From contig JAPPFC010000030.1 in NCBI GenBank assembly GCA_028824015.1, forward strand, positions 98 through 64,097: DNA of 64,000 nt, read 5' to 3'. Positions 1 through 64,000 of this stretch are shown here, piece by piece. Each line of letters starts with the position of its first letter. The first letter of the stretch is position 1. The stretch is from a bacterium. Its GTDB lineage: Bacteria > Actinomycetota > Acidimicrobiia > Spongiisociales > ZC4RG35. Position numbers and translations under genes: made by a program. The notes beneath the pieces were generated by a model. The model had not been told where the DNA came from and ran no database searches. It worked only from the letters and a program-made list of their open reading frames with translations.

Positions 1-2923
1 AGTATTCGGGGTTTTCGGCACGAAGGTCGTCTGCTCTGAGCGTCAACCACTCTATGGCTCTTTTGCTTTCGTCCGGCGTGATATGAGGCACCTGGCTTGC
101 GGCAATACCAGCGAACTGCCCCACGGTTGTGGTGGCGAACGGCTCTTCGGCTGTTACTTCCCAGGAGCATGCCACATAAAGGACACCGGTCAACGCGTCC
201 AAACCGAAACCTAAGTTGTGTTGGAGGGCACGGTCTATTCCGGCGAGTTTCGGGTTTACCTCTCTGATTGGTCTTGGATCCTCGGGAGGGGGTTCTGCGC
301 CCCTGGTTGTTGAAGTAGTGATAGGGACAGGATCAGGAAGGGTTTCAGCAGCCCACTGGTGTTCGTATGCTCGCAAGTCCACGTCTGTAGGATCTGGGCT
401 TTCATCAATCACTATTTCGTAGAATTCGTCCACAGTGATGCTGGCACTGGTCAGACCAAGGTGGAGGGACTCGCTGCGTAAGCAGGAAGCGAAGGCAAGT
501 TCGGCAACACTGAGAGCCTCAATCCATAAGAATGGCTCCGGCTGGGAGTTACCGCAGGGCGGGCGGGCGAGGATCTCTTCGAGAATCAGCGAAATGGCCT
601 TTACGAGATTGAAAACTGCTCTTGGTTGCTCCTCTGTAGGATCGGTAGCTGGGTCGATGTGAACGGGGAACCCTCTTCTCGTAGCCAGACCCTCAAAGCC
701 CACCGTTCGTTTGTAGTTCGCTCGCTCAAGCTGTAACAGGGCCATTGCCACAAGCCCGTCGGCACTGTAGTGTTCCAAAACCTGGTGGAGTCGGGCAATC
801 AACCACGGGTATATGGTCATGCTCTCAAGGTTCTTCGCTCGATCGTCTCCATATCTTCCTGGCTCAACAGCGGAATAGACCAGGTGTTGACCCAACTCCT
901 GCATGACAGCCGATAGTTGCGAACGGTGGCTTCTAATGGGTTCGGGGTAGCCGGATGCTTGGTGTGGGACATCCACTCTGTCAAGCCGGACTCCCGGTGG
1001 TGCGTCATCCCATGCACCTGTGAAGGTATCCCTGGCCTCGGGGGAGTCAAAGACCTCAGACAATAGCCGACCGGTTAATTCCTCAATACCTAGCGAATCG
1101 TCCTCGAGGGCTTGGAACAGGTAATCGTTCCAACCCAGCGTCACAAGTTGACGGTTTCGCTGGACCACTCGGAGAGGCTGACCTACGCTGGCCTGGTGGT
1201 CGCTTACAAAGCCGATTTGAAGAGCCTGAAAATCAGTTACTTCGGCTGCCGATTGCAAGGCTTTTTCCATGTGCTTTAACTTCCATAGGATGCCAGTAGC
1301 GAAAGCTGACAAGTTGGGCCCACCCGCGGACGGATCGATGAAGTCAACCATGCTGACCGCCACAGGGACCGGCCGCGGCAACACATGGTATTCGATGCCT
1401 AGGTTCAGGTTCGCTAAATGCCATCCGTCATCGGTCTTGTCCACCATAGGCCAAGCGGATAGCCATGGAAATTCTAGAAGTGCTAACGCACGTTCCACCG
1501 CGGCCGATTCGGCTGCGGCCGACCACTGAGTTTCACCCCACATGGGATCGATGAATATGCCCGAGGGAGGTCTGCCGCCCAGAGGAAATGTTTTACCGCT
1601 GCTTCGCCACAATTCCCACGCGGCAACCAAGTCAGGAGAGAACACTTCTGTGGCAGCTTCCATTCTCGCGAAGTCGCGGAGGAAATACCAAAGGTCCTCG
1701 GAGCATCGAGCAGAGGTACGCACCAACCAAAGAAAACCCCGAAAATGGCAAGAGGGATGCCCCCCTAGAGACAAGTGTTTGTCGGGGTGAGCGGTTATTT
1801 GGAGGGTGAACACCTGGGCGTCAGGCTCGATTGGAAACGCTCCCGCGTCGGATACCAGGGCGGCTCCCGGAGCAATACGCCGCAGACTCTCGACACCTGT
1901 TTGCATTCTGTTCAAGAAAGAGGGTGGCGACAGGCCTGCAACGACATCCACAATGAGCACCTGACGAGGGGAATAAACAACTGCCCAGTGGGGAGGGGAT
2001 CCGTGAGAAGCTCTTACGGGTCCAAAGACGTGATGGCCAGAGCCCGCCAAAAGGTAAGCAACTCCCCGTTCCATCTTACGAATCCAACGATGTTCCACAG
2101 CAGGGTCAAGACTGTGAGCCTTCTCCGCCAGCGCCTCACCCATCTGGCAAAGAGAATCAACGAGCATGCCCGCAGGGACGGGCACATATTCCTCATGAGA
2201 CAATCGGACAGCCAGCAAGGCTCCGAAGGGGGCACCAACGCCGGATGAATCAAAGGACAGATCGTCGGGTGTTGCCGACAGGTATTCCAAGGCGCGTCGT
2301 ACCCGGTCGGGAAATCGGGATGCCCCGACCTGGTCGGAAATGTCCAGCAGAGTTGCCGCAGCAGCGAATTCCTCACCGGTAATGAACGGCGTTGCATCAA
2401 GTGACTCCTCGCGGCTTGACCAGGTCGGCTCAAGGACCGAGGCAACATGATCAACCCTTCTCAGCACCAACTCCACCACGTCTTCCAAACCGAATCCCAA
2501 ATGCTCAACGAGAACCGGATCGATAACGTTTGAAAGAAGGCGAAGACTCTCGACAACCTCTACCGGTTGCTCGAGAGATCCGGGCAGGAGCCGATACAGA
2601 TCCCCTCCCCAGCGAACCACCACCTCCAAGCGGGCATCATATGGAAGGAAGTCCTCCCGTTGCCACAGATTGGGATCTTCCCGGCGAGCAGCATCAACCA
2701 ACACCGGAAGGAGGGCTGGAGTGGCTTGCAGGGACCCCGACCTGGTCCGCCTTATGACAGAATCGAACACCAACTCCAGCGAGGCAAGACGGTGACAGGA
2801 TGTCGGCGAGACACTGGCAGCTTCCAACAGGGCCAGTAGCGACGAAAGAGACACTCCATCAGCAGCGTCACCAACAGACCCGGCAGCCCGCTCCCTAAGT
2901 CCTCCGCCACCACAATCAGTCAC
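1..2923 (-). CDS. Large hypothetical protein (>970 aa; C-terminus runs off the window at position 1). GTG start at 2923 preceded by GAGGA.
   Basis: I read the minus strand by hand. From the GTG at 2921-2923 there is one uninterrupted frame to position 1 with protein-like composition (e.g. ...LEQPVEVVESLRLLSNVIDPVLVEHLGFGLEDVVELVLRRVDHVASVLEPTW...). The ORF track does not list it, presumably because the ORF has no stop inside the window. GC is ~55%, against ~68% for the rest of the window. No family recognised. Confidence 0.55.
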   Translation of the reverse strand, partial: MTDCGGGGLRERAAGSVGDAADGVSLSSLLALLEAASVSPTSCHRLASLELVFDSVIRRTRSGSLQATPALLPVLVDAARREDPNLWQREDFLPYDARLEVVVRWGGDLYRLLPGSLEQPVEVVESLRLLSNVIDPVLVEHLGFGLEDVVELVLRRVDHVASVLEPTWSSREESLDATPFITGEEFAAAATLLDISDQVGASRFPDRVRRALEYLSATPDDLSFDSSGVGAPFGALLAVRLSHEEYVPVPAGMLVDSLCQMGEALAEKAHSLDPAVEHRWIRKMERGVAYLLAGSGHHVFGPVRASHGSPPHWAVVYSPRQVLIVDVVAGLSPPSFLNRMQTGVESLRRIAPGAALVSDAGAFPIEPDAQVFTLQITAHPDKHLSLGGHPSCHFRGFLWLVRTSARCSEDLWYFLRDFARMEAATEVFSPDLVAAWELWRSSGKTFPLGGRPPSGIFIDPMWGETQWSAAAESAAVERALALLEFPWLSAWPMVDKTDDGWHLANLNLGIEYHVLPRPVPVAVSMVDFIDPSAGGPNLSAFATGILWKLKHMEKALQSAAEVTDFQALQIGFVSDHQASVGQPLRVVQRNRQLVTLGWNDYLFQALEDDSLGIEELTGRLLSEVFDSPEARDTFTGAWDDAPPGVRLDRVDVPHQASGYPEPIRSHRSQLSAVMQELGQHLVYSAVEPGRYGDDRAKNLESMTIYPWLIARLHQVLEHYSADGLVAMALLQLERANYKRTVGFEGLATRRGFPVHIDPATDPTEEQPRAVFNLVKAISLILEEILARPPCGNSQPEPFLWIEALSVAELAFASCLRSESLHLGLTSASITVDEFYEIVIDESPDPTDVDLRAYEHQWAAETLPDPVPITTSTTRGAEPPPEDPRPIREVNPKLAGIDRALQHNLGFGLDALTGVLYVACSWEVTAEEPFATTTVGQFAGIAASQVPHITPDESKRAIEWLTLRADDLRAENPEY

Positions 2924-3235
2924 TGTTCATCCTCAAGTATGCCGTTTCGGGACCTAACCGAACTCTCTGCCATGTGAAGGGACCCACCCCCCACTACGGC
3001 TCCTGACTCCACCCAAGCATCCCCCTGACGAAGACACCAGAAGGCTGCTCAGAATTCATCCGGTTTAGGGATGCTGGTGATCAAAGTGGGTCTCCTCGCA
3101 ACCCAGCCGCCTCCGCCAAATACCCGAAACCCTCCATGCCGTGCGAGGTGCAAGGTTCCACCCGCTTCGTGGTCACAGCGTAGTTCCGCTCCCCACGGAA
3201 AAAACTACCCTGCGTAGCCTGCCCGGCCTGGCGGC

Positions 3236-3790
3236 TCATATGGCGCCGCTGAACATCAAGCCAAAGATTGCTAGTAGCACTGCAGCGACGATGGTAGTTC
3301 CAACCACGATCCTTGCCGCCGTTTCCCTCGCCCAAGCCGCACCCGCGGTGTCAGCGGTGCGAGTCATGCCCCAAATGCCCGCCAGCACGGTCCAGGCACC
3401 GGTGCAGATCGCCCACCACATAACACCCAAACACCAGGCTCGGCCGTCACAGGGTGATGGGCCCCCAGACAGGATGCTCAAACCGATTAACGCCCCCACC
3501 GCAAAGGAGGCGGAGATCGCCATCAGCACTCCGCCGTAGCGCTCCACCACCTCGGTATAGCGCGCCGAGCCGTAGGACGCAACCGGCCCGCCGCACAGCA
3601 GCATGCCGAATAACGGCGGCACCACCACCACCGCATGCACTAGGTCGGGTACCCACTCCTGGGTACTAAGGGCCCACAAGAGCCCTACCACTCCTCCATA
3701 CCGGAACGCCCACCGCAAATAGGCCGCCATCATCTGATCTGGCACCTCGGCCAGCCACTCGACAAACTGCCCCAGCCACTGCCAGATCAT
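3236..3790 (-). CDS. Hypothetical multi-pass membrane protein
   Basis: 184-aa ORF with several hydrophobic helices (GGVVGLLWAL..., VLAGIWGM..., IVVGTTIVAAVLLAIFGLMF). It lies directly upstream of, and co-oriented with, the large ORF at 1-2923, inside the low-GC island. Confidence 0.45.
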   Translation of the reverse strand: MIWQWLGQFVEWLAEVPDQMMAAYLRWAFRYGGVVGLLWALSTQEWVPDLVHAVVVVPPLFGMLLCGGPVASYGSARYTEVVERYGGVLMAISASFAVGALIGLSILSGGPSPCDGRAWCLGVMWWAICTGAWTVLAGIWGMTRTADTAGAAWARETAARIVVGTTIVAAVLLAIFGLMFSGAI

Positions 3791-4417
3791 CGCAGCCGCC
3801 TTTCAGGCGGACTATCAAACCAGAAAGCAACCTCGTTAACGGCCGCCTCCCCCGACATTCGTGTAAGTTTCGAGGACGGCTCGGGTCCGGTGGCGGCTCT
3901 TGGCCTGATCGCGGACAGTACCCCACCAGACCCTGCACAAGAATCCGGTCAGTGATCCAAGTATACGGTTTCGCATCCCGCCACCACTGCCATCACCACC
4001 GCTGGAACAGCCCGGCACCACATCCGCCTCTAATTCTGTCACCGGCAACTCCATACGGATCTTCTCCTCAAGGAAGAAAACACCCTCCAATACACCACCT
4101 TCTTGTTAGCGGCGGTACTCGGATCGCACGACAGATACGGCTCCACCGCTTCCGGCCAGGCCAAGCGGGCAGACCTCACCCGCCACATCGCTAATCCCTG
4201 CAAACACTTCATCGACTCCCACTTCCCGCATCCTCCCTTTGTTGGTCCGATTTGTGATCTCGCTTCACGCAGCAAGCGTAATCGCGAAACGCCATCTAAC
4301 GCGGCAACTGCCCAGCGGGATTGTTCCAAGACATAGCGTAGAGATGCGGAGCAAGGAACCAGCGGCGTCGAATCTCGCCGCCTAAGTTGGTCTAAATCTG
4401 GCGTATCCCGACGTTAA

Positions 4418-4858
4418 CTACGGATTGTAGAAGTGCCATATGTTGAAGGCTGTCCCCTCTCCCAGTGTCGACGCTATTTGGTAGAGCGCGGCATCTGCAG
4501 TTACAAGAGGACGCTGGGGAGATATCTTCTCCAAAAGCACTGCATCGGCGAGGCCGACCTCCAAGTAGTAGGGGTTGCCGGCGGCCTCCCTACTCTCGAC
4601 TACCACCTCCTCACTCTCTTCGATTAGCTGACGCAGGCGCACCAGAAAACGAGCATCATCGGAGGCCTTTAGCAGATTGCAGGCCTCCGTAAGCGTGTTT
4701 GGAGTTACGATCACATGAGCAGTTACCTCAATGGCTCGCAACAGGGCGTCGTATTGTTCCGGCACGAAATTACGGGTTCTGCGATGCTTTCGAATCAGGG
4801 ATCTACTCACAGAGCCCACCACCAGTAGGACGAGTAGGTTGGCGTCGATAAACATCAA
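4418..4858 (-). CDS. PIN-domain protein (VapC-like putative toxin)
   Basis: 146 aa. N-terminal MMFIDANLLVLL has the conserved first Asp. Acidic residues are spaced as in PIN domains (D5, E in TEACNLL, D in GLADAV, D in VTADAAL). Its start overlaps the upstream small ORF by ATGA. Confidence 0.45.
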   Translation of the reverse strand: MMFIDANLLVLLVVGSVSRSLIRKHRRTRNFVPEQYDALLRAIEVTAHVIVTPNTLTEACNLLKASDDARFLVRLRQLIEESEEVVVESREAAGNPYYLEVGLADAVLLEKISPQRPLVTADAALYQIASTLGEGTAFNIWHFYNP

Positions 4859-5127
4859 CCCGAGGGATTGTCTCGATTCTTGACCGAAAGGACCTCACCC
4901 CGGCTATCCATCTCTACTACCTTGTGATACCGAGTACGTCCTCCGAAAGCCACCGCAATAGCATCCCCGCCACTTGAAAGCGGCCTCAAGAAGCTAACGG
5001 TGACTTTCCATCCGTCACCATAGGTCGCGAACACGACCTCCTCCAGACGAAGTTCCCCAACCCCTTCTCCAGCGAACACCTCTCCGACGGTCGCTTTTGC
5101 TTTCTTCACAGCCTCGGCTAAATCCAT
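4855..5127 (-). CDS. Small protein upstream of, and overlapping, the PIN gene (putative antitoxin partner)
   Basis: 90-aa ORF. Its stop overlaps the PIN start by 4 nt (translational coupling). Sequence not recognisable as RHH/AbrB/Phd. Confidence 0.35.
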   Translation of the reverse strand: MDLAEAVKKAKATVGEVFAGEGVGELRLEEVVFATYGDGWKVTVSFLRPLSSGGDAIAVAFGGRTRYHKVVEMDSRGEVLSVKNRDNPSG

Positions 5128-5713
5128 CCCTCTCTCATCTTACCCATTCCCTAGGGTGTGGCCGCCATCCCGATCTTCAGTCGAACCCGGCAGAAGGGTC
5201 GTGTCCCGCATGACGTGGACCCGGGAGGGAGGGCTTTGTAGGGCGAAGCTCGCTGATGGGACGGATCACATAGGGAGGCTCCGCACACGCGATTACTTCC
5301 CTTCCCGATAGCCCGCTGTCTTTAGCGCCCCTGCCTCGGTTAGCTGGTTCACAGCCGAGCCAACGACGACCGGAGGCCGACCGTTCATCCCAACGACCGA
5401 CGAAACGGTGAAGGTCGGACTTGCAGGGAACACGGCATTGAAGACACCGTAGGATTCGTGATGGCGATCATTGAAATTCCACTCCATACTTGAGTGGGCC
5501 CCTGGGCTGGGGCGGGTCTGACCCGATCGAAATTCGGCTTGGTGCCTTTTCTGGGATCTGTCGGCCTGCTCCCGGCCTGGGGGTGGGTAGTTCCCCTGAC
5601 AGAGCGGATGTGACCTGATAGGAGCCTTGCTCTTGCCACCGGAGTGGTCTGTCCACCGCTTTTTCAGGTCAAGGGGAAACAGGTAGCGGATTCTAGGAGA
5701 GGAGAAGAGGCTC

Positions 5714-6937
5714 ATGGCAGAGGATGATCGGGTTGTGTTCGGTGGGGTGGACACCCATCGAGATGTTCATGTCGCAGCGGTGGTGGATACGGCCGGTCGG
5801 GTGTTGGCGTCATCGCCGTTCCGAGCCGACGCCGCCGGCTATGAACAACTGCGTGACTGGCTGGGGTCACACGGCAATCTTGCCCGGGTCGGTGTGGAGG
5901 GTACCGGCAGCTACGGCGCCGGTTTGGCCCGCCATCTTATGAGAGTCGGTGTTGAGGTAGTGGAAGTGAACCGTCCGAACCGGCAGCTCCGCCGCCGGTA
6001 CGGCAAGACCGACACCACCGACGCCCAGGCCGCAGCGCGGGCGGCTCTGAACGGGCAGGCCAGCGGGGTGCCCAAAAGCAGCGATGGACCAGTCGAGGGG
6101 ATCAGGATGCTGTCGGTGGCTCGTCGTTAGGCGATCAAGGCCCGCACACAGGCCATCAACCAGATTCATGCTCTGGTGGTTACTGCTCCCGACCAGGTCA
6201 AACACCACCTATCGGGTCTTTCCCCAAAAGCCCGTGTCAAGGTCTGTGCCGCGTTCCGGCCTGGCACCGCTGACACCACCACCCGACACGCCAAACAGGC
6301 CCTACGACTGTTGGCCCGCCGATACCAGACCCTCACCGCAGAGATCAAAGAGATGGACACCGAGATCCGGCGTCTCTGCGCACAGGCCAATCCCGCGCTG
6401 TTAGCCACCCCCGGTGTAGGTCCTGACATCGCCGCCCCGCTGCTAATCGCCGCCGGTGACAACCCCGAACGGATGACCACAGAAGCGTCCTTCGCCGCGT
6501 TGTGCGGTGTGAGCCCCGTCCAGGCGTCCTCGGGCCATATCGTCCGCCATCGCTTGAACCGGGGTGGAAACCGCCAGGCCAACCAGGCGCTGTGGCGAAT
6601 AGCCACTATCCGCACCGTTAGAGACCAGCGCACCATCGCCTATGTGAAGAAACGCAAAGCAGAAGGCAAAACCCGCCGAGAGATCATCCGCTGCCTCAAA
6701 CGGCACATCGCCAGAGAGATCTATTACCTGTTGACCAACCCCCCGCCAACACCCTCCGGCGCCGATCTCCGCTGTCTACGCCGAAACGCCCAAACGACCC
6801 TTGCTCAGGCCGCCACCGCCCTCCACAGCCACGCCACGCGCATTTCACGACTCGAAAGAGGCCTCGACCACAACCACCAACTCGCTACCCGATACCACCA
6901 CTGGCTCACCACCCCCAAACCCGATTTGACAACATAG
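5714..6937 (+). mobile_element. IS110-family transposase gene interrupted by an in-frame TAG at 6128-6130 (N-terminal DEDD part 5714-6130; C-terminal part 6131/6176-6937)
   Basis: N-terminal GGVDTHRDVHVAAVVDTAGRVL...GVEGTGSYGAGLARHL is the IS110 DEDD catalytic region. Downstream ...PGVGPDIAAPLLIAAGDNPERMTTEASFAALCGVSPVQASSGHIVRHRLNRGGNRQANQALW... is the IS110 C-terminal domain. Both parts are in the same reading frame (5714 and 6176 both = 2 mod 3). The residues just after the stop (AIKARTQAINQIHALV) are the expected conserved linker. Confidence 0.8.
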
Positions 6938-6971
6938 GCGCATCCCACCCTGGGTTTGGTGGTTTTAGGCT

Positions 6972-7700
6972 AGCGGGTCTCCTTTCGGTCGGTGTTTTCT
7001 GGCTTGTGCTTGGTATGAGCGGAGGCGGTAGCTGTCGCCGGTGATGGTGAACACCACGCTTTTGTGGAGGAGTCGGTCGAGATGATGTCACGCCGAGGTT
7101 GGTGGTGAGGATGATCGATCCTTTCTGGTATCGGCGCGAGATCACTTGGAACAGTGTGGCGGCGTCTTCTGCCGGCATTGGGAGATAACCGAGTTCGTCG
7201 ATGATCAACACTTTCGGGGTGTTGAAGAACCGCATGGTTCTGGCCCATCGTCCTTGTAGGGCTGCTTTGCGGCAGCGTGCGGCCAGGTCGGCTGCGGTGG
7301 TGTAGTACACCTTGTGTCCGGTGTCCACCGCAGCCCGTCCGAGGATGACCGCCAGCATGGTTTTGCCTACTCCTGGTGGTCCGATGAATAACACGTTGGT
7401 GGCGTCAGCCAGATACGCCCCGGTGACCAGTTCCCGTATGAGTTTCTCGTTGATGCTGGGTTGTGCTCCGAAGTCGAAGTCTTCCAGTTTCCATCGGGTG
7501 GGGAAGTTCGCCAGTTTCAACCGGGTTGCCCATCGGCGGTGTTCGGCGGTTTCCACCTCGACCCGCAACAGCTCCTCGAGGAACTCGGTATGACCCGCAC
7601 GGTTCTGTCGTGCCCGTTCCAGGTGGGTGGGGAGCGCCTCGGCAGCAGCCGCCAGGTTCAGGTAGGCCAAATGTGAGAGGAAGGACTCTGCGCCAAGCAA
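6972..7700 (-). pseudogene. istB: IstB-like ATP-binding helper of an IS21-family element; frameshifted near the C-terminus and lacking a cognate istA
   Basis: Walker A GPPGVGKT, Walker B LIIDELGYLP and IILTTNL match IstB. The conserved tail SVVFTITGDSYRLRS sits in a different frame from ~7090. The next upstream gene on this strand is pfkA, not istA. Confidence 0.6.
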
Positions 7701-7833
7701 AGGTGACGGAGATTTGACTGGGGAGCCGTTTGTGGCTCCCTGGAGCGGTGTGAAGGCACCCTGGTCCCAAGAAACCCGCTGCCTTAGGTCTTGTGTAAGA
7801 CGCAGACGCGGTACGGTCCGTTACTGCCGATCC

Positions 7834-8949
7834 TCAGAACGCCATGGCGCCGTGGATGGCCTCCAGGCGATGGATCCGTTCGTTCTGGAGGTCTGAGGTC
7901 CCCTCGGTGAGGAGTTGGGTCTCCTGAAGGACGGAGTCGAGCGGGAAGAGCTTCACGAATGCGTCGCTGGTGGGCTCTCCCCGATCGGAAGTCGACCAGC
8001 ACACCATCACTCCCGATCTGCCGGCCAGGATGGCCTGGACGGCGACCAATCCGAACCGACTGGCCAACATCCGGTCGCGAAAGGTCGGGTTCCCGCCCCT
8101 TACGATGTGGCCGAGGACGGTCGCCCTGACCTCCACGTGTTGCAGGTCGGCCACCGCTTCCGACAACTCCGCCACCAAGGCTTCGGTCGGAATCTTCACC
8201 CCCTCGGCCTTCAGGACCAGCACTCGCCTCTTCTGCCGGCGCCCCGAAAAGCTGTGGCGGACCAGGCGTTCCAGCCTCTTCACCACCTCCGTGCGCTCCG
8301 GGTTCTTCTCGGGGAGCAAGACCGCATCGGCACCGGTAGCGACGGCGCCCGCCAGAGCCAGGTATCCGCAGTCGCGCCCCATCACTTCCACGATGAAGGC
8401 GCGATGATGGGACCGGGCGGTGTCGCTGATCCGGTCGCAGGCATCCAGGATGGTGTTCAGCGCGGTGTCGACCCCCACGGATTCGCGGCTGTGGCCGATG
8501 TCGTTATCGATCGAGGCCGGGATGCCCACCACCGCCAACCCGTGTTCCGACCAGAGTGCATGGGCTCCCTCCATGGATCCGTTTCCGCCAATGACCAACA
8601 GCGCCTCCACCCCGCTGTCCCGCATCACCCGAGCAGCGTGGCGTCGGTGCTCCGGATCGAAGAAGCGTGTGGAGCGTCCCGTGCCCAGCATGGTCCCCCC
8701 CTGCCCTCCGACTCTGGGAAGTTCAGGGATGGGCGCCAGTCCTCCCGAGTGTGGATCGGTTTGGACCAGAGGTCGGAACTTCCCATTGATCAGTCCCTCG
8801 TATCCCCCTTCCACTCCCACCACCTCAGCTCCGGCCGACGCCGCCACCTGCACGGCCGAGACGATGGCGGCGTTCATTCCGGGAGCGTCGCCTCCCGAGG
8901 TCAGGACGGCCATCTTGCCGATCTGGGGTCTGACGGTGTTACAGGGCAA
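7834..8949 (-). CDS. pfkA: ATP-dependent 6-phosphofructokinase
   Basis: MAVLTSGGDAPGMNAAI..., GGDGS-type motifs (VIGGNGSMEGA), MGRDCGYLAL. The real start may be the internal Met at ~8913. Confidence 0.85.
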   Translation of the reverse strand: MPCNTVRPQIGKMAVLTSGGDAPGMNAAIVSAVQVAASAGAEVVGVEGGYEGLINGKFRPLVQTDPHSGGLAPIPELPRVGGQGGTMLGTGRSTRFFDPEHRRHAARVMRDSGVEALLVIGGNGSMEGAHALWSEHGLAVVGIPASIDNDIGHSRESVGVDTALNTILDACDRISDTARSHHRAFIVEVMGRDCGYLALAGAVATGADAVLLPEKNPERTEVVKRLERLVRHSFSGRRQKRRVLVLKAEGVKIPTEALVAELSEAVADLQHVEVRATVLGHIVRGGNPTFRDRMLASRFGLVAVQAILAGRSGVMVCWSTSDRGEPTSDAFVKLFPLDSVLQETQLLTEGTSDLQNERIHRLEAIHGAMAF

Positions 8950-9075
8950 AGGGATCAGGGGGGTGTAGCGGGCGTCTCCTCAGGAATCAGGGTCTCACTT
9001 TACCCGGCCCTGCTCCCCTCCCCCGGTGGCGGCGTCTGCCGGTCCCGACCCCTTGGGGTTGTTAACCTTCGCCAG

Positions 9076-9738
9076 ATGACAGGTTTGCCGCCCGGGCGCC
9101 GGGTTGCAGTGTTCGCAGGCGGCGACTCACCCCCGGTCCAGGCCGCACGGTGGATTCCTGGAGGGACGTTCGTCATAGCCGCCGATTCGGGGCTCGACCA
9201 CGCTCACCGTTTGGGCTTCGACGCCGACCTGCTGGTGGGCGACCTTGACTCTGTGTCCCTGGGCGCTTCCGATCGCCACCGCGGAGAGGTGGAGGAGCAC
9301 TCGGAACACAAGGACCACACCGACCTGGAGTTGGCGTTGGAGGCAGGGCGGAGGAGAGCCGACGTCATGGTGGTGGTGGGCGGTCACGGAGGGCGACTGG
9401 ACCACCTGCTGGCCAATGCCGAGTTGCTGGGCGACCACCGTTGGGCTGGTTCGGAGATACTGTGGCTGGCCGGTGAGGATCTGGCGACCGTGGTCCGCCA
9501 TCGGGCCACGCTCCACGGGAGACCCGGAGACTTGGTGTCCCTCATTCCCGTGGGCGGTCACGCCATCGGTGTCACCACCAAGGGTCTACAGTGGTCCCTG
9601 CAGGAGGCCACCCTGGCGGCCGGAAGCACCCGGGGCGTTTCCAACCGGTTGACGGGCACCGTAGCCGAACTCGCCGTTCGCCAAGGGGTGCTGCTGGCTG
9701 TTCAACCGGGCGCAGTCCTGACCGGACCTGGGACTTAA
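9076..9738 (+). CDS. Thiamine pyrophosphokinase
   Basis: Motifs GDLDS, KDHTDLELAL, GGHGGRLDH, SLIP, TTKGLQWSL. This is the C-terminal in-frame part of the long spurious ORF 7915-9738. ATG at 9076. Confidence 0.7.
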   Translation: MTGLPPGRRVAVFAGGDSPPVQAARWIPGGTFVIAADSGLDHAHRLGFDADLLVGDLDSVSLGASDRHRGEVEEHSEHKDHTDLELALEAGRRRADVMVVVGGHGGRLDHLLANAELLGDHRWAGSEILWLAGEDLATVVRHRATLHGRPGDLVSLIPVGGHAIGVTTKGLQWSLQEATLAAGSTRGVSNRLTGTVAELAVRQGVLLAVQPGAVLTGPGT

Positions 9739-9826
9739 CCTTCAGCCAGAGACTGTGTCTATTTCTTGACTACATGGTTACTGTTGGCGATCCCGGAGCA
9801 ACGAGGCGAGGGCCTTCGGGCTCCTT

Positions 9827-10795
9827 TCAGTTGTAGACCCCCGGGTTTGCGCACCACGGCAGGCGTCTTCCCGCAACGCCGGCCAGGAGGTTCTCGACGG
9901 CTCGGGTGGCCATGGCCAATCGGGTGCCGCGGCTTGCCGATCCCAGGTGGGGTATCACCAGGCAGTTGGGTAGGGAGAGCAACTCGTGGTCGGCGGGGAT
10001 GGGCTCGGGTTCGGTCACGTCGAGCGCCGCCGATCCGATCCGGCCGGACCGGAGAGCCTGGTAAAGCGCGGCGGGATCCACCAGGGGCCCGCGGGCGATG
10101 TTGACCAGGGTGGCGGTGGGTTTCATCCGGACAAGGGCGTCATGGTCGATCAGGTGATGGGTCTCGGGGGTGTAGGCGGCGGTGACCACCACGTGGTCGG
10201 CCTCCGAAAGGAGGTCTGCCAAGCCCCTGTAGGCGGCCCCCGTCTGCTCCTCCACCTCCGGCTTGGGTGACCGGGAGTTGTACACCACCCGCATCGAGAA
10301 CCCCGACGCCCTTCGGGCTACCGCCGCGCCTATCCTGCCCATTCCCACGATTCCGAGGGTGGTCCCCCACAGGTCGCTTCCCAGCAGGAGGTCCGGGTCC
10401 CACTCCTGCCAGTGGCCCCCTAGCACGTAGTCCCTTCCCTCGGGGATGCGCCGGGCGGCGGCGGCCAGGAGCGCCCAGGCCATGTCGGCGGTGGTCTCGG
10501 TGAGGACGTCGGGTGTGTGTCCAACCGGTATTCCCCGGCGGGTGCAGGCGTCCAGATCGATGTTGTCGACTCCCACCGCCATCTGGGACACGACAGTCAG
10601 TCGATTACCCGCCTCCAGAAACTCGTCATCCACGCGGTCGGTGAGCATGACAAGTGCTCCGTGGGCGTCTGCGATTCGCTCCAGGAGCAGCCTTCGGGGC
10701 ATGGTCCGGTTCTCCGGCCAGGTCCAGACCTCGTGTCCCTCCAGCAATTGTGCCGCTCGAGGACTGATGGGCCTGGTTATCAATACCCTCGCCAT
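9827..10795 (-). CDS. D-isomer-specific 2-hydroxyacid dehydrogenase (glyoxylate/hydroxypyruvate reductase-like)
   Basis: NAD-binding GIVGMGRIGAAVARR, plus catalytic-region residues typical of the family. Confidence 0.8.
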   Translation of the reverse strand: MARVLITRPISPRAAQLLEGHEVWTWPENRTMPRRLLLERIADAHGALVMLTDRVDDEFLEAGNRLTVVSQMAVGVDNIDLDACTRRGIPVGHTPDVLTETTADMAWALLAAAARRIPEGRDYVLGGHWQEWDPDLLLGSDLWGTTLGIVGMGRIGAAVARRASGFSMRVVYNSRSPKPEVEEQTGAAYRGLADLLSEADHVVVTAAYTPETHHLIDHDALVRMKPTATLVNIARGPLVDPAALYQALRSGRIGSAALDVTEPEPIPADHELLSLPNCLVIPHLGSASRGTRLAMATRAVENLLAGVAGRRLPWCANPGVYN

Positions 10796-10852
10796 GGCAC
10801 CCGAGAGGATACCTCTCCCTGTGGCGGCCAGGTTGGCGGACCCTGCGGAGGG

Positions 10853-12043
10853 TCAGCTGCGGGGGATGTCCTTCCAGGCCAACTCGAGGTCCACCCGCGG
10901 CTCCCGGGGCAGACCGAGGACCCGCTCCCCTATCACATTGCGCAGGATCTCCGAAGTCCCCCCTTCGATGGAATTGGCCCGAGAGCGGAGAAACTCCCAC
11001 TGCGGACTGTGGTCCACCGCCATGCTCTCGGGGGTCCGGAATTCGTATGCCTCCGGGTAGAGCATCCCTTCGGCGCCCATCATGTCCACCGCCCAGGCGA
11101 AGGTCTGCTTGCGCAATTCCGCCCACTGGAGCTTGAGGGTGGATCCCTCCGGTCCAGGCGTTCCTCGCAACCGGGCCATCCGGTCCCTCAGGCTGGTGAG
11201 TCTCAGGGCCTCGGCATCCACCCACAGCCGGATGAGCTCATCACGGCGGGCCTGGTCGTCGCTGCCCGAGTCGCGCCAGACCTCCACCGCGGTGGCGATC
11301 GCGCCTTCTCCCCGGGGGCTGATGCTCTCCCCGATAGTCACCCGTTCGTTCATGAGGGTGGTTATCGAGACTCGCCACCCCTCCCCCACTCCTCCCAGCC
11401 GGTTGGCCTCCGGGACTCGGGCATCGGTGAGATACACCTCATTGAACTCGGCCTCGCCGGTTATCTGGCGTAGTGGCCGCACCTCCACGCCGGGCTGGTC
11501 CATGTCGATGATGAAGTAAGTCATGCCCCTGTGTTTGGGGACCCCGGGATTGGTCCGGGCGGTGAGCAGCCCCCATTTGGCGGTGTGCCCGAGGGTCGTC
11601 CATACCTTCTGGCCGTTCACCACCCACTCCTCGCCGTCACGGACAGCGCGGGTTCCTATGCCGGCCGCGTCGGATCCCGCCCCCGGTTCACTGAAGAGCT
11701 GACACCAGATCTCCTCGGCGGTGAACAGCTTGCGCAGCCACCGGTCCCGCTGCTCTGGGGTTCCGTGGACCACCACCGTGGGGGCGGCCATCCCGTAGCC
11801 GATCAGGTTGCGGCCGATGTTGTCGGTGGGGGCTCCCGCCTGCGCCAGTGCGCTGGTCACCGAGGCGGCTTCGGCGGGAGAGGCTCCCATCCCTCCCATT
11901 CCCTCGGGGAAGGAGGGCCATGCCAGCCCCAGGTCGAACTGCGCGCCCCAGAACTCCTCCCTGCCGGTCTCCGTGGGAGGATGCTCCGACAGAAGCCGGT
12001 GAACCCGCTCCTCTATGGAATCTTTCTCGGAGGTGTCACTCAT
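10853..12043 (-). CDS. Acyl-CoA dehydrogenase
   Basis: ACAD fold motifs (YFIIDMDQPGVEVRPL, GGTSEILRNVIGERVLGLP). The ORF track starts at 12466, but the protein-like sequence begins at MSDTSEK (ATG at 12041-12043). The upstream 141 codons are GC-rich junk. Confidence 0.8.
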   Translation of the reverse strand: MSDTSEKDSIEERVHRLLSEHPPTETGREEFWGAQFDLGLAWPSFPEGMGGMGASPAEAASVTSALAQAGAPTDNIGRNLIGYGMAAPTVVVHGTPEQRDRWLRKLFTAEEIWCQLFSEPGAGSDAAGIGTRAVRDGEEWVVNGQKVWTTLGHTAKWGLLTARTNPGVPKHRGMTYFIIDMDQPGVEVRPLRQITGEAEFNEVYLTDARVPEANRLGGVGEGWRVSITTLMNERVTIGESISPRGEGAIATAVEVWRDSGSDDQARRDELIRLWVDAEALRLTSLRDRMARLRGTPGPEGSTLKLQWAELRKQTFAWAVDMMGAEGMLYPEAYEFRTPESMAVDHSPQWEFLRSRANSIEGGTSEILRNVIGERVLGLPREPRVDLELAWKDIPRS

Positions 12044-12057
12044 CTCGGCCTTCCTGT

Positions 12058-12912
12058 TCAGGACACCCACATGGCCGCGTTGGAGAGGACGGTCCCCTCC
12101 CGTCCCTCGACAGACGCTTCCAGGAGGACCTTCTCCTCTTCTTCCCACATGCGGGTGACCACGGTCTCTCCGGGGAACACCACTCCTGTGAATCGGGCCC
12201 GGTAGCGTCGAGCCCTCGCCGGATCGCCGCCCAGCACGGCGTCGACCGCAGCCTTGCAGACTATCCCGTAGGTGCACAGGCCGTGGAGGATGGGACGGTC
12301 GAATCCTCCCAGGGCGGCGAAGGCCGGGTCGGCATGCAGGGGGTTCTTGTCTCCCGACAGGCGGTACAGCAAGGCCTGCTGAGGCAGGGTGGGTGATCGG
12401 ACTATGTGATCGGGTGATCGCGACGGAGCCTGATGTCCGGCCTTCGGGCCCGGGTCTCCTCCCCATCCTCCTTCTCCCCGAATGAAGAGCGAGGCGCGGT
12501 TGGTGAAAAGCAACTCCCCGGTCCGGCGGTCCGTGGACGTCACTTCCACCACCATCAGGGCTGCTCGGCCCTTGTCGTAGATGTGGGCGATGCGGGGCCG
12601 GCTGACCACCTCGCCGCTTGGCGGGATCGGTCGTTCGATCTCCAGGTCCTGCTCCCCGTGCAGCAGCAGCGCCCAGTTGATGTCCACCCCCCGGGCGGCA
12701 CCAATCGCAGCCATGGAGGTGGAGGCCGCGATCGTCCCGAAGGAGGGCAGCACCGCCAGGTCGCCTTCGTATGCATAGGAGAGTTCCCGGGGATCGGTGG
12801 GGGGCGACCCGGCGCCCAATCCAAGTTGATAGAGGATCACCCGGTCCTCGTCCCAGGAGAAATTGCGGGCCGGGAGTTCGGACGCCAGCGCGGCCTCGAC
12901 ATCGATGGGCAA
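12058..12912 (-). CDS. MaoC-like (R)-specific enoyl-CoA hydratase/dehydratase, double hotdog
   Basis: C-terminal GDKNPLHADPAFAALGGFDRPILHGLCTYG is the MaoC dehydratase signature. It ends 14 nt before the ACAD start. Confidence 0.75.
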   Translation of the reverse strand: MPIDVEAALASELPARNFSWDEDRVILYQLGLGAGSPPTDPRELSYAYEGDLAVLPSFGTIAASTSMAAIGAARGVDINWALLLHGEQDLEIERPIPPSGEVVSRPRIAHIYDKGRAALMVVEVTSTDRRTGELLFTNRASLFIRGEGGWGGDPGPKAGHQAPSRSPDHIVRSPTLPQQALLYRLSGDKNPLHADPAFAALGGFDRPILHGLCTYGIVCKAAVDAVLGGDPARARRYRARFTGVVFPGETVVTRMWEEEEKVLLEASVEGREGTVLSNAAMWVS

Positions 12913-12913
12913 C

Positions 12914-13819
12914 TCAGCCTCCCATCGCCTTGCCGATCAGCATGATCTCCTCGGTGGAGCTCATCGGGACCTCGTAGGCGGAGATGTCCCGGATCTCATC
13001 GAGATGATCGCGGACCTCCTCCACCGAAGGCACTACCTTCATCCCCGAGAACCAGCCCTGGTTGGTGCCGATGAAGATGCGTCCGTAGCGGCCCCCTCCG
13101 GCGGTGAAGATCTCATGGGTGTACTGGTTGGCTTCCGAGCACAGATACACCACCATGGGTGTGACCTGGTCCGGATCAACCAACTCGGTGAGGGGTCCCA
13201 GAAGCTCCTCGGTGAGACGGGTCCGGGCAACCGGCGCGATCACGTTGGACTTGATGTTGTACTTGGCGCCTTCGATGGCCAGAACGTTGGAGAACCCCAC
13301 CAGCCCGGCCTTGGCCGCGCCGTAGTTGGTCTGTCCGAAATTGCCGAAGATCCCGGCGTTGGAGGAGGTGAACACGAACCGCCCGTACCCCTTCTCCTTC
13401 ATGATCGGAAAGGCCGGCAACGAGACATAGAAGGCGCCCAGCAGATGGACCTCCATGACGGCCTGCAATTCATCGACAGTCAGGTTGCCGAAGCTCCGGT
13501 CCCGGAGAATCCCGGCGTTGTTGATCACCACGTCCACGGTTCCGAAGGCTTCGACGGCGGTTTGAACGATCCCCGCCCCGCTCTCGGGGGTGGCGACCGA
13601 ATCGTAGTTCGCCACCGCCTCCCCGCCTCGGTCGACGATCTCCTGGACCACCAGGTCTGCCGGGCGGTTGGAGCCGCCCGTCCCGTCGATGGCTCCCCCC
13701 AGGTCGTTGACCACCACCCGGGCTCCGCGGCGGGCAAGCTCCAGCGCGTAACTGCGACCCAGGCCGCCACCCGCGCCCGTGACGATGGCCACCCTTTGGT
13801 CGAATGTGATATCGGACAA
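12914..13819 (-). CDS. SDR-family 3-hydroxyacyl-CoA dehydrogenase-like oxidoreductase
   Basis: TGAGGGLG Rossmann motif, NNAG, YGAAK catalytic motif. Confidence 0.8.
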   Translation of the reverse strand: MSDITFDQRVAIVTGAGGGLGRSYALELARRGARVVVNDLGGAIDGTGGSNRPADLVVQEIVDRGGEAVANYDSVATPESGAGIVQTAVEAFGTVDVVINNAGILRDRSFGNLTVDELQAVMEVHLLGAFYVSLPAFPIMKEKGYGRFVFTSSNAGIFGNFGQTNYGAAKAGLVGFSNVLAIEGAKYNIKSNVIAPVARTRLTEELLGPLTELVDPDQVTPMVVYLCSEANQYTHEIFTAGGGRYGRIFIGTNQGWFSGMKVVPSVEEVRDHLDEIRDISAYEVPMSSTEEIMLIGKAMGG

Positions 13820-13847
13820 AGCCAGGTCTCCTGTCTCTTTGAGGGGT

Positions 13848-15704
13848 TTAGGTGGTCTCTTCCTGATAGAGATCGTCGATCAGACCGGAGTACTTGTTGA
13901 GCACGACATGGCGTCTGACTTTCATGGTGGGGGTGATCTCGCCGGAATCGGGGTCCCACACGTCCGGTACGATGGCAGTCTTCTTGATCTGCTCGGCCCG
14001 GGCGACCATGAGATTGGCCTCCTCCACGGTGGAGGTTATCTCCGCCACGACCTCGGGATGGCTGGTGAGACCCGCCCAGTCGTCAGCGGCTATGCCTTTC
14101 TGCTCGGCCCAGCCGGGTGTCTCCTGGGGGTCGAGCGAAACCAGCATGGTCAGGTAGGGCCGGTTGTCCCCCACCATGCACACCCCCGCAACCAGGGGGT
14201 GACTGGAAAGGGCTGTCTCCAGAGTGGCAGGCGCCACGTTCTTTCCGGAGGAGGTGATGATGATCTCCTTCTTCCTTCCCACCACCTTCAGGTTTCCGGC
14301 ATCGTCCCACTCCCCCAGGTCTCCCGAGTAGAGCCATCCGTCCTCGGAGAAGGTGCTGGAGGTCTCCTGGGGCATGCGGTAGTAGCCGGCGGTCACCACT
14401 CCTCCCCTCACCCGGATCTCGCCGTCCTCGACGGTCTCGACCTCCACTCCCATGAAGGGCCTGCCCACCGTGCCCAGGGCTGGGTTGTCGGGGGTCGTGC
14501 AGGTGGACGGGCCGGTGTTCTCGCTCATCCCGTATACCTCGTAGAGCGGCACCCCCAGGGCGTGGAAGAAGACCAGGAGGTCTCGGCTGATCGGCGCGGC
14601 GGCGGTCACCGCCAACTGCAGTTCGTCCATCCCGAGGCGCGCCCTGATCTTGGAGAAGATGATCCGGTCGAACAGGGCGTGCTTGATCCGGCTGCCCAGG
14701 GAGGCTTTCTTCCCCGACACCCGGCCCTCCACCACGGCCTTGCCGTTGGCGATGGCCTTCATCACCAGGTCGCGGCGCTTCGGATCGGCCTCCAGGGCCT
14801 CGAGCAGCCGAGCCTGGAACTTCTCCCAGACCCGCGGCACGCCCAGGAAGGCCTGGGGGCGGCAGGCCCGCGCATAGTCGGCCACCTGGGTGAGGTCGGG
14901 GCAGTAGTAGATCTCCCCGGCCGCGTAGATGGGTATGTAGTGGGTGCCGGCCCGCGTGGCGATGTGGGCGAAGGGAAGGTAGGCAAGGGTTCTGACATGG
15001 TCGGGCATGTCCAGGGTCGAGAAGATGCACTCGGCGGTCCAGGCCACGTTGCGGTGGGTGATCATCACCCCCTTGGGGTGGCCGGTGGTGCCCGAGGTGT
15101 AGATCAGGGTGGCCAGATCGGAGGGCGTCACCTCCGCGGCGGAACTGGTCACCGTGTCGGGATCGGAGGCCAGGTGTTCGGCGCCCCGGGCCAGGAGCGC
15201 CTCCCAGGAGGTGACGCCGTCGGGGAGGTCGTCTTCCGAGGCATCCAGGAGGACGACATGCTCCAGCCGGGGAAGCTGTGCCCGGACCGCCTCCCAGCGC
15301 TCCAGCACCTCCCGGTTCTCCAGGATGGCCACCTTCACTCCGGCCTGGTGGCCGATGTAGGCGATCTGGGGAGGGGCGAGGGTGTCATAGAAGGTGATTG
15401 GAACCGCTCCGGTGTGGACGATCCCCAGGTCGGCGATGGCATGCTCGGGCCGGACGCCGGCCATGATCCCCACGAAGTCGCCTTTTCCCACTCCCAGGGT
15501 CTGCAAGCCTGCTGCGGCTTGGTGGGAGACGCCCCGCATTTCCTCCCAGGTGAGGCTTGCCCACTCCCCGTCCCCGCCCTGCCACCGGGCAGCGGAGCGC
15601 TCGGGGTGGTTGTCCGCCGCGCGGTCGAGAAGGTCCACCAGGGTTAGACCCTCCACGGCCTCGTCGATCCGGCGGCGCTCGGATTGCAGGTTTCGGTCAT
15701 TCAT
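13848..15704 (-). CDS. Long-chain fatty-acid--CoA ligase (AMP-binding)
   Basis: YTSGTTGHPKGV AMP-binding motif, YGMSE, GDLGEWD, 618 aa. Confidence 0.85.
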   Translation of the reverse strand: MNDRNLQSERRRIDEAVEGLTLVDLLDRAADNHPERSAARWQGGDGEWASLTWEEMRGVSHQAAAGLQTLGVGKGDFVGIMAGVRPEHAIADLGIVHTGAVPITFYDTLAPPQIAYIGHQAGVKVAILENREVLERWEAVRAQLPRLEHVVLLDASEDDLPDGVTSWEALLARGAEHLASDPDTVTSSAAEVTPSDLATLIYTSGTTGHPKGVMITHRNVAWTAECIFSTLDMPDHVRTLAYLPFAHIATRAGTHYIPIYAAGEIYYCPDLTQVADYARACRPQAFLGVPRVWEKFQARLLEALEADPKRRDLVMKAIANGKAVVEGRVSGKKASLGSRIKHALFDRIIFSKIRARLGMDELQLAVTAAAPISRDLLVFFHALGVPLYEVYGMSENTGPSTCTTPDNPALGTVGRPFMGVEVETVEDGEIRVRGGVVTAGYYRMPQETSSTFSEDGWLYSGDLGEWDDAGNLKVVGRKKEIIITSSGKNVAPATLETALSSHPLVAGVCMVGDNRPYLTMLVSLDPQETPGWAEQKGIAADDWAGLTSHPEVVAEITSTVEEANLMVARAEQIKKTAIVPDVWDPDSGEITPTMKVRRHVVLNKYSGLIDDLYQEETT

Positions 15705-15725
15705 TTCTCGGTCATCCTTTATCAG

Positions 15726-16847
15726 TCAAACAACAACGCCTTCGTCCCGAAGTTTATCTATCTGCGCGGGTGAAAGCCCGAGGTCAGCCAGGATCCCGTT
15801 GGTGTGTTCTCCACGGGTCGGGGCCGGAGACGGGGATCCGGCGACGGTTTCGGAGAACCGCGGCGCCGGGGCGGGCTGCGTCCACCCTCCCACCTCTATG
15901 AAAGTCGATCGCGCCCGGGTGTGAGGGTGCCGGGTGGCCTCGGTCAGACTGAGCACCGGCGAGACGCAGGCGTCGCCATCGGCGAACTCCTCCGCCCACT
16001 CGTCGCGGCTCTTGGTGCGAAAGGTCTCCGCCAGGCGCCGGCGGAGTTCCGGCCATCCACTCGGGTCGAACCGGTGAGGCAGGCCGCCGCGGTCCACGCC
16101 CAGTCGGGAGCACATCTCCTCGAGGAACTTCTCCTCGAGGCAGCCCACCGCCACGTGCCGGCCGTCCGAGGTCTCGTACACGTCATAGAAGGGCGCCGCG
16201 CCGTCCAGGAAGTTGGACCGGCGCCGCGCTGTCCACCAACCGCCCGCCAACCCGGCGTGCATGATGGCGGTGAGAAGGGCGGTCCCGTCCAGCATGGCGG
16301 CGTCGACGACCTGTCCCTGCCCGGTGGTGCGGGCCGACACCAGCGCGGCCAGCACCCCCGAGACCAGCAGCATCCCTCCCCCGCCGTAGTCGGCGATCAG
16401 GTTCAGTGGGACCGCGGGCCGTTCCGGAGCGCCGATCGAATGCAGGGCTCCCGCTATCGCAATGTAGTTGATGTCGTGACCGGCCGTATGCGACAGCGGT
16501 CCTTCCTGTCCCCAGCCGGTGATCCGCCCGTATACCAGTTGCGGATTCCGCTCCAGACAAGCGTCGGGACCCACGCCGAGGCGCTCGGCCACCCCGGGTC
16601 TGAAGCCTTCGATGAGTATGTCGGCCCTCTCCGCCAGCCCTAAGGCAAGTTCGGTACCTTCCGGCATCTTGAGATCAACTACGATCGAGCGCTTGCCCCG
16701 ATTGAGGATCACCTGGCCCGCCGCGTAGTCCACTCCCCCGCTCGGGCGGTCCACCAGCGTCACGTCGGCGCCCAGATCGGCTAGGACCATGCCGGCGAAC
16801 GGTCCCGGTCCCAGTCCCGCCAGTTCGATCACCGAGACTCCCGCCAA
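15726..16847 (-). CDS. CoA-transferase family III (CaiB/BaiF / alpha-methylacyl-CoA racemase-like)
   Basis: N-terminal VIELAGLGPGPFAGMVLADLGADV and overall length and composition of family III CoA transferases. Confidence 0.75.
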   Translation of the reverse strand: MAGVSVIELAGLGPGPFAGMVLADLGADVTLVDRPSGGVDYAAGQVILNRGKRSIVVDLKMPEGTELALGLAERADILIEGFRPGVAERLGVGPDACLERNPQLVYGRITGWGQEGPLSHTAGHDINYIAIAGALHSIGAPERPAVPLNLIADYGGGGMLLVSGVLAALVSARTTGQGQVVDAAMLDGTALLTAIMHAGLAGGWWTARRRSNFLDGAAPFYDVYETSDGRHVAVGCLEEKFLEEMCSRLGVDRGGLPHRFDPSGWPELRRRLAETFRTKSRDEWAEEFADGDACVSPVLSLTEATRHPHTRARSTFIEVGGWTQPAPAPRFSETVAGSPSPAPTRGEHTNGILADLGLSPAQIDKLRDEGVVV

Positions 16848-16899
16848 GGGTCCCGGACCGCGGGAAGCGTGAGATCGGTCTGGCTGTCCGATGGTGTGC

Positions 16900-18000
16900 C
16901 TACCCCTCGGGTCTGTCGTTCTCTTCCAACTCCACCACCAGTTCGTGTCGGCGACGAGAGGTGGAGATCAAGGACTGCACGATGGCGGCCACCGGCAGGG
17001 CCAGCACCGCCCCCAAAGCCCCCAGGAGGGATCCGCCGGCGATCACCGCTCCCACCGAGACCGCGGGATGGATGGCCATGGTGCGGGAGGTGACCCGGGG
17101 AGCGATCACCAGGTTCTCGATCTGCTGATAGGCAATGATGAGCACCAGCACCCACAGCGCGGTGATCGGGTTTTCGAGGAGGGCGATTACCACCGGCAGC
17201 GCTCCTCCGATGTAGGTTCCGATCACCGGCATGAACTGGGACAGCACTCCCACCCAGATTCCCAGGGCCACCGGGTAGGGCACCGACAGGAAGGCAAGCG
17301 CCGTGGCCGTGACCGCCGCCGACACCACCGCCAGGATCAGTCGCGAATAGACGTACCCTCCGGTCTTCTCTATGGACACTTCCCAGATCCGGAGGAGCAG
17401 GCGCTGGCGGGGGCCCGGGAAGAGCGACAACACCAGACGGAGCATCTTGGGCGCCTCCGCCACCATGTAAAAGGCAAAGAGCAGAATGGTCACCCCCTGG
17501 AAGACGACGTTGGCCAGGGTGCTCCCCACCGCCAGCACTCCCCCGGCGACCTGGCTTCCGTACTTCTGCAGGAGCGATCCCAGGTCTTCCAGTTGGGAGC
17601 GGATCTGGACATCCAGCAGGTCGATGTCCATGAACCTTCCCAGCCAACTCTCTATGGTGGATAGATAGTCGGGTAGGTTGGCTGCGATGGCGGCGGTCTG
17701 GTTGATGAAGAGCGGCAGCAGGGAGGCCAGGAACAGGGCTGCCAGGACGAAAGCCGCCAGGAAGACCACCGCGGTTGCCCAGTGGCGGTTCCATCTCCTC
17801 TTCTCCAGCCAGTCCACCGCGGGACCGAGGGCCACCGCCAGGAAGAGTGCGATGAAGATCATCAGCAGGAGGGTGGCCAATTGCAGGATCACCCAGACCA
17901 CCGCCGCCACTCCCAGCAGGGTTGCACAGGCGGTGATCAGCCAACGATTTAGCCAGGGAGGAGGCTGGGCAGACGGGGTGGGTTTGTCTTCCAGCGCCAC
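16900..18000 (-). CDS. AI-2E family transporter (PerM/UPF0118)
   Basis: 366-aa polytopic membrane protein with the AI-2E pattern (FMPVIGTYIGGALPVVIAL..., LVIAPRV). Confidence 0.7.
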   Translation of the reverse strand: MALEDKPTPSAQPPPWLNRWLITACATLLGVAAVVWVILQLATLLLMIFIALFLAVALGPAVDWLEKRRWNRHWATAVVFLAAFVLAALFLASLLPLFINQTAAIAANLPDYLSTIESWLGRFMDIDLLDVQIRSQLEDLGSLLQKYGSQVAGGVLAVGSTLANVVFQGVTILLFAFYMVAEAPKMLRLVLSLFPGPRQRLLLRIWEVSIEKTGGYVYSRLILAVVSAAVTATALAFLSVPYPVALGIWVGVLSQFMPVIGTYIGGALPVVIALLENPITALWVLVLIIAYQQIENLVIAPRVTSRTMAIHPAVSVGAVIAGGSLLGALGAVLALPVAAIVQSLISTSRRRHELVVELEENDRPEG

Positions 18001-18083
18001 GGGACTCCAGTGTACCTTAAAAGGGGAAACCGGGGAGGGAGTGCTCCCGCCCCGGTCGTCCGGTTGAGTAGGTCCTGATCAGG

Positions 18084-18959
18084 TCAGGGCTTCTCTATGG
18101 GCACCCCCACGGTGTTGCCGTACTCGGTCCAGGACCCGTCGTAGTTGCGGACGTTCTCGAACCCCAGAAGATGGGTGAGCACGAACCAGGTGTGGCTGGA
18201 TCTCTCCCCGATCCGGCAGTAGGTGATCACTTCGTCGCCCGATGACAGGCCGATCTCGCTCTCGTAGATGGATCTCAGTTCATCGGCGTCCTTGAAGGTG
18301 CCGTCGTCGTTTGCGGCCCGCTTCCAGGGCACGTTGTTGGCCGCCGGGATATGCCCGCCTCGGGTGGCTCCCTCGTTCGGGTATCCGGGCATGTGGAGAC
18401 GCTCCCCGCGGAACTCCTCGGGAGACCGGACGTCCACCAGCGGGTTCCCGGCCTTGGAGTGGTCGAGAACCAGGGGAAGGAAGGCGCGGATTTGCGAGTC
18501 GTCCCGGTCGACCTCCGGGTAGTCGGCGGCGTCACGCTGGGTGGGGGCGGTGGTGAGCGGACGGCCCTCCTCTTCCCACTTCATGCGTCCGCCGTCCAGG
18601 ATCCGCACGTCGCGGTGACCGAACAGCGAGACCACCCACAGGGCGTAAGTGGCCCACCAGTTGAAATTGTCTCCGTAGAAGACCAGGGTGGAGTCAGGAC
18701 TGATTCCCTTGCTGCCCATCACCGCTGAAAAACCGTCGCTACCCAGGTAGTCCCTGATCAAGGGGTGGTTGAGATCAAGATGCCAGTCGAGGTTGACCGC
18801 TCCGGGGATGTGCCCGGTGTCGTAGAGGAGGGGATCCTCGTTCGACTCCACCGGTATGACGTTCGGGTCATCCAGATGCTCGGCCAACCACTCGGTGGTG
18901 ACCAGCATTCCGGGGTGGGCGTAGGCGGAAAACTTGGGGTTGGGTGCGGTGTCAGACAT
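18084..18959 (-). CDS. sseA: Thiosulfate/3-mercaptopyruvate sulfurtransferase (tandem rhodanese)
   Basis: Two rhodanese domains. Active-site CRIGERSS with the catalytic Cys. Confidence 0.85.
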
Positions 18960-19062
18960 GCTTCTTCTCCGGGTTGAGGCTGCAGGGGAAAGGTCGAGGC
19001 CGTGTTACTACTTAGGCTTTAACCCTACGGGTACTGTGAGTATTCCCGCCCCGGCCAGTGTT

Positions 19063-19518
19063 ATGATTCCTCGGATCATGGCCCTTCCCGCCCGCTTGGA
19101 ACGGACGCTCACCCTTTTGAAGAACACTCCCAGGTCCATACGCGGGCATGCCCTGCTGGATTTCTCCCGCACTCTCCCGCCTCTCCCTCCGGAATACCAC
19201 GGTGAAATGAAGGACCAGTTGGAGCGAGTGGTCGAGTGTCAAACCCCCTTTTTCCTGGCCACCCGCCTGGAGGACGACCAGACGGTGAGGATCTTCTTCG
19301 ACGCGCCTCCCCAGTCTCCCACCATCCGCGGGTACGCCGGGTTACTGGCCGTGGGACTGGACGGCGAATCCGCCCAGGCGGTGCTGGATCTGCCCGAGGA
19401 CTTCTATTACGGCGTGGGCCTGGAGGAAGTGGTCTCGCCGCTCCGCCTGCGGGGAATGGGTGCGATCGTGGCCACGTTGAAGAACCAGGTCAGAAGACAT
19501 CTGGAGCAGGCTGCCTGA
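19063..19518 (+). CDS. SufE-like / Fe-S metabolism-associated domain protein
   Basis: ~151 aa after trimming to MIPRIMALP. Arranged with sseA as in the mycobacterial sseA/SufE-like pair. The track ORF start at 18934 would overlap sseA. Confidence 0.55.
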   Translation: MIPRIMALPARLERTLTLLKNTPRSIRGHALLDFSRTLPPLPPEYHGEMKDQLERVVECQTPFFLATRLEDDQTVRIFFDAPPQSPTIRGYAGLLAVGLDGESAQAVLDLPEDFYYGVGLEEVVSPLRLRGMGAIVATLKNQVRRHLEQAA

Positions 19519-19539
19519 AACTCGATCGGTGCTGAGATC

Positions 19540-20043
19540 GTGTCCGGCCGACTAGACCCCTGGGACCGTGCAATCTATAAGGCCCTGCAGGAAGGCGGTG
19601 CTGGGTCGGGGACGCTGGATTTGGAGGGGCTGTCGGCGGCGTCGGGGCTCCCCGTCACTGTCCTGGAGGCGCTGGAGAGGCTGGGAATCCTCATCCCCGA
19701 GAGCGTCTCCCCCACCAGGCTCTACAGCAGTCAGGACGCCTCCGCCCTGCGGGCCGGCAAGATGCTCCTCGAAAGAGGAGTGCCTCTCGATGAGTTGATG
19801 GCGCTGGCCACCCAAATGGACGAGGCGATGCGTCCCGTGGCGGAGCGGACGGTGGAGGTCTTCGCCCGTTTCGTGCGAGATTCGGTGGAGTTCACCGCAG
19901 GGTCGGATCAGGAAGCCTCCGAACGGTTGGTGGAGGCGTACCAGACCATGATGAGCGCGGCCGGTGAACTGGTGGCGGGCCACTTCAGGAGGGTGCTCCT
20001 GCAGACCGCTCGAGCCGCGTTGGAGAGACCCATCGTCCTGTGA
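19540..20043 (+). CDS. Hypothetical protein, translationally coupled to menF
   Basis: 167-aa ORF. Its stop overlaps the menF GTG start (GTGA). No recognisable family. Confidence 0.45.
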   Translation: MSGRLDPWDRAIYKALQEGGAGSGTLDLEGLSAASGLPVTVLEALERLGILIPESVSPTRLYSSQDASALRAGKMLLERGVPLDELMALATQMDEAMRPVAERTVEVFARFVRDSVEFTAGSDQEASERLVEAYQTMMSAAGELVAGHFRRVLLQTARAALERPIVL

Positions 20044-21263
20044 GTCTCCTGGTTCGTTCCGTCCCCCTGGAGGCAAGCAAACTCTCGCCCGAGCGGCTCC
20101 ACTCTCCATCCTTCGCCTGGATGGTCGGGGACTTCTCCCTCGAGGGATTCGGTGAGGCGTGGCGGTTCGATCCGGGCGTGGGAGAGGGACGATTCGATAG
20201 GGCGCGGGACGCATGGAGCGACTGGTTGGCCGGAACGGAGATCGCCGATCAGGTGTCCGAGGTGGGGAGCGGTCCGTTGGGATTCGCCTCCTTCACCTTC
20301 GACCCGGGGTCGCCGGGTTCGGTGGTGGTGGCGCCCGCAGTGGTGGTGGGTCGGAGGGCGGGCCGATCATGGGTCACCACCGCCGGAGATCTCGACTCCG
20401 CGCCTTCGATCGCCCAGGGCGCGCCCGGCGCCGACCCGCCGGATCGGCCCCGTTATGTGGGTCCCTCCCATCCGGACTGGGAGTGGATGGAGTCTGTGGC
20501 CCGGGCGCTGAAGCTGATCGAATCGGGCCGCCTGCAGAAGGTGGTGCTGGCCCGGGATGTCGAGGTGTGGAGCAAGTCTCCCTTCGTCGTGCATAGGCTT
20601 CTCCGGAGGCTCCATCGTTCCTTCCCGGAGTGCTTCACCTTCCTGGTGGATGGCTTGGTGGGGGCCAGTCCCGAACTTCTGCTGAAACAGTCGGGCAGAA
20701 CGGTCGAATCGGTCGCCCTGGCCGGGACCGCTCCCCGCCACCCAGACCCGGTCCGGGACGAACAACTGGCTCGCCGTCTCCTTGAATCGGATAAGGACCT
20801 CCGCGAACACGAGTTGACTGCCCGTTCGGTGGAGCAGGCTCTCGGAGAGGCGTGTGCCCGGCTGGAGCGAAGCCCCGAGCCGACTCTCCGGGAACTGGTC
20901 AACCTGCGCCACCTCTGCACTCGAATCACCGGTGTCCTGGCCGAAGGCCTGTCGAGCTTCGAAGTGGTGGACAGGCTTCATCCCACCGCGGCAGTGGGCG
21001 GTGTCCCGCGCCGAGGCGCCATGGAGGCCATCGCCGGGTTGGAGAGGATCGACCGCGGCAGGTATGCCGGTCCGGTGGGGTGGTTCGACTCGGCCGGCGA
21101 CGGAGAGTGGGCCATCGCCCTCCGCTGCGCGCAACTCAACGAAACCGGAGCGCGTCTCTATGCGGGGGCCGGAATCGTAGCCGGGTCACTGCCGGAGGAG
21201 GAGTTGGCCGAGACGGGGCTCAAACTCCGGGCGATGAGCAGCGCTCTCGACCTACGGGCCTAG
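20040..21263 (+). CDS. menF: Isochorismate synthase
   Basis: Chorismate-binding enzyme motifs (GTAPRHPD, AVGGVPR, GRYAGPVGW, AGAGIVAGS). Adjacent to menD and menC. Confidence 0.75.
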   Translation: MSLLVRSVPLEASKLSPERLHSPSFAWMVGDFSLEGFGEAWRFDPGVGEGRFDRARDAWSDWLAGTEIADQVSEVGSGPLGFASFTFDPGSPGSVVVAPAVVVGRRAGRSWVTTAGDLDSAPSIAQGAPGADPPDRPRYVGPSHPDWEWMESVARALKLIESGRLQKVVLARDVEVWSKSPFVVHRLLRRLHRSFPECFTFLVDGLVGASPELLLKQSGRTVESVALAGTAPRHPDPVRDEQLARRLLESDKDLREHELTARSVEQALGEACARLERSPEPTLRELVNLRHLCTRITGVLAEGLSSFEVVDRLHPTAAVGGVPRRGAMEAIAGLERIDRGRYAGPVGWFDSAGDGEWAIALRCAQLNETGARLYAGAGIVAGSLPEEELAETGLKLRAMSSALDLRA

Positions 21264-22984
21264 CCGAGGATCGGCGCCAGGCAGCGAGCCGCCCGGTTGG
21301 CGATTGTCTCGTGCATCCGGCGGGTTTCCTCCCGGTCGGTGCCCACCTCCACCAGCCAGATGCCTCCATCCTCCAGTCCGGTGCGAACCGCCGGGACCAG
21401 GTCCGAGGCTCGTTCGAGCTTCCGGTAGCCGAGATCGTGGAACGCCGCCAGCTTCCCGAAGTCCCGCCCGTGCGGGGTGCCGAACAACTTCTCGAAGTGA
21501 GGGAAACGGGATTGGGGCAGGAAGCTGAAGATCCCGCCGCCGTCGTTGTTGAGGACCACGAACACGCATGAGGGACGCTCATCGCCCAAAAAGCCGTTGG
21601 AATCATGGAGGAGGCCGAGGTCGCCGATCAGGCAGGTCACCCGGCCCGGCCGGGCCCAGGCGGCCCCAAGGGCGGTGGAGACCAGCCCGTCGATGCCCGA
21701 CGCACCCCGGTTCCCGATCACCGTGGCCGGTGTGAGGGACGCGAACGTGTCGACTTCCCGGATGGGCATGGAGGAACCCACCACCAGCGCGTCTACCTCC
21801 AGGGCTGCCAGGTCGCGGGCGGTTCGAGGCTCGCTGGGCGTGTCCCGACTGTCCAGGACGCGGTCGATTACCAGGCGGCAGGCGCGGTCGGCCTCCCGCC
21901 ACCTCTCCAGCCAAGACCCTCCTCTACGCTCTTCCAAGCGATCCAACATGGCTTGCGCCACATCCGAGGGTGGGGCCGCCACCATGTTGGAGAGCGACCG
22001 CTCCGGGTCGGCCCAGCCTCCCGGTGCGCCGCACGCCATCTGGGGTATCGAGGAATCGGAGAGAAGGTTGGAGAGGTTGCGGCTCAGCCCCGTCTTTCCG
22101 AAACACAGCACCAGATCGGGCCGGAGTGCGGGCGGCAACCCCTCGAGCAGGTGGTGGAATGTGGAGATGGCCGGTGGACGGCGGGCTCCCGAAAGGCCTT
22201 CTGCGATGAGCGGCCATCCCAGTCGTTCCGCAAGGGCGGCATAAGTCCCCGATCCTCCGGCGCCCTCCCCCACCACCACCAATCCCCTCCGGGCCTTCTC
22301 GACCTCAGACAGGAACGAGAGGTCGGTACCGGGGGGCCGCCGGGCCTCCAGCCATGGTTTACCTCCCGGACGGCCCTCGGTTCCCGAGGTGAAGGGTTGG
22401 GCCTTCGTGCGGCCGTCGTCGGAGACAGGAACGGTCGGCTCTCTAAAGTTCAAGTTGAGATGCACAGGCCCGGGGCGGCCTTCCCATCCCCGGGCCTCCG
22501 CCACCGCCCGAGCTGTTGAAGCTCGCCAGTAGGCGTTGGACTCCGGACGGTCCTCGGCCGGTCCCGCTTCCCAGAACCACCTCACGGCCCCTCCGAACAG
22601 CTTCAACTGGTCGATGGTCTGATTGGCGCCGGTCTCCCGCAGTTCGGGAGGCCGGTCGGCGGTGACCAGGATGAGAGGAACCCCGGCCGCGTCGGCTTCC
22701 ACCACTCCCGGGAACAGGTTGGCGACCGCGGTGCCCGAGGTTGTGATCACTGCCGTCGGAGCCCCACCGATCCGGGCGGCGCCCATCGCGAAGTAGGCCG
22801 CCGAGCGCTCATCGATGAGGACCGCAACCTCGGCTTCGGGATGTTCTTGCGCAGCCCTGGCCAGAGCAGCCGACCGGGAACCCGGTGACACCGTGAAGCG
22901 GGTCACCCCTCCTCTGACCAGTTCATCCACCACCACTTCGGCCAGCGCCACGGACGGGTTGGGGTGGGACGGTTTCACAGACAA
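21260..22984 (-). CDS. menD: 2-succinyl-5-enolpyruvyl-6-hydroxy-3-cyclohexene-1-carboxylate synthase
   Basis: 574-aa ThDP enzyme. N-terminal NPSVALAEVVVDELVRGGVTRFTVSPGSRS is typical of MenD. GDLGLLHD is the TPP-binding motif. Confidence 0.8.
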   Translation of the reverse strand: MSVKPSHPNPSVALAEVVVDELVRGGVTRFTVSPGSRSAALARAAQEHPEAEVAVLIDERSAAYFAMGAARIGGAPTAVITTSGTAVANLFPGVVEADAAGVPLILVTADRPPELRETGANQTIDQLKLFGGAVRWFWEAGPAEDRPESNAYWRASTARAVAEARGWEGRPGPVHLNLNFREPTVPVSDDGRTKAQPFTSGTEGRPGGKPWLEARRPPGTDLSFLSEVEKARRGLVVVGEGAGGSGTYAALAERLGWPLIAEGLSGARRPPAISTFHHLLEGLPPALRPDLVLCFGKTGLSRNLSNLLSDSSIPQMACGAPGGWADPERSLSNMVAAPPSDVAQAMLDRLEERRGGSWLERWREADRACRLVIDRVLDSRDTPSEPRTARDLAALEVDALVVGSSMPIREVDTFASLTPATVIGNRGASGIDGLVSTALGAAWARPGRVTCLIGDLGLLHDSNGFLGDERPSCVFVVLNNDGGGIFSFLPQSRFPHFEKLFGTPHGRDFGKLAAFHDLGYRKLERASDLVPAVRTGLEDGGIWLVEVGTDREETRRMHETIANRAARCLAPILG

Positions 22985-23967
22985 TGCAGCAGGGCGGCGG
23001 CCTCTTCGGTGCGGGAGATCATCTCACAGGCTACATCCCCGGAGGGGCGCCACCTCTCCAGCAACTCCGGTGCGGGGGTCGGCCGGCGAAGATGTATCTC
23101 TCCCCCTTCAGGGGCGAGGGGGCGGCGGACCACGTCTCCGGCCAGGAGAGAGGAGGTGGCCAGCCCGCAGGCATATGGAAGTTCCGGCAGCGCTGCCGCG
23201 GCGGCCAACCCGGCGGCGAGTCCCACCGAGGTCTCGAGCGCCGAGGAGGGGACCACGGCCAGTCCCGTCCGGGAAGCCCACTCGAGTAGCCGGGTCACCC
23301 CTCCCATCGGCTGCACTTTCATCACCAGTATGTCGGCCGCTTGGGAGGTGACGATCTGCTCCGGTGAGGCGCCGGAGCGGATCGATTCGTCGGCCGCGAT
23401 CGGAATCTCGGTCCTGCGACGCAGTTCCGCCAGTTCGGGGAGGGTGGCGCAGGGTTGCTCGACGTATTGGAGATCGAACTCCTCCAGGCGGCGCAAACGG
23501 GTCTCCGCCTCATCCACCCCCCAGGCTCCGTTGACGTCCAATCGCAGGAATCCCCTCTCCCCCAGGGCTTCGCGCACCGCAGCCACCCTGGAGAGGTCCT
23601 GGTCAAAAGCCTGGCCTGCCTCGGCCACCTTCACCTTGGCGGTGCCGCATCCCGAATCCCGCACCAGCGCTGCGGCTAGGAGGGCGGGGACGGGAGGGAC
23701 CGTGACGTTCACGGGTATCCGGTCTCGCACCGGCGTCGGAAGGCGTTCGAGGGCCGACTCGAGGGCGGAGGCCAGCCAGCGGGCAGCCACCAGGCCGCGG
23801 TATTCATCGAAGGGCGAGAACTCTCCCCATCCGCCCGGACCCCGTAGGAGGACCGCCCGACGCTCCCTGAGTCGCCGGTATCGAAGCTGCATCGGAATCA
23901 TCACCGCCCAGGCCTCCAGTCCGGCCAGGGGACCGTCCGTGAACACCCGATCCGGTGGAAGGGTCAT
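22975..23967 (-). CDS. menC: o-Succinylbenzoate synthase (enolase superfamily)
   Basis: Enolase-superfamily metal ligands (RLDVNGAW, DESI). Overlaps the menD start. Confidence 0.7.
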   Translation of the reverse strand: MTLPPDRVFTDGPLAGLEAWAVMIPMQLRYRRLRERRAVLLRGPGGWGEFSPFDEYRGLVAARWLASALESALERLPTPVRDRIPVNVTVPPVPALLAAALVRDSGCGTAKVKVAEAGQAFDQDLSRVAAVREALGERGFLRLDVNGAWGVDEAETRLRRLEEFDLQYVEQPCATLPELAELRRRTEIPIAADESIRSGASPEQIVTSQAADILVMKVQPMGGVTRLLEWASRTGLAVVPSSALETSVGLAAGLAAAAALPELPYACGLATSSLLAGDVVRRPLAPEGGEIHLRRPTPAPELLERWRPSGDVACEMISRTEEAAALLHCL

Positions 23968-24305
23968 GGTCCGGCCTGAACGTCCCGGAGGAAGGTGATC
24001 AACCGGCCTACCTGGTCTTCACTCAGGTGATCGAAAGAAGGCATCGTTCCGATTCCCCGGCGAATCGAGGTGGCCAGATAGGAATCGGGCAGGGCGGCGC
24101 TCGGAGAGCCGACGCCCAGGGGAGGGCCTACGTCTCCTTCCAGGCCGGCCCCGTGGCAGGAGGAGCACAACTGGCTGTACAGTTCCGGTCCGGTGGCGGT
24201 CTCGGGGGGCGGAGAGGAACAGGCCGCCATCAACCCGACGAGGACCGTCAGGGCGACGATCCAGCGTCTCCCGGTCCCCGCTGTCCGGTCAGAAGAGGCT
24301 CTCAA
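23964..24305 (-). CDS. Lipoprotein c-type cytochrome (single CxxCH)
   Basis: Heme motif CSSCHG. Lipobox-like VLVGLMAAC after an RR n-region. The probable TTG start at 24303-24305 overlaps the manC stop. The ORF-track start at 24461 is spurious. Confidence 0.5.
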   Translation of the reverse strand: MRASSDRTAGTGRRWIVALTVLVGLMAACSSPPPETATGPELYSQLCSSCHGAGLEGDVGPPLGVGSPSAALPDSYLATSIRRGIGTMPSFDHLSEDQVGRLITFLRDVQAGP

Positions 24306-25326
24306 GTCGCTCAATCGTCTCACCGGCTTGTTCCCACATCTCCCGGCTGGCGACCAGCACCCTTCCGTTGGCGACCGCCACCACCACGTCCGAGACTCCC
24401 ACCACTGCCGTCTTGGCGCCCCGGGCATGGACTTGCACGCCTTTGCCGGCCTCCACCACACCTGTCCCGCTCACCACATTCCCCAGGTCGTCTCGCCCCA
24501 GAGCCTCACCAAGCGCCTCCCAGGACCCGATGTCCGACCACCCGGCGTCCATCGGAACCGCCAGGATCCGCCCGGCGCGCTCCCACAGCCCCTTGGCCAC
24601 CGAGACCGACGGCGCTTCCTCGAAACGGTCCCCGAGCCTGAGGGTCCCGTCACCGGTGTCCATGGCGGTCACGAACGCCTCGGTCACCGTCCGGGCGACC
24701 CCGGGGAGCAGGCGGGCAATCACCTCCCGCAACACCGCCGCCCGGGCGAGGAACATCCCGCCGTTCCACAGGTAATGTCCCGAATCCACCATCTGCCGGG
24801 CTGTCTCGATGCCGGGCTTCTCCACGAACCGGCGGACCTGGCGTATTCCCCGGCCGGCGCCCACCTCCATGTACCCCAACCCGGGGTGGGGGTGGGAGGG
24901 TTCGATGCCGAAGATCACCAACTCTCCCCGCTCCGCCGGCGGAATTCCCTGCCGGATGGCGGCCCGGAAGGCCTCGACGTCGGTGACCAGATGGTCGGTG
25001 GGAAGTCCCAGTAGGAGATCGTCGGGATCGGCCCAGAGAGCGGCCGCCATTGCGGCCGGGGCGGTGTTCCGGCCCACCGGCTCGGTCAGCACCGCGGCCG
25101 GTGCACAGCCTATCTCCTCCAGGTGCTCGATCATCCGGGGCCCGAGGGAGTGGCTGGTGATCATCACCGGAGGGAAGGCTTCCTCCATGCCCATCACCCG
25201 TAGGGCGGCGGCTTGAAGAAGGGACTCATCGCCGGAGATCCGCAGGAGTTGCTTGGGGGACTCCGGCGTGGAGATCGGCCAAAGACGGGAGCCGACCCCT
25301 CCGGAGAGGAGCACAGGGGTGATCAT
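24289..25326 (-). CDS. manC: Mannose-1-phosphate guanylyltransferase (GDP-mannose pyrophosphorylase)
   Basis: MITPVLLSGGVGSRLWPIS nucleotidyltransferase motif. Start trimmed from 25419 to 25326. Confidence 0.75.
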   Translation of the reverse strand: MITPVLLSGGVGSRLWPISTPESPKQLLRISGDESLLQAAALRVMGMEEAFPPVMITSHSLGPRMIEHLEEIGCAPAAVLTEPVGRNTAPAAMAAALWADPDDLLLGLPTDHLVTDVEAFRAAIRQGIPPAERGELVIFGIEPSHPHPGLGYMEVGAGRGIRQVRRFVEKPGIETARQMVDSGHYLWNGGMFLARAAVLREVIARLLPGVARTVTEAFVTAMDTGDGTLRLGDRFEEAPSVSVAKGLWERAGRILAVPMDAGWSDIGSWEALGEALGRDDLGNVVSGTGVVEAGKGVQVHARGAKTAVVGVSDVVVAVANGRVLVASREMWEQAGETIERLESLF

Positions 25327-25364
25327 TGCAAGAGAGACTACCTCTGCGCCGGGTGATCGCTTTT

Positions 25365-26117
25365 CTAGAAGAACAGCATGCGTATCGCCACCCCGATCGA
25401 CGCCATGGCCAGGAGCCACCGGATCAGCCCGGCGCCCTTTTCAATGGCGAGACGGGTACCGAAGTACGCCCCCGTGGAGTTGCCGATCGCCATGACCAGG
25501 CCCACCCCCCAGTTGATCTGGTCGGCCAGGGCGAAGATCCCGACCGCCAGGACCGTATAGCAGGCGATCAGGAACATCTTGGCTGCGCTGCCCTTCACCA
25601 GGTCCAGTCCGCATCCCAGCACCAGTCCGCTGATGAGGAGGAACCCCACCCCCACCTGGATGAAACCCCCGTAGAAGCCGATGGCCAGGAAGGCCGCCGC
25701 CCTGCCCAGCCCACCCAGCCGGGGCTCCATCCGCTCCTTCAGCCAGGCCGACGGCTTCAAAAGCACCGACAGCGCCACACCGACCAGCACCACCGCGAAA
25801 GCGGTGCGCATCTGCTCGTTGGAGACCCGGGTGGCGACCCAGGCTCCCGCGCCGGTGCCGATCATCGCCGGGATGATCAGGCCGAAGGACATCTTCCAGG
25901 GAACCAACTGCTTTCGCGCGAAGTTGGCGGTACCCAGGATGTTGGCGCAGGCGATGGCCACCCGGTTGGTGGCGTTGGCGACGTTGGCCCCCAGCATGGG
26001 TTCGAGGATTATCAGGCTCACAGCCGATCCTCCCCCGGCCATGACGTTGATGAAGGCGGTTGCGAAGCCCGCCAGCACCAGCAAAACTCCGGTGAGCAGG
26101 TCCAACTCAACGGTCAT
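25365..26117 (-). CDS. TSUP-family (TauE/SafE) sulfite/anion exporter
   Basis: 250-aa 7-8 TM protein with the duplicated 4-TM pattern of TauE/SafE. Confidence 0.7.
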   Translation of the reverse strand: MTVELDLLTGVLLVLAGFATAFINVMAGGGSAVSLIILEPMLGANVANATNRVAIACANILGTANFARKQLVPWKMSFGLIIPAMIGTGAGAWVATRVSNEQMRTAFAVVLVGVALSVLLKPSAWLKERMEPRLGGLGRAAAFLAIGFYGGFIQVGVGFLLISGLVLGCGLDLVKGSAAKMFLIACYTVLAVGIFALADQINWGVGLVMAIGNSTGAYFGTRLAIEKGAGLIRWLLAMASIGVAIRMLFF

Positions 26118-26139
26118 TTATGCGGACCTGCAGGACATA

Positions 26140-26940
26140 CAAGGAGGGATGTTAGGTGCGGTGGGTACCATCTCGAAGCGAGAGGAGACAGTACGACTCG
26201 GTTACCCGCCCGGGCTCGGGCTTGATGAAAGAACCGGCGCGCAATTCGGTGACAGGAGGAACGGCGTGAACATCGACCGTGTGGAAGAGGCTCTGTCTGC
26301 GTCGGAGCGGGCCGTGGCGGAAGGTAGGGGGCTGGCGGGCACCGGGTTTTGGAAGGCGGTTGGCACCGTCAAGCGCAATCCCGACCTGATCAATCGATAC
26401 GCCTCCCGGATCGCCGAGATCGATCGCCGGGCCTTCCTCGGATGGGCCGTCTTCTCGGTGGGCGCCGGCGTCGGCACCGCACTGATGGCGCTGGCCACCC
26501 TGGCGGGCGCGGTTCTGGTGGTCTGGTCCTACGGCCTTCCCGATCCCTGGAACGGGTTGGTGATGCTGGGGGGCGGAGGCGGGGTGCTGGTGACCACCAC
26601 CCACGGCCTCGGCCACCTGGCGGTGGGACGGTTGGCGGGCATCCGGTTCACTCATTGGTTCGTCGGGTCGCTGAGCAGGCCCCAGCCCGGGGTCAAAGTG
26701 GACTACGACACCTATCTGCGGGCCGGTCCCCGTTCCCGGGCCTGGATGCACGCCTCCGGGGCGCTTGTCACCAAAGCGGTTCCCTTCGTGCTGCTGGGAC
26801 TGGCTCTGGCCGCCGACTTTCCCTCATGGGTCGCTTGGCTCCTGGCGGCCCAGGGGGTGTTGCAGGTCATCACCGACGCGCTGTGGTCGGTGAAACTTTC
26901 GGACTGGAAGAAGTTCCGCCGGGAGATGTCCTACCGCTGA
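26140..26940 (+). CDS. Hypothetical integral membrane protein
   Basis: ATG at 26140 preceded by AAGGAGG. Several TM helices. Start trimmed from the track's 25681. Its start lies 22 bp from the divergent TauE start. Confidence 0.5.
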   Translation, partial: QGGMLGAVGTISKREETVRLGYPPGLGLDERTGAQFGDRRNGVNIDRVEEALSASERAVAEGRGLAGTGFWKAVGTVKRNPDLINRYASRIAEIDRRAFLGWAVFSVGAGVGTALMALATLAGAVLVVWSYGLPDPWNGLVMLGGGGGVLVTTTHGLGHLAVGRLAGIRFTHWFVGSLSRPQPGVKVDYDTYLRAGPRSRAWMHASGALVTKAVPFVLLGLALAADFPSWVAWLLAAQGVLQVITDALWSVKLSDWKKFRREMSYR

Positions 26941-27070
26941 AGCCTTGCGGCCTCGGACGCGGCGGCTCTTCTAATGCTGGAGCAATCCCGAACTGGAGGA
27001 CAACAGGGGTTGCTTGCGCTCCTGCGGGTCGACTGCCGCAGCGCCGAACGACCGCCTGGACAGGCGGGTC

Positions 27071-27586
27071 CTACCCCTCAATACGCCGGTAGGTGGTGCC
27101 CAGGGTCAGGTACTCCTCCACTCCCAAATCCGCCCGCTCGATCTCCTGGGGCCGGAGTTCCCGGACGGGGCGGGCGGGAGTCCCGACCGCGATCGTCCAG
27201 GGCGGTATCTCTTTTCCCTCCGGCAGCACGGAACCGGCCGCCAGCCAGGACCCCTCCCCCATGACCGCTCCGTTCAGAGCGATGGCGCCCATTCCCACCA
27301 GGCAGCGATCTCCGATCACCGCCCCGTGAATAACCGCCGAATGGCCGATGCTGATTCGACGCCCCAGGACCGTGGGAAATCCCCGGTCGGTGTGGAGGAC
27401 GGAATTGTCCTGGATATTGGTCTCCGCCCCCACCACGATCCGCTCCGTTTCCGCCCGGATCACCACGCCGAACATCACCACCGCTTGGGCCTCCACGACC
27501 ACGTCGCCGAATATCCGGGCCGTGGAGGCCACGAAGGCGCTGCGATGGATGACGGGAGCGGCCAGTCGGCGCGGAACACGGTCCAT
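27071..27586 (-). CDS. Gamma-class carbonic anhydrase family (hexapeptide-repeat) protein
   Basis: Left-handed beta-helix hexapeptide repeats and a HTD-type motif (NSVLHTD). 172 aa after trimming. 7 nt downstream of the gcvP stop. Confidence 0.7.
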   Translation of the reverse strand: MDRVPRRLAAPVIHRSAFVASTARIFGDVVVEAQAVVMFGVVIRAETERIVVGAETNIQDNSVLHTDRGFPTVLGRRISIGHSAVIHGAVIGDRCLVGMGAIALNGAVMGEGSWLAAGSVLPEGKEIPPWTIAVGTPARPVRELRPQEIERADLGVEEYLTLGTTYRRIEG

Positions 27587-27593
27587 TATGCGG

Positions 27594-30455
27594 TCACTCC
27601 TCCATGTAGGACTCGATGGGAGGACAGGAGCACTGGAGGTTGCGATCACCCTCCACCGAGTCCACCCGGCCCACGGGCGACCAGTACTTGTCATGGGACT
27701 GGCCCGATCCCGGATAGGCGGCCACGGAACGGGGGTAGGAGCGATTCCACTGGTCGGCGGTCACAATCCGGGAGGTGTGGGGGGCGTGGTGCAGAGGGTT
27801 GTCATCCCGAGGCCACTCCCCCGTCTCTATCCGCCGGATCTCCTCCCGGATGGAGTGCATCGCGTCACAGAACCGGTCCAGCTCGGCCAGCGGTTCGGAC
27901 TCGGTCGGCTCGATCATGAGGGTGCCGGGCACGGGAAAGCTGAGCGTCGGGGCGTGGAATCCGTAGTCCGTCAGCCGCTTGGCCACGTCCTCGGCGCTCA
28001 CTCCGGCCGAGTCTCCGAACTCTCTCAGGTCGATTATCACCTCGTGCGCAACTCTGCCTTGGTCTCCTACGTAAAGTACTCGGTAGTCTCTGGAAAGCCG
28101 GGCTGTCAGGTAGTTGGCCGCCAGGATGGCAATTTCAGACGCCCGCTTCAGGCCGTCTCCACCCATCATTCTCATGTACATCCAAGGGATTGGGAGAATG
28201 CCCGCCGATCCCCAGGGAGCCGCAGAGATGGGACCGATCCCGGTAGAGGGGCCCGCATCGGGCTGAAGGGGATGGTTGGGGAGGTACGGCGCCAGGTGGG
28301 CGCCTACAGCCACCGGCCCGACCCCCGGTCCCCCTCCCCCGTGAGGGATGGTAAAGGTCTTGTGGAGGTTGAGATGTGAGACGTCAGCCCCGAACCTTCC
28401 CGGTTGGGCAAGACCCACCAGCGCGTTGAGATTGGCTCCGTCCACATACACCTGTCCCCCGGCGCCGTGGACCATCTCGCAGACCTGGGCGACGCTCTCC
28501 TCGAACACTCCGTGGGTGGACGGATAGGTGATCATGATGGCGGCCAGTTGTTCCCCGTGGCGGACCAACTTCTCTTTCAGATCCACCAGGTCGATGTTCC
28601 CCTGGTCGTCGCAGTTGACCACCACAATGCGCATGCCGGCCATCGCCGCCGAGGCGGCGTTGGTCCCGTGAGCGGAGGAGGGAATGAGACAGACCCGACG
28701 ATGGTCTTCCCCCCGGTCCAGGTGATAGGCGCGTATCGCCGCCAATCCGGCCAATTCCCCCTGGGAGCCGGCGTTGGGCTGCAGAGACACCGCCGCGTAC
28801 CCCGTGATCTCGGTCAGCCAGTCCTCGAGGTCCCCGAAGAGTTGGAGATACCCCTGCGCCTGGTCGATGGGGACGAACGGATGGATGTCGGAGAACTCCG
28901 GCCAGGTGACCGGGATCATCGACGACGCCGGGTTGAGTTTCATGGTGCATGACCCCAGGGGGATCATGGTGCGATCCAGGGCGAGGTCCCGGTCGGAGAG
29001 ACGCCGTATGTAGCGGAGCATCTCGTGCTCGGAGTGGTAGGTGTTGAAGACCGGGTGGGTCATGAAATCGCTCTGCCGGGACAGTCGCCGGGGGAAGGCA
29101 TGCTCGGTGCCTTCGGTGGGAAGGGTTGCGGCGAAGGCCGAGAGAGCCCGGGATGCTATCTCCTCGTCGGTTGTCTCGTCCAGGGAGATGCCCACCGTCT
29201 CCCGGTCGATGCGTCTCAGGTTGATCCCGGCCGAAAGCGCCCTGTCCATAACGAGGTCAGCCGCTCTCCCGGCTCTGATCGAAAGCGTGTCGAACCATGC
29301 GGAGTTCTCCACTCCCCACCCGGCAGAACGGAGACCCGCCGCCACCCGGGAGGTGAGTCCGTTGATCCTCTGCGCGATGGCGGTGAGTCCCTTCGGACCG
29401 TGCCAGGCGCCGTAGAAGGAAGCTATCACCGCCAAGAGAACCTGTGCGGTGCAGATGTTGGAGGTGGCGCGTTGGCGACGGATGTGCTGTTCGCGGGTTT
29501 GGAGCGCAAGACGTAGGGCGGGGTCCCCGTTCGCGTCCTTCGACATTCCCGCCAACCGGCCGGGCAGCGAGCGGACGTGCCGCTCCAGGGTGGCGATGAA
29601 ACCGGCGTGGGGACCGCCGAACATCATCGGAACTCCGAACCGCTGCGACGATCCCACCGCGATGTCCGCCCCCCACTCCCCCGGCGGGGACAGCAGGGTG
29701 AGAGCCATGAGGTCGGTGGCGACCACAACCACCATTCCCGCAGCCTTTGCCTCTTCCACGGTGGCGATCAGGTCCCGTATCTCGCCGCTGGCCCCCGGGT
29801 ACTGCAACAGCAACCCGAAAGACTCTCCGTCGAGGAAGTCCATATCGTCGGGGTGGGCCACCGCCACATCGATGTCCATCCAGCGGGCCCGGGCCTGGAT
29901 CACATCGATGGTCTGGGGGAACGCATCGACGTCCACCCAGAAACGCACGGCGCGGCGGCGCCGGGAGATCCGGCGGGCCATGGTCATGGCCTCGGCGGCG
30001 GCGGTACCCTCGTCGAGCAGGGAGGCGTTGGAGATCTCCATTCCGGTCAGGTCGGAGACCATGGTCTGGAAGTTGAGCAGCGCTTCCAGGCGACCCTGGG
30101 AGATCTCCGGCTGGTAGGGGGTGTAGGCGGTGTACCAGGCGGGATTCTCCAGCACCGTCCGGAGGATCACCGAGGGGACATGAACGTTGTAATAGCCCAT
30201 TCCGATGAGGGAGGTCATCGCCCGATTGCGGGAGGCGATCTCCCCCAGGCTGCGAAGGGCGCCCGGCTCACTGAGGGCGGTTGGCAGATCCAGCGAATCA
30301 CGCATCCGGATGGAGGAGGGAACCGTCTGGTTCATCAACTGGTCGATTGAATCGGCGCCCACCCTCTCCAGCATCGCCGCGATGTCATCGGGGCGGAGAC
30401 CGATGTGCCGGGAGGAGAAGTCGAGAATCTGGCGGGAGGTCATTGGGATCTCCAT
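27594..30455 (-). CDS. gcvP: Glycine dehydrogenase (decarboxylating), glycine cleavage system P protein
   Basis: 953 aa. Two PLP-dependent halves. GSCTMKLNP region. Preceded by a tandem glycine riboswitch. Confidence 0.95.
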
Positions 30456-30464
30456 TGGGACGCG

Positions 30465-30655
30465 GTCGGATTCCTCCTCCCCGCTGTCCCGGTTGCCTGA
30501 GAGTTTCGCTCCGTTGGGCGGAGGTTGCTCCTTCGGCGGCGGCCCTGGTCCGCCCTCTTCAGCTCTGCCTATTCGACGCGGTCCCTTTTGCCTGAGAGAT
30601 TCTTGGGAGGTGCTTGCCCCTTCGGCGTCTCGACCAACGAGACTCTCCCGCGTCG
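30465..30655 (-). ncRNA. Tandem glycine riboswitch (two aptamers) in the gcvP leader
   Basis: The reverse complement reads CGGGAGAGUCUCGUUGGUCGAGACGCCGAAGGGGCAAGCACCUCCC...CUCUCAGGCAAAAGGGACCG, then GCAGAGCUGAAGAGGGCGGACC...CCGAAGGAGCAACCUCCGCCC...CUCUCAGGCAACCGGGACAG. These are the conserved GGAGAG / ACCGAAGGGGCAA / CUCUCAGGCAA-AGGACAG elements, present twice. Confidence 0.8.
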
Positions 30656-30755
30656 TTTCACTGGCTTAACACATTGTAAGACGCCTGGCGCCCGAACAGG
30701 GCGTCGGGCCGGTGGGAATCACGTCCGGACGGCGATTCTCCGGTTAACCTCACCG

Positions 30756-31193
30756 ATGGTGGGTGCGGCAGCGGTAGTTCTCATTGGGTTGCTGGGAGGG
30801 GCGGTGGCTGCCGTCCAGAGCCAGATGATGGGGACGCTGGAGCAGAGGGTGGGGATGGTGGCCGGGACCGCAGCCAATTTCGTGGTCGGGGCCGTGGCGA
30901 TGGCCGTGGTGTTGCTGGCCGTCAGGGGCCCGTCGCTGGAGGAGTGGCAGAGAGTGCCCCCCTATCTGTTTCTGGCCGGTATCGCAGGCATCCTGATCAT
31001 CGGCAGCATCGCCTTCACGGTCGCCCGGGTGGGAGTCCTGGCCGGTTCGATGCTCCTGGTCACCGCCCAGTTGACCGGCGGCACGATCATCGATCACTTC
31101 GGGTGGATGGGAGCGTCGGTCCGGGAACTCTCTTTGAGCAAGCTGCTGGGCATCATGTTCCTGGTGCTGGGCGCCCGGCTGGTGCTGCGCTGA
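30756..31193 (+). CDS. Small DMT-superfamily transporter (DUF606-like)
   Basis: 145 aa, 4-5 TM. The start was trimmed because the track ORF (from 30525) runs through the riboswitch region. Confidence 0.55.
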   Translation: MVGAAAVVLIGLLGGAVAAVQSQMMGTLEQRVGMVAGTAANFVVGAVAMAVVLLAVRGPSLEEWQRVPPYLFLAGIAGILIIGSIAFTVARVGVLAGSMLLVTAQLTGGTIIDHFGWMGASVRELSLSKLLGIMFLVLGARLVLR

Positions 31194-31205
31194 AGGCGGC
31201 CGTGT

Positions 31206-32036
31206 TCAGAGCACTATCAGGGTGAGGGCCACGACCGAGAGCGCCAGTCCCATCATTCGGTGCGGGGAGATTCTCTGCTTGTCCACGAACCGGCCCAGGA
31301 CCGCGACCACCACCGGATAGAAGGAGGAGGCCACCGCCACCAGCCCGAACGGGCCGATCTGGACGGCCAGCAGGTAGGTGAGGTTGGCCAGGACGGCCCC
31401 TCCCGCAACCAGCGCCAGCGCCCGGGCCTCAGGCGACAGGGAGAACGGGATCCGCCGGAGCCTCATGAGGACCGCCACCGACCCGAGGCCTCCCAATTTG
31501 ATGGTGACCAGGGGCCACAAACCGGCCTCCGGCGAGATCTGGGCCACTCCTATGAAGAACAGGGAGAAAGTCGCGCCGGCGGCAAGTCCGTAAAGCGCCA
31601 TTGCCGGGCGGGCTCCGCGGCTGCGTTCCTGGACGGTGAGCCACAGGGCGGGCATGGCGACCAGGACGCCCAGCCAGGACACCACCGAATGGCGCTCTCC
31701 CAACACCACGCCGAAGAGGAAGGGAACGATCGCCAGGGTGACCGCCGACACGGGCGCCACCACCGCCATCCTGCCTCTCGCCAGTCCCAGGAAATAGAAG
31801 GACACGCCGGCGACCCCCGCCACGCCGCTGATCAATCCCCAGGCGAAATCGGCAACGGTCATTGTGGCGCCCACCACCAGATGGTGGATGGTTGCTATAC
31901 AGAACGCCAGCCCCAGCCCCGCCATGTTGGCCCATGCCGCAACCGTCAGCACCGGACCCCGGCGGGTTGCCATACCCCCTGCGAAGTCGAACACCCCGTA
32001 AAAGATGGAGGTCAGAACCGCCAGCAGGAACGCCAT
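31206..32036 (-). CDS. EamA/DMT family transporter
   Basis: 276 aa, 10 TM. Paralog of the next gene. Confidence 0.7.
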   Translation of the reverse strand: MAFLLAVLTSIFYGVFDFAGGMATRRGPVLTVAAWANMAGLGLAFCIATIHHLVVGATMTVADFAWGLISGVAGVAGVSFYFLGLARGRMAVVAPVSAVTLAIVPFLFGVVLGERHSVVSWLGVLVAMPALWLTVQERSRGARPAMALYGLAAGATFSLFFIGVAQISPEAGLWPLVTIKLGGLGSVAVLMRLRRIPFSLSPEARALALVAGGAVLANLTYLLAVQIGPFGLVAVASSFYPVVVAVLGRFVDKQRISPHRMMGLALSVVALTLIVL

Positions 32037-32059
32037 CTAGGCTCGGCCCCCGACCACGG

Positions 32060-32905
32060 TCATCGGGTTATCAGCACCAGCGAGAGCACCGTGAGCGCCA
32101 GTCCTGTGAGCCGATATCGCGAGATTCGTTCTTTCTCCACCACCCGGGCCAGCAGGGCTATCACCACCGGATAGAAGGTGGAGACCACCGTGACCAGCCC
32201 GAACGGCCCGATCCTGACCGCCAACAGGTATGCCAGGTTGGCGAGGATGTCGCCGCCTGCGATGAAGGTCGGCAGGCGCGCTTCCGGGGGCAGACCGGGC
32301 CTGGCGCCCCGGGTGAACAGGACCCGTGAGTACACGAGAACCGTCAATAGAGTCAATCCTCCTATCCGCATGGCTACCAGAGGCCACAGTCCCGACTCGG
32401 CGGAGGTCTGGGCGATGGCGACCAGGAACAGGGAGAAGGCAACCCCGGCGGCCAGGCCGTAGAGGGCCTTCCCGGGACGGTTCTGGGAGGACCGCGTCTG
32501 GACGGTGAGCCACAGGGCGGGCATGGCCACCAGGACCCCCAGCCAGGCGACCAGCGGATAACGTTCCCCTGTCGCCACTCCGAACAGGAACGGCACCAAT
32601 GCAAGGGTGACCGCCGACACAGGCGCCACCACCGCCATCTGACCCCTGGCCATTCCTTGGAAGTAGAGCGCCAACCCGCTCACTCCGGCCACCCCGCTCG
32701 CCAATCCCCACGCCAGGTCGGCAAGGGCCACCGATGCACCCACGACCTGGTGATGGATCACTGCCACCAGGATCGCTATGACCAGCCCCACGACGTTGGC
32801 CCATAAGGTGACCGCCAGGACGTGGGCGCGGCGGGTGGCCAGGCCCCCGGAGAAGTCGCACACCCCGTATATGAGGGAACTCAGTCCCGCCAGCAGGAAG
32901 GCCAT
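32060..32905 (-). CDS. EamA/DMT family transporter (tandem paralog)
   Basis: Start trimmed to MAFLLAGLSS by analogy with the paralog (MAFLLAVLTS). Confidence 0.65.
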   Translation of the reverse strand: MAFLLAGLSSLIYGVCDFSGGLATRRAHVLAVTLWANVVGLVIAILVAVIHHQVVGASVALADLAWGLASGVAGVSGLALYFQGMARGQMAVVAPVSAVTLALVPFLFGVATGERYPLVAWLGVLVAMPALWLTVQTRSSQNRPGKALYGLAAGVAFSLFLVAIAQTSAESGLWPLVAMRIGGLTLLTVLVYSRVLFTRGARPGLPPEARLPTFIAGGDILANLAYLLAVRIGPFGLVTVVSTFYPVVIALLARVVEKERISRYRLTGLALTVLSLVLITR

Positions 32906-33091
32906 GATGCTCCGGAGAACCGAGACGAGTGGTAAAGACACATACAGGTAAAGCCCGGCCACCGGGACGGGACCGAGCGGAGATTAGCACGGCGGGTCGT
33001 CTTCCCCCCAAGAGGCCTTTACTTCGACGGTTCCCTGGATGCCATCCCGCCGACCGGGCCGGCAAAGGGCGGCCGTTAGTGTTTTGATCAG

Positions 33092-34405
33092 ATGCGAAAC
33101 GATCAGCGCACGATATTCGGCTGGGCGATGTACGACTGGGCCAACTCGGCCTTTGTTGTGGTAATAGTCGGGATCCTGCCTTCCTATTTCGGATCGTACA
33201 TCGTCCCCGAAGAAGGGTGGATGGGGCTGAGCGCCGAGTCCCTGTGGGGATACATGGTCGGGTTGATTTCCCTGGTTCTGTTTTTGATCACGCCGGTGCT
33301 GGGAGCCATAGCGGACTACAGCGCCCGGAGGCTGACCTTCCTGAAGGTATTCGCCTACGGGGGGGCGCTGTTCGCCACCTGCTTCGCTTTCGTCTCTACC
33401 GGCGACGTTCTCCTGGCCATGATCATGTTCTTGATCTCCCATTTCGGACTGGCGGCCGGCAACGTGTTTTACGACGGCATCCTGCCACTCATCACCACCG
33501 ACGACACCATCGATCGCGTGAGCTCCAAGGGTTACGCACTCGGGTATGTAGGAGGGGGAATCTATCTGCTCTTCGCCATGATGTTCATCTTTTACGCGGA
33601 CACCTTCGGAGTCGAGGAGTCCCTTGCTGCCCGGATCGGGATCGGCGGGTCGGGACTGTGGTGGGCGGGTTTCTCCTGGTATGCGCTCCGGCGTTTGAGG
33701 GAGGTCGGAACCGCCCAGGACATGTCCCTCCGCCAAAGCGAGAGTCGGTCCCTGGCCTATGTTCGTCTGGGGTTCAGCCGTACCTGGGCGACCGTCACCA
33801 GGTTGTCGCGCCATCGACACCTGTTGCTGTTCGTGGTGGCTTACATGTTCTACATAGACGGGGTGCAGACGGTTTTCAACATCTCGGCCATCTACGCCTC
33901 CGAGACCCTGCAGATAGGCACCGCTTTCATCGCTCTGGTTGTCCTGGTGGTGCAGTTCACCGCCTTCTTCGGAGCGCTCCTGTTCGGGCGGCTCTCTGAA
34001 CGGATCGGGCCCAAGCGGTCCATCGCCTTCGCCCTGGTGGTATGGACCGGAGTGCTGATCGCCGCCTACTACCTGCCGGTGGGTCAGAACTATCCGCTGC
34101 TGGCGGTCGGCATGGTGATCGGCCTGGTCCAGGGAGGCACCCAGGCGCTCAGCCGCAGCCTCTACGGATCCATGATCCCCCAGCAAGCCTCCGCCGAGTT
34201 CTTTGGGTTCTTCTCGGTGTTCACCAAATTCTCCGCCATCTGGGGGCCGATAATCTTCGCCACGTTCCGCGAACTCACCGGCTCCAGCCGCCCGGCGGTG
34301 CTTTCGCTGAGCTTCTTTTTCGCAGTGGGCTTCATCTTGCTGAGCTTTGTCAACGTTGAAAAGGCACGTGCGGGTCGCTCCGATTGGAGCGTTCTCGACG
34401 GTTAG
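33092..34405 (+). CDS. MFS transporter (UMF1-like)
   Basis: 437 aa, 12 TM. N-terminal IFGWAMYDWANSAF is typical of the UMF1/Atg22-like MFS family. Confidence 0.65.
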   Translation: MRNDQRTIFGWAMYDWANSAFVVVIVGILPSYFGSYIVPEEGWMGLSAESLWGYMVGLISLVLFLITPVLGAIADYSARRLTFLKVFAYGGALFATCFAFVSTGDVLLAMIMFLISHFGLAAGNVFYDGILPLITTDDTIDRVSSKGYALGYVGGGIYLLFAMMFIFYADTFGVEESLAARIGIGGSGLWWAGFSWYALRRLREVGTAQDMSLRQSESRSLAYVRLGFSRTWATVTRLSRHRHLLLFVVAYMFYIDGVQTVFNISAIYASETLQIGTAFIALVVLVVQFTAFFGALLFGRLSERIGPKRSIAFALVVWTGVLIAAYYLPVGQNYPLLAVGMVIGLVQGGTQALSRSLYGSMIPQQASAEFFGFFSVFTKFSAIWGPIIFATFRELTGSSRPAVLSLSFFFAVGFILLSFVNVEKARAGRSDWSVLDG

Positions 34406-34428
34406 CTCCTCCCGTCATTTGCCTCGAG

Positions 34429-35631
34429 TCAGTTGATGGCCATTCCGGTGTCGCTGTCGAAGAAGTGCAGTTTGGACAGATCCAGGACCAACTTGATGCG
34501 CTCTCCCCCACCGGGCGCGAAGTCGGGGTTTACCCGGGCGACGAATTTGGTGCTGTCTCCCAGGGAGGAGACGTCGCTTCCCTCGTCCTCGAGGAGTTCG
34601 CGGATGTCGGGGGTGATCACCGGCGGCGCAGGCTTTGTGAAGTGGACATAAGCCTCGGAGCCCAACTGCTCCACCAGGTCCGCCCCGGCGCTGATGGCGG
34701 CCGTACCGTCCGTCCCGGAAGCCGCCGATGAGATCTCGAAGGCTTCGGGCCTGATCCCCACCACCAACTGGGTCCCCGCGTAGGAAGTCAGACCGGGGTG
34801 GTTGGATAGCACCGCGCGGTTCAGGGGAACCTGCTCGTCTGCGAAGGAGAGGGAACCCCCGGCGCCATTGGAGGTAACGGTCCCGTAGACGAAGTTCATG
34901 GAGGGCGACCCGATGAATCCCGCCACGAACAGGTTGGACGGATGGTCGTAGAGAACCCTGGGGGTGTCGATCTGCTGGAGGTTGGTCTGGTCCTCACTGG
35001 CTTTGCGAAGCACCGCCACCCTGTCGCCCATGGTCATCGCTTCGACCTGATCGTGGGTTACATACAGGGTCGTGGTCTTCAGCCGGTTGTGGAGAAGTCC
35101 CAGTTCCGAACGCATCTGGACCCGAAGCTTGGCGTCGAGGTTGGATAGAGGCTCATCCATGAGAAAGGCGACCGGCTCCCGTACGATCGCTCTGCCCATC
35201 GCCACCCGCTGTCTCTGTCCTCCCGACAGGGACTTGGGTTTTCTGTCCATCAGTTCCGAGATCTCCAGGATGGCGGCGGCCTCGTCCACCCTGCGGCGGA
35301 TCTCGTCGCGGGGCATGCGGCGCATCTTCAGACCGAACGCCATGTTGTCGAACACGCTCATGTGCGGATAGAGGGCGTAGTTCTGGAAGACCATGGCGAT
35401 GTCGCGGTCCTTGGGCGACACATCGTTCACCACCTTCTCGCCGATCCTCAGTACTCCCTCAGTGACCTCCTCCAACCCGGCCACCATCCGCAGGAGGGTT
35501 GACTTGCCGCACCCCGACGGGCCGACCAGCACTACGAATTCCCCATCCGCGACATCAAGGCTGACGTCAGTTATCGCCCGGGTTCCTCCCGGATAGACCT
35601 TTCCGACGCTTTCAAAAGTGATCGAGGACAA
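34429..35631 (-). CDS. Sugar ABC transporter ATP-binding protein (MsiK/MalK/UgpC type), no permease partner in the window
   Basis: Walker A GPSGCGKST, signature LSGGQRQRV, Walker B FLMDEPLSNLD, C-terminal regulatory domain. Confidence 0.85.
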   Translation of the reverse strand: MSSITFESVGKVYPGGTRAITDVSLDVADGEFVVLVGPSGCGKSTLLRMVAGLEEVTEGVLRIGEKVVNDVSPKDRDIAMVFQNYALYPHMSVFDNMAFGLKMRRMPRDEIRRRVDEAAAILEISELMDRKPKSLSGGQRQRVAMGRAIVREPVAFLMDEPLSNLDAKLRVQMRSELGLLHNRLKTTTLYVTHDQVEAMTMGDRVAVLRKASEDQTNLQQIDTPRVLYDHPSNLFVAGFIGSPSMNFVYGTVTSNGAGGSLSFADEQVPLNRAVLSNHPGLTSYAGTQLVVGIRPEAFEISSAASGTDGTAAISAGADLVEQLGSEAYVHFTKPAPPVITPDIRELLEDEGSDVSSLGDSTKFVARVNPDFAPGGGERIKLVLDLSKLHFFDSDTGMAIN

Positions 35632-35756
35632 GTTGTGCTGCTCCTTCGGGATACATGGAATTCGTTACTAACTGTAACCAACCCTCTGGCGGGTGTCTTC
35701 TTAGTCGGATGACTATAGGGCAGACAACTGGAAACCCGGGACCTTCCGTGGCGATC

Positions 35757-36260
35757 TCAACTCCAGATCAGCAGGCCTGCATCCACCAGGGCCAGCACCG
35801 CGGTACCCGCCACCGCCACTCCCGTCGCGATCAGCCAGGATGCCCGGCGGAGGGGGACGCCGAAGACGTAGGCGGCCAAGACTCCGCTCCACCCTCCGGT
35901 GAGCGGTAGGGGGATGGCCACCACCATCAGCAGCGCCATGTCTCGCAGCCGGACGAACCGTGCGGTGTGGCGACGGCGGGTGTGGGCGTAGAGGCGGTCC
36001 AGCAACCGGCGGAGCCAGGCCAGGCGGTGGGGCGTGCAGTATCCGTCCACCACCCCCAGCAGCCAGAAGACCAGAGGCAGCGGCGCAAGGTTGCCCACCA
36101 CCGCCCAGATCCAGGTGGAAAGAGAACCCATCTCCAGCACGAGCCTCCCGAAAGGAACTCCTCCCCTCAGTTCAAGAACGGGAAGCGCCGAGATCAACGC
36201 CACTGCCAGCGGGTCGGCCACCCCCCATCCGTCGAGCAGTTCGACCAGGAATTCCCGCAC
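35757..36260 (-). CDS. Small membrane protein (COG2426 small multidrug export-like)
   Basis: 167 aa, 4 TM. Confidence 0.45.
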   Translation of the reverse strand: MREFLVELLDGWGVADPLAVALISALPVLELRGGVPFGRLVLEMGSLSTWIWAVVGNLAPLPLVFWLLGVVDGYCTPHRLAWLRRLLDRLYAHTRRRHTARFVRLRDMALLMVVAIPLPLTGGWSGVLAAYVFGVPLRRASWLIATGVAVAGTAVLALVDAGLLIWS

Positions 36261-36266
36261 GGGCGG

Positions 36267-38480
36267 TTAGCGGAGCGCCTTGAGATGGGAGGGCGCCGGA
36301 ATGGCCACTATCACCAGCGGGATGGTGACATGTTTGAGGACGAAGGACATCCCGTAGCCGAAGAACGGCCGGTTCGTGAGGGGCCGGTTGGCGGCGCCCA
36401 CCACCAGCAGGTCCCAGTCTTCGGAGTTGGCGGTGTCGGCGAGTTCTCCCTCGGGTTGGGCTACCGGCCGGACATCGGCGTGGACCCTGGCTCCCAGCCG
36501 CTGTCCGTATTCCACCGACTCCTCCACCAGGTCCCGGCCGGCCATGAAGTTCTCGGCGCTGGCCTTCATGTCGAAGTAGTAGGGACCATCGGCGGTCTCG
36601 TTGATCAGGTGCAATGCGAACACCATGCCGTCGTTGTGAGCGGCGAGGGAGTAAGCCACCTCCGCGGCCGCGCGAGAGGCTGGATTCGCCTCTACCGACA
36701 ACAGCACTCTCCGCACTTCTGGCATATCGCCCCCGGAGAGTTCGGCTTGCAACTCCGGGTACCGGAAGATCAGGGCGGGGACCTGCAGGCGGGCCAGGAC
36801 GCGGTCGATCACGGTCGAGAAGACTTCCGTCTCCCCGGTCTTCCCGGGGGCCCCCAGCACGACCAGGTCATATCCCAGGTCCGCTTCCTTGAGGATTGCG
36901 TCCGCCGGATCACGCGCCCGTCTTCTGATCAAGCGGTGTTCCTCGCCTTCCAACGCCCTGATCGCGGCCTCGGGGCCGGTCTCTACCTCCACCTCCTTGC
37001 CGATCAGGCGCTTCCACCATCCCCCCGAGGATCCGCTGACCTCCAGGACCGTCACCTCCGCGCTCTTGAACAGACGGCCGATCTGGCTGGCGGCGAAGAC
37101 GCTGTTGGCGCCGCCCCGGGTGGGCAGGAGAATGCGTTGGGATCCCAGGATGTGCGCCTGTGACCGGATAGCCTCCGACTCCAGCCGGGCTTTTTCCTCT
37201 CCTTCGGCTTCCATTCCACGTACCGACACCTTCAGCAGCACGGGAGCCAGGAGCGAGGTGACGATGGCGGCCAGCACTATCACCGTGTATCCGGTGTCGG
37301 ACAGCACCCCCAGACTGAGACCCACCAGGGCCACAACGATTCCCATCGCTCCCAGGGCGGACAGGCCCGAACCGAGCGCCAGCGACTCCTTCACGGTCAG
37401 GCCGGCCCGGCGGGCGCCGACCAGGGTGCCGAACATCTTGGCCGCCACCGCCAGGACGATGAGCGCCACCGTCCAGATGATGGCGCTGGGCGAGGCCAAG
37501 AGGGAGATGTCCACCCGCAGCCCGCTGAAGGCGAAGAACACCGGAGCGAAGAAGGAGTCGGTGATGGTCTCCAGGACATGGCGGACCTCCACCATCTGGT
37601 ACCGGAGCGTGGCGAGGATGATGCCGACGATGAACGCTCCCAGGATGGCCTCGAGACCCAGGGCATGGGTGACCGCGCCCCCTCCGATGGCAGCCACCAG
37701 ACCCACTGTGAGGGCCGCCTCCAGATTCGCTCCCCCCCGCAGGGCAAGACGCATCGCCTGATTGAGCAGCCACCTCCCAACGGTCGCCGCAAGGGCCACG
37801 AACACGACCAGGCCACCCAGTGCGGTCAGCAACTGGGCAGGCTCGAAACCCTCCTGTGCGATGCCGGCCAATCCCGCCAGGATCAGCCATCCCACCGAGT
37901 CCATGGTCATGCTCACCGCCAGCGTCACCTGGCCGAAGTTGCGTCGCAGCATGCCCAGGTCCAGGAGGATCTTCGCCACCACGGGAAGAGCCGCCACCGA
38001 AAGGGCCAGCGCCATGAAGGCCGCGTAGAGACCCCGGCCGGAGGTCCCCACGAAGGAGGAAGGCGTCAGGAGAGCCACCAGCCCCACCGCAACCAGGGGG
38101 ACCAGCAACGCCCCCGCGGAAACGTTCACGGCAGCCCGGCGGAGGCGGGAGATGATTCCCAGATCGGTCTCATAGCCGATCACTACCAGCACCATGATCA
38201 CTGCCAGCCATGCCACCCCGTACAGGACCGATTCCACGGTGGAGTCCGAGAAAATCCAATCGAAGGTCTCCGGATAGATCTGGCCCAGTACGCTCGGGCC
38301 GATCACCACTCCGCCCAGGAGTTGGCCCACCACCGGAGGTTGGCCGAGTTTATTGGCCACTCCCCCCAGGAAGCGCGCGGCGCCCACCAGCAGGGCCAAC
38401 TGCACCAGGAAGAGAAAGACCTGGTGCTCATCCAGCAGGCTCGATGAGCCCTGTTGATCAGCAGCGAGAATGACAGTCAC
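36267..38480 (-). CDS. CPA2-family cation:proton antiporter fused to tandem UspA domains
   Basis: N-terminal ~400-aa Na+/H+ exchanger domain, then two universal-stress-protein-like nucleotide-binding domains (VLLPTRGGANS, LVVGAANRP). GTG start at 38480. The first 30 codons of the track ORF look like junk. Confidence 0.7.
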   Translation of the reverse strand: MTVILAADQQGSSSLLDEHQVFLFLVQLALLVGAARFLGGVANKLGQPPVVGQLLGGVVIGPSVLGQIYPETFDWIFSDSTVESVLYGVAWLAVIMVLVVIGYETDLGIISRLRRAAVNVSAGALLVPLVAVGLVALLTPSSFVGTSGRGLYAAFMALALSVAALPVVAKILLDLGMLRRNFGQVTLAVSMTMDSVGWLILAGLAGIAQEGFEPAQLLTALGGLVVFVALAATVGRWLLNQAMRLALRGGANLEAALTVGLVAAIGGGAVTHALGLEAILGAFIVGIILATLRYQMVEVRHVLETITDSFFAPVFFAFSGLRVDISLLASPSAIIWTVALIVLAVAAKMFGTLVGARRAGLTVKESLALGSGLSALGAMGIVVALVGLSLGVLSDTGYTVIVLAAIVTSLLAPVLLKVSVRGMEAEGEEKARLESEAIRSQAHILGSQRILLPTRGGANSVFAASQIGRLFKSAEVTVLEVSGSSGGWWKRLIGKEVEVETGPEAAIRALEGEEHRLIRRRARDPADAILKEADLGYDLVVLGAPGKTGETEVFSTVIDRVLARLQVPALIFRYPELQAELSGGDMPEVRRVLLSVEANPASRAAAEVAYSLAAHNDGMVFALHLINETADGPYYFDMKASAENFMAGRDLVEESVEYGQRLGARVHADVRPVAQPEGELADTANSEDWDLLVVGAANRPLTNRPFFGYGMSFVLKHVTIPLVIVAIPAPSHLKALR

Positions 38481-38502
38481 TCGATTGATAACAATACAGA
38501 TT

Positions 38503-39570
38503 TCACACCGAGAACCTGACCTGCAGGACGTCTCGCGAATGCACTGGATAGTCGCGCCCCTCCACCCGGACCACACCTTTGACGCGGGCCGCCGCCCAGC
38601 CTCCCGCGTCGATCACCGCCTGGGCGTTGCCCACCTCGGCCCGGATGAACCCCCGCTCCATGTCGGAGTGGACCTTGCCGGCCGCCCGGCGGGCATTGGA
38701 CCCCACCTGAGTGAGCCACGCCCTGGTTTCTCGGGAGTTGGAGGTGTAGAAGATGCACATTGCCAGCGTGTCCAGCACGGCGTCGGAGATGGTGGCGGCC
38801 GCGCCTCTACCGAGCCCGAAGGCTTCCAGCGTCTCGGCCCGGTCCCGGGCGTCCAGCATCGCTGCCTCTGCCTCAAGTCGGAGCGTCATGGGCGCCACGG
38901 GGTCACTGGCGGGGACCACCTCCGCCACCGGATGCGGTGTTCCACTCACCTGTTCCTCATCGGCGTTGACAACCCAGATGACCGGTTTGAGGGTGAGGGG
39001 CGCGAAGTCCGCCAGAGCTTTCAGTTCGAGGTCCGACCACCGCGTCTGCCTCAGGAGGCCTCCGTCACCGCAGATTTCGAACGCCCTCGAGACCGTCTCG
39101 AAGGCCTCCCGTCGTTCGGGACGGGAGGTGGCCTGATTGCGGAGGCGAACAATCGACCCTTCGAACATCTGGGCGTCGCTTATGGCCATGGCGAGCAACA
39201 CCTCCTCGGCCTGGGAGCGGGGATCGGTTCCCGACCCCCCGTCGGGCACGGAGGGATCGGTGAAGGCTCGGAGGACGACAACAATGCAGTCCGCTTGGCG
39301 CAGCTTTCCCACCGTGCGGTTGTCCAGGTCTCCTCCCGGCTCCTGGAGGGGAGGGCCATCGGTCACCTCCAGGGTTGCGGGAGTGATGCGGGCCGACCCC
39401 TCCAGACGCCCCAGTTGCCGGAGGATCGGGTCGACGATGCGGGTGATGCCCACCCGGGTCTCGGTGGTTGAGAAGGGAAAGGACGCGATACCTTCCGGGC
39501 GGGCGGTGAGAGCCGCAAAGAGCGAACTCTTTCCGGTGTTCGACAGACCGGTGATTCCCAGGATGGCCAT
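38503..39570 (-). CDS. ychF: Redox-regulated ribosome-binding ATPase YchF
   Basis: G1 GLSNTGKSSLF, TGS-like C-terminus. Trimmed to MAILGITG. Confidence 0.8.
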   Translation of the reverse strand: MAILGITGLSNTGKSSLFAALTARPEGIASFPFSTTETRVGITRIVDPILRQLGRLEGSARITPATLEVTDGPPLQEPGGDLDNRTVGKLRQADCIVVVLRAFTDPSVPDGGSGTDPRSQAEEVLLAMAISDAQMFEGSIVRLRNQATSRPERREAFETVSRAFEICGDGGLLRQTRWSDLELKALADFAPLTLKPVIWVVNADEEQVSGTPHPVAEVVPASDPVAPMTLRLEAEAAMLDARDRAETLEAFGLGRGAAATISDAVLDTLAMCIFYTSNSRETRAWLTQVGSNARRAAGKVHSDMERGFIRAEVGNAQAVIDAGGWAAARVKGVVRVEGRDYPVHSRDVLQVRFSV

Positions 39571-39673
39571 CGCGTAACGAGAGTAGGCCGACCCCATCGC
39601 CCATGCTGCCTTTTGGGCGAAGATGGGACGAATGACCTCGCATTCCCACCCCGGCCTGCCAGAATCGGAGCCA

Positions 39674-40366
39674 ATGAGAACGGTGGCGATTACCGGAGGG
39701 ACCAGTTGGCTGGGGCAGGCGCTCACCGGAAGGCTGTTGAGTGATGAACGTCTCCGCCTGGCATTGACCTACCTGAGGCCCGTGGAGGCCGACCGCTTTG
39801 AGGACCGCTTCGGGACCTATCACCCCCGGATCATCCTGCGTCGGGTCGATGTGACCGATTCTCCGGCCGTGGAGGGGTTCTTGGCGGAGGTTGAAGCACG
39901 ATGGGGCGCCATCTCCGGACTGGCGTGCATTGCCGGTAGCTGGGCGGGGGGAACAGCGGTCGAACAGACTTCGGACCTGCGCCTCGAGAGGATGCTGGAC
40001 TCCAATCTCCGCTCGACATTCACGATGGTGCGGGCTGCCCTCCCCTATCTTCGCAGCGCCGAGTGGGCTCGGGTGATGTTGACGGCCAGCCGAGCCGCCT
40101 TCGACACCCCTCGCGACCAGGCTGCGTTCAACATCGCCAAGGCGGGAGTGGTTGCACTTGGTAGGAGTCTGGCCGCCGAGTTGGTGAAGACCAACGTGTC
40201 GGTTACGGTGCTGGTGCCGTCGATCATCGATACTCCGGTGTCCCGGGAGGCCATGCCGGACTCCGATCACAGCCTCTGGCCGACTCCCGACGAAGTTGCC
40301 CGGGTGGCGGAGTTCCTATTGAGCAGGGAGGCAGGGGTGATGAACGGCGCCGAGGTACCTGTCTAG
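39674..40366 (+). CDS. SDR-family oxidoreductase
   Basis: VAITGGTSWLG Rossmann motif, NIAKAG catalytic region. Confidence 0.65.
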   Translation: MRTVAITGGTSWLGQALTGRLLSDERLRLALTYLRPVEADRFEDRFGTYHPRIILRRVDVTDSPAVEGFLAEVEARWGAISGLACIAGSWAGGTAVEQTSDLRLERMLDSNLRSTFTMVRAALPYLRSAEWARVMLTASRAAFDTPRDQAAFNIAKAGVVALGRSLAAELVKTNVSVTVLVPSIIDTPVSREAMPDSDHSLWPTPDEVARVAEFLLSREAGVMNGAEVPV

Positions 40367-40384
40367 CCATTATCCTTCCCGATC

Positions 40385-40867
40385 ATGCGGTCTGATCAAA
40401 CCCTCCGTCCCGATCTGGTGGAGAGTGGGCAGGTTGGCGGGGACGCCGAAGAGTCGGGCTCCGATCAGGAGGTGACCGAACCCGGCAAGCTGATCAGGAT
40501 CGCCACGATGACCAGGTCGATACTCGAGGAGGTGCGGGCCGCCACCCCCGACGAACCCGGGAGGGAACTCATCTCCAAGATCCATGACCGCTCCCTCGAC
40601 GAACTCCGGGATGTGCTCAGCGAGCAGTTGCTGACCGAGTTCGACCGGATGTTCGAGCCGCTGCTGGGCGATGACCCACCCACGTCATCGGAGGTCCGGA
40701 TCGCCCAGGCCCAGTTGATCGGGTGGCTGGAGGGCCTGTTCCAGGGCATCCAGGCCAGCCTGGTTACCAGACAGATGATGGCCCAGGCCCGGGCCGCACA
40801 ACGCGCCAAGCTGATGGCGGGCCGCCCCGAACCCGAAGACCGGCCGCCAACCGGACTCTATCTCTGA
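40385..40867 (+). CDS. bpa: Bacterial proteasome activator Bpa/PafE homolog
   Basis: RIAQAQLIGWLEGLFQGIQASL closely matches mycobacterial Bpa (RIAQAQLVGWLEGLFHGIQTAL). The C-terminus GLYL corresponds to the GQYL proteasome-docking motif. Confidence 0.7.
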   Translation: MRSDQTLRPDLVESGQVGGDAEESGSDQEVTEPGKLIRIATMTRSILEEVRAATPDEPGRELISKIHDRSLDELRDVLSEQLLTEFDRMFEPLLGDDPPTSSEVRIAQAQLIGWLEGLFQGIQASLVTRQMMAQARAAQRAKLMAGRPEPEDRPPTGLYL

Positions 40868-40877
40868 GGCACACACC

Positions 40878-41996
40878 GTGACGCCTCTCCGGGTTGCGGT
40901 GATCGGGGGCGGTATTGCCGGCGCCGCCGCCGCTTTCTACCTGGCGGAGAGAGCCGAGGTGGTGTTGCTGGAGGCCGAGCCCACGCTCGCCTACCACACC
41001 ACCGGCCGCTCGGCCGCTCTTCTGTTCGAGTCCTACGGATCGCAGGGGATCCGACCCCTGACCTCGGCCAGCCGCGCCTTCCTCGACGACCCTCCTCCGG
41101 GCCTGGCCGACTTTCCGTTCCTGTCCCCGCGGGGCGGGATGCTGGTGGGCGGAGAGCAGCAGATCGGAGGGCTCGAGCAGTGGGAGGCCGATGCAAGGGA
41201 GCAGGGGGCGTGGGTGGAATTGCTGGACGCCGACAAGGCGCGTCAGATCTGTCCAGCACTCAAGCCCGAGATGGTGGCCGGCGCGATCTGGGAGCCCGGA
41301 GCCGCCGACATAGATGTGGCGGCGGTCCACCAGGCCTTCGTGCGGGGCGCCCGGCGGTGGGGCGCGGAGATCCGGGTCTCCTCACCGGTCAAGGCGATGG
41401 AGAGGACCGCCGGTGGATGGAGGCTGAGGGCCGGGGACGAGACCCTGACAGCCCAGGTGGTGGTGAACGCGGCCGGGGCGTGGGGGGACGAGGTCGCCCG
41501 GATGGCGGGCCTGGGTCCGATGGGCATTACTCCCATGCGCCGCACCGTCTTCATGGTTCCCGGATCGAACGATTACCGGTCATGGCCGATGGTGGCCAAT
41601 TTCGAGATGGGGTGGTACTTCAAGCCGGACGGGATCCAGCTGCTGTGTTCCCTGGCGGAGGAGAACCCCTCCCCTCCCTGCGACGCCCGCCCCGAGCCGC
41701 TCGACATCGCATTGGCGATCGAGCGCATCAACCATGCGACCACGCTGGGGATTCGCACGGTCCGCTCCTCGTGGACGGGGCTCAGGACCTTTGCTCCGGA
41801 CCGGGAGATGGTGATCGGTTTCGATCCCCGGACAGAGGGGTTCTTCTGGCTGGTGGGCCAGGGAGGCACCGGGATCCAGACTTCTCCGGGCGCCGGCGAG
41901 TTGACCGCATCCCTGGTATTGGACTCGGAGGTCCCCACCCGGCTGGTGGACCACGGGTTCGACGCCGCGGTGGTCGCGCCGGAGCGGTTCCTGTGA
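40878..41996 (+). CDS. FAD-dependent oxidoreductase (DadA/glycine oxidase-like)
   Basis: VAVIGGGIAGAAAAFYLA dinucleotide-binding motif. 372 aa. Confidence 0.7.
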   Translation: MTPLRVAVIGGGIAGAAAAFYLAERAEVVLLEAEPTLAYHTTGRSAALLFESYGSQGIRPLTSASRAFLDDPPPGLADFPFLSPRGGMLVGGEQQIGGLEQWEADAREQGAWVELLDADKARQICPALKPEMVAGAIWEPGAADIDVAAVHQAFVRGARRWGAEIRVSSPVKAMERTAGGWRLRAGDETLTAQVVVNAAGAWGDEVARMAGLGPMGITPMRRTVFMVPGSNDYRSWPMVANFEMGWYFKPDGIQLLCSLAEENPSPPCDARPEPLDIALAIERINHATTLGIRTVRSSWTGLRTFAPDREMVIGFDPRTEGFFWLVGQGGTGIQTSPGAGELTASLVLDSEVPTRLVDHGFDAAVVAPERFL

Positions 41997-42066
41997 TGCC
42001 GAAATCCACGGCTGTCTGGACGATGTGCCACCGGAGCAGGCCCAGGGTCTATGGGAGGACCGTGTG

Positions 42067-42885
42067 ATGTCCCAGACCTCTCTGCTCCGCACCTTCATTT
42101 CCTCCCCGCAGAATCCCCGGGTCAAGGCACTGGTGCGCCTTCGCACCCGGCGCGAGCGGGAGAGGAAGGCGACATTCCTGGTGGAGGGATACAGGGAGTT
42201 GCGAAGGGCGCTGGCCTGGAAACGCCACCTGGTGGCGGTGTATTGCTGCCCGCCTCTCTATCTGGGTGACAACGAGGAGAAACTTCTCTCGGAGGCGGCG
42301 CAGGCAGCCGAAGTGGTGGAGATGTCGGAAGCTGCATTCCGGAAGGTCGCCTACCGCGACCGTCCCGAGGGCCTCCTCGCGGTGCTCCGCCAGCCTCCCC
42401 TTCCGCTCTCCGCACTCAGGCTGGGAGCAGCGCCCCTCGTCCTGGTTGTGGAGTCGGTGGAGAAGCCCGGAAACCTGGGCGCCATGCTCCGGACGGCCGA
42501 AGCGGCGGGAGCGGACGCCGTGGTGGTGGCCGACCCGGCGACCGATGTCTTCAATCCCAACGTGGTCCGCGCCTCGCTGGGCTCGCTTTTCACCGTGCCG
42601 CTGGCAGTTGCGGAGGGTCCGGAGGCGCTGGAGTGGCTCCGCCAGGCAGACCTCCGGGTGATAGCCACCAGCCCTGCGGCCCCGGAGCCCTGCTGGAAAA
42701 CCGATCTCTCTGACAGGGTGGCGGTGGTGATCGGCACCGAACAGTACGGCCTGTCGGATCTCTGGCTGGATGGCGCCGACCACAGGGTGTCCATCCCCAT
42801 GTCCGGAACCGTCGACTCCCTCAATGCCGGATCGGCGGCGGCCGTCATACTGTTCGAGGCCCGACGTCAACGCTCACACGGTTAA
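42067..42885 (+). CDS. TrmH/SpoU-family RNA 2'-O-methyltransferase
   Basis: SPOUT motifs (VVESVEKPGNLGAMLRTAEAAGADAVV, IGTEQYGLS, GTVDSLNAGSAAAV). Confidence 0.75.
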   Translation: MSQTSLLRTFISSPQNPRVKALVRLRTRRERERKATFLVEGYRELRRALAWKRHLVAVYCCPPLYLGDNEEKLLSEAAQAAEVVEMSEAAFRKVAYRDRPEGLLAVLRQPPLPLSALRLGAAPLVLVVESVEKPGNLGAMLRTAEAAGADAVVVADPATDVFNPNVVRASLGSLFTVPLAVAEGPEALEWLRQADLRVIATSPAAPEPCWKTDLSDRVAVVIGTEQYGLSDLWLDGADHRVSIPMSGTVDSLNAGSAAAVILFEARRQRSHG

Positions 42886-42928
42886 TCCTGGATTACAATT
42901 GGACGATCTCGGGAGAGGAGGTACAACG

Positions 42929-43162
42929 ATGACAGTCGCCGTCCGACAAAACCACGATGCGTACAAAGAGCACCGGGAGGACATAGAACGAGAGCATCTG
43001 GGGAAGATCGTTCTGATGCACGATGGCCAGGTAGTGAGCACCCATGAGGACTACATTGAGGCCTACATCCAAGGTTGCGCAGCTTACGGGTTGGGCAACT
43101 TCTTGATCAAAAGAGTCGGAGAAGAACCCGCCAAACTCGGCTATCTCGCCTACAGACTGTAG
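42929..43162 (+). CDS. Small hypothetical protein (77 aa), low GC, upstream partner of the retropepsin-like gene
   Basis: ATG preceded by GAGAGGAGG. ~52% GC. 4-nt gap to the next gene. Confidence 0.5.
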   Translation: MTVAVRQNHDAYKEHREDIEREHLGKIVLMHDGQVVSTHEDYIEAYIQGCAAYGLGNFLIKRVGEEPAKLGYLAYRL

Positions 43163-43166
43163 GTCC

Positions 43167-43607
43167 ATGCCAACGTTCTCCGTTCCGGTTAGGAACAATG
43201 AGATCTTGATAAGGGTCGGTGTGGTTGGCGTGAGGCCTACGGACGGGAAACCCATCATCCCCGAAGACCTCCTTGACATCAACAGATGCGACGCCTTGGT
43301 GGACACAGGTGCTCAAATCTCGCTGGTCTCCCCCAAAGTGATCAGCGACGTGATGGCCATCCCCATCGGTGTGGGTGCTTATACAGCAGCCAACGGCCAA
43401 ACCCAAGAGGCGGACGAGTACTTGCTGGGAATTGACATCCCGATCCAACTGGGCGATGACGAGTCCACTTATGCCAGGGGGATGACACTAAGGGTTCTGG
43501 AAGTGCCGGCACTCCACCAGGAAGGCTACGAGGTGATCTTGGGAATGGACTGCCTTGGTCTATTCCACATCACCATGTGGAATAACACCTTCGTGCTCAG
43601 CAACTGA
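43167..43607 (+). CDS. Retropepsin-like (clan AA) aspartic protease
   Basis: ALVDTGAQISLVS (D-T-G-A catalytic motif) and the C-terminal VILGMDCL retropepsin motif. 146 aa. Low GC. Confidence 0.6.
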   Translation: MPTFSVPVRNNEILIRVGVVGVRPTDGKPIIPEDLLDINRCDALVDTGAQISLVSPKVISDVMAIPIGVGAYTAANGQTQEADEYLLGIDIPIQLGDDESTYARGMTLRVLEVPALHQEGYEVILGMDCLGLFHITMWNNTFVLSN

Positions 43608-43653
43608 CGCAAACCGGGCTGCAAGCGGACTGTGATCTCCCAGCCGGGAGAAG

Positions 43654-44352
43654 TTAGGCAACGGCTGAGATCGCTTCGCTCAGGGTGAATCGCCCCTCGT
43701 ACAGCGCTCTCCCCACAATCACGGCCTCGCACCCCAGGGCCGCCACTGCCTTGAGGTCGGAGAGATCACCCACTCCGCCCGAGGCGATCACCGCCATGTC
43801 CGAGAGCTTTCCCACCTGTGCCAGCAGGTCGAGATCCGGCCCCTTCATGGCTCCGTCCCGCTCGATGCCGGTCACCAGCAGCCTCACCACTCCCGCTTCC
43901 CGCAACCCTCTCAGTGCTTGGGAGACCGAACGCCCTTCGTCCAGCCATCCCGCCCCTCTCGCCCGGCCTGCTCGCACGTCGAGAGCCGCCACTACTCGCT
44001 CCACCTCCCCCACTTCCCCCAGGGCGGCCGGATTCCACACCGCGGCGGTTCCCATAACCACCCTCCGGGCGCCCGCCGCCAGTGCGGCCCGGGCGGCGTC
44101 CGGGGTGCGGATGCCCCCGCCCACCTGGAAAGGGACCCCCGCCTCGCCCATCCCTCGCCAGATCCGGCGGTCGGGATCACCCGTCTTCGCGCCGGAGAGA
44201 TCCACCACATGCACCAAATCGGCGCCCTGCTCCATCCATCGGCCCGCCACCTCGACCGGGCTGTCCGAATAGCGGGTCACCTTCCGGTAGTCGCCGTGCA
44301 GCAATCTGACCACCCTCCCCTCCAGAATGTCCACGGCCGGGATTATCTGCAT
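43654..44352 (-). CDS. hisA: 1-(5-phosphoribosyl)-5-[(5-phosphoribosylamino)methylideneamino]imidazole-4-carboxamide isomerase (HisA/PriA-type)
   Basis: MQIIPAVDILEGRVVRL, GGGIR, VIASGGV (beta/alpha)8 phosphate-binding motifs. Confidence 0.85.
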   Translation of the reverse strand: MQIIPAVDILEGRVVRLLHGDYRKVTRYSDSPVEVAGRWMEQGADLVHVVDLSGAKTGDPDRRIWRGMGEAGVPFQVGGGIRTPDAARAALAAGARRVVMGTAAVWNPAALGEVGEVERVVAALDVRAGRARGAGWLDEGRSVSQALRGLREAGVVRLLVTGIERDGAMKGPDLDLLAQVGKLSDMAVIASGGVGDLSDLKAVAALGCEAVIVGRALYEGRFTLSEAISAVA

Positions 44353-44395
44353 CGCTGGGCGCCCTCCTGGGATCATGAAACCGGGTTTGCGCTAA

Positions 44396-44423
44396 TGTGC
44401 TATTACGCTAATATGTTAGCACA
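44396..44423. promoter_or_regulatory. AT-rich operator-like inverted repeat TGTGCTA-N14-TAGCACA with GCTAAT direct repeats, between divergent hisA and the TrpR-like gene
   Basis: Seen directly in the 70-bp intergenic region: gcGCTAATGTGCTAttacGCTAATatgtTAGCACActaac. Confidence 0.4.
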
Positions 44424-44446
44424 CTAACATCAACCCTGGACATTAT

Positions 44447-44755
44447 ATGACGGTCGACAGATCATGGCGCAACCAGGACACCCGGGCGCTTTTCTCCGCG
44501 GTGCTGACCCTGGAAACGGTGGACGAAGCCGCGATCTTCTTCCGGGACCTCTGCACCCGCAAGGAAATATCGGACCTGAGCCAGCGATGGGCGGTTGTCC
44601 GCCAACTCGACCGGGGACTCTCCTACCGGCAGATCTCGGAGATCACCGGCGCCGCAACCGCCACCATAACCCGTATCAACCAGTGGCTGCGTCACGGCAC
44701 CGGCGGTTATCGCCTGGCCCTCTCCAGGGTCAAGACGACGCCTGATACGGAGTAG
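44447..44755 (+). CDS. TrpR/YerC-YecD-like small HTH regulator
   Basis: 102 aa. LSQRWAVVRQLDRGLSYRQISEITGAATATITR is the Trp-repressor-family HTH. Confidence 0.55.
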   Translation: MTVDRSWRNQDTRALFSAVLTLETVDEAAIFFRDLCTRKEISDLSQRWAVVRQLDRGLSYRQISEITGAATATITRINQWLRHGTGGYRLALSRVKTTPDTE

Positions 44756-44763
44756 CAGACCCG

Positions 44764-45627
44764 ATGAACAAGAGTGCACTAACCCTGGCGATACCCAACA
44801 AGGGTCGCCTCCGCGAGCCATCGCTCCGGCTCCTCAAGAGCGCCGGGATGTCCTTCGAGGTGACCGACCGGGCCCTGTCCCTGCGGGTCCGGAATGTCGA
44901 GGTGGATCTGGTGCTGGTCCGCACCGAGGACATACCGGGAATGCTGATTGAAGGCGTGGCCGACGTCGGGATAACGGGACTGGATCTCATGGAGGAGTCC
45001 GATCCGGATGCCGCTCTGGTGCCGCTGGTCAAACTGGACTTCGGGTTCTGTCGCCTGGCGGCGGCGGTGCCCAACGCCTCTTCGATCGACTCCCTGGAGG
45101 ACCTGAGGGGGCTGCGGGTCGCCACATCCCATCCCCGGACCACCGCCCGGTTCCTCTCTGATCGTGGCATCCCCGCCTCGGTCGTGGCCCTCAAGGGATC
45201 CGTGGAGGCGGCCACCAAGATCGCCCTGGCCGACGCGGTGGTGGATCTGGTCTCGACAGGGTCCACCCTCAGGCTCAACGGATTGCGGGACATCGGCGTC
45301 CTTCTCGAGTCCCAAGCGGTCCTGGCCGGACTCCCCGAGGTGAGGGACAACCGGCTCGTCCGCCAACTGGTGACCGCGGTGCGGGCGGTGACCGCCGGGC
45401 GGCGTAAGCGCTACCTGCTTCTCAACACCTCGGTCGACAACACCGCCGAGATCAGCCGGCTGATGCCCGGTCTCTCAGCTCCCACCATCGTTCCCTTGGA
45501 CGACCCGGAGATGGTGGCCATGCATTCGGTGGTGGACGCCTCGGACCTGTGGGATCTGCTGCCCCGCCTCGAAGACGCGGGCGGGAAGGGGATCCTGGTG
45601 CTTGACATAGGACAACTCGTCCCGTGA
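44764..45627 (+). CDS. hisG: ATP phosphoribosyltransferase (long form)
   Basis: 287 aa. LTLAIPNKGRL, VDLVSTGSTLRLNGL. Confidence 0.85.
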   Translation: MNKSALTLAIPNKGRLREPSLRLLKSAGMSFEVTDRALSLRVRNVEVDLVLVRTEDIPGMLIEGVADVGITGLDLMEESDPDAALVPLVKLDFGFCRLAAAVPNASSIDSLEDLRGLRVATSHPRTTARFLSDRGIPASVVALKGSVEAATKIALADAVVDLVSTGSTLRLNGLRDIGVLLESQAVLAGLPEVRDNRLVRQLVTAVRAVTAGRRKRYLLLNTSVDNTAEISRLMPGLSAPTIVPLDDPEMVAMHSVVDASDLWDLLPRLEDAGGKGILVLDIGQLVP

Positions 45628-46931
45628 TCGCCATCTCTCAACCTCGGCTGCGCCAGGTGCTGCTGAATGAGCTCACCGAAGCCGAGTGGACCGGATTGTG
45701 CCGCCGCAGCGCCGTGCCGGACCCCGATGTGCGGAGGATCGCCGGGGACATATGCGAGGAGGTGAGGAACGGGGGAGATCGGGCCATGGAACGTGTGGCC
45801 GCCCGCCATGGAGGCGGGTATTTCCCTGTGACGCGGTCGGAGTTGGAGCGAGCCGCCGGCGACATCCCGGAGGTAACCGCCGCTCTCGAGGACGCCAGAG
45901 ACCGGATAGCGTCCTTCCACCTCCCCCAGGTCCCTTCGGACATGCACCGCGAAGACGTTCGGGGCATCGCCATCACCCGCCGGTGGTCCCCCCTCGGTCG
46001 GGTGGGCGCCTACGTTCCCGGCGGAAAGGCCGCCTACCCCTCCACCGTCCTGATGACGGTGGTCCCGGCCAAGGTGGCCGGGGTTGGCGAGGTGGTGGTT
46101 GCCACCCCGGCCGGCCCCGACGGGGAGGTCCACCAGGCGACCCTGGCGGCCTGCTGGGTGGCCGGCGCAGACGAGGTGTGGGCCATGGGGGGCGCGGGCG
46201 CGGTGGCGACTCTCGCCTACGGGACCGGACTCGTGAAGCGGGTGGAGAAGATCGTCGGACCGGGCAGTCGGTGGGTGACGGCCGCCAAGTTGGCGGTGTT
46301 CGGGGACTGCGGAATCGACCTCCCGGCCGGCCCCTCGGAAGTCCTGGTGCTGGCCGACCACTCGGCCGATCCGGTACTGGTCGCCGCCGACCTCCTTTGC
46401 CAAGCCGAGCACGGACCGGACTCCCCCGCGATCCTGGTCACCACCGACCCGACCCTCCCCTCCCGGGTGGAGGAAGCGCTTGAGGAGCAGTTGGCGTCCC
46501 TCGATCGTCGGGAAGTCCTGGCCGAAGCCCTGGCCAACCACGGCATGACGGTGATCGCTTCCGACATGACCGAAGCTCTCTCTTTCACCAATCGATACGC
46601 AGCCGAGCACGTCTCCCTACTCACCTCCGACACCGAGACGCACGCCAAAGCGGTCACCGCGGCCGGTTCGGTCTACGTCGGGCGCTGGTCGGCGGAGTCG
46701 GCCGGCGACTATGCAACCGGGGCCAATCACGTGCTGCCCACCGGGGGTCTGGCGGCCTGTTACGGTCCCCTGTCGGTGGAGGACTTCGGTTCCTGGCGCC
46801 AGGAGCAACGTCTGACCCGCGAAGGTCTTGCCGATATTCTCCCCATCATCACCCGACTGGCCGATGTGGAAGGCTTCACCGCCCACCGCCGCGCGGCAGA
46901 GCTACGGTTCAGCACGGAAGGAGCACCATGA
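45624..46931 (+). CDS. hisD: Histidinol dehydrogenase
   Basis: 435 aa. Zn/NAD-binding motifs (GGAGAVATLAYGT, CQAEHGPDS). Confidence 0.9.
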   Translation: MIAISQPRLRQVLLNELTEAEWTGLCRRSAVPDPDVRRIAGDICEEVRNGGDRAMERVAARHGGGYFPVTRSELERAAGDIPEVTAALEDARDRIASFHLPQVPSDMHREDVRGIAITRRWSPLGRVGAYVPGGKAAYPSTVLMTVVPAKVAGVGEVVVATPAGPDGEVHQATLAACWVAGADEVWAMGGAGAVATLAYGTGLVKRVEKIVGPGSRWVTAAKLAVFGDCGIDLPAGPSEVLVLADHSADPVLVAADLLCQAEHGPDSPAILVTTDPTLPSRVEEALEEQLASLDRREVLAEALANHGMTVIASDMTEALSFTNRYAAEHVSLLTSDTETHAKAVTAAGSVYVGRWSAESAGDYATGANHVLPTGGLAACYGPLSVEDFGSWRQEQRLTREGLADILPIITRLADVEGFTAHRRAAELRFSTEGAP

Positions 46932-47512
46932 AGAGAACCGCACACCTGATCCGGGAGACCCGGGAGACCTCGGTGGAAGTCAGTCTCGATCTGGACGGAT
47001 CCGGGCAGGCCCGGATCTCCACGGGGGTGGGGTTCTTCGACCACCTCCTCACCTCCCTGGCCCACCACGCGCTGTTCGACCTGACGATCGCCACCCGCGG
47101 CGACCTGGAGGTTGACGATCATCACACCGTGGAGGACACTGCCCTGGTGCTCGGATCGGCCCTCTCCGAGGCCCTGGGCGATCGGGCGGGCATCAGCCGT
47201 TTCGGGGATGCGGAAGTGCCCATGGACGAGGCCCTGGGAAGGGCGGCGGTAGATGTGGGGGGCCGTCCCTACGCCGTGGTGGATCTCCCTCTCCGCAACC
47301 CGACCATCGGTAACCTCACCACCCAGAACCTCCCCCATGCGATCGAGGCGCTGGCTCGCAACGCAGGTATCACCCTCCACCTGAGCTCCACAGGCCGCAA
47401 TGACCATCACCAGGCGGAGGCTGCCGTCAAGGCGCTGGCCCGCGCCCTGCGACAAGCGGTGGCGCGCGACCCCAGACGGGTGGGTGTGGCCTCCACCAAG
47501 GGCGCCACTTGA
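46928..47512 (+). CDS. hisB: Imidazoleglycerol-phosphate dehydratase
   Basis: DDHHTVEDTALVLG and GRNDHHQAEAAVKA motifs. Confidence 0.9.
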   Translation: MKRTAHLIRETRETSVEVSLDLDGSGQARISTGVGFFDHLLTSLAHHALFDLTIATRGDLEVDDHHTVEDTALVLGSALSEALGDRAGISRFGDAEVPMDEALGRAAVDVGGRPYAVVDLPLRNPTIGNLTTQNLPHAIEALARNAGITLHLSSTGRNDHHQAEAAVKALARALRQAVARDPRRVGVASTKGAT

Positions 47513-48126
47513 CGAGAATCGCCGTGGTCGACCATGGCGCCGGAAACCTGGTCTCCATCACCCAGGGACTGGAGAGGGTGGGAGCAGAGACCATGCTGGC
47601 CGCGGGGCCCGGTCAACTGGAGGGCGCCGACGGCGTGGTGCTCCCGGGGGTGGGAACCACCGGCGCGGCCATGGAACGGCTGGAACAGGCAGGGTTCATC
47701 GACCCCCTGGTCGAATGGACGGGTCCGCTCCTGGGGATCTGTGTGGGCCTGCAGTTGCTCTTCGAGGGCAGTTCGGAGGATGACAGCACCTGTCTGGGGC
47801 TGATGCCCGGCCGGGTGGAGCGGTTGCGGGAGACTCCCCGCCTCCCCCACATCGGATGGAACGACCTGCTGATGACCGACGACGACCCTCTGTGGGAGGG
47901 CCTGCCGGAGCGTCCCACCTTTTATTTCGTGCACTCCTATGCGCCGGCGCCGGCCGACTCGGGCCTGATCATCGGCGAGGCCACCTATGGCACCCGGTTC
48001 TGCGTGGCGGTCAGGGACGGCCTTCGGGTGGGGGTCCAGTTCCATCCCGAGCGGTCCGGCCCGAACGGCCTTCGCGTGCTCTCCAACTTCCTGGCCGAGT
48101 GCCGAACCCGCTCGGAGGCCCCCTGA
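47509..48126 (+). CDS. hisH: Imidazole glycerol phosphate synthase, glutamine amidotransferase subunit
   Basis: GICVGLQLL catalytic-Cys motif and HPE catalytic His-Glu. Confidence 0.9.
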
Positions 48127-48887
48127 TGCTGCGCAAGAGAATCATTCCCTGCCTGGATGTTGCAGACGGCCGGGTGGTGAAGGGAGTCAACTTCGTCAAC
48201 CTCACCGACGAGGGGGACCCGATCGAGTTGGCCGGCCGCTATGCGTCCGAGGGCGCGGACGAGATCTGCTATCTGGACATCGCCGCCGCTCCGGAGAACC
48301 GCGACACCATGTGGGACGTCGTGAGGCGCACCGCCTCGGAGGTGTTCATTCCTCTCACAGTGGGTGGAGGGATCCGCTCCCCCGAGGACATGAAATCGGC
48401 CCTTCGGGCCGGAGCCGACAAGGTGAGCATCAACACCGCGGCGGTCCGTCGCCCGGAGCTTCTCCGGGATTGCCGCCGCCGGTTCGGGCGTCAGTGCGTG
48501 GTGCTGGCCATCGATGCCCGGCGTCGGCCCCAGGGGGGATTCGAGGTGGTGGTCGTGGGCGGCAGAGAGCCGATCGGCTGGGATGCGGTGGAGTGGGCCC
48601 GGCGGGGGGTCGAACTGGGCGCGGGTGAGATTCTCCTCACGTCCATGGACCGGGACGGGACCAAGGACGGCTACGACCTGGAGTTGACCGCCGCGGTCAC
48701 CTCGGCGGTGGAGGTTCCGGTGATCGCCTCGGGAGGGGCCGGCACCACCCAGCACTGCGTGGAGGCATGCCTGGAGGCCGGCGCCGAGGCGGTGCTGGCG
48801 GCTTCCATCTTTCACCGAAAGGAGATCGAGATCTCCGAGGTCAAGCGCGCCATGGCCCGGGCGGGCGTGCCGGTGCGCCTGGAGTGA
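48126..48887 (+). CDS. hisF: Imidazole glycerol phosphate synthase, cyclase subunit
   Basis: [12 protein letters not shown] start. The track ORF from 47856 is an upstream extension into hisH. Confidence 0.9.
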
Positions 48888-49522
48888 GCGACGTGTACCC
48901 GCCCCGAGCCGCCGATCTGAAGTGGAGTGCCGATGGCCTGATACCGGGGGTGGTGCAGGACGCCCGGACCGGCCAGGTGCTGATGCTGGCCTACCTCAAC
49001 CGGGAGTCGTACGCCGCGACGCTGGGCAGCGGCTACGTCCACTTCTGGTCCCGTTCCAGGCAGGAACTGTGGTTCAAAGGCGCCACCAGCGGCGCCACCC
49101 TGGAGGTGGTGACGATCAGGGCGGACTGCGACGCCGACACGCTCTTGATCACCGCCCGGCCCGCCGGTCCGGCCTGTCACCGCCACACCACCACCTGCTT
49201 CGACGACTCCCCGCCCGGAGAGGGATTCCAGTGGCTGGAGCACCTGTGGGATGTGATCGCATCCCGCGCCGCCCAGCGACCGGCCGGGTCCTACACCACC
49301 CGCCTCCTGGAAGGAGGGGTGGACCTGACCGGCCGCAAGCTGATGGAGGAAGCAACCGAGGTGCTGATGGCCGCCCGCGATCACGCTCGGGGGGAGGCGG
49401 ACAACCGGCGTGTCTCAGAAGAGATGGCCGACCTTGTCTATCACCTCCTGGTGCTGGCCGCCGATCGGCAGATCCGGCCGTCGGAGATCGTCGCGGTGTT
49501 GGAGGAGCGCTTCTCCTCCTGA
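48884..49522 (+). CDS. hisI: Bifunctional phosphoribosyl-AMP cyclohydrolase / phosphoribosyl-ATP pyrophosphatase
   Basis: GTG start overlapping the hisF stop (GTGA). Cyclohydrolase domain plus a C-terminal MazG-like PRA-PH domain ([21 protein letters not shown]). Confidence 0.8.
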
Positions 49523-49994
49523 GTTCCCACCCTTTCCGGGGTTACGCGAACCCCCTGTCCCTCCCCCATTTCGGAACGCCCGGGGCCAAACCCGCCGCAG
49601 ACCTGACCCGATACTGAGCGTTGGCCAGGAGGTGCCGAGGGCAACAACCGGTGTCGTAAGCACGGCGTAGATCCCGTTTACCCGGATCGGTTCGCGGGTT
49701 TTACCTGCAAGACGCGTCCACGTAGCCGTGAAACCAAATGCGGATGGCGCGAAAAGAGGCTACCGCCCTGCAGGAAGCCAATCCGTGTCCTTACACGGTG
49801 GCTGACGGTTTCGCCAAAGGCTGGCCCCTTGACCAAAAGAGGGGCGGTTCCGGACAAGCCTCACCGATGTCGGCTCTCGCGCCGGCGGCTATGTTTCATG
49901 CTTCCGGCTCGATCTTCGGGAGTTGCTGAGTCCCGGCCTTCGAGTTGGTTCTTTAATCCGGTTTCGCCCAGCACCGCACACGCCGCAGAACTAA

Positions 49995-50020
49995 AATAAA
50001 GTAGTGTCTACTAGTACTTG
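49995..50020. promoter_or_regulatory. Overlapping palindromes AGTAG-TGT-CTACT and TACTAGTA in the AT-rich promoter region of the ABC operon
   Basis: Seen directly: aaAGTAGtgtCTACTAGTACTtg, ~150 bp upstream of the lipoprotein start. Confidence 0.3.
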
Positions 50021-50167
50021 TCTTGAGGGAACAGCATCGGTTCTCTCGGCATCCACAAGCAGATAGTGCGAAAACAGTTGGTTCCGGAATTCGAAAGGAG
50101 CGTCATTCTTCACACTCCAACCCCAATAAACACGCTTTGGACCATTGGAAAGAGAAAGGAATGGCTA

Positions 50168-52228
50168 ATGAAGAGACTTTTAGTGTTGCTCTTGGTGGTC
50201 GGTCTGGTGGCGGCCGCATGCGGCGACGACGAGGCGGAAGTCACCCCGGACGAGATCGGCGACGAAGTTACAACCACCCCAGAGGAGTCGGACGAGGCCG
50301 AGCCGACCCCGACCGCGCCTGAGGAAGAGGCCGAAGTCACTTTGGATGAGTTGAATGTGGCTTACTTTTTGGAGTGGCCCACGGCCAACCAGGTTGCTCA
50401 GGCGGAGAAGACCTATGACCAGGCGCTCGGCGTGACCGTGAACTGGATACCGTTTGCCAGCGGAGGTGACATGGCACAGGCCATGGAGGCCGGAGACATC
50501 GACATCTCCTATTCCCAGGGGTTGACGCCCTTTGCCAACTTCGTGACGGGAGGTGCGGACCTGGTTCTTGTCGGGGTGGCAGTGGCTTACGCGGATGCCG
50601 ATAACTGCGTGGCCCATCCTGACTACGGCGTCACCAAGGAAAACGCCGCAGAGACCCTGGCCGGCCAGAGCATCTACACGCCGCTGGGGAACGTCACTCA
50701 TTTCAAGCTTTTGAAGATGTTGGAGCATCTGGGGGTTGAACTTGACAGTGTCGAGTTGATCCAGTCCGAGGGTGGACCGGCGGCGGTAGCCGCGCTTGAC
50801 ACCGGCAACGTGGCCATGGCGTGCGCGTTCGGCGGTGCCGTCAACGCCATGATCGCCAACGGCGGCAACCTGGTGATGACCGGTACGGAGCAGGAAGCCA
50901 TCGGGATCCGGGTGTTCGACATCATCTCGACAACCGGCACCTTCGCCGCTGAACATCCCGACGTCATAACTGCGTTCCTGCAGGTGACCGAGGACGCCAA
51001 CCGTGCTTACAACGATGACCGGGAACCGTTCATCGACACCATCGCAGGTGCGGCTGGTATGGACCGCGCTTCGACCATCGCTCTGCTGGACGCGTTCAGC
51101 TTCCCCGAAAAGGACGCGCAGCTTTCGGATGCGTGGCTCGGGGGAACCGTGCAGTCTGTGATGAAGGAGCAGATGGACTTCTTCGTGGAACAGGGCGAGA
51201 TCGACTCGGCCCTCGCCGACTACAGCCAGTTCGTGGACACCAGCTTCCTCGAAGGGGTCACGGCCAGAGAGGTCGCGATGACCGATGCCACGCCCGAGAT
51301 GACCTTGGATGAGTTGAATGTGGCTTACTTTTTGGAGTGGCCCACGGCCAACCAGGTTGCTCAGGCGGAGAAGACCTATGACCAGGCGCTCGGCGTGACC
51401 GTGAACTGGATACCGTTTGCCAGCGGAGGTGACATGGCACAGGCCATGGAGGCCGGAGACATCGACATCTCCTATTCCCAGGGGTTGACGCCCTTTGCCA
51501 ACTTCGTGACGGGAGGTGCGGACCTGGTTCTTGTCGGGGTGGCAGTGGCTTACGCGGATGCCGATAACTGCGTGGCCCATCCTGACTACGGCGTCACCAA
51601 GGAAAACGCCGCAGAGACCCTGGCCGGCCAGAGCATCTACACGCCGCTGGGGAACGTCACTCATTTCAAGCTTTTGAAGATGTTGGAGCATCTGGGGGTT
51701 GAACTTGACAGTGTCGAGTTGATCCAGTCCGAGGGTGGACCGGCGGCGGTAGCCGCGCTTGACACCGGCAACGTGGCCATGGCGTGCGCGTTCGGCGGTG
51801 CCGTCAACGCCATGATCGCCAACGGCGGCAACCTGGTGATGACCGGTACGGAGCAGGAAGCCATCGGGATCCGGGTGTTCGACATCATCTCGACAACCGG
51901 CACCTTCGCCGCTGAACATCCCGACGTCATAACTGCGTTCCTGCAGGTGACCGAGGACGCCAACCGTGCTTACAACGATGACCGGGAACCGTTCATCGAC
52001 ACCATCGCAGGTGCGGCTGGTATGGACCGCGCTTCGACCATCGCTCTGCTGGACGCGTTCAGCTTCCCCGAAAAGGACGCGCAGCTTTCGGATGCGTGGC
52101 TCGGGGGAACCGTGCAGTCTGTGATGAAGGAGCAGATGGACTTCTTCGTGGAACAGGGCGAGATCGACTCGGCCCTCGCCGACTACAGCCAGTTCGTGGA
52201 CACCAGCTTCCTCGAAGGCGTGGACTAG
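50168..52228 (+). CDS. NitT/TauT-family (NMT1/ThiY/SsuA-like) ABC substrate-binding lipoprotein containing an in-frame tandem duplication of the whole binding domain
   Basis: Lipoprotein signal MKRLLVLLLVVGLVAAACG. The mature region 50342-51254 is identical to 51305-52217 (offset 963 bp = 321 codons). Confidence 0.7.
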   Translation: MKRLLVLLLVVGLVAAACGDDEAEVTPDEIGDEVTTTPEESDEAEPTPTAPEEEAEVTLDELNVAYFLEWPTANQVAQAEKTYDQALGVTVNWIPFASGGDMAQAMEAGDIDISYSQGLTPFANFVTGGADLVLVGVAVAYADADNCVAHPDYGVTKENAAETLAGQSIYTPLGNVTHFKLLKMLEHLGVELDSVELIQSEGGPAAVAALDTGNVAMACAFGGAVNAMIANGGNLVMTGTEQEAIGIRVFDIISTTGTFAAEHPDVITAFLQVTEDANRAYNDDREPFIDTIAGAAGMDRASTIALLDAFSFPEKDAQLSDAWLGGTVQSVMKEQMDFFVEQGEIDSALADYSQFVDTSFLEGVTAREVAMTDATPEMTLDELNVAYFLEWPTANQVAQAEKTYDQALGVTVNWIPFASGGDMAQAMEAGDIDISYSQGLTPFANFVTGGADLVLVGVAVAYADADNCVAHPDYGVTKENAAETLAGQSIYTPLGNVTHFKLLKMLEHLGVELDSVELIQSEGGPAAVAALDTGNVAMACAFGGAVNAMIANGGNLVMTGTEQEAIGIRVFDIISTTGTFAAEHPDVITAFLQVTEDANRAYNDDREPFIDTIAGAAGMDRASTIALLDAFSFPEKDAQLSDAWLGGTVQSVMKEQMDFFVEQGEIDSALADYSQFVDTSFLEGVD
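50342..52217 (+). repeat. Near-perfect direct tandem repeat: 915 bp at offset 963 bp
   Basis: The 100-aa antisense ORFs 50698-51000 and 51661-51963 are identical. The 579-aa antisense ORF contains the same ~200-aa block twice. Direct comparison of 50342.. and 51305.. agrees. Confidence 0.85.
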
Positions 52229-52313
52229 AGGGCGACTCGTAAATGATCACCGGTGGGCCAGGATGCTCCTTGGGTTGGTCCTGGCTCACCGGCCCCCATT
52301 GAAGGAGCAATAG

Positions 52314-53687
52314 GTGCAAGGAGTCGTTGACGGGCTGGCAAGAGCCTTTGGCGCGGTCACACAGGGTGTTGCCGCCTCTGCCGACCTGTTTGCTTGGGTT
52401 GCGTTGGCCGCGGCGGCCGCGGCGACGGTGTGGATGATCGTCAATCTCCTGGCTACACCCTCGGGGCGGTTCGTCGCTGCCGACCGGGCTGCTTTGCCCA
52501 GCGACGGCACCCTGCTGGTCGGACAGGTCATGGCGTTGACCGCTCTGTTGGTCGGCGTGGTTCTCTCGTTCCAGGAATCTCCCGCGGTTTGGCAGTCTGT
52601 GGTCCCAATGGTCGGCGGCGGCGCCCTGCTGGCCCTGTTGGTGGTCTACCGGCGCTCCGCCGACGACCGCCAGGCCCGTATGGCGCATGCTGTGTGGCTG
52701 GCCCTGGCCGTGGCAGTCGCCGCGTCTACTCTCGTCGCCTATCTGGTGCGTTCGGGTTCGGCAATCGTCTATTTGACATTGCTCGGGTTGGCTCTGCTGG
52801 TCGCCAGGGCCTGGCTTTTCATCGGGCGCCCTGAGGTGCGTTTCGATCCCTCCCAGTTGACGGTGACCACCGATTCGCGGACGGATCATCCACTGGTGGT
52901 GGAAGACGTGGGGATGATCTACGACCTGCCCGACGGCGGTCAAGTGGAAGCCCTGGCCAATGTCAGCTTCACATTGGAACCGGGCCGGTTGCTGACCTTG
53001 CTCGGCCCGTCGGGCTGTGGCAAGACCACACTCCTGAACATAGCGGCGGGATTCCTGGCGCCCACCTCGGGCGTGGTGAGGCTGGGAACCCAACCCATCA
53101 CCGGACCCGGCCAGGACCGGGGCATGGTCTTCCAGCAGGGAGCCCTGTTCGAGTGGCTCACCGTCAACGACAACGTGGGGTTCGGCGCCCGCATGAACGG
53201 CAGGTCCCGGCCCGCGTCCCGCGAGGCAGTGCAAGACCTGCTGCGCACCGTCGGACTGCAGGGATTCGGGGACAAGGCCGTCTATGAGTTGTCGGGCGGG
53301 ATGCAACAGAGGGTGGCTCTGGCTCGCTGCCTGGCCAATGACCCCGAGATCATCCTGATGGACGAACCCCTGGGGGCCCTGGACGCTCTCACCCGGGAGA
53401 AAATGCAGGCGCTGGTGCTGGACCTGTGGAACAAGACCGGCAAGACCATCATCTTGGTGACCCACAGCGTCGAGGAGGCCCTGTACCTGGGAGACCAACT
53501 CTTCGTGATGGCCCCCCGCCCGGGCCGCATCGAACGGCGATACGACTTGCCCTTCGCCAAAGAAGCCCTCACCGCCGATGCCCGTGAGTTGAAGACCTCG
53601 TCGGAGTTCATCTCGACCCGCGAGGAAATCCTCACGATGATCTGGGAAATGGAGGAACAGATCATGGGGACCGAGGGAGGCCGCTGA
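52314..53687 (+). CDS. ABC transporter ATP-binding protein (SsuB/TauB type) with an N-terminal ~190-aa 4-TM membrane extension
   Basis: Walker A GPSGCGKTT, signature LSGGMQQRVALAR, Walker B ILMDEPLGALD. The upstream in-frame region has four clear hydrophobic helices. Confidence 0.75.
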   Translation: MQGVVDGLARAFGAVTQGVAASADLFAWVALAAAAAATVWMIVNLLATPSGRFVAADRAALPSDGTLLVGQVMALTALLVGVVLSFQESPAVWQSVVPMVGGGALLALLVVYRRSADDRQARMAHAVWLALAVAVAASTLVAYLVRSGSAIVYLTLLGLALLVARAWLFIGRPEVRFDPSQLTVTTDSRTDHPLVVEDVGMIYDLPDGGQVEALANVSFTLEPGRLLTLLGPSGCGKTTLLNIAAGFLAPTSGVVRLGTQPITGPGQDRGMVFQQGALFEWLTVNDNVGFGARMNGRSRPASREAVQDLLRTVGLQGFGDKAVYELSGGMQQRVALARCLANDPEIILMDEPLGALDALTREKMQALVLDLWNKTGKTIILVTHSVEEALYLGDQLFVMAPRPGRIERRYDLPFAKEALTADARELKTSSEFISTREEILTMIWEMEEQIMGTEGGR

Positions 53688-54748
53688 TGGCGGAGACAAG
53701 ACCCCCCGACAGCGGCGGCGTGGGAACCATTAGGGGCACTCTCGCCGCGCTGTTCAGGCGATTCGGGTACCGCCGTGGAGGCACCGAAAGCGCCGGGAAG
53801 ACGGTCACCTTCGGCGACGCGGCGGTGGTCAAAGGCTCCCTGGCATGGACCATCCCCAGCCTCCTGGTCATCTTGGCGGTGTGGTATCTCGCCACCAACG
53901 TCTGGGGGATGCCCCAAGAGTGGGTAGAGCACGGAGAACAGGTTCGAGCGGGCCTGTCCGCCGACGAGAGCTACGGCCAGCGGGACCTACTGAGGGACTG
54001 CGAAGCCTCCCAAGAAAACCCGGGTGACTACCCCGGTCTCCCGCCCTGCTCCTACACCCAGTGGGTGAGCGAACGGGTGCTGCCCAGCCCGGCACAACTC
54101 TGGGACGCCTCGTGGAACTTCGCCCTGTACGGCTACAGCGGATTCTCGATGTGGGACCACCTCTGGTTGAGCTTCAGCCGCCTGGCCAAGGGACTCTTCT
54201 GGGGAGTCATCCTCGGCGTGCCCATCGGCCTGGCCATGGGTCTCTCCAATCGCTGGCGCGGAGTATTCGATCCCATAGTCGAGTTGCTCAGACCGATTCC
54301 GCCCCTGGCCCTCATCCCGCTCTTCATCGTTTGGTTCGGAATAGGCGAAGAGGGCAAGGTGAACCTGCTCCTGTTCGCTTCGATCTGGATCATGGTCATC
54401 GCGGCCCGCTCGGGCGTGCTGGCGGTGAACATCAGCAAGGTCCATGCCGCCTATTCGCTGGGCGCCTCCAAATCACAGATCCTCCGACACGTCATCCTCC
54501 CAAACGCCCTGCCCGAAATACTCACCGGAGTCCGGGTAGCGATAGGAGTGTGCTGGGGCACCCTGGTGGCGGCCGAACTCCTGGGCGCCAGTGCCGGACT
54601 GGGATTCACCATCTTCAAAGCCCGCCAGTTCTTCCTGCTGGACCTCATGCTCTCCGCAGTGATCCTCATCAGCATCCTCGGCGTAACCATGGACATCGTC
54701 ATGCGCATGGCCGAAAAACGCCTCATCCCCTGGCGAGGAAGAGGCTAA
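53687..54748 (+). CDS. ABC transporter permease (SsuC/TauC type)
   Basis: ATGA overlap with the ATPase stop. EAA-like loop region (ASKSQILRHVILPNALPEI). An extended Cys-containing periplasmic loop after TM1. Confidence 0.75.
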   Translation: MAETRPPDSGGVGTIRGTLAALFRRFGYRRGGTESAGKTVTFGDAAVVKGSLAWTIPSLLVILAVWYLATNVWGMPQEWVEHGEQVRAGLSADESYGQRDLLRDCEASQENPGDYPGLPPCSYTQWVSERVLPSPAQLWDASWNFALYGYSGFSMWDHLWLSFSRLAKGLFWGVILGVPIGLAMGLSNRWRGVFDPIVELLRPIPPLALIPLFIVWFGIGEEGKVNLLLFASIWIMVIAARSGVLAVNISKVHAAYSLGASKSQILRHVILPNALPEILTGVRVAIGVCWGTLVAAELLGASAGLGFTIFKARQFFLLDLMLSAVILISILGVTMDIVMRMAEKRLIPWRGRG

Positions 54749-54873
54749 GGGCGAGCCTCCGGTCCTCGGGAGCCTCTTTCTTTAGAAGGGGAACTGTCGT
54801 ACCTGAGTGCCAAAAGAAACTGGGAGGAGCCACCCCGCGGCAAGGACACAACTCGATTTGGTCCGTCCGTCAA

Positions 54874-55512
54874 TCAGCCAGTCGATTCTGTTGTCGAACC
54901 TGGGGCAACACTGCCCATCAACTTCGCAAAGAGGGCAAGCCAGTTTTGTTCGGACGGAATGTAGGGATCCGCCAGTCCGGCAGCCAACAACAGATGGGTT
55001 CCGATTCCGATCGCTTGACAAAACAGCGTCAAGGCAGCGGTGTCCTGTTGGGAGTCGCAGAATCCCTCGTCCTTGCTCCTCTCGATCATCACGCCCAACT
55101 GGTGGGCTTGATCGTTTAGGAAACCCTTGAGGCGTTCTTGGATGACCTCGTTGTTGCGGGCGCTGCCGAACACCTGCACCAGCACGTCTTTTGTTTGTTC
55201 AGGCTGCAACAGTTGGGCTGCCCACCCCAGGACCATAACGGTTGTGGGCAAGTCCGCGATACCCATGTCCCTGATCCTCTGTTCGGGCAATAACTGCTCG
55301 AAGAGATGGTCGAGGGCAGCGGCCATCAGATCACTTTTGTGAGGCCACCGCGGGTATACCGCACCAGGGGTGACCCCGGCGCGGCGGGCGATGTTGCTGA
55401 TGACTGCCTTGTCATACCCGCGTTCTACGAACTCTTCGGCGGCAGCCTCCAGCACCCGCCTCGCGGTCTCCTCCGAGCCGCGTCGCCGACGTAATCTGAC
55501 TTCGGTAGGCAT
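54874..55512 (-). CDS. TetR-family transcriptional regulator
   Basis: N-terminal HTH (RRVLEAAAEEFVERGYDKAVISNIARRAGVTPGAVYPRWPHKSDL). Confidence 0.75.
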   Translation of the reverse strand: MPTEVRLRRRRGSEETARRVLEAAAEEFVERGYDKAVISNIARRAGVTPGAVYPRWPHKSDLMAAALDHLFEQLLPEQRIRDMGIADLPTTVMVLGWAAQLLQPEQTKDVLVQVFGSARNNEVIQERLKGFLNDQAHQLGVMIERSKDEGFCDSQQDTAALTLFCQAIGIGTHLLLAAGLADPYIPSEQNWLALFAKLMGSVAPGSTTESTG

Positions 55513-55789
55513 AGCACTCTCCCGGAAAGAACTATCTTAGATTACCTCCGAGGGGGCCCGTGGCACGGGAGAACTCAACCCTGCCCGCGCCGGACCAGCG
55601 AAACAAATCGCCTAAACCCCTCAACCCCCACCATCCCCTGGACCGGCGCGCACCCTGTTACCGACAACATCGGCCCTCACCACCAAGACCCTCCCCCGGG
55701 CAGAACAGACCCCGCTCACTCTCACAACCACCATGGAATTCCCCAATAGGAACGATTACGCACGACATTTCCCGCGCACGGATAGCGCT

Positions 55790-55960
55790 TCCCGTCGGGG
55801 TAGCCCCGGCCCCGCAGGCATAGGGGCCGTGTTGTGCAGAGGCGATCCAGGGGACTGCAACCACGTGGACGCTGTGGCGCGGAGCATCGGCCGGGCCACC
55901 AACAACGAAGCTGAATATCGAGCAGTTATAGGTGCTAGGGCACTCTGTGTTTCGGGCAGG
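55790..55960 (+). pseudogene. Fragment of an RNase H-like domain (first ~55 aa only)
   Basis: GSPGPAGIGAVL...VDAVARSIGRATNNEAEYRAVIGARAL matches the N-terminal half of RNase H (GNPGPAGYGAVV...GRATNNVAEYRGLIAGL). The sequence then degenerates. Lower GC. Confidence 0.35.
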
Positions 55961-56246
55961 CGATCGGCACCCAACCCGCAGCCTTGGTCTTGGAGGTTGT
56001 TTTCGGCTGGGCCGCATCCTGCAACTTCCCATCCGACCCCAAGAGGAGCCGCTTCCACGATCTCCCTCGGGTCACCCCCAAGGGTGCCTACGCACGGGGT
56101 TAGAAAGCAGCAAGTCCAGAGACAACGGGGTTGCCCGGCTTGTCTTTCGGCTGTTAATGTGGGCCGAGATGCTTGAGGTTCTTGCCGCTGCGGCGCTGTT
56201 GGCGGGCGGTTGGTTCCAGCGTTATAGCCCTTGAGGCATTTCGTTC

Positions 56247-56840
56247 TTGGGTCAGTTCGGCCCGACTTTTGCTACTAGTCGGGGTGTCCGGCGCTTCTCT
56301 CACAGCGGCCTGTACGCGTTGGGTGTGTTGGTGTCTTCAACGCTGTTCTTACTGGGGGTCTCGGCTGCGGGGGTGTGGTTCAAGGAGATGGCGGGCCGCC
56401 GGACCTCGGTAGCTGTTGCATTGGCGCTGGCTGGACTGCTGTTGCTCTTGGACGGGATGAGGTTGTGGGGCGGGCGTTCTACTTCTTTCGGGCCGAAGCG
56501 GCAGACTCCTTACGACTGGCGGTTGAGAGGGCGGGTGGGTGTTGTCGCCTGGGGTGTCGACACGGGTTTGCCTGTTTCGACGGTGAGAGCCACGCCGTTG
56601 CCGGTGCTCGGTGTGATCCTTGCTGCTACTGGTCATTCGCTCTGGTTTTACGGACTGTTCTATGGGTTCGGTTTGACGTTGGGTGTGCTGGCCGGGTTGC
56701 CGTGGGCCCGCTCGTTCGTCCGGATTGATTGGGCGATGGCGGAACTGCAACGCAGGCATCGTAGGATCAACCCGGTTCTACTGGTCGTTCCGAGTGGCCT
56801 GACGGTGGTTGCGTTGGTGTCAGCGTTAGTCCTTGGCTAA
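56247..56840 (+). CDS. Hypothetical membrane protein (4-5 TM)
   Basis: 197 aa, hydrophobic helices. First gene of the co-oriented cluster. Confidence 0.45.
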   Translation: MGQFGPTFATSRGVRRFSHSGLYALGVLVSSTLFLLGVSAAGVWFKEMAGRRTSVAVALALAGLLLLLDGMRLWGGRSTSFGPKRQTPYDWRLRGRVGVVAWGVDTGLPVSTVRATPLPVLGVILAATGHSLWFYGLFYGFGLTLGVLAGLPWARSFVRIDWAMAELQRRHRRINPVLLVVPSGLTVVALVSALVLG

Positions 56841-56872
56841 TAGTTGTAGCTACAACTTAGCTCACTAACATC

Positions 56873-57307
56873 ATGTCGAGTGTGAGCGACATGCGGCGTT
56901 ACACCCGACCACGCCCGGGCCTTTATGGATCGAGTGAGTTCCTCGAGTTTCTCGGACGGCCGCTGGCGCAACCCGCTCAGCGTGATCGAGGTGGGGCTGT
57001 TGAGTCCGGAGCGGAGGCAGGGCATGGTGTTCTGGAGTTGGGCGTCAGCGAATCAAGACCAGACAGTGGATTCGTGAACGTGAGGCTGGACAGCACCGGC
57101 CAAGTCGTGCGGGCCAGGTTCAGCGGCTTCATCCCGGGGTATCGGCTGGCACCCGGGGATGAGTTGTGCGTGGAACTCGTGGACGATGGGTGGCGGACCG
57201 TTCCCGAAGTGCGTCACACTATCAAGCACCGCGATCGCATTGAATTCTGGGGGGTTAACCGCCTGACCGGTGAGTTCCGGCTCCTAGCCGAGAATTATTA
57301 CGAGTGA
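56873..57307 (+). CDS. Hypothetical soluble protein
   Basis: 144 aa, no recognisable motifs. Confidence 0.4.
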   Translation: MSSVSDMRRYTRPRPGLYGSSEFLEFLGRPLAQPAQRDRGGAVESGAEAGHGVLELGVSESRPDSGFVNVRLDSTGQVVRARFSGFIPGYRLAPGDELCVELVDDGWRTVPEVRHTIKHRDRIEFWGVNRLTGEFRLLAENYYE

Positions 57308-57314
57308 TCAAGCC

Positions 57315-57926
57315 TTGAACCTGGAGTGGATGGGTGTTCCGGTGCTGGTGGTGGCCGCGTTGCTTCTCTTAAGCGGCCTGCCGAAGATCGCAGATCCCAG
57401 ACCCGTGGCCGGAACCATGGAGTGGCTGTACGATCAGGTATCGGCACGCTGGCGCGGTTCGGGCGGTTCCCCGGTGGATCTGTCTCGTCCGGGCCGGTTG
57501 CTGGGACTGGCGGAGGTGGGTGTGGCCGGTTGGGTGGTGCTGGGACCGTCGTGGGGGGCGGCGGTCGCTTTGACTCTGCTGGCCGCGGGGTTCGCGGCGG
57601 CGGGCCTTGTGGGCGCCTTGTCTGACGTGCAGGTGGCTTGTGCCTGTTTCGGCAGGCAGGGGCGACCGCTGGGTTACTTTCATGTCCTGCTGTTTCCGGT
57701 CTGGGTAGGAGCGGCGTGGTGCGTGGGTCGGGTCGAAGGGTTCGGAGGGTTGGATGAGCGTTTGCTGGCGTTGGGGCTGTGCTGTGTTGGTGTCTTGTGC
57801 GTGTACCTGGTGAGGATGTGGGCGGCGTTGATGCCGTTGGCTCAGCACCGGCGTCGGGCAGCGATGCGGGTGGGTACTGTGACGCGGGTCGCCCATGGAG
57901 AGGCAGAGTGGTTGTTGCCGCGTTGA
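57315..57926 (+). CDS. MauE/DoxX-like membrane protein
   Basis: 203 aa, 4-5 TM, with the N-terminal VAALLLLSGLPKIADP pattern of the MauE family. Confidence 0.5.
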   Translation: MNLEWMGVPVLVVAALLLLSGLPKIADPRPVAGTMEWLYDQVSARWRGSGGSPVDLSRPGRLLGLAEVGVAGWVVLGPSWGAAVALTLLAAGFAAAGLVGALSDVQVACACFGRQGRPLGYFHVLLFPVWVGAAWCVGRVEGFGGLDERLLALGLCCVGVLCVYLVRMWAALMPLAQHRRRAAMRVGTVTRVAHGEAEWLLPR

Positions 57927-58498
57927 TCGTCTCCATAGTGGCCCTGGTGGTGAGTGCTCTGTGCGCGCTGGCGGTGATGGAGTTGCTAGCAAGTCGGTCC
58001 CACGGCAGGACGGAGGTAGATGACTCTCTGATCGAAGAGTTCGAGGTGCCGGCGAGCGTGGCTGGCACCGCCGCCAGTTCCCACGGTCTGCCGGAACGGA
58101 TCGACCATCTGGACCGTCATCTGGCTCTGTTCCTGTCCCCCATGTGTGCTCACTGCGCGGCGATCGCCTCCTCCCTGGGCGGGATGGTGCCTGATGACTT
58201 GACGGTGGTGGTAACCGCTTCTGCTCCCGAACGTATGCGTGTCTGGTCCCGGGATCGGGGCTTGTCGACTGACGACGTGGTCTTTGACGACGACATGTCC
58301 ATCGTGGGAAGCCTCAAGGTGGCGTCCAGCCCTACGGTGGTGGGCTTCGGCGCGGGCCGGGTGGTCTTTGCGGCCGGCATCGGAGGTAAGGCCGCGTTGG
58401 AGAAGTTGTTGGAGCAATGCTCTTCTGGGTTCTCCGAGGACATCTCTGATCTCTTGGGGCCAACGTCCGGGCAGGAACCCGGCGGCTCCCCGGGGTGA
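57908..58498 (+). CDS. Membrane-anchored thioredoxin-fold thiol:disulfide oxidoreductase (MauD/TlpA-like, CAHC active site)
   Basis: GTG start overlapping the MauE stop by 19 nt. N-terminal TM anchor, then LFLSPMCAHCAAI (CxxC). Confidence 0.55.
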   Translation: MVVAALIVSIVALVVSALCALAVMELLASRSHGRTEVDDSLIEEFEVPASVAGTAASSHGLPERIDHLDRHLALFLSPMCAHCAAIASSLGGMVPDDLTVVVTASAPERMRVWSRDRGLSTDDVVFDDDMSIVGSLKVASSPTVVGFGAGRVVFAAGIGGKAALEKLLEQCSSGFSEDISDLLGPTSGQEPGGSPG

Positions 58499-61400
58499 TT
58501 GCTTCGGCGGGTCCTCACGGTCGCGGCCAGGCGGGTCTCTGCGGGCGGCTGGCAGTGATATTCGTGACGGTGTTGCTCCTGATCACCGCGTTGGGACCGC
58601 TGGCGGCGGCTCAGGATGGAACGGGATCGGGTTCGGGTGTGTTTGGGGATGTGGGTCCGGGGCCGCATTGGGCTGCGGTTGAGGCGTTGGCGTCGTTGGG
58701 GGTGTTCGAGGGTACCGAGTGTGGTGAGGGGTTCTGTCCTGACGACCCGGTGCAGCGTTGGGTGATGGCGGTGTGGTTGGTGCGGGTGCTGGACCTGGCT
58801 TTGCCGGCGGTCGATGAGCCGCGGTTCGTCGATGTTGAGGCGTCGCAGTGGTGGTGGCGTTATGTGGAGGCGTTGGCGGAGGCTGGGGTGACGCGGGGTT
58901 GTGCCGAGGAGCCGGCGCGGTTCTGTCCGGACGGTTCGGTGTCTCGGTCGGAGATGGCGTCGTTTCTGGTGCGGGCGTTCGGGCTGGAGCCGGCGTTGGA
59001 GAGCGCGGGGTTTGTGGATGTGCCGGTGGGTGGTGCGAGTTGGCTTGATATCGAGGCTTTGGCTGCGAGTGGGGTGACTTCTGGTTGCGATGCGGAGGGG
59101 CCTCGGTTCTGTCCCGATCAGCCCACCACCCGCGCTCAGATGGCAACGTTCCTGTATCGGGCCATGACTCTTGGTGCGGGTTTTGGTGTGTTTGGGGATG
59201 TGGGTCCGGGGCCGCATTGGGCTGCGGTTGAGGCTTTGGCGTCGTTGGGGGTGTTCGAGGGTACCGAGTGTGGTGAGGGCTTCTGTCCTGACAAGCCGGT
59301 GCAGCGTTGGGTGATGGCGGTGTGGTTGGTGCGGGTGCTGGACCTGGCTTTGCCGGCGGTCGATGAGCCGCGGTTCGTCGATGTTGAGGCGTCGCAGTGG
59401 TGGTGGCGTTATGTGGAGGCGTTGGCGGAGGCTGGGGTGACGCGGGGTTGTGCCGAGGAGCCGGCGCGGTTCTGTCCGGACGGTTCGGTGTCTCGGTCGG
59501 AGATGGCGTCGTTTCTGGTGCGGGCGTTCGGGCTGGAGCCGGCGTTGGAGAGCGCGGGGTTTGTGGATGTGCCGGTGGGTGGTGCGAGTTGGCTTGATAT
59601 CGAGGCTTTGGCTGCGAGTGGGGTGACTTCTGGTTGCGATGCGGAGGGGCCTCGGTTCTGTCCCGATCAGCCCACCACCCGCGCTCAGATGGCGACATTC
59701 ATCAAAAGGGCCCACCCTGCCCTGGTGGCGTGTCCCAACGACATGCGGGAATCCGACCCCGAGGACGACACCAGCGGAGGTGGAGGCGGCGCCGGTGTCG
59801 GTGTCGGTGGAGGCGGCGGTGGTAGCGGTGGAGGCGGCGGTGGTAGCGGTGGAGGTGGAGGTGGCGGTGGACGTAGAACCCCAACCCCCGTTCCGACTCC
59901 GCAAGTTCCCGGAACGCCCCAGAACGTGTCGGCGGTGGGAGGGGACGAGTCGGTTGCCGTGGAGTGGTCGCCGCCGACCGATGACGGGGGGTCCCCGGTG
60001 ACCGGCTACCTGATCCGCTGGAAGCGGGCAACGCGAGCGACGTACAGCGATTCGAGACTGGCTGGTGCTGCGGCCCGCAGCATCGAGATCACCGGTCTGC
60101 TGCCCGCCACGCAGTATGACGTGTCCGTGGCTGCTGTCAGCGATGTCGGGGAGGGTGGCGCCGCAATCGTGCGGGCCACTACCCTGGATCCGCCTCCCGG
60201 CGCTCCCGGCGCCCCTCAGAACGTGTCGGCGGTGGGAGGGGACGAGTCGGTTGCCGTGGAGTGGTCGCCGCCGACCGATGACGGGGGGTCCCCGGTGACC
60301 GGCTACCTGATCCGCTGGAAGCGGGCAACGCGAGCGACGTACAGCGATTCGAGACTGGCTGGCGCTGCGGCCCGGAGCATCGAGATCACCGGTCTGCTGC
60401 CCGGTACGCAGTATGACGTTTCCGTGGCTGCAGTCAACGCATTGGGCACCGGCAGGTTCGAGGTCGGGCAGGCCACTACATTGGGCACCCCGCCCGATCC
60501 TCCCGGCCCGCCCCTCTCTGTGAACTTGGTTCGCGGTGTCGAGAGTCTCACCGTCACATGGTCGCCGCCCGCCGACGACGGTGGTACCCCGATCACGGGC
60601 TATGCCATGAGGTGGAGGAAGGAGAGTCAGCCGACGTCCTGGCTGCAGCGGTCGGTCGGATCCAACGAGCGCAGCACCGTTCTCGCCGACTTGGAGCGGG
60701 GGGAAGAATATCGAGTCGAGGTCTGGGCTGTCAACGATGCGGGAAATGGAACCAAGGTCGTCGAAATGGCCGAGCCGCTTGAGCTACCGGGCACGCCTCT
60801 GAGTGTGGCAGTGGTCGGCGGCATGGGAAGCCTGACCGTCTCGTGGTCACCGCCAACCGAAGACGGCGGATCGCCGATCACCGGATACCAGGTCCGTTGG
60901 AAACGGACCAACGAGTCGAGCTTCACCGACTCGACGAATCTGGGATCGGCAGTCCGTAGCTACCAAATCGTGAATCTGGACCCGGGCGTCGACTACCAGG
61001 TTGCGGTGGCAGCCGGAAACGTCGTCGGTCTCGGACCGGATTCCCAGGAGCAGTCCAAGGTGCCCGACGTGCCGCAAGCTCCGCTACTGCAGGAACCGGT
61101 GGTGGGTGAGGACAGTTTCATGCTGGAGTGGGCGCAACAAGAGGATGACACGGTGCCAATAACCGGGTACGAACTGCGGTGGAAACTGGCAGGGGCCACC
61201 AGTTACACCAACGAGCGACAGCTCTCGGCCGCCGACCGCAGTGTGGAGGTGCGCAACCTGACCGCCGGCACCGACTACGACGTGGCCCTCAACGCCACAT
61301 CCGCCAATGGCGATGGGCGGATCTCCGAAACGGAGGCGCAACTTATCGACGGACCGGCGCCGCCGGGTCCGCCCCGGGAACTGTCCGCGGTGCTCAGCCT

Positions 61401-63432
61401 CGACGGTTCCACAGTGTCCTGGTCGGCTCCCTACAGCGACGGCGGCTCGGCCATCACCAAGTACAAACTCAGTTGGTCCGGTCACACCAGCGGAGAAGCA
61501 GAGGTCACCGGTCTGAGCTACGAATCCGACGCGTTCAGTCTGAGCACCACCCACATGTTCCGCGTCTCCGCAGTCAATGCCGAGGGCGAAGGCACGCCAG
61601 CCCTGGCTGCCGCCACCATCGCCGGTCTCCCGCCGCCGCCCCAGGATCTGAGACTCGTGCCCGGCGACGGGAAGCTAACGGTCGCCTGGCTTTTGGTAAG
61701 GGGACCCTCGATCCCGCTGATCAGCGCCGGGCGGGTGACCGCTTACCGCGTGCAGTGGAAAAGTGGGGACCAGGACTACAGCGAGGACCGGCAGGCCGAG
61801 GTGCCGTCTCTTGACGACCTGCGTCACGACGATGTCGCGGTGCGCCATCAGCACGAGATCCCGTCGCTGACCAACGGAACGGTCTACACGGTACGGGTCA
61901 TGGCAGTGAGCGAGACGGGGGTTAGCCCGGGCGCCGAGGCGTCGGGCGCTCCTGCCGCGCCCAACCCCAACGCACCCACCGACCTGACTCTCTCTGTAGA
62001 TGTCGAAGAAGTGGATGTGCAATGGTCCGCACCCTCGGTGTCGAGTGGCGTCACCGTGGACGGTTACCGGGTCCAGTGGCGTCTCGACGGCGAGGAATAC
62101 GGTACGGAGGACTGGACCGAGGTGTCCGACACCTCGGCCACCGTCGAAGACCTGACTCCGGGTGAGTTGTACTTCATCAGGGTGACAGCGCTGCTCTCGG
62201 ACGACTCGGGCGGGTGGGCCGAGGCCCGTATCGCGCCCTTGGCCCTGCCCGGCGAGCCACAAGACCTCACCGCAGTCGGCAGCGGCGGTCTGGCGACCGT
62301 ATCGTGGTCCGCTCCTGATCCGGTCGACGGGGGTCCGGTGCTCGCCTACCGAGTGAGGTGGAGGGCCTACATCAAACAGGAGATGTACACAACACAGACC
62401 CAAATCGTTGCCGACCTACCCAACCGGGTGGCGACAAGAGTCGGAGTGGAGGCGGTCAACTCACTGGGAATAGGTCCATTGGTATGGAAGTCGGTAACGC
62501 CCCCGGCGCCGACCCGTTCCATCCGGGACCTGCAAGTCCGGTCAGGCGACGGCGTCCTGGACATCTCATGGCGGGCACCAACAGGTCAACCGAGCCGCGA
62601 CTACACGGTGCAGTGGCGGGCTTCCGACGAAACCTATGATGACTCCCGGTCGGCTCAAACCACGGACCGCCAGTACGAGATCACCAGCCTGAGGAGCGAT
62701 ATCCGGCATTTCGTGCGGGTCCGGGCGGAGAAGGGCGCCGACCTCGGGCAGTGGACCGAGATCTCGGCTCAGCCGGAGGGCTTCACGGATCGGCCGGACG
62801 CGCCGACCGGGATCGCCACCGCGGGCTCCGACGAGCGGCTGCTGGTCTCCTGGTCGGCCCCGTCCAACATCAACGGCTCCACGATCGGCGGGTACCTCGT
62901 GGAGTGGCGAACGGCCGGAGGAGAATACAACTCAGACGACCAGGCGGAAACGGATGCGTCGACGCTCAACCACCAGATCAGCGCGCTGACGAACGGCACT
63001 ATCTATGAGGTGCGGGTCCGGGCGCTGACCAGCGACGACCAACCCGGCGCGGCCATAACGGCGAGCGCAGTGCCGCTAGGTACTCCCGGAGCGCCCACCG
63101 AAACCGCTGTCGATGCCCGCCACGACATGCTGCTGGTGTCGTGGCTGCCGCCCACCAGCGACGGTGGAGCGCCCATCGACCACTACAGAATCTCCTGGAG
63201 GAGCGAGACGCAGAGCTTCCCCTCCAATGACTGCTCCGACCGGGTAACCTATGTCAGGTGGCCGAATGCCGTCATCACATTCGAAGGGTTCACACACCTC
63301 ACCGGTCGCTTCTTCGATTCCGTCAACCTTGTTCAGGGCCGCGAGTACTTCGTGCGGATCCAAGCCGAGACCTCCGAAGGGCGCGGTCCGGCAGCCGAGG
63401 TCTCAGCAAGAGTGCGCTTTGCTCCCCGCTAA
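58495..63432 (+). CDS. Giant secreted cell-surface protein: signal peptide, 2 x (3 SLH domains), Gly-rich linker, ~12 fibronectin type III domains
   Basis: GTG start overlapping the upstream stop (GTGA). Signal LLLITALGPLAAAQD. SLH-like units (FGDVGPGPHWAAVEALASLGVFEGTECGEGFCPD..., FVDVEASQWWWRYVEALAEAGVTRGCAEEPARFCPD..., FVDVPVGGASWLDIEALAASGVTSGCDAEGPRFCPD...). Linker GGGGGAGVGVGGGGGGSGGGGGGSGGGGGGGG. Repeated FN3 modules (GSPVTGYLIRWKR...YDVSVAAV). Confidence 0.8.
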   Translation: MIASAGPHGRGQAGLCGRLAVIFVTVLLLITALGPLAAAQDGTGSGSGVFGDVGPGPHWAAVEALASLGVFEGTECGEGFCPDDPVQRWVMAVWLVRVLDLALPAVDEPRFVDVEASQWWWRYVEALAEAGVTRGCAEEPARFCPDGSVSRSEMASFLVRAFGLEPALESAGFVDVPVGGASWLDIEALAASGVTSGCDAEGPRFCPDQPTTRAQMATFLYRAMTLGAGFGVFGDVGPGPHWAAVEALASLGVFEGTECGEGFCPDKPVQRWVMAVWLVRVLDLALPAVDEPRFVDVEASQWWWRYVEALAEAGVTRGCAEEPARFCPDGSVSRSEMASFLVRAFGLEPALESAGFVDVPVGGASWLDIEALAASGVTSGCDAEGPRFCPDQPTTRAQMATFIKRAHPALVACPNDMRESDPEDDTSGGGGGAGVGVGGGGGGSGGGGGGSGGGGGGGGRRTPTPVPTPQVPGTPQNVSAVGGDESVAVEWSPPTDDGGSPVTGYLIRWKRATRATYSDSRLAGAAARSIEITGLLPATQYDVSVAAVSDVGEGGAAIVRATTLDPPPGAPGAPQNVSAVGGDESVAVEWSPPTDDGGSPVTGYLIRWKRATRATYSDSRLAGAAARSIEITGLLPGTQYDVSVAAVNALGTGRFEVGQATTLGTPPDPPGPPLSVNLVRGVESLTVTWSPPADDGGTPITGYAMRWRKESQPTSWLQRSVGSNERSTVLADLERGEEYRVEVWAVNDAGNGTKVVEMAEPLELPGTPLSVAVVGGMGSLTVSWSPPTEDGGSPITGYQVRWKRTNESSFTDSTNLGSAVRSYQIVNLDPGVDYQVAVAAGNVVGLGPDSQEQSKVPDVPQAPLLQEPVVGEDSFMLEWAQQEDDTVPITGYELRWKLAGATSYTNERQLSAADRSVEVRNLTAGTDYDVALNATSANGDGRISETEAQLIDGPAPPGPPRELSAVLSLDGSTVSWSAPYSDGGSAITKYKLSWSGHTSGEAEVTGLSYESDAFSLSTTHMFRVSAVNAEGEGTPALAAATIAGLPPPPQDLRLVPGDGKLTVAWLLVRGPSIPLISAGRVTAYRVQWKSGDQDYSEDRQAEVPSLDDLRHDDVAVRHQHEIPSLTNGTVYTVRVMAVSETGVSPGAEASGAPAAPNPNAPTDLTLSVDVEEVDVQWSAPSVSSGVTVDGYRVQWRLDGEEYGTEDWTEVSDTSATVEDLTPGELYFIRVTALLSDDSGGWAEARIAPLALPGEPQDLTAVGSGGLATVSWSAPDPVDGGPVLAYRVRWRAYIKQEMYTTQTQIVADLPNRVATRVGVEAVNSLGIGPLVWKSVTPPAPTRSIRDLQVRSGDGVLDISWRAPTGQPSRDYTVQWRASDETYDDSRSAQTTDRQYEITSLRSDIRHFVRVRAEKGADLGQWTEISAQPEGFTDRPDAPTGIATAGSDERLLVSWSAPSNINGSTIGGYLVEWRTAGGEYNSDDQAETDASTLNHQISALTNGTIYEVRVRALTSDDQPGAAITASAVPLGTPGAPTETAVDARHDMLLVSWLPPTSDGGAPIDHYRISWRSETQSFPSNDCSDRVTYVRWPNAVITFEGFTHLTGRFFDSVNLVQGREYFVRIQAETSEGRGPAAEVSARVRFAPR
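58636..59733 (+). repeat. 549-bp near-identical tandem repeat (a triple-SLH block duplicated). A further 297-bp near-identical repeat lies at 59917-60510 (first two FN3 modules).
   Basis: Identical 66-aa antisense ORFs at 58848-59048 and 59397-59597. Only a few substitutions between copies (e.g. CPDDPV vs CPDKPV). Confidence 0.8.
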
Positions 63433-63459
63433 GCGGATGAACCCACCCCACTTCAATAT

Positions 63460-63879
63460 ATGAAGGCCGCTGCGGGGAAGCGATCCGGCCGGGTTCCTCA
63501 GGCTTTGCCTTCAGCCGCGGAGCAGAGTCGTGAGGCCTTGGCCTTCCCGCAGGGCAGTCCTCAAAGCCGCCGACAATTCCTGCGCATCGCGTCCAGGGCA
63601 GCCTTGTTAGTTCTGGCCGCCGGGGCGCGGGTCGTTCTCGACGCGTCGCCGGCGAACGCAAGAGAAGACCTGGACGTGGGATGCTGCGTACTCGCCCAGT
63701 ATCCGTCCCAATGGTGTCCTTTCATGTGCCAGGACTCCGGTCTTGTCCTGCGGTGCTGGACATGCAACTCAGGCCAATGCAAGTGCTGCGAGTGCACTGC
63801 CTTCGCGAGCGACGAGGAGGAGCCCAGTTGCTTCACCGGTTCTGCGTTCGCCTGCTCCTACAGGTCGGGTTGCTGCTGA
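63460..63879 (+). CDS. Tat-signal, cysteine-rich small secreted protein (14 Cys in the ~70-aa mature region)
   Basis: Twin-arginine motif SRRQFLRIAS, then an h-region and an ANA cleavage site. Mature part DVGCCVLAQYPSQWCPFMCQDSGLVLRCWTCNSGQCKCCECTAFASDEEEPSCFTGSAFACSYRSGCC. Unusually long (~38 aa) n-region. Confidence 0.6.
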   Translation: MKAAAGKRSGRVPQALPSAAEQSREALAFPQGSPQSRRQFLRIASRAALLVLAAGARVVLDASPANAREDLDVGCCVLAQYPSQWCPFMCQDSGLVLRCWTCNSGQCKCCECTAFASDEEEPSCFTGSAFACSYRSGCC

Positions 63880-64000
63880 GGATCGCGGTCCCCACCGCCG
63901 GTTTCAACCACCAGCAGCGACACTTACGAAAGTAGCATCGGATGGTCGCCCGACGGAAACGCATCCTATTTGTGAGTAGAACAGATGGTGACGCTGAACT

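Follow-up and report, generated by a model that had tools for sequence, protein, structure and literature searches.

The window, a 64,000-nt stretch of a contig from an Acidimicrobiia bacterium, carries on its forward strand two overlapping genes: one for a MauE-like membrane protein and one for a MauD-like, membrane-anchored protein of the thioredoxin fold (hereafter Trx). They are preceded by genes A and B and followed by the genes for a giant surface protein and for a small Cys-rich precursor with a twin-arginine signal, which we call CysTAT (Table 1).

Table 1. Genes and sequence features at the MauE–Trx locus (coordinates are those of the window).
Feature	Coordinates	Strand	Details and basis
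Gene A, polytopic membrane protein without Cys	56247..56840	+	197 aa; ORF
Gene B	56873..57307	+	144 aa; alternative start 56891; ORF, alignment A11
MauE-like membrane protein	57315..57926	+	203 aa; five predicted TM helices; Arg-rich C-terminal tail
CxC-F-G motif codons (C-A-C-F-G), between TM3 and TM4	57639..57653	+	sequence; alignment A2
Overlap of the two coding regions	57908..57926	+	19 nt; GTG start 57908; Shine-Dalgarno GGAGAGG 57897-57903
MauD-like membrane-anchored thioredoxin-fold protein	57908..58498	+	196 aa; alignment A1, AlphaFold, Foldseek, hhalign
CAHC (CxxC active-site motif) codons	58145..58156	+	residues 80-83, N-terminus of helix 81-89
Giant SLH/FN3 surface protein	58495..63432	+	1645 aa; Pfam fn3 in 12 stretches, SLH in 6 stretches
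CysTAT, twin-arginine signal precursor	63460..63879	+	139 aa; ORF; mature part ~65 aa, 14 invariant Cys

The membrane protein had been described as MauE-like by a sequence-only reading of the locus, and the family search agreed. It matched PF07291 (MauE) with 34.4 bits against a cut-off of 27 (Pfam, E 3.2e-8), the alignment spanning model positions 10–112 of 128, and the same entry was precomputed in 9 of 10 homologues. Both Cys and the Gly of the C-A-C-F-G motif were invariant in alignment A2, with Leu replacing Phe in 3 of the 9 sequences; K19 in TM1 and E62 in TM2 were invariant as well. When aligned by hhalign, the latter two residues paired with K29 and E62 of true MauE, and the CxC motifs were also superimposed. 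A CxC-F-G motif between TM3 and TM4 is the MauE active site reported, with mutagenesis, by Gonzalez et al. (bioRxiv 10.64898/2026.03.05.709764). At the level of sequence, these data confirmed the protein as a MauE family member endowed with every catalytic feature reported for MauE. An AlphaFold run on a 9-sequence alignment gave a model of low confidence (pLDDT 52), which we took for helix positions only and not for geometry. As for the start of the gene, the homologues begin with M-D/S-F/L-x-W-L-D, which matches the N-terminus encoded from the TTG at 57315; this start was therefore preferred over the ATG at 57330, which is less likely.

The start of the Trx gene could be fixed by comparison with relatives. 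The GTG at 57908 is in frame with a longer ORF (57779–58498) and has GGAGAGG 4 nt upstream; in three related loci (L005, L015 and L010), an in-frame stop occurs 2–7 codons upstream of the same M-V-x-A-A-L N-terminus, so we placed the start at 57908 and rejected a longer N-terminus beginning with the GTG at 57779. The gene calls of NCBI and ENA also give 196 aa. The GTG start had been said to lie 19 nt inside the MauE-like gene, and indeed it does. Overlaps of 4–19 nt were found in relatives and in true mauE–mauD pairs. The tight coupling that had been read from the overlap recurs well beyond the window, MauE being directly upstream of Trx, overlapping or abutting it, in 11 of 14 Acidimicrobiia loci, in 6/6 remote loci and in 8/8 true mau/amine-dehydrogenase loci. 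The coupling is not absolute, because three of the 14 Acidimicrobiia loci keep Trx and A with no MauE within 10 kb (two of these keep CysTAT). Both coding regions are real genes, not chance ORFs.

The Trx protein consists of an uncharged N-terminal TM helix (residues 2–32), an acidic linker and a thioredoxin domain with C80-A-H-C83 and the cis-proline P142; the membrane anchor and the CAHC site previously noted were thus both recovered, the former as a hydrophobic helix in the AlphaFold model. Across alignment A1, residues P78, C80, C83, S140, S141 and P142 were invariant, while the dipeptide between the two Cys varied within the family (AH, AR, TR, AM and others). The AlphaFold model (pLDDT 88.3) placed a strand at 70–76, a helix at 81–89 and P142 just before a strand at 143–148. 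The top Foldseek matches of this model were FetE, TlpA, ResA, CcmG, DsbE/DsbF and SdbA, with TlpA–ScoI complexes among the matches; similarity to the TlpA/ResA/CcmG class was at E about 1e-5, with 11–19% identity. The modeling, in other words, supports membership of the TlpA/ResA/CcmG structural class of thioredoxin folds.

The family comprised 56 close homologues and 262 cluster representatives. Comparing the wider family (alignment A7) with true MauD (A5) by hhalign gave 98.3% with an E of 1.2e-14 over 171 columns, starting from residue 1; the narrower subfamily (A1) scored 85.5% against the same MauD alignment. By these profile comparisons, the protein is homologous to MauD over its full length, anchor, CxxC and cis-proline included. 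Its matches to established models were otherwise nil: at E ≤ 1, scans found no Pfam match (Redoxin, AhpC-TSA, Thioredoxin and Thioredoxin_8 included) and no NCBIfam match, the MauD equivalog TIGR02661 included, and a PDB profile search with the family yielded nothing significant. The protein thus falls outside the MauD equivalog; within the wider family, the distant member P0206 matches TIGR02661 at 5.8e-18. Weak Pfam matches among 70 wider-family members were to Thioredoxin_2 (7), AhpC-TSA (5), Redoxin (2), Thioredoxin_8 (1) and Thioredoxin (1). Hence, the earlier description of the protein as of the MauD/TlpA/ResA type stood as regards fold class and full-length alignment with MauD, and did not stand as regards the MauD equivalog and the Redoxin, AhpC-TSA and Thioredoxin models.

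Protein A, a constant member of the cassette described below, shows the conserved motifs MGQFGP, RQTPxxWR and WGxDxGxPxxTxR (alignments A3 and A9). In 13 loci of Acidimicrobiia and in 5 remote loci, an orthologue adjoins the Trx gene. It had no match in Pfam, in NCBIfam or, by profile search, in the PDB; a DsbD_2 match of one member (E 0.38) was not meaningful, and no plasmid match was obtained by tblastn with a remote A protein. We rejected its identification as MauF, because hhalign of A9 against the MauF alignment (A8) gave only 1.7%, with nothing but a short Q-x-P...R...GL..GL...T motif lining up. In protein B, about 90 aa at the C-terminal end form a conserved core; again, there was no match in Pfam or (by profile search) the PDB. 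The copy in the window has no signal peptide; remote B-like proteins bear Tat signals (RRxFL in L030 and L031).

Two very different Cys-containing secreted neighbors had been reported next to the pair, and both exist. One is the giant protein, whose first 4 nt are shared with the end of the Trx gene and whose orthologues were found in the cassette in Acidimicrobiia loci only. It combines six SLH domains and about 12 FN3 domains with a Sec-type signal and a Gly-rich linker; 12 of its 15 Cys form six C-x4-7-C-P pairs, one in each SLH domain. These pairs are not specific to the cassette, as the same pairs occur in a non-cassette SLH protein. The other neighbor is CysTAT, with its 14 Cys. A scan of 55400–64000 for promoters and terminators detected nothing promoter-like on the plus strand ahead of the operon, and terminator-like sites were no more frequent than expected by chance; Rfam gave no match in 54500–64000.

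CysTAT carries a Tat signal, SRRQFLR...LLVLAAGA...ANA, in which the motif precedes a stretch of moderate hydrophobicity and an A-x-A site; the Pfam TAT_signal model gave no match at E ≤ 1. In 12 aligned Acidimicrobiia-type sequences, R37, R38 and all 14 Cys were invariant and F40 and L41 were conserved to at least 90%; also conserved were W85, W100 and, in at least 90% of sequences, Y134. The Cys framework, CC-x9-C-x3-C-x8-C-x2-C-x4-C-x-CC-x-C-x5-11-C-x6-7-C-x5-CC, was retained in 12 of 13 copies from the loci, with L015 deviating. The more remote CysTAT-like proteins have 7 to 13 Cys, sometimes an odd number, which is a poor fit to a purely intramolecular disulfide knot. CysTAT found no match in Pfam or NCBIfam and nothing significant in a PDB profile search. 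Homology to MauA was rejected, since hhalign gave 5% and only the Tat signals aligned. Public gene calls mostly miss the protein (ENA does not call it in the window and NCBI miscalls it), and a single relative was found among 5.8 billion protein clusters.

Comparative genomics identified this small 14-Cys neighbor as a conserved partner of the pair. Protein A, protein B, MauE, Trx and CysTAT make up a largely unannotated cassette, found again in 12 of 14 Acidimicrobiia loci and 6/6 distant loci, the same counts applying to the presence of a Cys-rich Tat-signal ORF. The five genes travel together in permuted orders across distant lineages, and in tandem duplications the giant, B and CysTAT have been copied, sometimes together with the MauE–Trx pair and sometimes without it. 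No mauB or mauA amine dehydrogenase genes were present in the window neighborhood or in the 20-kb loci of relatives, and the locus itself has no mauA, mauB, mauG or amicyanin gene.

We consider it fairly probable that the overlapping genes encode a thiol-oxidizing pair of the MauE/MauD type, acting as the core of a conserved cassette whose client is CysTAT. The MauE-like protein would be a DsbB-like membrane enzyme, transferring electrons from its CxC to quinone and thereby generating a disulfide. It would then re-oxidize the CAHC of its co-translated, membrane-anchored partner, and this in turn would introduce or shuffle disulfides in the client. The MauE–Trx pair would accordingly be the catalytic core of the cassette, not a stand-alone housekeeping system. 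CysTAT is most likely its dedicated client; the giant SLH/FN3 protein may be a second client or, in Acidimicrobiia, a functional partner of the miniprotein. As to the direction of electron flow, two distant four-TM MauE homologues replace DsbB (bioRxiv 10.64898/2026.03.05.709764), which makes an oxidase role likelier than the reductase or isomerase role envisaged in the sequence-only reading. The tested four-TM proteins are B8FLW7 and H1XRV2. The same authors proposed that MauE acts via a Trx-family intermediary, and they reported fusion to Trx domains for 8.2% of MauE entries.

A reducing or isomerizing pathway, with a ResA/CcmG/TlpA-like Trx that keeps the client Cys reduced (e.g., for cofactor or metal insertion) or reshuffles them, and with electrons delivered through the membrane partner, appears improbable to us. 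The best structural matches of the Trx protein are the reductases TlpA, ResA, CcmG and FetE, a client with 14 Cys would need isomerization, and an earlier study, as recounted by Gonzalez et al., had proposed MauE to be a reductase. However, MauE is devoid of the features of the electron importers DsbD and CcdA, and the replacement of DsbB by its homologues argues in the same direction. Furthermore, protein A, having no Cys, cannot serve as a thiol relay, and the Trx subfamily is nearer to MauD than to E. coli CcmG, with which hhalign gave only 31%.

Even less probable, in our judgment, is that the two genes constitute a general disulfide-forming housekeeping system with no dedicated client, next to which the Cys-containing exported proteins are found by a coincidence of operon structure. 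MauE has been argued to be a generalist in many phyla (Gonzalez et al.), and the occurrence of the SLH Cys pairs outside the cassette means that something must oxidize such pairs genome-wide. On the other hand, coincidence would hardly account for the permuted co-occurrence of the five genes in distant lineages or for the tandem duplications described above, nor for the two Trx copies found within one 13-kb stretch of one genome. Just as hard to credit is that CysTAT binds metals or clusters and receives them in the cytoplasm, with the pair handling its thiols (in the way TlpA acts on ScoI/CuA) or protecting them. In favor of this view, cofactor proteins typically have Tat signals, the CC, CxC and CxxC spacings of CysTAT are also metal-binding spacings and TlpA–ScoI complexes are among the fold matches of Trx. 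Against it, the conserved W85, W100 and Y134, together with the fixed framework of 14 Cys, have the appearance of a disulfide-knotted miniprotein, no known metalloprotein family or PDB entry was matched, and the cassette contains no cofactor-insertion genes.

Within the oxidizing scheme, the side of the membrane on which the chemistry takes place admits two answers. Homology suggests an outside location, and we lean toward CxC/CxxC chemistry on the conventional outer face. The distribution of Lys and Arg, the Tat signals and a Streptomyces fusion suggest instead the cytoplasmic face, with oxidation preceding Tat export, a reading that we regard as a serious contender though short of probable. 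In 22 MauE sequences, 246 Lys/Arg lie on the CxC side vs 45 on the other side, a clustering that by the positive-inside rule would make the CxC side cytoplasmic. In P0189, a natural MauE–Trx fusion of the same subtype, the CxC and the Trx domain are two TM helices apart, a spacing which implies that both are on the same side. As for Trx itself, Lys and Arg are absent before the anchor helix in all family members (0/103) and amount to 1.2–2.3 after it; in the subfamily of the window protein, the 15 residues that follow the helix are net acidic. An outward-facing CxxC, the point on which the sequence-only reading was to be refuted, was not confirmed by these charge patterns.

Among the clients of MauE/MauD-type pairs, Tat signals and leader peptides occur, but no Sec signals. 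Proteins with a Tat signal usually fold or take up a cofactor before export, which is awkward if oxidation happens outside; a cytoplasm-facing pair would explain the Tat signals on both MauA and the 14-Cys protein. The Streptomyces gene (WP_266655999.1), intact in three strains, has the arrangement MauE(5 TM)-Trx-RGRSTIARR-ALLFASATMVPAVIS-TRAMA-Cys-rich domain. Its Tat-type signal comes straight after the Trx domain, a placement resembling that in dual Sec/Tat-targeted proteins (PMC5449189). On the same reading, pairs of a five-TM MauE and a MauD-type Trx, the window pair and the classical mau pair included, may face the cytoplasm and oxidize Cys-rich clients at the inner face of the membrane before Tat export. 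On MauE/MauD topology, or on Tat export and the disulfides of MauA, our literature search found nothing beyond the preprint cited above. If true, a cytoplasm-facing pair would be a natural counterpart of engineered systems that oxidize proteins in the cytoplasm and export them by Tat.

The closest parallel is offered by the mau clusters, such as that of Paracoccus denitrificans. There too mauE is followed by mauD, the two genes abutting or sharing 4 nt. Their MauE likewise has five TM helices, the Lys in TM1, the Glu in TM2, a CxC after TM3 and a basic C-tail; their MauD is an anchored protein of ~200 aa, and its N-terminal helix is not preceded by any Lys/Arg. MauA, like CysTAT, combines an invariant RR signal with many Cys (12 in P. 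denitrificans). The differences are that true MauD matches AhpC-TSA, Thioredoxin_2 and Redoxin while the window Trx matches no Pfam thioredoxin model; that the active-site motif is C-P-x-C in MauD vs CAHC; that CysTAT and MauA are dissimilar beyond the signal; and that neither of the extra proteins A and B is MauF.

The MauE proteins of Gonzalez et al. (bioRxiv 10.64898/2026.03.05.709764) share with ours the CxC-F-G between TM3 and TM4 and the conserved Lys and Glu. They have four TM helices and a CxC predicted to be periplasmic, whereas the window protein has five helices, together with a tail rich in Arg and a concentration of Lys/Arg on the CxC side; moreover, MauE was regarded there as a generalist, while the window MauE would be dedicated to its cassette. 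A further parallel is found in candidate RiPP clusters of Streptomyces (decRiPPter, PMC7794033), which contain mauE, in one family also mauD, and precursors with at least 8 Cys. In both cases, actinobacterial MauE(/MauD) homologues occur outside methylotrophy beside small Cys-rich products. Those products were proposed to be RiPP precursors, while the client in the window has a Tat signal and is accompanied by A and B and, in Acidimicrobiia, also by the giant SLH/FN3 protein.

It took until a 2026 preprint (Gonzalez et al.) for MauE to be recognized as a disulfide-generating enzyme of bacteria, the third kind, and the present locus offers a concrete, conserved system in which its partners and clients can be studied outside methylotrophy. 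This system includes MauE, a MauD-like partner that no Pfam or NCBIfam model covers, two accessory proteins and a 14-Cys Tat-signal miniprotein. It also joins three formerly separate observations, namely MauE/MauD with MauA, the Streptomyces mauE genes beside Cys-rich 'RiPP-like' genes and the cassette described here. In all three, a MauE/MauD-type pair stands next to a Cys-rich client that Sec does not export. The locus also opens to testing the old question of the place and manner of disulfide formation in a Cys-rich protein exported by Tat. The cassette may further be of consequence for the cell surface, given its link with giant SLH/FN3 surface proteins in Acidimicrobiia MAGs (several of which take their names from sponge hosts).

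The thioredoxin-like reductases TlpA, ResA and CcmG (DsbE) resemble the window Trx in fold class and in having a single N-terminal anchor, but they match Redoxin/AhpC-TSA. Their signal anchors are basic at the N-terminus, whereas a basic n-region was lacking in 103/103 Trx sequences of the window family. Another likeness is with BdbB/BdbA, a dedicated oxidase pair adjoining the sublancin genes sunA/sunT in SPbeta of Bacillus: here again, the genes for a membrane thiol oxidase and a thioredoxin-like partner lie beside that for a small exported product containing Cys. BdbB is a homologue of DsbB and not of MauE, and sublancin leaves the cell through an ABC transporter, not by Tat. Separately, we noted Bacillus plasmids that carry MauE together with a TraF-like Trx and an ABC transporter.

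As listed in the table below, the MauE-like and thioredoxin-like (Trx-like) genes of the window belong to a tightly spaced series on one strand, together with genes for a polytopic membrane protein (A), a small protein (B), a giant SLH/FN3 protein and a Cys-rich protein with a Tat signal (CysTAT). The sequence-only reading had described the two as an overlapping MauE/MauD-like pair; the pair is real and was rightly recognized as such. The Trx-like gene does start within the MauE-like gene, 19 nt inside it, at a GTG (57908) preceded at 4 nt by GGAGAGG. Because in orthologues a stop 2–7 codons upstream of the shared M-V-x-A-A-L start closes the frame, the short uncharged N-terminus is genuine. 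For the MauE-like gene, the TTG at 57315 is favored as the start, since homologue N-termini read M-D-F-x-W-L-D. An identical sequence had already been deposited as a hypothetical protein (uncultured bacterium MAG GCA_028820285.1).

Genes of the cassette in the window, and the Streptomyces fusion gene
Feature	Location	Coordinates	Strand	Remarks
Gene A	window	56247–56840	+	ORF
Gene B	window	56873–57307	+	ORF
MauE-like	window	57315–57926	+	ORF
Trx-like	window	57908–58498	+	ORF
Giant SLH/FN3 protein	window	58495–63432	+	ORF
Cys-rich ORF (CysTAT)	window	63460–63879	+	ORF
Streptomyces fusion	L035, Streptomyces sp. NBC_01562 plasmid	4998–6530		WP_266655999.1; 510 aa, single gene

Between gene A and a divergent TetR-family gene (54874–55512, − strand) lie some 730 nt without genes (55513–56246), in which we found no Rfam match and no + strand promoter-like site. 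Elsewhere in the window, an NMT1-like ABC substrate-binding protein gene (50066–52228, +; 720 aa) contains a 963-nt internal tandem duplication (99% identity), yielding two near-identical binding domains.

The membrane protein matched the Pfam MauE model above threshold (34.4 bits vs 27) and carries C-A-C-F-G after TM3, together with a Lys where TM1 ends and a Glu near the start of TM2, in agreement with its first assignment; a profile comparison aligned the same residues with the true MauE of eight amine dehydrogenase (mau) clusters. In a recent preprint (bioRxiv 10.64898/2026.03.05.709764), two MauE homologues replaced DsbB of E. coli, the CxC being essential; the F-G after the CxC, the TM1 Lys and the TM2 Glu were conserved in MauE, and a quinone link was proposed. 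The pair by itself is now largely accounted for by such work. The MauEs tested there have four TM helices, whereas the window protein has a fifth and a basic C-terminal tail, both shared with P. denitrificans MauE. In the Ca. Aldehydirespirator homologue (locus L007, 9276–10007), an inserted (GLGQVS)x5 repeat separates TM4 from TM5.

No Pfam or NCBIfam model, TIGR02661 (MauD) included, matched the Trx-like protein, and a profile search of PDB sequences with its family returned nothing significant. Its AlphaFold model (pLDDT 88) bears out the thioredoxin fold proposed behind an N-terminal helix, here of 30 residues; the best PDB matches were FetE, TlpA, ResA, CcmG, DsbE/DsbF and SdbA, at 11–19% identity. 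The motifs S-P-x-C-x-x-C and S-S-P are kept in 56 close homologues. When 1.84 billion representatives were searched by profile, 262 clusters of like size and architecture with a CxxC near residue 80 emerged, most without family assignment, and with MauD-like proteins and MauE–Trx fusions at the tail of the list. By hhalign, the wider family aligned with true MauD from residue 1 (98.3%, E 1.2e-14), and the Acidimicrobiia subfamily with MauD at 85.5% and with E. coli CcmG at 31% (MauD vs CcmG, 97%). "MauD-like" is therefore apt as to homology and architecture, but the protein lies outside the MauD equivalog.

What is new here is a conserved cassette around the pair, a hidden putative client with 14 Cys and a Tat signal, and sequence signals that consistently call the assumed orientation into question. 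When one genome per species was scanned, the Trx family occurred only in Acidimicrobiia MAGs, several with sponge-derived names (Ca. Spongiisociaceae, Ca. Poriferisodalis, Ca. Aldehydirespirator). Six-frame profile searches of 14 distinct Acidimicrobiia loci revealed a constant set on one strand, in permuted order: giant, B, CysTAT, MauE, Trx and A. Gene A was present in all 14 loci and CysTAT in 12, while Trx lay directly downstream of MauE in 11. The giant, B and CysTAT were copied together in tandem duplications; the L007 genome has two tandem copies each of these and of Trx, with only one MauE. Just 3′ of the cassette, L005 (15558–16073) and L007 (17638–18078) have a gene of the F420H2-dependent quinone reductase family (PF04075); among the genes called on the window MAG's contigs, none was seen over the 10 kb that follow the pair.

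CysTAT is missing from the ENA gene calls, and the NCBI annotation has a 57-aa ORF in another frame there (63762–63935). One of the two Cys-containing neighbors noted earlier, it is nevertheless real. The framework CC-x9-C-x3-C-x8-C-x2-C-x4-C-x-CC-x-C-x5-11-C-x6-7-C-x5-CC is kept in 12 of 13 loci copies, and the RR and all 14 Cys are invariant in 12 aligned sequences. Only one relative was found among 5.8 billion protein clusters; six-frame searches recovered it in 12 Acidimicrobiia and 6 remote loci.

In six distant loci examined on their contigs (L030–L033, L040, L041), MauE–Trx always adjoined a Cys-rich ORF, with a twin-arginine signal in five (the L033 ORF, as called, has no recognizable signal). 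A followed the pair wherever there was downstream sequence, a B-like protein was usually present, and none of the six had a giant. Because Acidimicrobiia and distant loci share them, B, MauE, Trx, CysTAT and A form the conserved core; the giant is a lineage-specific addition, and Cys pairs like those of its SLH domains are found in a non-cassette SLH protein too. Two distant B-like proteins (L030 4470–5018, L031 1203–1715) have their own twin-arginine signal, which would be consistent with their being co-exported as hitch-hikers of the Cys-rich protein; the Acidimicrobiia B proteins have none. Within the giant gene of the window, a 549-nt tandem duplication of a whole three-SLH unit (58628–58927 / 59177–59476, 98% identical) and a 297-nt FN3 duplication (59879–60142 / 60176–60439, 92%) suggest that the gene expanded internally in recent times or that the assembly is at fault.

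In the mau clusters compared (P. denitrificans and seven others), mauE precedes mauD, abutting or with a 4-nt overlap; MauE has five TM helices, MauD has no Lys/Arg ahead of its anchor and an invariant R-Q behind it, and MauA combines an invariant twin-arginine signal with many Cys (12 in P. denitrificans). The cassette follows this logic with an unrelated, putative client. CysTAT is not a recognizable MauA relative (hhalign 5%, signal alone aligned), nor has gene A detectable similarity to MauF. In Streptomyces genome mining, mauE/mauD homologues adjoined precursors with at least 8 Cys (PMC7794033); Bacillus plasmids combine MauE, a TraF-like Trx and an ABC transporter. The L030 contig bears a second, different cluster (337–1750, − strand, and 1881–3707). 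It encodes a 63-aa peptide, which has 10 Cys but lacks a signal peptide, and a MauE with CRC, along with an anchored Trx of the AhpC/TSA type (CHVC) and an ABC transporter.

The best-supported mechanism would be an oxidative relay from MauE through Trx to the Tat-signal protein. MauE would form a disulfide at its CxC with a quinone as oxidant and oxidize the CAHC of the anchored Trx; Trx in turn would oxidize or shuffle the 14 CysTAT cysteines. A second target may be the giant, with its six SLH Cys pairs. Family and fold, motifs, gene coupling and the conservation of the cassette are established here; the redox direction, the client and the use of a quinone are inferred.

As for the membrane side, all that the natural MauE–Trx fusion P0189 reveals is that its CxC and Trx parts share it. 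We incline slightly toward the outer face, given the homology to the DsbB-replacing MauEs (CxC periplasmic by TOPCONS), the TlpA/ResA fold class and the Sec-type signal of the neighboring giant. The cytoplasmic face, a serious contender at a little under even chances, is favored by the charges: Lys/Arg number 246 on the CxC side vs 45 in 22 five-TM-type MauE sequences (true MauE and fusions included, with mis-segmented cases enlarging the 45), and precede the anchor in 0 of 103 Trx-like or MauD sequences, with 1.2–2.3 after it. The export signals also argue for the cytoplasm: MauA, CysTAT and some B proteins have Tat signals, the L030 client has a leader peptide and an ABC transporter, and no associated client has a Sec signal. 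Proteins with cytoplasm-made disulfides can be exported by Tat (PMC9995818).

The Streptomyces plasmid fusion also argues for the cytoplasmic face, with a Tat-type signal straight after its Trx domain. It comprises MauE (5 TM, CHC), Trx (CGAC), the Tat-like signal (RGRSTIARRALLFASATMVPAVISTRAMA) and, last, a domain with 16 Cys, arranged as MauE(5 TM)-Trx-RGRSTIARR-ALLFASATMVPAVIS-TRAMA-RG...-Cys-rich domain, and is intact in three strains (L035, L038, L039; 94–96% identity). The signal is of modest hydrophobicity, with basic residues next. Such an arrangement has been described for dual Sec/Tat-targeted membrane proteins (PMC5449189), of which the fusion may be one; if the signal is functional, Trx and CxC would be cytoplasmic there.

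Follow-up and report, generated by a model that had tools for sequence, protein, structure and literature searches.

The giant surface-protein gene of the window (the whole 64-kb stretch of DNA that was analysed) probably encodes a stalk of twelve FN3 modules held on the cell wall via a doubled SLH anchor. This type of anchor is common within the lineage of the protein, and the gene itself is located in a conserved, uncharacterised disulfide-formation gene cluster. The host is most likely a sponge-associated actinobacterium of the Acidimicrobiia. A joint account, in which wall anchor, cysteine staples, FN3 stalk, a long-range cysteine pair, homogenised repeats and a redox operon are combined, is considered likely.

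Translation of the ORF and Pfam analysis bore out the preliminary description of a 1645-aa protein with six SLH and about twelve FN3 domains, and the ENA and NCBI gene callers agreed on the same length. The signal peptide is followed by six SLH units in two near-identical trimers, a Gly-rich linker and twelve FN3 domains (Table 1). The giant would be secreted, cleaved from its signal peptide and anchored to the cell wall.

Table 1. Features of the giant surface-protein gene and its neighbours in the window
Feature	Position	Strand	Details
memb197	56247..56840	+	multi-pass membrane protein of 197 aa, no Cys; unmatched in Pfam, NCBIfam and PDB
orf144	56873..57307	+	144-aa protein; no evident signal peptide; no Pfam, NCBIfam or PDB match
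MauE-family membrane protein	57315..57926	+	Pfam PF07291, 34.4 bits vs cut-off 27; CXC motif 'ACACFG'
CxxC thioredoxin-fold protein	57908..58498	+	196 aa; N-terminal membrane helix; active site C-A-H-C
Giant surface-protein gene, whole ORF	58495..63432	+	GTG start, 1645 aa
Sec-type signal peptide of the giant	58495..58611	+	aa 1-39, hydrophobic core, AAA/QDG; predicted by reading the translation
SLH trimer 1	58639..59181	+	units aa 49-108, 109-171, 172-229; Cys pairs 76/81, 136/144, 198/206
SLH trimer 2	59188..59730	+	units aa 232-291, 292-354, 355-412; Cys pairs 259/264, 319/327, 381/389
Cys413 codon, conserved 'post-SLH' cysteine	59731..59733	+	relatives F-I-G-P-C-P
Gly-rich linker	59773..59871	+	aa 427-459, 33 residues: G27 S3 V2 A1
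FN3 array, 12 domains	59908..63411	+	Pfam fn3; boundaries from self-built HMM
FN3 #1-#6			aa 472-562, 571-661, 670-760, 765-855, 860-949, 957-1041
FN3 #7-#12			aa 1046-1152, 1158-1247, 1252-1335, 1336-1426, 1434-1525, 1531-1639
FN3 #1/#2 near-identical core	59920..60439	+	59920-60142 vs 60217-60439, period 297
Cys1580 codon, last FN3	63232..63234	+	'SNDCSDRV'; relatives D-[DES]-S-x-C-S-x-R-R; presumed partner of Cys413
Tat-signal mini-protein	63460..63879	+	139-aa unannotated ORF; twin-arginine (RRQFLR) signal; mature ~65 aa, 14 Cys

The doubled SLH anchor and its cysteine pairs

The assignment of the N-terminal units to the SLH family held in the HMM scan: Pfam detected PF00395 in six stretches above the cut-off (99.4 bits against 20.8), and profile search and predicted fold were in agreement. 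The profile search against solved structures retrieved SbsB, Sap and SpaA with E-values from 1.8e-18 to 8e-5 (about 1e-18 for SbsB and Sap). The AF2 model of SLH trimer 1 reached a pLDDT of 93.1 and a pTM of 0.89, and Foldseek matched the trimer to the SLH domains of Sap (3pyw/6bt4) and SpaA-SLH with TM scores of 0.82-0.84 (E 1.9e-10 to 3pyw). In the predicted fold, three consecutive SLH units form a three-pronged spindle as in Sap and SpaA; each trimer of the giant would fold into such a spindle.

The roles of the flip glycine and of the TRAE-type arginine of SLH domains have been mapped (PMC6081394). In an alignment of 26 sequences, residues G88, G150, R41, R104, R166, W72 and W73 were invariant or nearly so. 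The flip glycine is kept in SLH units 2 and 3 and is not invariant in unit 1, while the TRAE-type arginine is conserved in all three units; the motifs of the giant itself are VQRW, VSRSE and TTRAQ. The trimers would probably bind the wall polysaccharide (pyruvylated in known cases) non-covalently, and as two of them stand in tandem the anchor would be bivalent. The 30 largest ORFs in the window gave no match to a csaB-type pyruvyl transferase (PS_pyruv_trans). With the SLH trimers of Firmicute S-layer proteins (B. anthracis Sap, 3PYW/6BT4; P. alvei SpaA, 6CWC; G. stearothermophilus SbsB, 4AQ1) the giant shares the Pfam family, the three-pronged fold, the flip glycine, the TRAE-type arginine and the N-terminal position after the signal peptide. 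Unlike these proteins, it has two conserved Cys in every SLH unit, one on either side of the loop lining the groove, its trimer is tandemly doubled, its host is actinobacterial and probably a sponge symbiont, and its pyruvylated ligand is putative.

The presence of one Cys pair in each SLH unit was correctly noted in the preliminary description, with a spacing of C-x(5-7)-C that has to be amended: units 1 and 4 have C-x4-C, the other four C-x7-C. Canonical SLH units are devoid of Cys. Among 240 homologues the pair was conserved in 696 of 717 SLH units, and a single Cys occurred in only about three. The pair is not special to this protein but marks a large and largely sponge-associated SLH subfamily of Acidimicrobiia. 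The best 80 of more than 558 matched genomic stretches all belonged to Acidimicrobiia MAGs (Ca. Spongiisociaceae, Ca. Aldehydirespirator), many of them named as sponge symbionts, with several Cys-SLH copies per genome. An even-cysteine habit has been described for exported proteins of actinobacteria, and cysteine exclusion for those of Firmicutes (PMC2823432). The SLH Cys pair fits the actinobacterial habit, the classical SLH proteins being those of Firmicutes.

In every SLH unit, one Cys is located directly after the ligand-flip glycine (or, for units 1 and 4, three residues further on) and the other between the conserved Phe/Tyr and Pro. Conservation, together with the pattern in which both Cys are present or none, indicates that the pairs are most likely short-range disulfide staples; the two Cys of each unit would staple the loop that lines the ligand groove. 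Alternatively, the cysteines could be metal-binding or redox-switch residues. Exactly two Cys per unit beside the ligand groove could serve such a function, and SLH-anchored selenocysteine thioredoxin-like proteins in the same lineage hint at active thiol chemistry at the wall. However, the giant is extracytoplasmic, the both-or-none pattern holds, and Cys totals over whole proteins are even, as expected of disulfides in Actinobacteria (PMC2823432), which makes this alternative extremely unlikely.

Near-identical repeats and their evolution

SLH trimer 2 is a near-identical tandem copy of trimer 1. The 549-bp duplication reported earlier was recovered with a period of 549 nt, the copies at 58636-59151 and 59185-59700 differing at 6 of 516 nt and being perfectly identical over 398 nt. 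The same holds in part for the FN3 repeat: its period of 297 bp and the near-identity stood, but the latter spans only about 220 of the 297 nt, with 6-7 differences in 223 nt. At the protein level FN3 #1 and #2 are 87% identical and all other FN3 pairs 24-49% (identity matrix and boundaries of the units of ~91 aa from the self-built HMM).

The repeats and their copy number were found to be concordant in the assemblies of two samples and, separately, in an NCBI MAG contig whose length differs; each yielded the 1645-aa protein. An artefact of short-read metagenome assembly, affecting copy number or copy identity, is thus very unlikely, even if the perfectly identical 398 nt are longer than a typical read and the paired strain differences in this core could come from a collapsed graph node traversed twice. 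Besides the concordant assemblies, copy-specific mismatches at both edges of the SLH repeat argue against it, as do the same architecture and the same identity on Mb-scale single contigs, one of them circular (4.59 Mb, at 28x). The identical core of the FN3 repeat has only 146 nt, so that this repeat can be phased by reads.

The six-SLH architecture was present in 20 of 97 SLH-bearing matches; about ten separate lineages of proteins have a doubled trimer whose halves are nearly identical. The halves are 96-99% identical within a protein, compared to 53-77% between proteins; on the circular contig they are 98.9% identical at the DNA level. A sister strain differs at 21 sites, and 20 of these have a counterpart 549 or 297 nt away, in the other repeat copy. 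The mismatches between copies are common to both strains, from which it follows that the duplication is older than the strain split. The earlier claim of a very recent duplication is therefore doubtful. Instead, the gap between within- and between-protein identity and the mirrored strain differences suggest that the halves have been evolving in concert and are not the product of a single recent duplication. The SLH trimers and FN3 #1/#2 would be kept near-identical by gene conversion or unequal recombination. The paired differences in the 398-nt SLH core could also be explained by a collapsed node of the assembly graph.

A very recent duplication arising independently in each gene would produce near-identical halves without concerted evolution. 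It would agree with the repeat periods, which vary among proteins (182-193 aa), and with the lineage-specific linker sequence that was duplicated together with the trimer. Nevertheless, about ten lineages would each have had to duplicate the trimer during the last 1-4% of divergence, the duplication predates the strain split although 20 of 21 strain differences are the same in both copies, and one homologue (P0122) has an older pair with 86-91% identity. Independent duplication is consequently regarded as rather unlikely.

Tandem repeats of Gram-positive surface proteins, e.g. those of the Rib/alpha-C type, are known to undergo concerted evolution. As in these proteins, the repeats of the giant hardly differ within the gene but have diverged from gene to gene, and differences between strains reappear in every repeat. 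Unlike there, the homogenised unit is a whole SLH-trimer wall anchor, in two copies only.

The FN3 stalk and the long-range cysteine pair

Between anchor and stalk, a Gly-rich linker is followed by a Pro/Thr-rich stretch. It had been presented as 32 residues of pure Gly, Ser and Val; the linker is there, but with 33 residues and one Ala. Relatives have comparable acidic and Gly-rich linkers behind the SLH block. The linker would be flexible and lead from the anchor to the stalk, in which Pfam detected fn3 (PF00041) in 12 stretches above the gathering score (446.7 bits).

The passengers fused to SLH in homologues comprise fn3, Calx-beta, cadherin, LRR, RCC1, S8 peptidase and OpuAC. In sponge-symbiotic Actinobacteriota, fn3, CAD, LRR and Calx-beta domains are enriched (PMC11706023), and a role of the FN3 stalk in host or matrix contact may be proposed from these enrichment statistics. 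The stalk resembles the fn3 members of the eukaryotic-like fn3/cadherin/Calx-beta/LRR proteins in that study, which belong to the same lineages (Aldehydirespiratoraceae/UBA11606 and relatives) and have passenger domains of the same classes. The study makes no mention of SLH or S-layers, while here the passengers are fused to a Cys-paired SLH anchor and, going further beyond it, FN3 giants are part of a redox gene cluster.

In this lineage SLH is a general anchor for many different passenger domains, and a role in an S-layer is only putative. In favour of a genuine S-layer subunit, assembling by itself into a two-dimensional lattice, are the N-terminal SLH trimers, which are like those of Sap, SbsB and SpaA, and the conserved base-to-tip Cys pair (see below), which could cross-link molecules into a mesh. 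The giant is highly improbable as such a subunit, since the same anchor bears many unrelated passengers, several FN3 giants occur per genome, no lattice-forming domain was recognised in the giant, and long fn3 arrays are more typical of stalks and adhesins.

Outside the SLH units, the number of Cys was even in 71 of 75 proteins. The post-SLH Cys and an odd number of downstream Cys occurred together in 35 of 37 proteins (Fisher p 1e-16, a statistic that ignores shared ancestry), and the orphan downstream Cys is part of the conserved motif DSxCSxRR. The base cysteine C413 and the tip cysteine C1580 belong to a conserved, co-occurring pair, which probably forms a long-range disulfide.

The redox gene cluster around the giant

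The MauE-family protein and the CxxC protein are encoded directly upstream of the giant. The stop of MauE and the start of the CxxC gene overlap by 19 nt, and the TGA stop of the latter overlaps the GTG start of the giant (GTGA). These overlaps suggest one operon, and the giant appears to be co-transcribed with both genes. The CXC motif of MauE is required for DsbB-like activity (preprint 10.64898/2026.03.05.709764); the MauE of the window and its homologue in locus L085 carry C-A-C. For the CxxC protein, an oxidoreductase already proposed next to the giant, a thioredoxin-like fold was confirmed: the AF2 model (pLDDT 88.9) displays a helix at residues 2-30 and a beta-alpha-beta fold, and Foldseek against the PDB returned TlpA, ResA, CcmG, DsbE and DsbF at probability 1.00. 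C80 and C83 were invariant in 38 homologues. At the sequence level no Pfam or NCBIfam match was obtained (Redoxin, AhpC-TSA, Thioredoxin families, MauD), weak Thioredoxin_2 matches appeared in only 4 of the 38 homologues (best E 0.017), and the best match in the PDB had an E-value of only 0.96. By analogy, MauE and the TlpA-like protein probably form a local oxidative-folding module of the DsbB/DsbA type; its oxidative direction is only putative, as proteins of the TlpA/ResA type are often reductases.

At 4 of the 6 loci examined (window, L085, L087, L089), both genes lie no more than 10 kb away from the giant, and CxxC homologues were located on the same short contigs (22.7, 27.7 and 110 kb) as giants. 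The pair recurs only beside this family of FN3 giants: no homologue of MauE or of the CxxC protein was detected at 81 other Cys-SLH loci (3-kb flanks for 80), whose Cys-SLH proteins must therefore be oxidised by something else.

Downstream of the giant, an ORF left uncalled by both the ENA and NCBI callers encodes a mini-protein whose family counts 28 cluster representatives among 1.84 billion proteins, with 12 conserved Cys in the alignment. In its leader, R37 is nearly invariant and R38 invariant, and the RRxFLR motif is followed by a hydrophobic stretch and PAxA. Weak TAT_signal and Rieske-leader Pfam matches were obtained in two family members each. From this leader motif the mini-protein is predicted to be a Tat (twin-arginine) substrate. 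The window ORF and 25 family members gave no Pfam family beyond signal-peptide models, and no PDB match was found. MauA (Me-amine-dh_L, methylamine dehydrogenase light chain) was considered for the mini-protein and gave no sequence match.

The gene cluster around the FN3 giant is conserved in L085-L089, where copies of the mini-protein gene lie beside giants. With tblastn, 10 copies of orf144 were found next to giants and the mini-protein gene in these loci; in relatives, orf144 almost always adjoins the mini-protein gene. Homologues of memb197 (49-63% identity) stand beside FN3 giants in L085, L086, L087 and L089, and memb197 is taken as an accessory gene of the cluster.

MauA carries a leader of the Tat type. 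As in the maturation of methylamine dehydrogenase, a small Cys-rich exported protein with a twin-arginine leader is co-encoded, and as in the MauE/MauD/MauA system, in which MauE is reported as a DsbB analogue (preprint 10.64898/2026.03.05.709764), a MauE with CXC adjoins a membrane-anchored CxxC thioredoxin-fold protein. Unlike in the mau system, the mini-protein has no match to MauA, the CxxC protein none to MauD, NCBIfam or Pfam, no other mau genes are present here, and a giant SLH-FN3 protein belongs to the unit.

The SLH Cys pairs had been proposed as natural clients of the CxxC protein. That the latter, with MauE, exists to oxidise the six SLH pairs of the giant would agree with the overlapping reading frames, with the proximity of both genes to the giant in four of six loci and with the resemblance of the pair to an oxidative DsbB/DsbA analogue. 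This now seems quite unlikely: MauE and CxxC homologues are missing at all 81 other Cys-SLH loci, a local C-x4-7-C pair is an easy substrate, and the pair goes with a cluster that always has the mini-protein and a giant with a long-range Cys pair. As a client, the mini-protein is no less likely than the SLH pairs; most likely, the module acts on the mini-protein, on the long-range pair of the giant or on both, rather than on simple SLH staples.

A more far-reaching proposal, tentative and on balance unlikely, is that FN3 giants, mini-protein, orf144, memb197 and the MauE/TlpA-like pair constitute one dedicated surface-assembly system of Acidimicrobiia that are probably sponge symbionts. The MauE/TlpA-like module would catalyse the base-to-tip disulfide between C413 and C1580, 1167 residues apart, closing the FN3 array into a wall-anchored loop or joining molecules head to tail in a covalent mesh, with the knotted mini-protein acting as cofactor, cap or ligand. 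If true, the system would be a kind of bacterial surface coat not described before, cross-linked by disulfides and made of eukaryote-like domains.

Identity of the giant protein and its cysteine-paired anchor

The giant surface protein of 1645 residues is encoded from a GTG start, with identical ends in the ENA and NCBI gene calls (Table). It is real, and its striking features are lineage-wide traits, not oddities of a single gene. The window was derived from a metagenome scaffold (ENA ERZ23495471, 97.8 kb), and a 99% identical counterpart of the giant was found in a sister sample and in an NCBI MAG. Judging from its relatives, the sample was probably taken from a sponge.

Six SLH stretches (PF00395, 99.4 bits with a cut-off of 20.8) and twelve fn3 stretches (446.7 bits) were identified with Pfam. 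The SLH cysteines are located at positions 76/81, 136/144 and 198/206, then at 259/264, 319/327 and 381/389; beyond these the protein has only C16, which belongs to the signal peptide, and C413 and C1580, so that exactly two cysteines of the mature protein lie outside the SLH units. The linker (residues 427–459) consists of 33 residues, namely 27 Gly, three Ser, two Val and one Ala. The preliminary description of the giant was correct overall, but the cysteine spacings, given as C-x(5-7)-C, are C-x4-C and C-x7-C, and the linker, given as pure Gly/Ser/Val, contains one alanine.

Table. Features of the window and their coordinates
Feature	Window position	Strand	Remark
IS110-family transposase fragment (PF02371)	6176-6937		
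memb197, 197-aa membrane protein	56247-56840		First in the gene order
orf144, 144-aa protein	56873-57307		After memb197
MauE	57315-57926		Stop overlaps the start of the CxxC protein
CxxC protein, 196 aa, active site C-A-H-C	57908-58498		Stop overlaps the start of the giant as GTGA
Giant	58495-63432	+	1645 aa
SLH repeat, two copies	58636-59151, 59185-59700		549-nt period
FN3 repeat, two copies	59920-60142, 60217-60439		297-nt period
Unannotated ORF (mini-protein)	63460-63879		After the giant

That the SLH-like units are genuine SLH domains was confirmed by the Pfam match, by profile matches in the PDB and by an AlphaFold2 model with Sap and SpaA as best structural matches. A profile made of the trimer (three consecutive SLH units) and 25 homologues matched the SLH regions of SbsB, Sap and SpaA (E 1.8e-18 to 8e-5) with all three units aligned. 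The model of a single trimer (pLDDT 93.1, pTM 0.89) gave Sap-SLH (6bt4/3pyw, TM 0.82–0.84) and SpaA-SLH as top PDB matches, after which the scores fell sharply. In the trimer alignment G88, G150, R41, R104, R166 and W72/W73 vary little or not at all, the corresponding motifs of the giant being VQRW, VSRSE and TTRAQ. Since these glycines, arginines and tryptophans are conserved, a pyruvylated wall polymer is a plausible ligand of the predicted anchor. Neither csaB nor wall-polymer genes were found by Pfam among the 30 largest ORFs of the window, all of which belong to ordinary metabolism, and a six-frame search of the window with a self-built HMM of the cysteine-paired SLH unit (Cys-SLH) gave no second SLH protein.

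The first cysteine directly follows the flip glycine (G-C) in units 2, 3, 5 and 6, and lies three residues further on in units 1 and 4 (G-T-E-C). The second is located between a conserved Phe/Tyr and a proline (F-C-P). Canonical SLH units display Tyr/Phe and Arg/Ser at these places. The pair is conserved in 696 of 717 SLH units from 240 homologues; a lone cysteine occurs in only about three units, and both are missing from the few canonical ones. That the two come together or not at all, in a protein that is exported, speaks for an intradomain disulfide, by which the loop along the ligand groove would be stapled. In SpaA, the groove-lining loop is mobile (PMC6081394).

The pair is no peculiarity of this gene: a scan with one genome for each species gave more than 558 matching stretches. 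The best 80 of them all belong to Acidimicrobiia MAGs (Ca. Spongiisociaceae, Ca. Spongiisocius, Ca. Aldehydirespirator and others), although the scan patterns are subfamily-specific and this outcome says nothing of the pair outside Acidimicrobiia. The top matches alone account for six or seven Cys-SLH copies per genome. Exported proteins of aerobic Actinobacteria have been reported to carry even numbers of cysteines, while Firmicutes exclude cysteine (PMC2823432). Classical SLH proteins come from Firmicutes, and the pair in Acidimicrobiia fits the even-number rule. The idea that SLH domains lack cysteines stems from a set of studied examples biased towards Firmicutes and not from a property of the fold. 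Literature searches on Cys-paired or disulfide-bonded SLH domains, on SLH in sponge symbionts and on 'Spongiisocius' gave nothing relevant; the sole SLH paper found to mention disulfides, on LysBT1, reports that none form.

Repeated modules of the anchor and stalk

The two copies of the SLH repeat differ at 6 of 516 positions, with 398 nt of perfect identity, and those of the FN3 repeat at 6–7 of 223. At the protein level FN3 #1 and #2 are 87% identical, every other FN3 pair only 24–49%. Doubling of the trimer is widespread: among 97 long homologues bearing SLH, three units were counted in 73 and six in 20. Within a protein the two trimers are 96–99% identical, against 53–77% to those of other proteins, and this holds for about ten separate lineages; the periods are 182–193 aa, and linker sequence specific to the lineage is duplicated as well. 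At the DNA level, the SLH repeat is 98.9% identical on a circular 4.59-Mb contig (395-nt perfect run) and 98.1% in a second relative, and an older pair retains 91%.

Between the window strain and its sister, the giant gene shows 21 nucleotide differences, 20 of which are paired, either 549 nt apart (310/859, 333/882, 582/1131) or 297 nt apart (1491–1506 / 1788–1803). The mismatches between copies (6 and 7) are identical in both strains. Taken together, these shared mismatches and paired differences imply that the duplication is older than the separation of the two strains and that the copies were homogenised later. Paired differences could also be produced by a collapsed assembly node traversed twice, for which the SLH core offers 398 nt; this is less likely for the FN3 core of 146 nt. 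The pattern suggests, at the level of sequence, that the SLH trimers and FN3 #1/#2 are under concerted evolution, and the anchor would represent a clean natural case of this process in a functional domain.

On the 4.59-Mb contig (locus L086, 1615–6615), an SLH-FN3 giant is distributed over three consecutive ORFs of 562, 294 and 784 aa, with a truncated copy of orf144 nearby; either pseudogenisation or frameshift errors in the assembly explain the split. Within the window, positions 56000–60000 show a GC skew of +0.21 to +0.27 and an AT skew of about -0.32. This strand bias does not extend beyond the accessory genes and the SLH and linker regions of the giant, and probably reflects coding rich in Gly, Val, Ala and Trp. 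The first 6 kb display a G+C content of 0.56–0.60 (about 0.65 elsewhere), and the region 1–7000, which contains the transposase fragment, may be a mobile-element insertion zone.

Long-range cysteines and the accessory gene cluster

C413 lies just after the anchor (FIGPCP in relatives), and C1580 in the last FN3 domain ('SNDCSDRV'; D-[DES]-S-x-C-S-x-R-R in relatives). The number of non-SLH cysteines is even in 71 of 75 N-terminally anchored homologues (binomial p 7e-17, uncorrected for phylogeny). Where the post-SLH cysteine is present the downstream count is odd (35/37), and where it is absent the count is even (36/38; Fisher p 1e-16, likewise uncorrected). The orphan downstream cysteine is always located in the D-[DES]-S-x-C-S-x-R-R motif. 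This covariation points to a base-to-tip disulfide between C413 and C1580, which could close a loop within one molecule or link several into a mesh. Pairing of the lone cysteines with a free cysteine of the mini-protein was rejected because the mature copies counted (window, two in locus L085) contain an even number, 14. FN3 giants with the conserved long-range pair form a defined family and constitute one lead.

In the mini-protein a conserved RRxFLR leader precedes some 65 mature residues, among which 12 cysteines are conserved (the window copy has 14). The family comprises only 28 representatives among 1.84 billion proteins. Its ORF was missed by the ENA caller, and the NCBI call at this place is an overlapping 57-aa gene running past the ORF end (L003 15268–15441). 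Two copies on the 4.59-Mb contig are also uncalled, and gene annotation appears to pass over this family systematically. Searches of Pfam, NCBIfam and PDB sequences returned no significant match for memb197, orf144, the CxxC protein or the mini-protein, nor has the mini-protein family a Pfam or PDB match.

The MauE of the window passes Pfam and keeps a C-A-C motif. According to preprint 10.64898/2026.03.05.709764, MauE can take over from DsbB in E. coli and depends on its CXC motif to do so; the preprint proposes that it works with a thioredoxin-fold protein such as MauD. The CxxC protein was confidently modelled as a membrane helix followed by a thioredoxin fold, matching TlpA, ResA, CcmG, DsbE and DsbF. 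The fold agrees with the proposal that this protein is the oxidoreductase of the SLH pairs, but no MauE or CxxC homologue was found near 81 other Cys-SLH loci. Pairs of orf144 and mini-protein flank FN3 giants of the GPCP/CSxRR family at every locus examined (two in L085, three in L086, two in L087, one each in L088 and L089). MauE and CxxC lie within 10 kb of FN3 giants in four of six loci, L089 and the window share the order MauE, CxxC, giant, and CxxC homologues occur together with giants on short contigs. As linkage was found only beside FN3 giants, MauE and the CxxC protein belong with this cluster and not with Cys-SLH domains at large. By analogy with the MauE/MauD/MauA system, these two would most likely act on the mini-protein, on the long-range cysteines of the giant, or on both; the SLH staples, with their easy C-x4-7-C spacing, are presumably made by general machinery.

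Between 55000 and 64000, shuffled sequence contained terminator-like sites just as often, and the only promoter-like sites, four in number, map to the minus strand within the FN3 repeats; neither kind of site delimits an operon here. The accessory cluster is uncharacterised and combines a MauE-type disulfide-forming module with an unannotated family of Tat-signal mini-proteins.

Homologues and display on the cell surface

The Cys-SLH trimer is N-terminal in the homologues, rarely C-terminal, and is fused to fn3 arrays, Calx-beta, cadherin-like, LRR, RCC1, S8 peptidase or OpuAC passengers. Sponge-symbiotic Actinobacteriota are reported to be enriched in exactly four of these classes, fn3, cadherin, LRR and Calx-beta (PMC11706023), in a study which nowhere mentions SLH and does not discuss how such proteins are displayed on the cell. 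Because the passengers match these classes, the giant is read as a putative stalk of FN3 domains on an SLH anchor, of the 'eukaryotic-like protein' type, rather than as a proven S-layer lattice subunit; the suggested stalk function is taken from this enrichment literature.

In several relatives giants occur in tandem or divergent pairs (L085 4069–14968, L087 3432–14938, L088 13200–20216), adjoined by other SLH-anchored giants such as one of 2338 aa with cadherin and arylsulfotransferase-like domains, which suggests surface-protein islands in these genomes.

Many of the closest trimer homologues (about 250–270 aa, ending in '...FWFWAEW') are truncated annotations (L004 6001–7113 of Ca. Spongiisocius sp., OZ244917.1; L007, L008, L009, L010, L013, L019, L041, L047, L062). 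They end where a TGA lies in frame at the first position of a thioredoxin motif, W-U-P-x-C, beyond which about 100 further residues of a TlpA-like domain can be read without a stop; a hairpin with compensatory changes between loci lies about 12 nt 3' of the TGA. These are probably SLH-anchored, selenocysteine-containing thiol-disulfide oxidoreductases. About 0.9 kb past the 3' end of the window, a 640-aa protein with no Pfam match on record (L001 16379–18301, minus strand) gave nine weak Cys-SLH HMM matches (whole-sequence E 4.6e-9, each domain insignificant) and may be a divergent repeat protein.

The features of the giant amount to a new form of SLH anchor, accompanied by an uncharacterised conserved cluster. 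The Cys-SLH, GPCP and DSxCSxRR motifs are simple markers with which the surface proteomes of the uncultured symbionts of this lineage can be mined. The results speak for one expanded module of wall anchoring in the largely sponge-associated Acidimicrobiia, the Cys-paired SLH trimer, sometimes doubled.

Follow-up and report, generated by a model that had tools for sequence, protein, structure and literature searches.

Close to the end of the 64,000-nucleotide stretch of Acidimicrobiia DNA analyzed here (the window), a short open reading frame (ORF) combines a twin-arginine-type leader with a domain unusually rich in cysteines. What such a precursor becomes is the question raised by this locus: a carrier of metal, a subunit with a protein-derived cofactor, a post-translationally modified peptide, or a protein held together by disulfide bonds. 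A preliminary description had considered a metal cluster, a metallothionein-like binder or multiple crosslinks, with a RiPP-like precursor as an alternative. We approached the question through the conservation of the ORF and its signal, its Cys pattern, and the genes that accompany it (Table 1).

Table 1. Features of the Cys-rich precursor gene and of the cassette upstream of it (coordinates of the window)
Feature	Coordinates	Strand	Description
TM197	56247..56840	+	Conserved polytopic membrane protein, 197 aa, without Cys; no family match
p144	56891..57307	+	138 aa as called, 144 aa from ATG 56873; without signal peptide
MauE homologue	57315..57926	+	198-203 aa; Pfam PF07291; A-C-A-C-F-G (CXC-FG)
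SPMCxxC protein (CxxC protein in the text)	57908..58498	+	196 aa as called on identical contig; membrane-anchored, one N-terminal TM helix
Giant SLH + FN3 surface protein	58495..63432	+	1645 aa; from Pfam; directly upstream of the Cys-rich gene
Cys-rich precursor ORF	63460..63879	+	139 aa from first ATG (63460), maximal extent; stop codon 63877-63879
Alternative start of Cys-rich ORF	TTG 63538	+	In frame; gives 113 aa with a 41-aa leader
Tat-type signal	63565..63660	+	S-R-R-Q-F-L-R, h-region ASRAALLVLAAGA, basic R57 before cleavage region, A-N-A
S-R-R-Q-F-L-R motif	63565-63585	+	Residues 36-42
A-N-A cleavage motif	63652-63660	+	Residues 65-67
Mature domain	63661..63876	+	72 aa, 14 Cys; CC-x9-WCPxxC-x8-CWxC-x4-CxCCEC-x11-C-x7-C-x5-CC

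Results

Coding status and start codon of the Cys-rich ORF

The ORF is present where it had been described. Its mature part has 72 residues, exactly 14 of them Cys, a density that no other stretch reaches in any of the six frames of the window. The runner-up in the same six-frame scan, with 9 Cys near 56279-56728, was considered as a second Cys-rich gene and rejected, being an out-of-frame overlap of the TM197 gene. When the c-region and mature part (window 63628-63876) were compared with those of the closest homologue (L001), codon differences amounted to 22 synonymous and 18 non-synonymous, and every Cys was kept. A scan for promoters and terminators around the gene was uninformative.

The gene calls could raise the suspicion that the ORF is spurious or non-functional, in DNA that is rich in GC, since the gene is uncalled on two public contigs, which do not differ from the window over the stretch that was compared, as well as in L017-L020, where it was located in the gaps after p144 by regular expression and tblastn. 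Against this stand the excess of synonymous substitutions, a GC3 of 0.74-0.76 that resembles that of the neighbouring genes, and about 25 homologues (38-78% identity) in which reading frame, signal, Cys pattern and syntenic position are intact. We consider a spurious ORF extremely improbable, and the conservation shows this to be a genuine coding gene.

The position of the start codon was also considered. Conservation with the closest homologue, at both the protein and the DNA level, starts only near the RR motif, and the three closest homologues carry approximately 8 residues before it. Across the family, the stretch before RR varies from 7 to 38 residues, and even the nearest relative does not share the 36-residue version found here; the long n-region is thus not a trait of the family. 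The 26 codons that separate ATG 63460 from TTG 63538 show a GC3 of 0.65 versus 0.74-0.76 downstream, in an extension that is too short to decide the start, and we regard the TTG as equally plausible as the ATG. The leader of approximately 65 residues of the preliminary description therefore holds if the ATG is used (67 aa), but not if translation begins at the TTG. A start downstream of the RR motif had been envisaged as well; the motif is translated from ATG 63460 and from TTG 63538 alike.

A Tat-type signal conserved in position

The pattern [ST]RRx[FL]L[RK] occurs only once across the six frames of the window, in the Cys-rich ORF. RRx[F/L/I][L/I]R is found in all full-length family members, and the spacing between RRxFLR and AxA is exactly 25 residues in every member, so that the consensus twin-arginine motif and the AxA site reported earlier are both present and conserved in position. 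The h-region (AALLVLAAGA) is moderately hydrophobic, and R57 is conserved as R/H/Q/K. Pfam TAT-signal models match some members weakly (PF10518 with E 0.021 in one of 14). The RR signal matches the consensus for a Tat signal peptide, and export is predicted to be Tat-dependent.

It had been proposed that Tat export implies folding in the cytoplasm, often with a cofactor. MauA, however, is a Tat-signal protein whose 12 Cys form six disulfides, indicating that a cofactor need not be invoked.

A small family that is largely missed by gene callers

An exhaustive HMM search returned 13 matches among 1.84 billion representatives, and a further profile search, together with the loci, raised the family to about 25 sequences, so far from Acidimicrobiia only. 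A word-indexed protein search with the single sequence yielded one homologue only. Patterns built from a two-sequence alignment had no match in genome and metagenome contigs; they were too specific, and the same genomes were later reached via the CxxC protein. The family is almost absent from public protein sets because gene callers skip the gene. Neither Pfam nor NCBIfam gave a family match for the window protein, and Pfam searches of 14 members at E values up to 10 gave nothing beyond the weak Tat-signal matches. P0012, a 482-aa repeat protein, was rejected as a family member, since it matches only a CxxCxxxxCxxC stretch. The family is small, undescribed and under selection.

The Cys pattern points to disulfide bonds

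The Cys pattern is kept across homologues, with twelve Cys positions that are invariant or nearly so in the family alignments. Of the other residues of the mature domain, W39, E50 and G76 are invariant and W24 is nearly so. The Cys contexts in the mature part are CC, WC, MC, RCW, TC, QC, KCCEC, SC, AC and GCC; of the two Trp-Cys dipeptides noted previously, one is indeed W-C while the other reads C-W.

Cys38, in RCW, and Cys49, the second Cys in KCCEC, occur together in 19 members and are jointly missing from 6, and no member carries one alone; when Cys49 is lost, Tyr is always found in its place. In the AF2 model, which is of moderate confidence (pLDDT 66.6) and consists of a helix (25-31), a hairpin (35-41/46-52) and a strand (72-76), residues 38 and 49 are cross-strand neighbours in the hairpin, a placement that was obtained independently of the covariation. 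The joint loss of these two residues and their opposite places in the hairpin point to disulfides and not to a metal cluster. Of the 25 family members, 22 have an even number of Cys. Most likely, the mature protein is held by seven disulfide bonds, and by six in a subfamily; a bond between Cys38 and Cys49 is predicted. Nothing in the PDB resembles the predicted structure of the mature domain, a PDB search with the family sequence profile returned noise only, and no defensin or toxin fold was matched.

These data bear directly on a metal-cluster or metallothionein-like cargo, for which Cu(I), Zn or Fe-S would be bound in the cytoplasm and the holo-protein exported by Tat. A Tat-type signal would suit a cofactor-loaded cargo, and a Cys density of 19% with CC, CxC and CxxC spacings is typical of metallothioneins. 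Nevertheless, the strictly pairwise loss of Cys38 and Cys49, the constant Tyr and the cross-strand adjacency form a classic disulfide signature. In addition, no His is conserved in the family, no ferredoxin, HiPIP, Rieske, DUF326/Csp or metallothionein model was matched, regular secondary structure and an aromatic core are unlike the coil of a metallothionein, and the cassette enzymes appear to be oxidising, with none for metal insertion. We thus consider a metal-loaded cargo unlikely: among the three options of the preliminary description, the evidence favours crosslinks, in the form of disulfides, over the other two.

A MauE homologue and a CxxC protein are encoded in the cassette

The window MauE, translated from 57315-57923, matches PF07291 with 34.4 bits versus a cutoff of 27 (E 3.2e-08), and precomputed MauE matches exist in L005, L006 and L014-L016. 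Its CXC-FG motif, read from the sequence, follows the third hydrophobic segment, and occurs as V-A-C-A-C-F-G in the window and as P-C-A-C-F-G in L005, L006 and L010-L012. MauE homologues replace DsbB in E. coli, with CXC(FG), where X is Gly or Ala, as the active site in the TM3-TM4 loop, and MauE and MauD are both needed for the six-disulfide small subunit of methylamine dehydrogenase (MADH; bioRxiv 10.64898/2026.03.05.709764, and reviewed therein). The window protein is a MauE homologue that carries this active-site motif, and is predicted to be a DsbB-like oxidase.

In the CxxC protein, SPMCxxC and S-S-P-T/A are invariant in 7 homologues. An hhalign comparison with E. coli TrxA places the CxxC on CGPC and SSPTV on the cis-Pro loop GIPTL, with a non-significant probability of 0.35% (E 0.17). 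The Pfam models Thioredoxin and Thioredoxin_2 match 3 of the 7 members, with E values no better than 0.11-0.15, and a PDB profile of the protein gives E 0.17-1.3 versus thioredoxin folds, neither being significant; TALE matches in that profile were dismissed as repeat artefacts. By its motifs, the protein probably carries an outward-facing thioredoxin-like domain of the MauD/DsbA type. NCBIfam gave no match for MauE, p144 or the CxxC protein.

The MauE gene and/or the CxxC gene occur in the window, L003, L005, L006, L010-L013, L017, L018 and L020, and a search with the CxxC protein alone led to four named Acidimicrobiia genomes, each of which carries a Cys-rich gene. In two large contigs (L002, L007), the surrounding ±10 kb contain neither of the two genes, which are therefore not strictly obligatory neighbours. 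The preliminary description had drawn an analogy to MauA-type leaders from the long n-region; the analogy holds, but for another reason, since a MauE homologue and a MauD-like CxxC protein are encoded upstream in the cassette.

Taken literally, this analogy would make the Cys-rich protein a small subunit with a protein-derived quinone, like MauA (TTQ) or QhpC (CTQ), in which a Trp-derived quinone or a Cys-Trp crosslink would be formed and the MauE/MauD-like proteins would act as in MADH maturation. The presence of the gene pair, a Tat-type leader as in MauA, and the positions of W24 and W39, each flanked by Cys, would all be compatible with such a subunit. However, Pfam searches of the 14 members (E up to 10) gave no MADH light-chain match (PF02975), and no MauB-like propeller, MauG-like di-haem peroxidase, radical SAM protein or flavoprotein maturase is present in the gene tables covering ±10 kb in L002, L007, L014/L015, L017 and L020. 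Moreover, the distribution of MauE does not track that of MauA, and MauE acts as a general oxidase (bioRxiv 10.64898/2026.03.05.709764). A quinone-bearing subunit is thus very doubtful.

Partners of the Cys-rich gene

In 13 distinct loci, p144 and the Cys-rich gene are neighbours (window, L002, L005, L006, L007, L008, L010-L013, L017, L019 and L020; L017 has two modules, of which L018 is the first and is not counted separately), and in four loci the p144 gene overlaps or abuts the called start of the Cys-rich precursor. The protein has a disordered N-terminus followed by an OB-fold-like beta-barrel core of about 85 aa. TM197 co-occurs in L006, L010-L013, L017 and L020. The window also encodes an ABC transporter with an NMT1-like binding protein, located beyond a divergent TetR gene.

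As seen by tblastn and in gene tables, the SLH/FN3 gene adjoins the Cys-rich gene in every locus with visible context. The giant protein has a Sec-like N-terminus and comprises about 11-12 FN3 domains, a Gly-rich linker and duplicated SLH modules, each with one pair of Cys. These SLH pairs may equally be what MauE and the CxxC protein serve.

No maturase downstream in the identical contig or in two large contigs

The preliminary description had allowed for a RiPP-like precursor whose maturases would lie past the end of the window. The identical contig shows no maturase downstream of the Cys-rich gene, only an HTH fragment that resembles the N-terminus of an IS transposase and a convergent repeat protein, and in two large contigs (L002, L007) the Cys-rich gene is the last of its operon. 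No radical SAM, LanB/LanM, MauG or MauB was called in the ±10 kb tables named above, and no RiPP class-defining enzyme was found in these tables or in the window cassette; the remaining loci were covered by tblastn for the six cassette proteins. Maturases past the window end are thus not borne out.

The Cys-rich protein could nonetheless be viewed as a RiPP precursor, or as a bacteriocin- or defensin-like antimicrobial peptide, in which case p144 would confer immunity or take part in modification. It is small, Cys-rich and made with a leader, the CxxxC in the predicted helix and the CxC in a strand recall the cysteine-stabilised alpha-beta motif, and candidate RiPP clusters of Streptomyces contain mauE (with or without mauD) together with predicted precursors that have 8 or more Cys (decRiPPter, PMC7794033). 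Here, however, the leader is a standard signal peptide with AxA and not a RiPP recognition leader, and in the ±10 kb tables the only modifying enzymes are the thiol oxidoreductases, with neither a dedicated peptidase nor an ABC exporter assigned to the peptide. The lack of a defensin or toxin match also speaks against an antimicrobial peptide, as does the net charge of the peptides, which ranges from -6 to +6 across the family (-5 in the window protein) and is not consistently cationic, and a giant SLH/FN3 protein as constant partner is not typical of bacteriocin loci. A RiPP or antimicrobial peptide appears improbable, and the family fits a secreted mini-protein better than a RiPP.

Discussion

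The reading that we favour, with a probability of roughly 0.6, is that the ORF encodes the Tat-signal precursor of a disulfide-knotted extracytoplasmic mini-protein that is oxidised by a dedicated MauE/MauD-like pair. The precursor would be made with its twin-arginine-type signal, exported, and cut after A-x-A, releasing a mature protein of about 65-75 residues. Oxidation would then take place outside the membrane through two cassette-encoded enzymes: the MauE homologue, as a DsbB-like thiol oxidase that is probably quinone-linked and uses the CXC-FG active site, and the membrane-anchored CxxC thioredoxin-like protein in the role of MauD/DsbA. We suggest that p144 could assist the precursor in the cytoplasm as a chaperone, or act as its partner in export. 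At the cell surface, the mini-protein would most likely act together with the giant SLH/FN3 protein, be it as an accessory, as a cap or as a module for ligand binding. Because Tat normally transports folded cargo, and disulfides are not expected to form in the cytoplasm, the mode of export and the order of events are put forward as a proposal.

A disulfide knot might not be all that the cassette builds. A new protein-derived redox cofactor or crosslink could involve the invariant Trp, Cys and Glu of the mini-protein, or a metal centre could be assembled; p144 would then be co-exported as a Tat hitchhiker, and the SLH/FN3 fibre would display the product, which would serve as a module for redox reactions or binding outside the cell. 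We hold this to be a speculative and rather unlikely extension; if true, a MauA-like principle would have been reused in a completely different surface machine of Acidimicrobiia.

The cassette is of interest for several reasons. The DsbB-like oxidase activity of MauE was demonstrated only recently and, to our knowledge, MauA is the one natural substrate known to be dedicated to it; the cassette offers a further candidate, a 14-Cys mini-protein with a Tat signal that is accompanied by a MauE/MauD-like pair in Acidimicrobiia that are uncultured and in part associated with sponges. It would also constitute a compact system in which to address a seven-disulfide protein with a Tat-type signal, and the role of its OB-fold partner. 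That giant SLH/FN3 proteins invariably accompany it suggests that the cell surface of Acidimicrobiia has a component that has so far gone unrecognised. Lastly, the family illustrates that conserved genes can be almost invisible in public protein sets when callers skip them.

Comparison with known systems

The closest parallel is MauA, which is likewise small, very Cys-rich, made with a twin-arginine-type leader, and encoded by a gene linked to those of MauE and a CxxC protein of the MauD type; the shared logic would be that of a dedicated oxidative-folding pair for one difficult substrate. Unlike MauA, the Cys-rich protein has no similarity in sequence or predicted fold to the MADH light chain (PF02975), and its gene is not accompanied by MauB, MauG, amicyanin or another mau gene (for MauB and MauG, in the ±10 kb tables of L002, L007, L014/L015, L017 and L020). 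Its partners are an SLH/FN3 protein, an OB-fold-like protein and a Cys-free membrane protein, and its hosts are Acidimicrobiia, whereas those of MauA are methylotrophic Proteobacteria.

With the generalist MauE proteins (bioRxiv 10.64898/2026.03.05.709764), the window MauE shares a score above the Pfam threshold and C-A-C-F-G after the third hydrophobic segment. The assayed proteins come from Calditrichota and Thermodesulfobacteriota and are general oxidases, whereas the window MauE, a predicted oxidase, is part of a cassette with an apparent dedicated substrate. The mature domain is predicted to fold as a helix that contains CxxxC, followed by a beta-hairpin whose second strand contains CxC, a topology shared with CSαβ defensins and toxins; it differs from these by the lack of a structural match and by peptides that are not consistently cationic.

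Finally, the Streptomyces decRiPPter clusters, as uncharacterised as the present cassette, resemble it in that actinobacterial mauE/mauD homologues lie with a gene for a small Cys-rich peptide outside a mau cluster. The family reported here has a Tat-type signal, a core of about 70 aa, and SLH/FN3 and p144 as partners.

Coding status and leader of the Cys-rich gene

Translation of the window confirmed the presence of a Cys-rich ORF with a Tat-type signal, and the RR motif, the A-N-A site and the 14-Cys domain of the preliminary description were all borne out (see table). The Cys residues of the mature part are grouped as CC, WC, MC, RCW, TC, QC, KCCEC, SC, AC and GCC. In a six-frame scan of the 64 kb, the runner-up in Cys density carried 9 Cys in 72 aa, and was rejected, since it overlaps a membrane-protein gene out of frame; the strict Tat consensus occurred a single time in the six frames of the window, at the Cys-rich ORF. 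When comparing the gene to its nearest homologue over 63628-63876 (c-region and mature part), codon differences were 22 synonymous versus 18 non-synonymous, with all Cys kept.

Conservation with this homologue, in both protein and DNA, begins only around the RR motif, and none is seen in the 26 codons from ATG 63460 to the in-frame TTG 63538, whose GC3 (0.65) is slightly below that measured downstream (0.74-0.76). Approximately 8 residues precede RR in the three closest relatives. In L005, a related locus, the ATG of a long-leader version overlaps the stop codon of the gene upstream, and thus at least one long leader looks real. We consider a 41-aa leader from TTG 63538 and a long leader from ATG 63460 equally plausible. 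The ~65-aa leader proposed initially is possible from ATG 63460, but is not a family trait, the stretch before RR spanning 7-38 residues elsewhere. The RR motif is translated from either codon, which excludes a start downstream of it.

Features of the cassette in the window, and uncalled members of the Cys-rich family in related loci
Feature	Position	Strand	Remarks
TM197	56247-56840	+	polytopic membrane protein, no Cys, no family
p144	56891-57307	+	
MauE homologue	57315-57926	+	PF07291, 34.4 bits vs cutoff 27
CxxC protein	57908-58498	+	single-pass membrane protein; conserved SPMCxxC and S-S-P-T
SLH/FN3 protein	58495-63432	+	1645 aa; duplicated SLH modules, about 11 FN3 domains
Cys-rich gene	63460-63879	+	139 aa from first ATG
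S-R-R-Q-F-L-R motif	63565-63585	+	residues 36-42 of ORF
A-N-A cleavage motif	residues 65-67 of Cys-rich ORF	+	
Mature part	63661-63876	+	72 residues, exactly 14 Cys
Uncalled member	L017 ~10459-10761		gap after p144
Uncalled member	L017 ~18119-18433		gap after p144
Uncalled member	L018 ~9326-9631		gap after p144
Uncalled member	L019 ~1917-2219		gap after p144
Uncalled member	L020 ~10532-10831		gap after p144

The Cys-rich family

The Cys-rich protein has no match in Pfam or NCBIfam. When 5.8 billion proteins were searched by word index, one homologue emerged (71% identity, same gene upstream, 1.9-kb contig); exhaustive searching of 1.84 billion representatives with a profile yielded 13 matches, 12 of which were convincing. 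With a further profile search and with ORFs taken straight from related loci, the family grows to ~25 sequences that are 38-78% identical. All full-length members share RRxFLR followed by an alanine-rich h-region, with AxA placed exactly 25 residues after RRxFLR, and the mature parts align as CC-x9-WCPxxC-x8-(C)WxC-x4-CxC(C)EC-x5-12-C-x5-9-C-x5-CC, the invariant residues being W39, E50 and G76 (numbered as in the mature-domain alignment). This alignment and the codon counts, in which every Cys is retained, thus rule out the possibility, raised earlier, that the Cys pattern might not be conserved.

Annotation pipelines left the gene uncalled on a pair of public contigs with the same sequence as the window where compared (L014/L015, 16570-16989) and in every locus reached via p144, a small cassette protein with an OB-fold-like core and no signal peptide. 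In each of the latter, p144 is followed by an empty gap of 400-600 bp in which an intact family member sits. Protein databases therefore strongly under-represent the family, with ~17 entries versus 47 clusters for p144. With no Pfam or NCBIfam model, no name in any source and a gene that is often uncalled, the family and its Tat-type signal appear to be undescribed.

Probable disulfides and predicted fold

Two Cys positions vary within the family, Cys38 (of RCW) and Cys49 (second Cys of KCCEC). They occur together in 19 sequences and are missing together in 6, none of the sequences carries just one, and Tyr always stands in for the lost Cys49. The Cys count is 14 in 17 of the 25 members and 12 in 5, and is even in 22. 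An AlphaFold2 model of the mature domain, generated from 17 sequences (mean pLDDT 66.6; core 78-85), contains a helix that spans C-P-F-M-C (25-31), a hairpin of beta-strands (35-41/46-52) and a strand at the C-terminus (72-76), with residues 38 and 49 opposite each other in the hairpin register. Since the two Cys are lost as a pair and are neighbours in an independent model, they form a classic disulfide signature, which assigns one of the seven pairs and points to disulfides rather than a metal cluster. Crosslinks are hence the part of the initial proposal (metal cluster, metallothionein or crosslinks) that is retained. A role as a metal carrier is very improbable: in addition to the pairwise loss, the family alignment has no conserved His, and no metallothionein, ferredoxin, HiPIP or Csp model matches the protein.

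A Foldseek search of 350,542 chains with the predicted domain gave only matches with E > 2, and neither the MADH light chain nor any defensin/toxin was among them. The CxxxC in the helix and CxC in the strand are reminiscent of the cysteine-stabilised alpha-beta motif, but membership is unsupported by this fold search and by a net charge that ranges from -6 to +6 across the family (-5 for the window member).

Cassette organization and linkage

All partner genes lie upstream of the Cys-rich gene, on the + strand and inside the window; none is located past its end. TM197, which has no Pfam or NCBIfam match, carries the strongly conserved motifs FVGQFGPTF, WGGRSTSFGP-x-RQTPY-x-WR and WG-x-DTGLPVSTVRAT-x-LP. 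The gene of the giant SLH/FN3 surface protein has undergone recent internal duplication (58583-59714 and 59920-60602). A ~549-bp unit of three SLH-like modules is repeated almost exactly, the shadow ORFs at 58848 and 59397 being identical, and two to three 297-bp FN3 repeats are 81-91% identical. A conserved pair of Cys is present in every SLH-like module (ECGEGFCPD, GCAEEPARFCPD, GCDAEGPRFCPD).

Upstream of the cassette (50066-55512) are the genes of an ABC transporter (a 720-aa NMT1-like binding protein with its permease and ATPase) and, in divergent orientation, of a TetR-family regulator (54874-55512, -), with histidine-biosynthesis genes farther upstream in the source contig. None of these recurs beside the cassette in other loci.

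Linkage was assessed by tblastn of the cassette proteins against every related locus. At all loci that have context, the SLH/FN3 gene adjoins the Cys-rich gene. p144 neighbors the latter in the window, L002, L005-L008, L010-L013, L017 (two modules) and L018-L020; in L002, L005, L006 and L007 it overlaps the start called for the Cys-rich gene or directly abuts it. The MauE and/or CxxC gene is found in the window, L003, L005, L006, L010-L013, L017, L018 and L020, and TM197 in L006, L010-L013, L017 and L020 (at least 7 loci with the cassette). Gene order is shuffled between loci, which favors a functional over an accidental linkage. The CxxC protein alone, employed as a query against 185,579 species genomes, recovered four loci, all in Acidimicrobiia MAGs (Ca. 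Spongiisociaceae, two Acidimicrobiales and Ca. Aldehydirespirator), and all four carry a Cys-rich gene. Certain genomes have amplified the module: SLH/FN3 - p144 - Cys-rich units occur twice in tandem in both L013 (1821-9986) and L017 (5073-18433), whereas L008 (5143-6017) has two Cys-rich paralogues side by side. The OB-fold partner and the invariable link to SLH/FN3 giants also appear undescribed.

Some p144 homologues have an RR-type motif in their disordered N-terminus (RTRRSLLAPL, L007 ~9510-10004; RSRRALLGGL, L008 ~6102-6518) with no hydrophobic h-region behind it; the window's subfamily carries a conserved TRPRPGL-x-GS-x-EF helix at this site instead.

Downstream DNA

The two contigs reached via p144 match the window exactly over 63420-63810, the stretch compared. 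Downstream of the Cys-rich ORF, both carry a 102-aa fragment ORF, an HTH_38 fragment just behind it that resembles an IS transposase N-terminus (L015 17303-17785, +), and a convergent gene; in this genome, the cassette thus ends beside a mobile-element remnant. The convergent gene, ~2.1 kb past the window end (L015 17983-19932, -), encodes a 649-aa protein with an N-terminal hydrophobic segment and ~20 'D-x-T-x-x-CWG ... G-x-L-D-x-P-x-G-x-Y' repeats resembling RCC1/beta-propellers. This protein is itself rich in Cys-Trp; no Pfam match is recorded for it, and the other loci showed no link between it and the cassette.

On the large contigs of L002 (631 kb) and L007 (1.06 Mb), no further gene separates the Cys-rich gene from a convergent, unrelated one. 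Within ±10 kb, the gene tables of L002, L007, L014/L015, L017 and L020 list no radical SAM, LanB/M, MauG-like, MauB-like or flavoprotein maturase. The suggestion of a RiPP precursor whose maturases lie past the window end is thus unsupported, and we find a RiPP or antimicrobial peptide hard to credit, with no radical SAM or LanB/M called in these tables. Likewise very improbable is a quinone-cofactor subunit, given that the same tables hold no MauB-like or MauG-like gene.

Proposed maturation and comparison with known systems

MauE homologues can substitute for DsbB in E. coli, with a CXC motif (X is Gly or Ala) and an ensuing Phe-Gly in the TM3-TM4 loop serving as the active site (bioRxiv 10.64898/2026.03.05.709764). 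The window MauE carries A-C-A-C-F-G behind its third hydrophobic segment, and its homologues P-C-A-C-F-G. The CxxC protein is anchored at its N-terminus and continues as an external domain that bears the CxxC and an S-S-P-T loop of cis-Pro-like type, as would be expected of a MauD/DsbA-type partner. In hhalign, these motifs fall weakly (E 0.17) on the CGPC and cis-Pro loop of E. coli thioredoxin, and the Pfam Thioredoxin match is also weak (E about 0.1); from these we infer a putative thioredoxin fold.

The earlier interpretation is thus partly supported. In the reading that we favor, with a probability of about 0.6, the precursor would be exported with its Tat-type signal to give a disulfide-knotted extracytoplasmic mini-protein, matured by the cassette-encoded MauE (DsbB-like) and MauD-like pair and acting together with the giant SLH/FN3 protein. 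Since each SLH module carries a Cys pair, the oxidase pair may serve both mini-protein and giant.

In its logic, the system comes closest to MauA and its partners MauE and MauD, where a small multi-disulfide protein with a Tat leader has a dedicated oxidative-folding pair. The Cys-rich protein is not a member of the MauA family itself: neither its sequence nor its predicted fold fits, and no MauB or MauG is called in the tables read. The distribution of MauE is unrelated to that of MauA (bioRxiv 10.64898/2026.03.05.709764). Association of MauE with Cys-rich peptides is not unprecedented in Actinomycetota, since the decRiPPter study noted mauE in three candidate cluster families of Streptomyces, one of which also has mauD; every cluster, all of them uncharacterised, encodes a predicted precursor that contains at least 8 Cys (PMC7794033).
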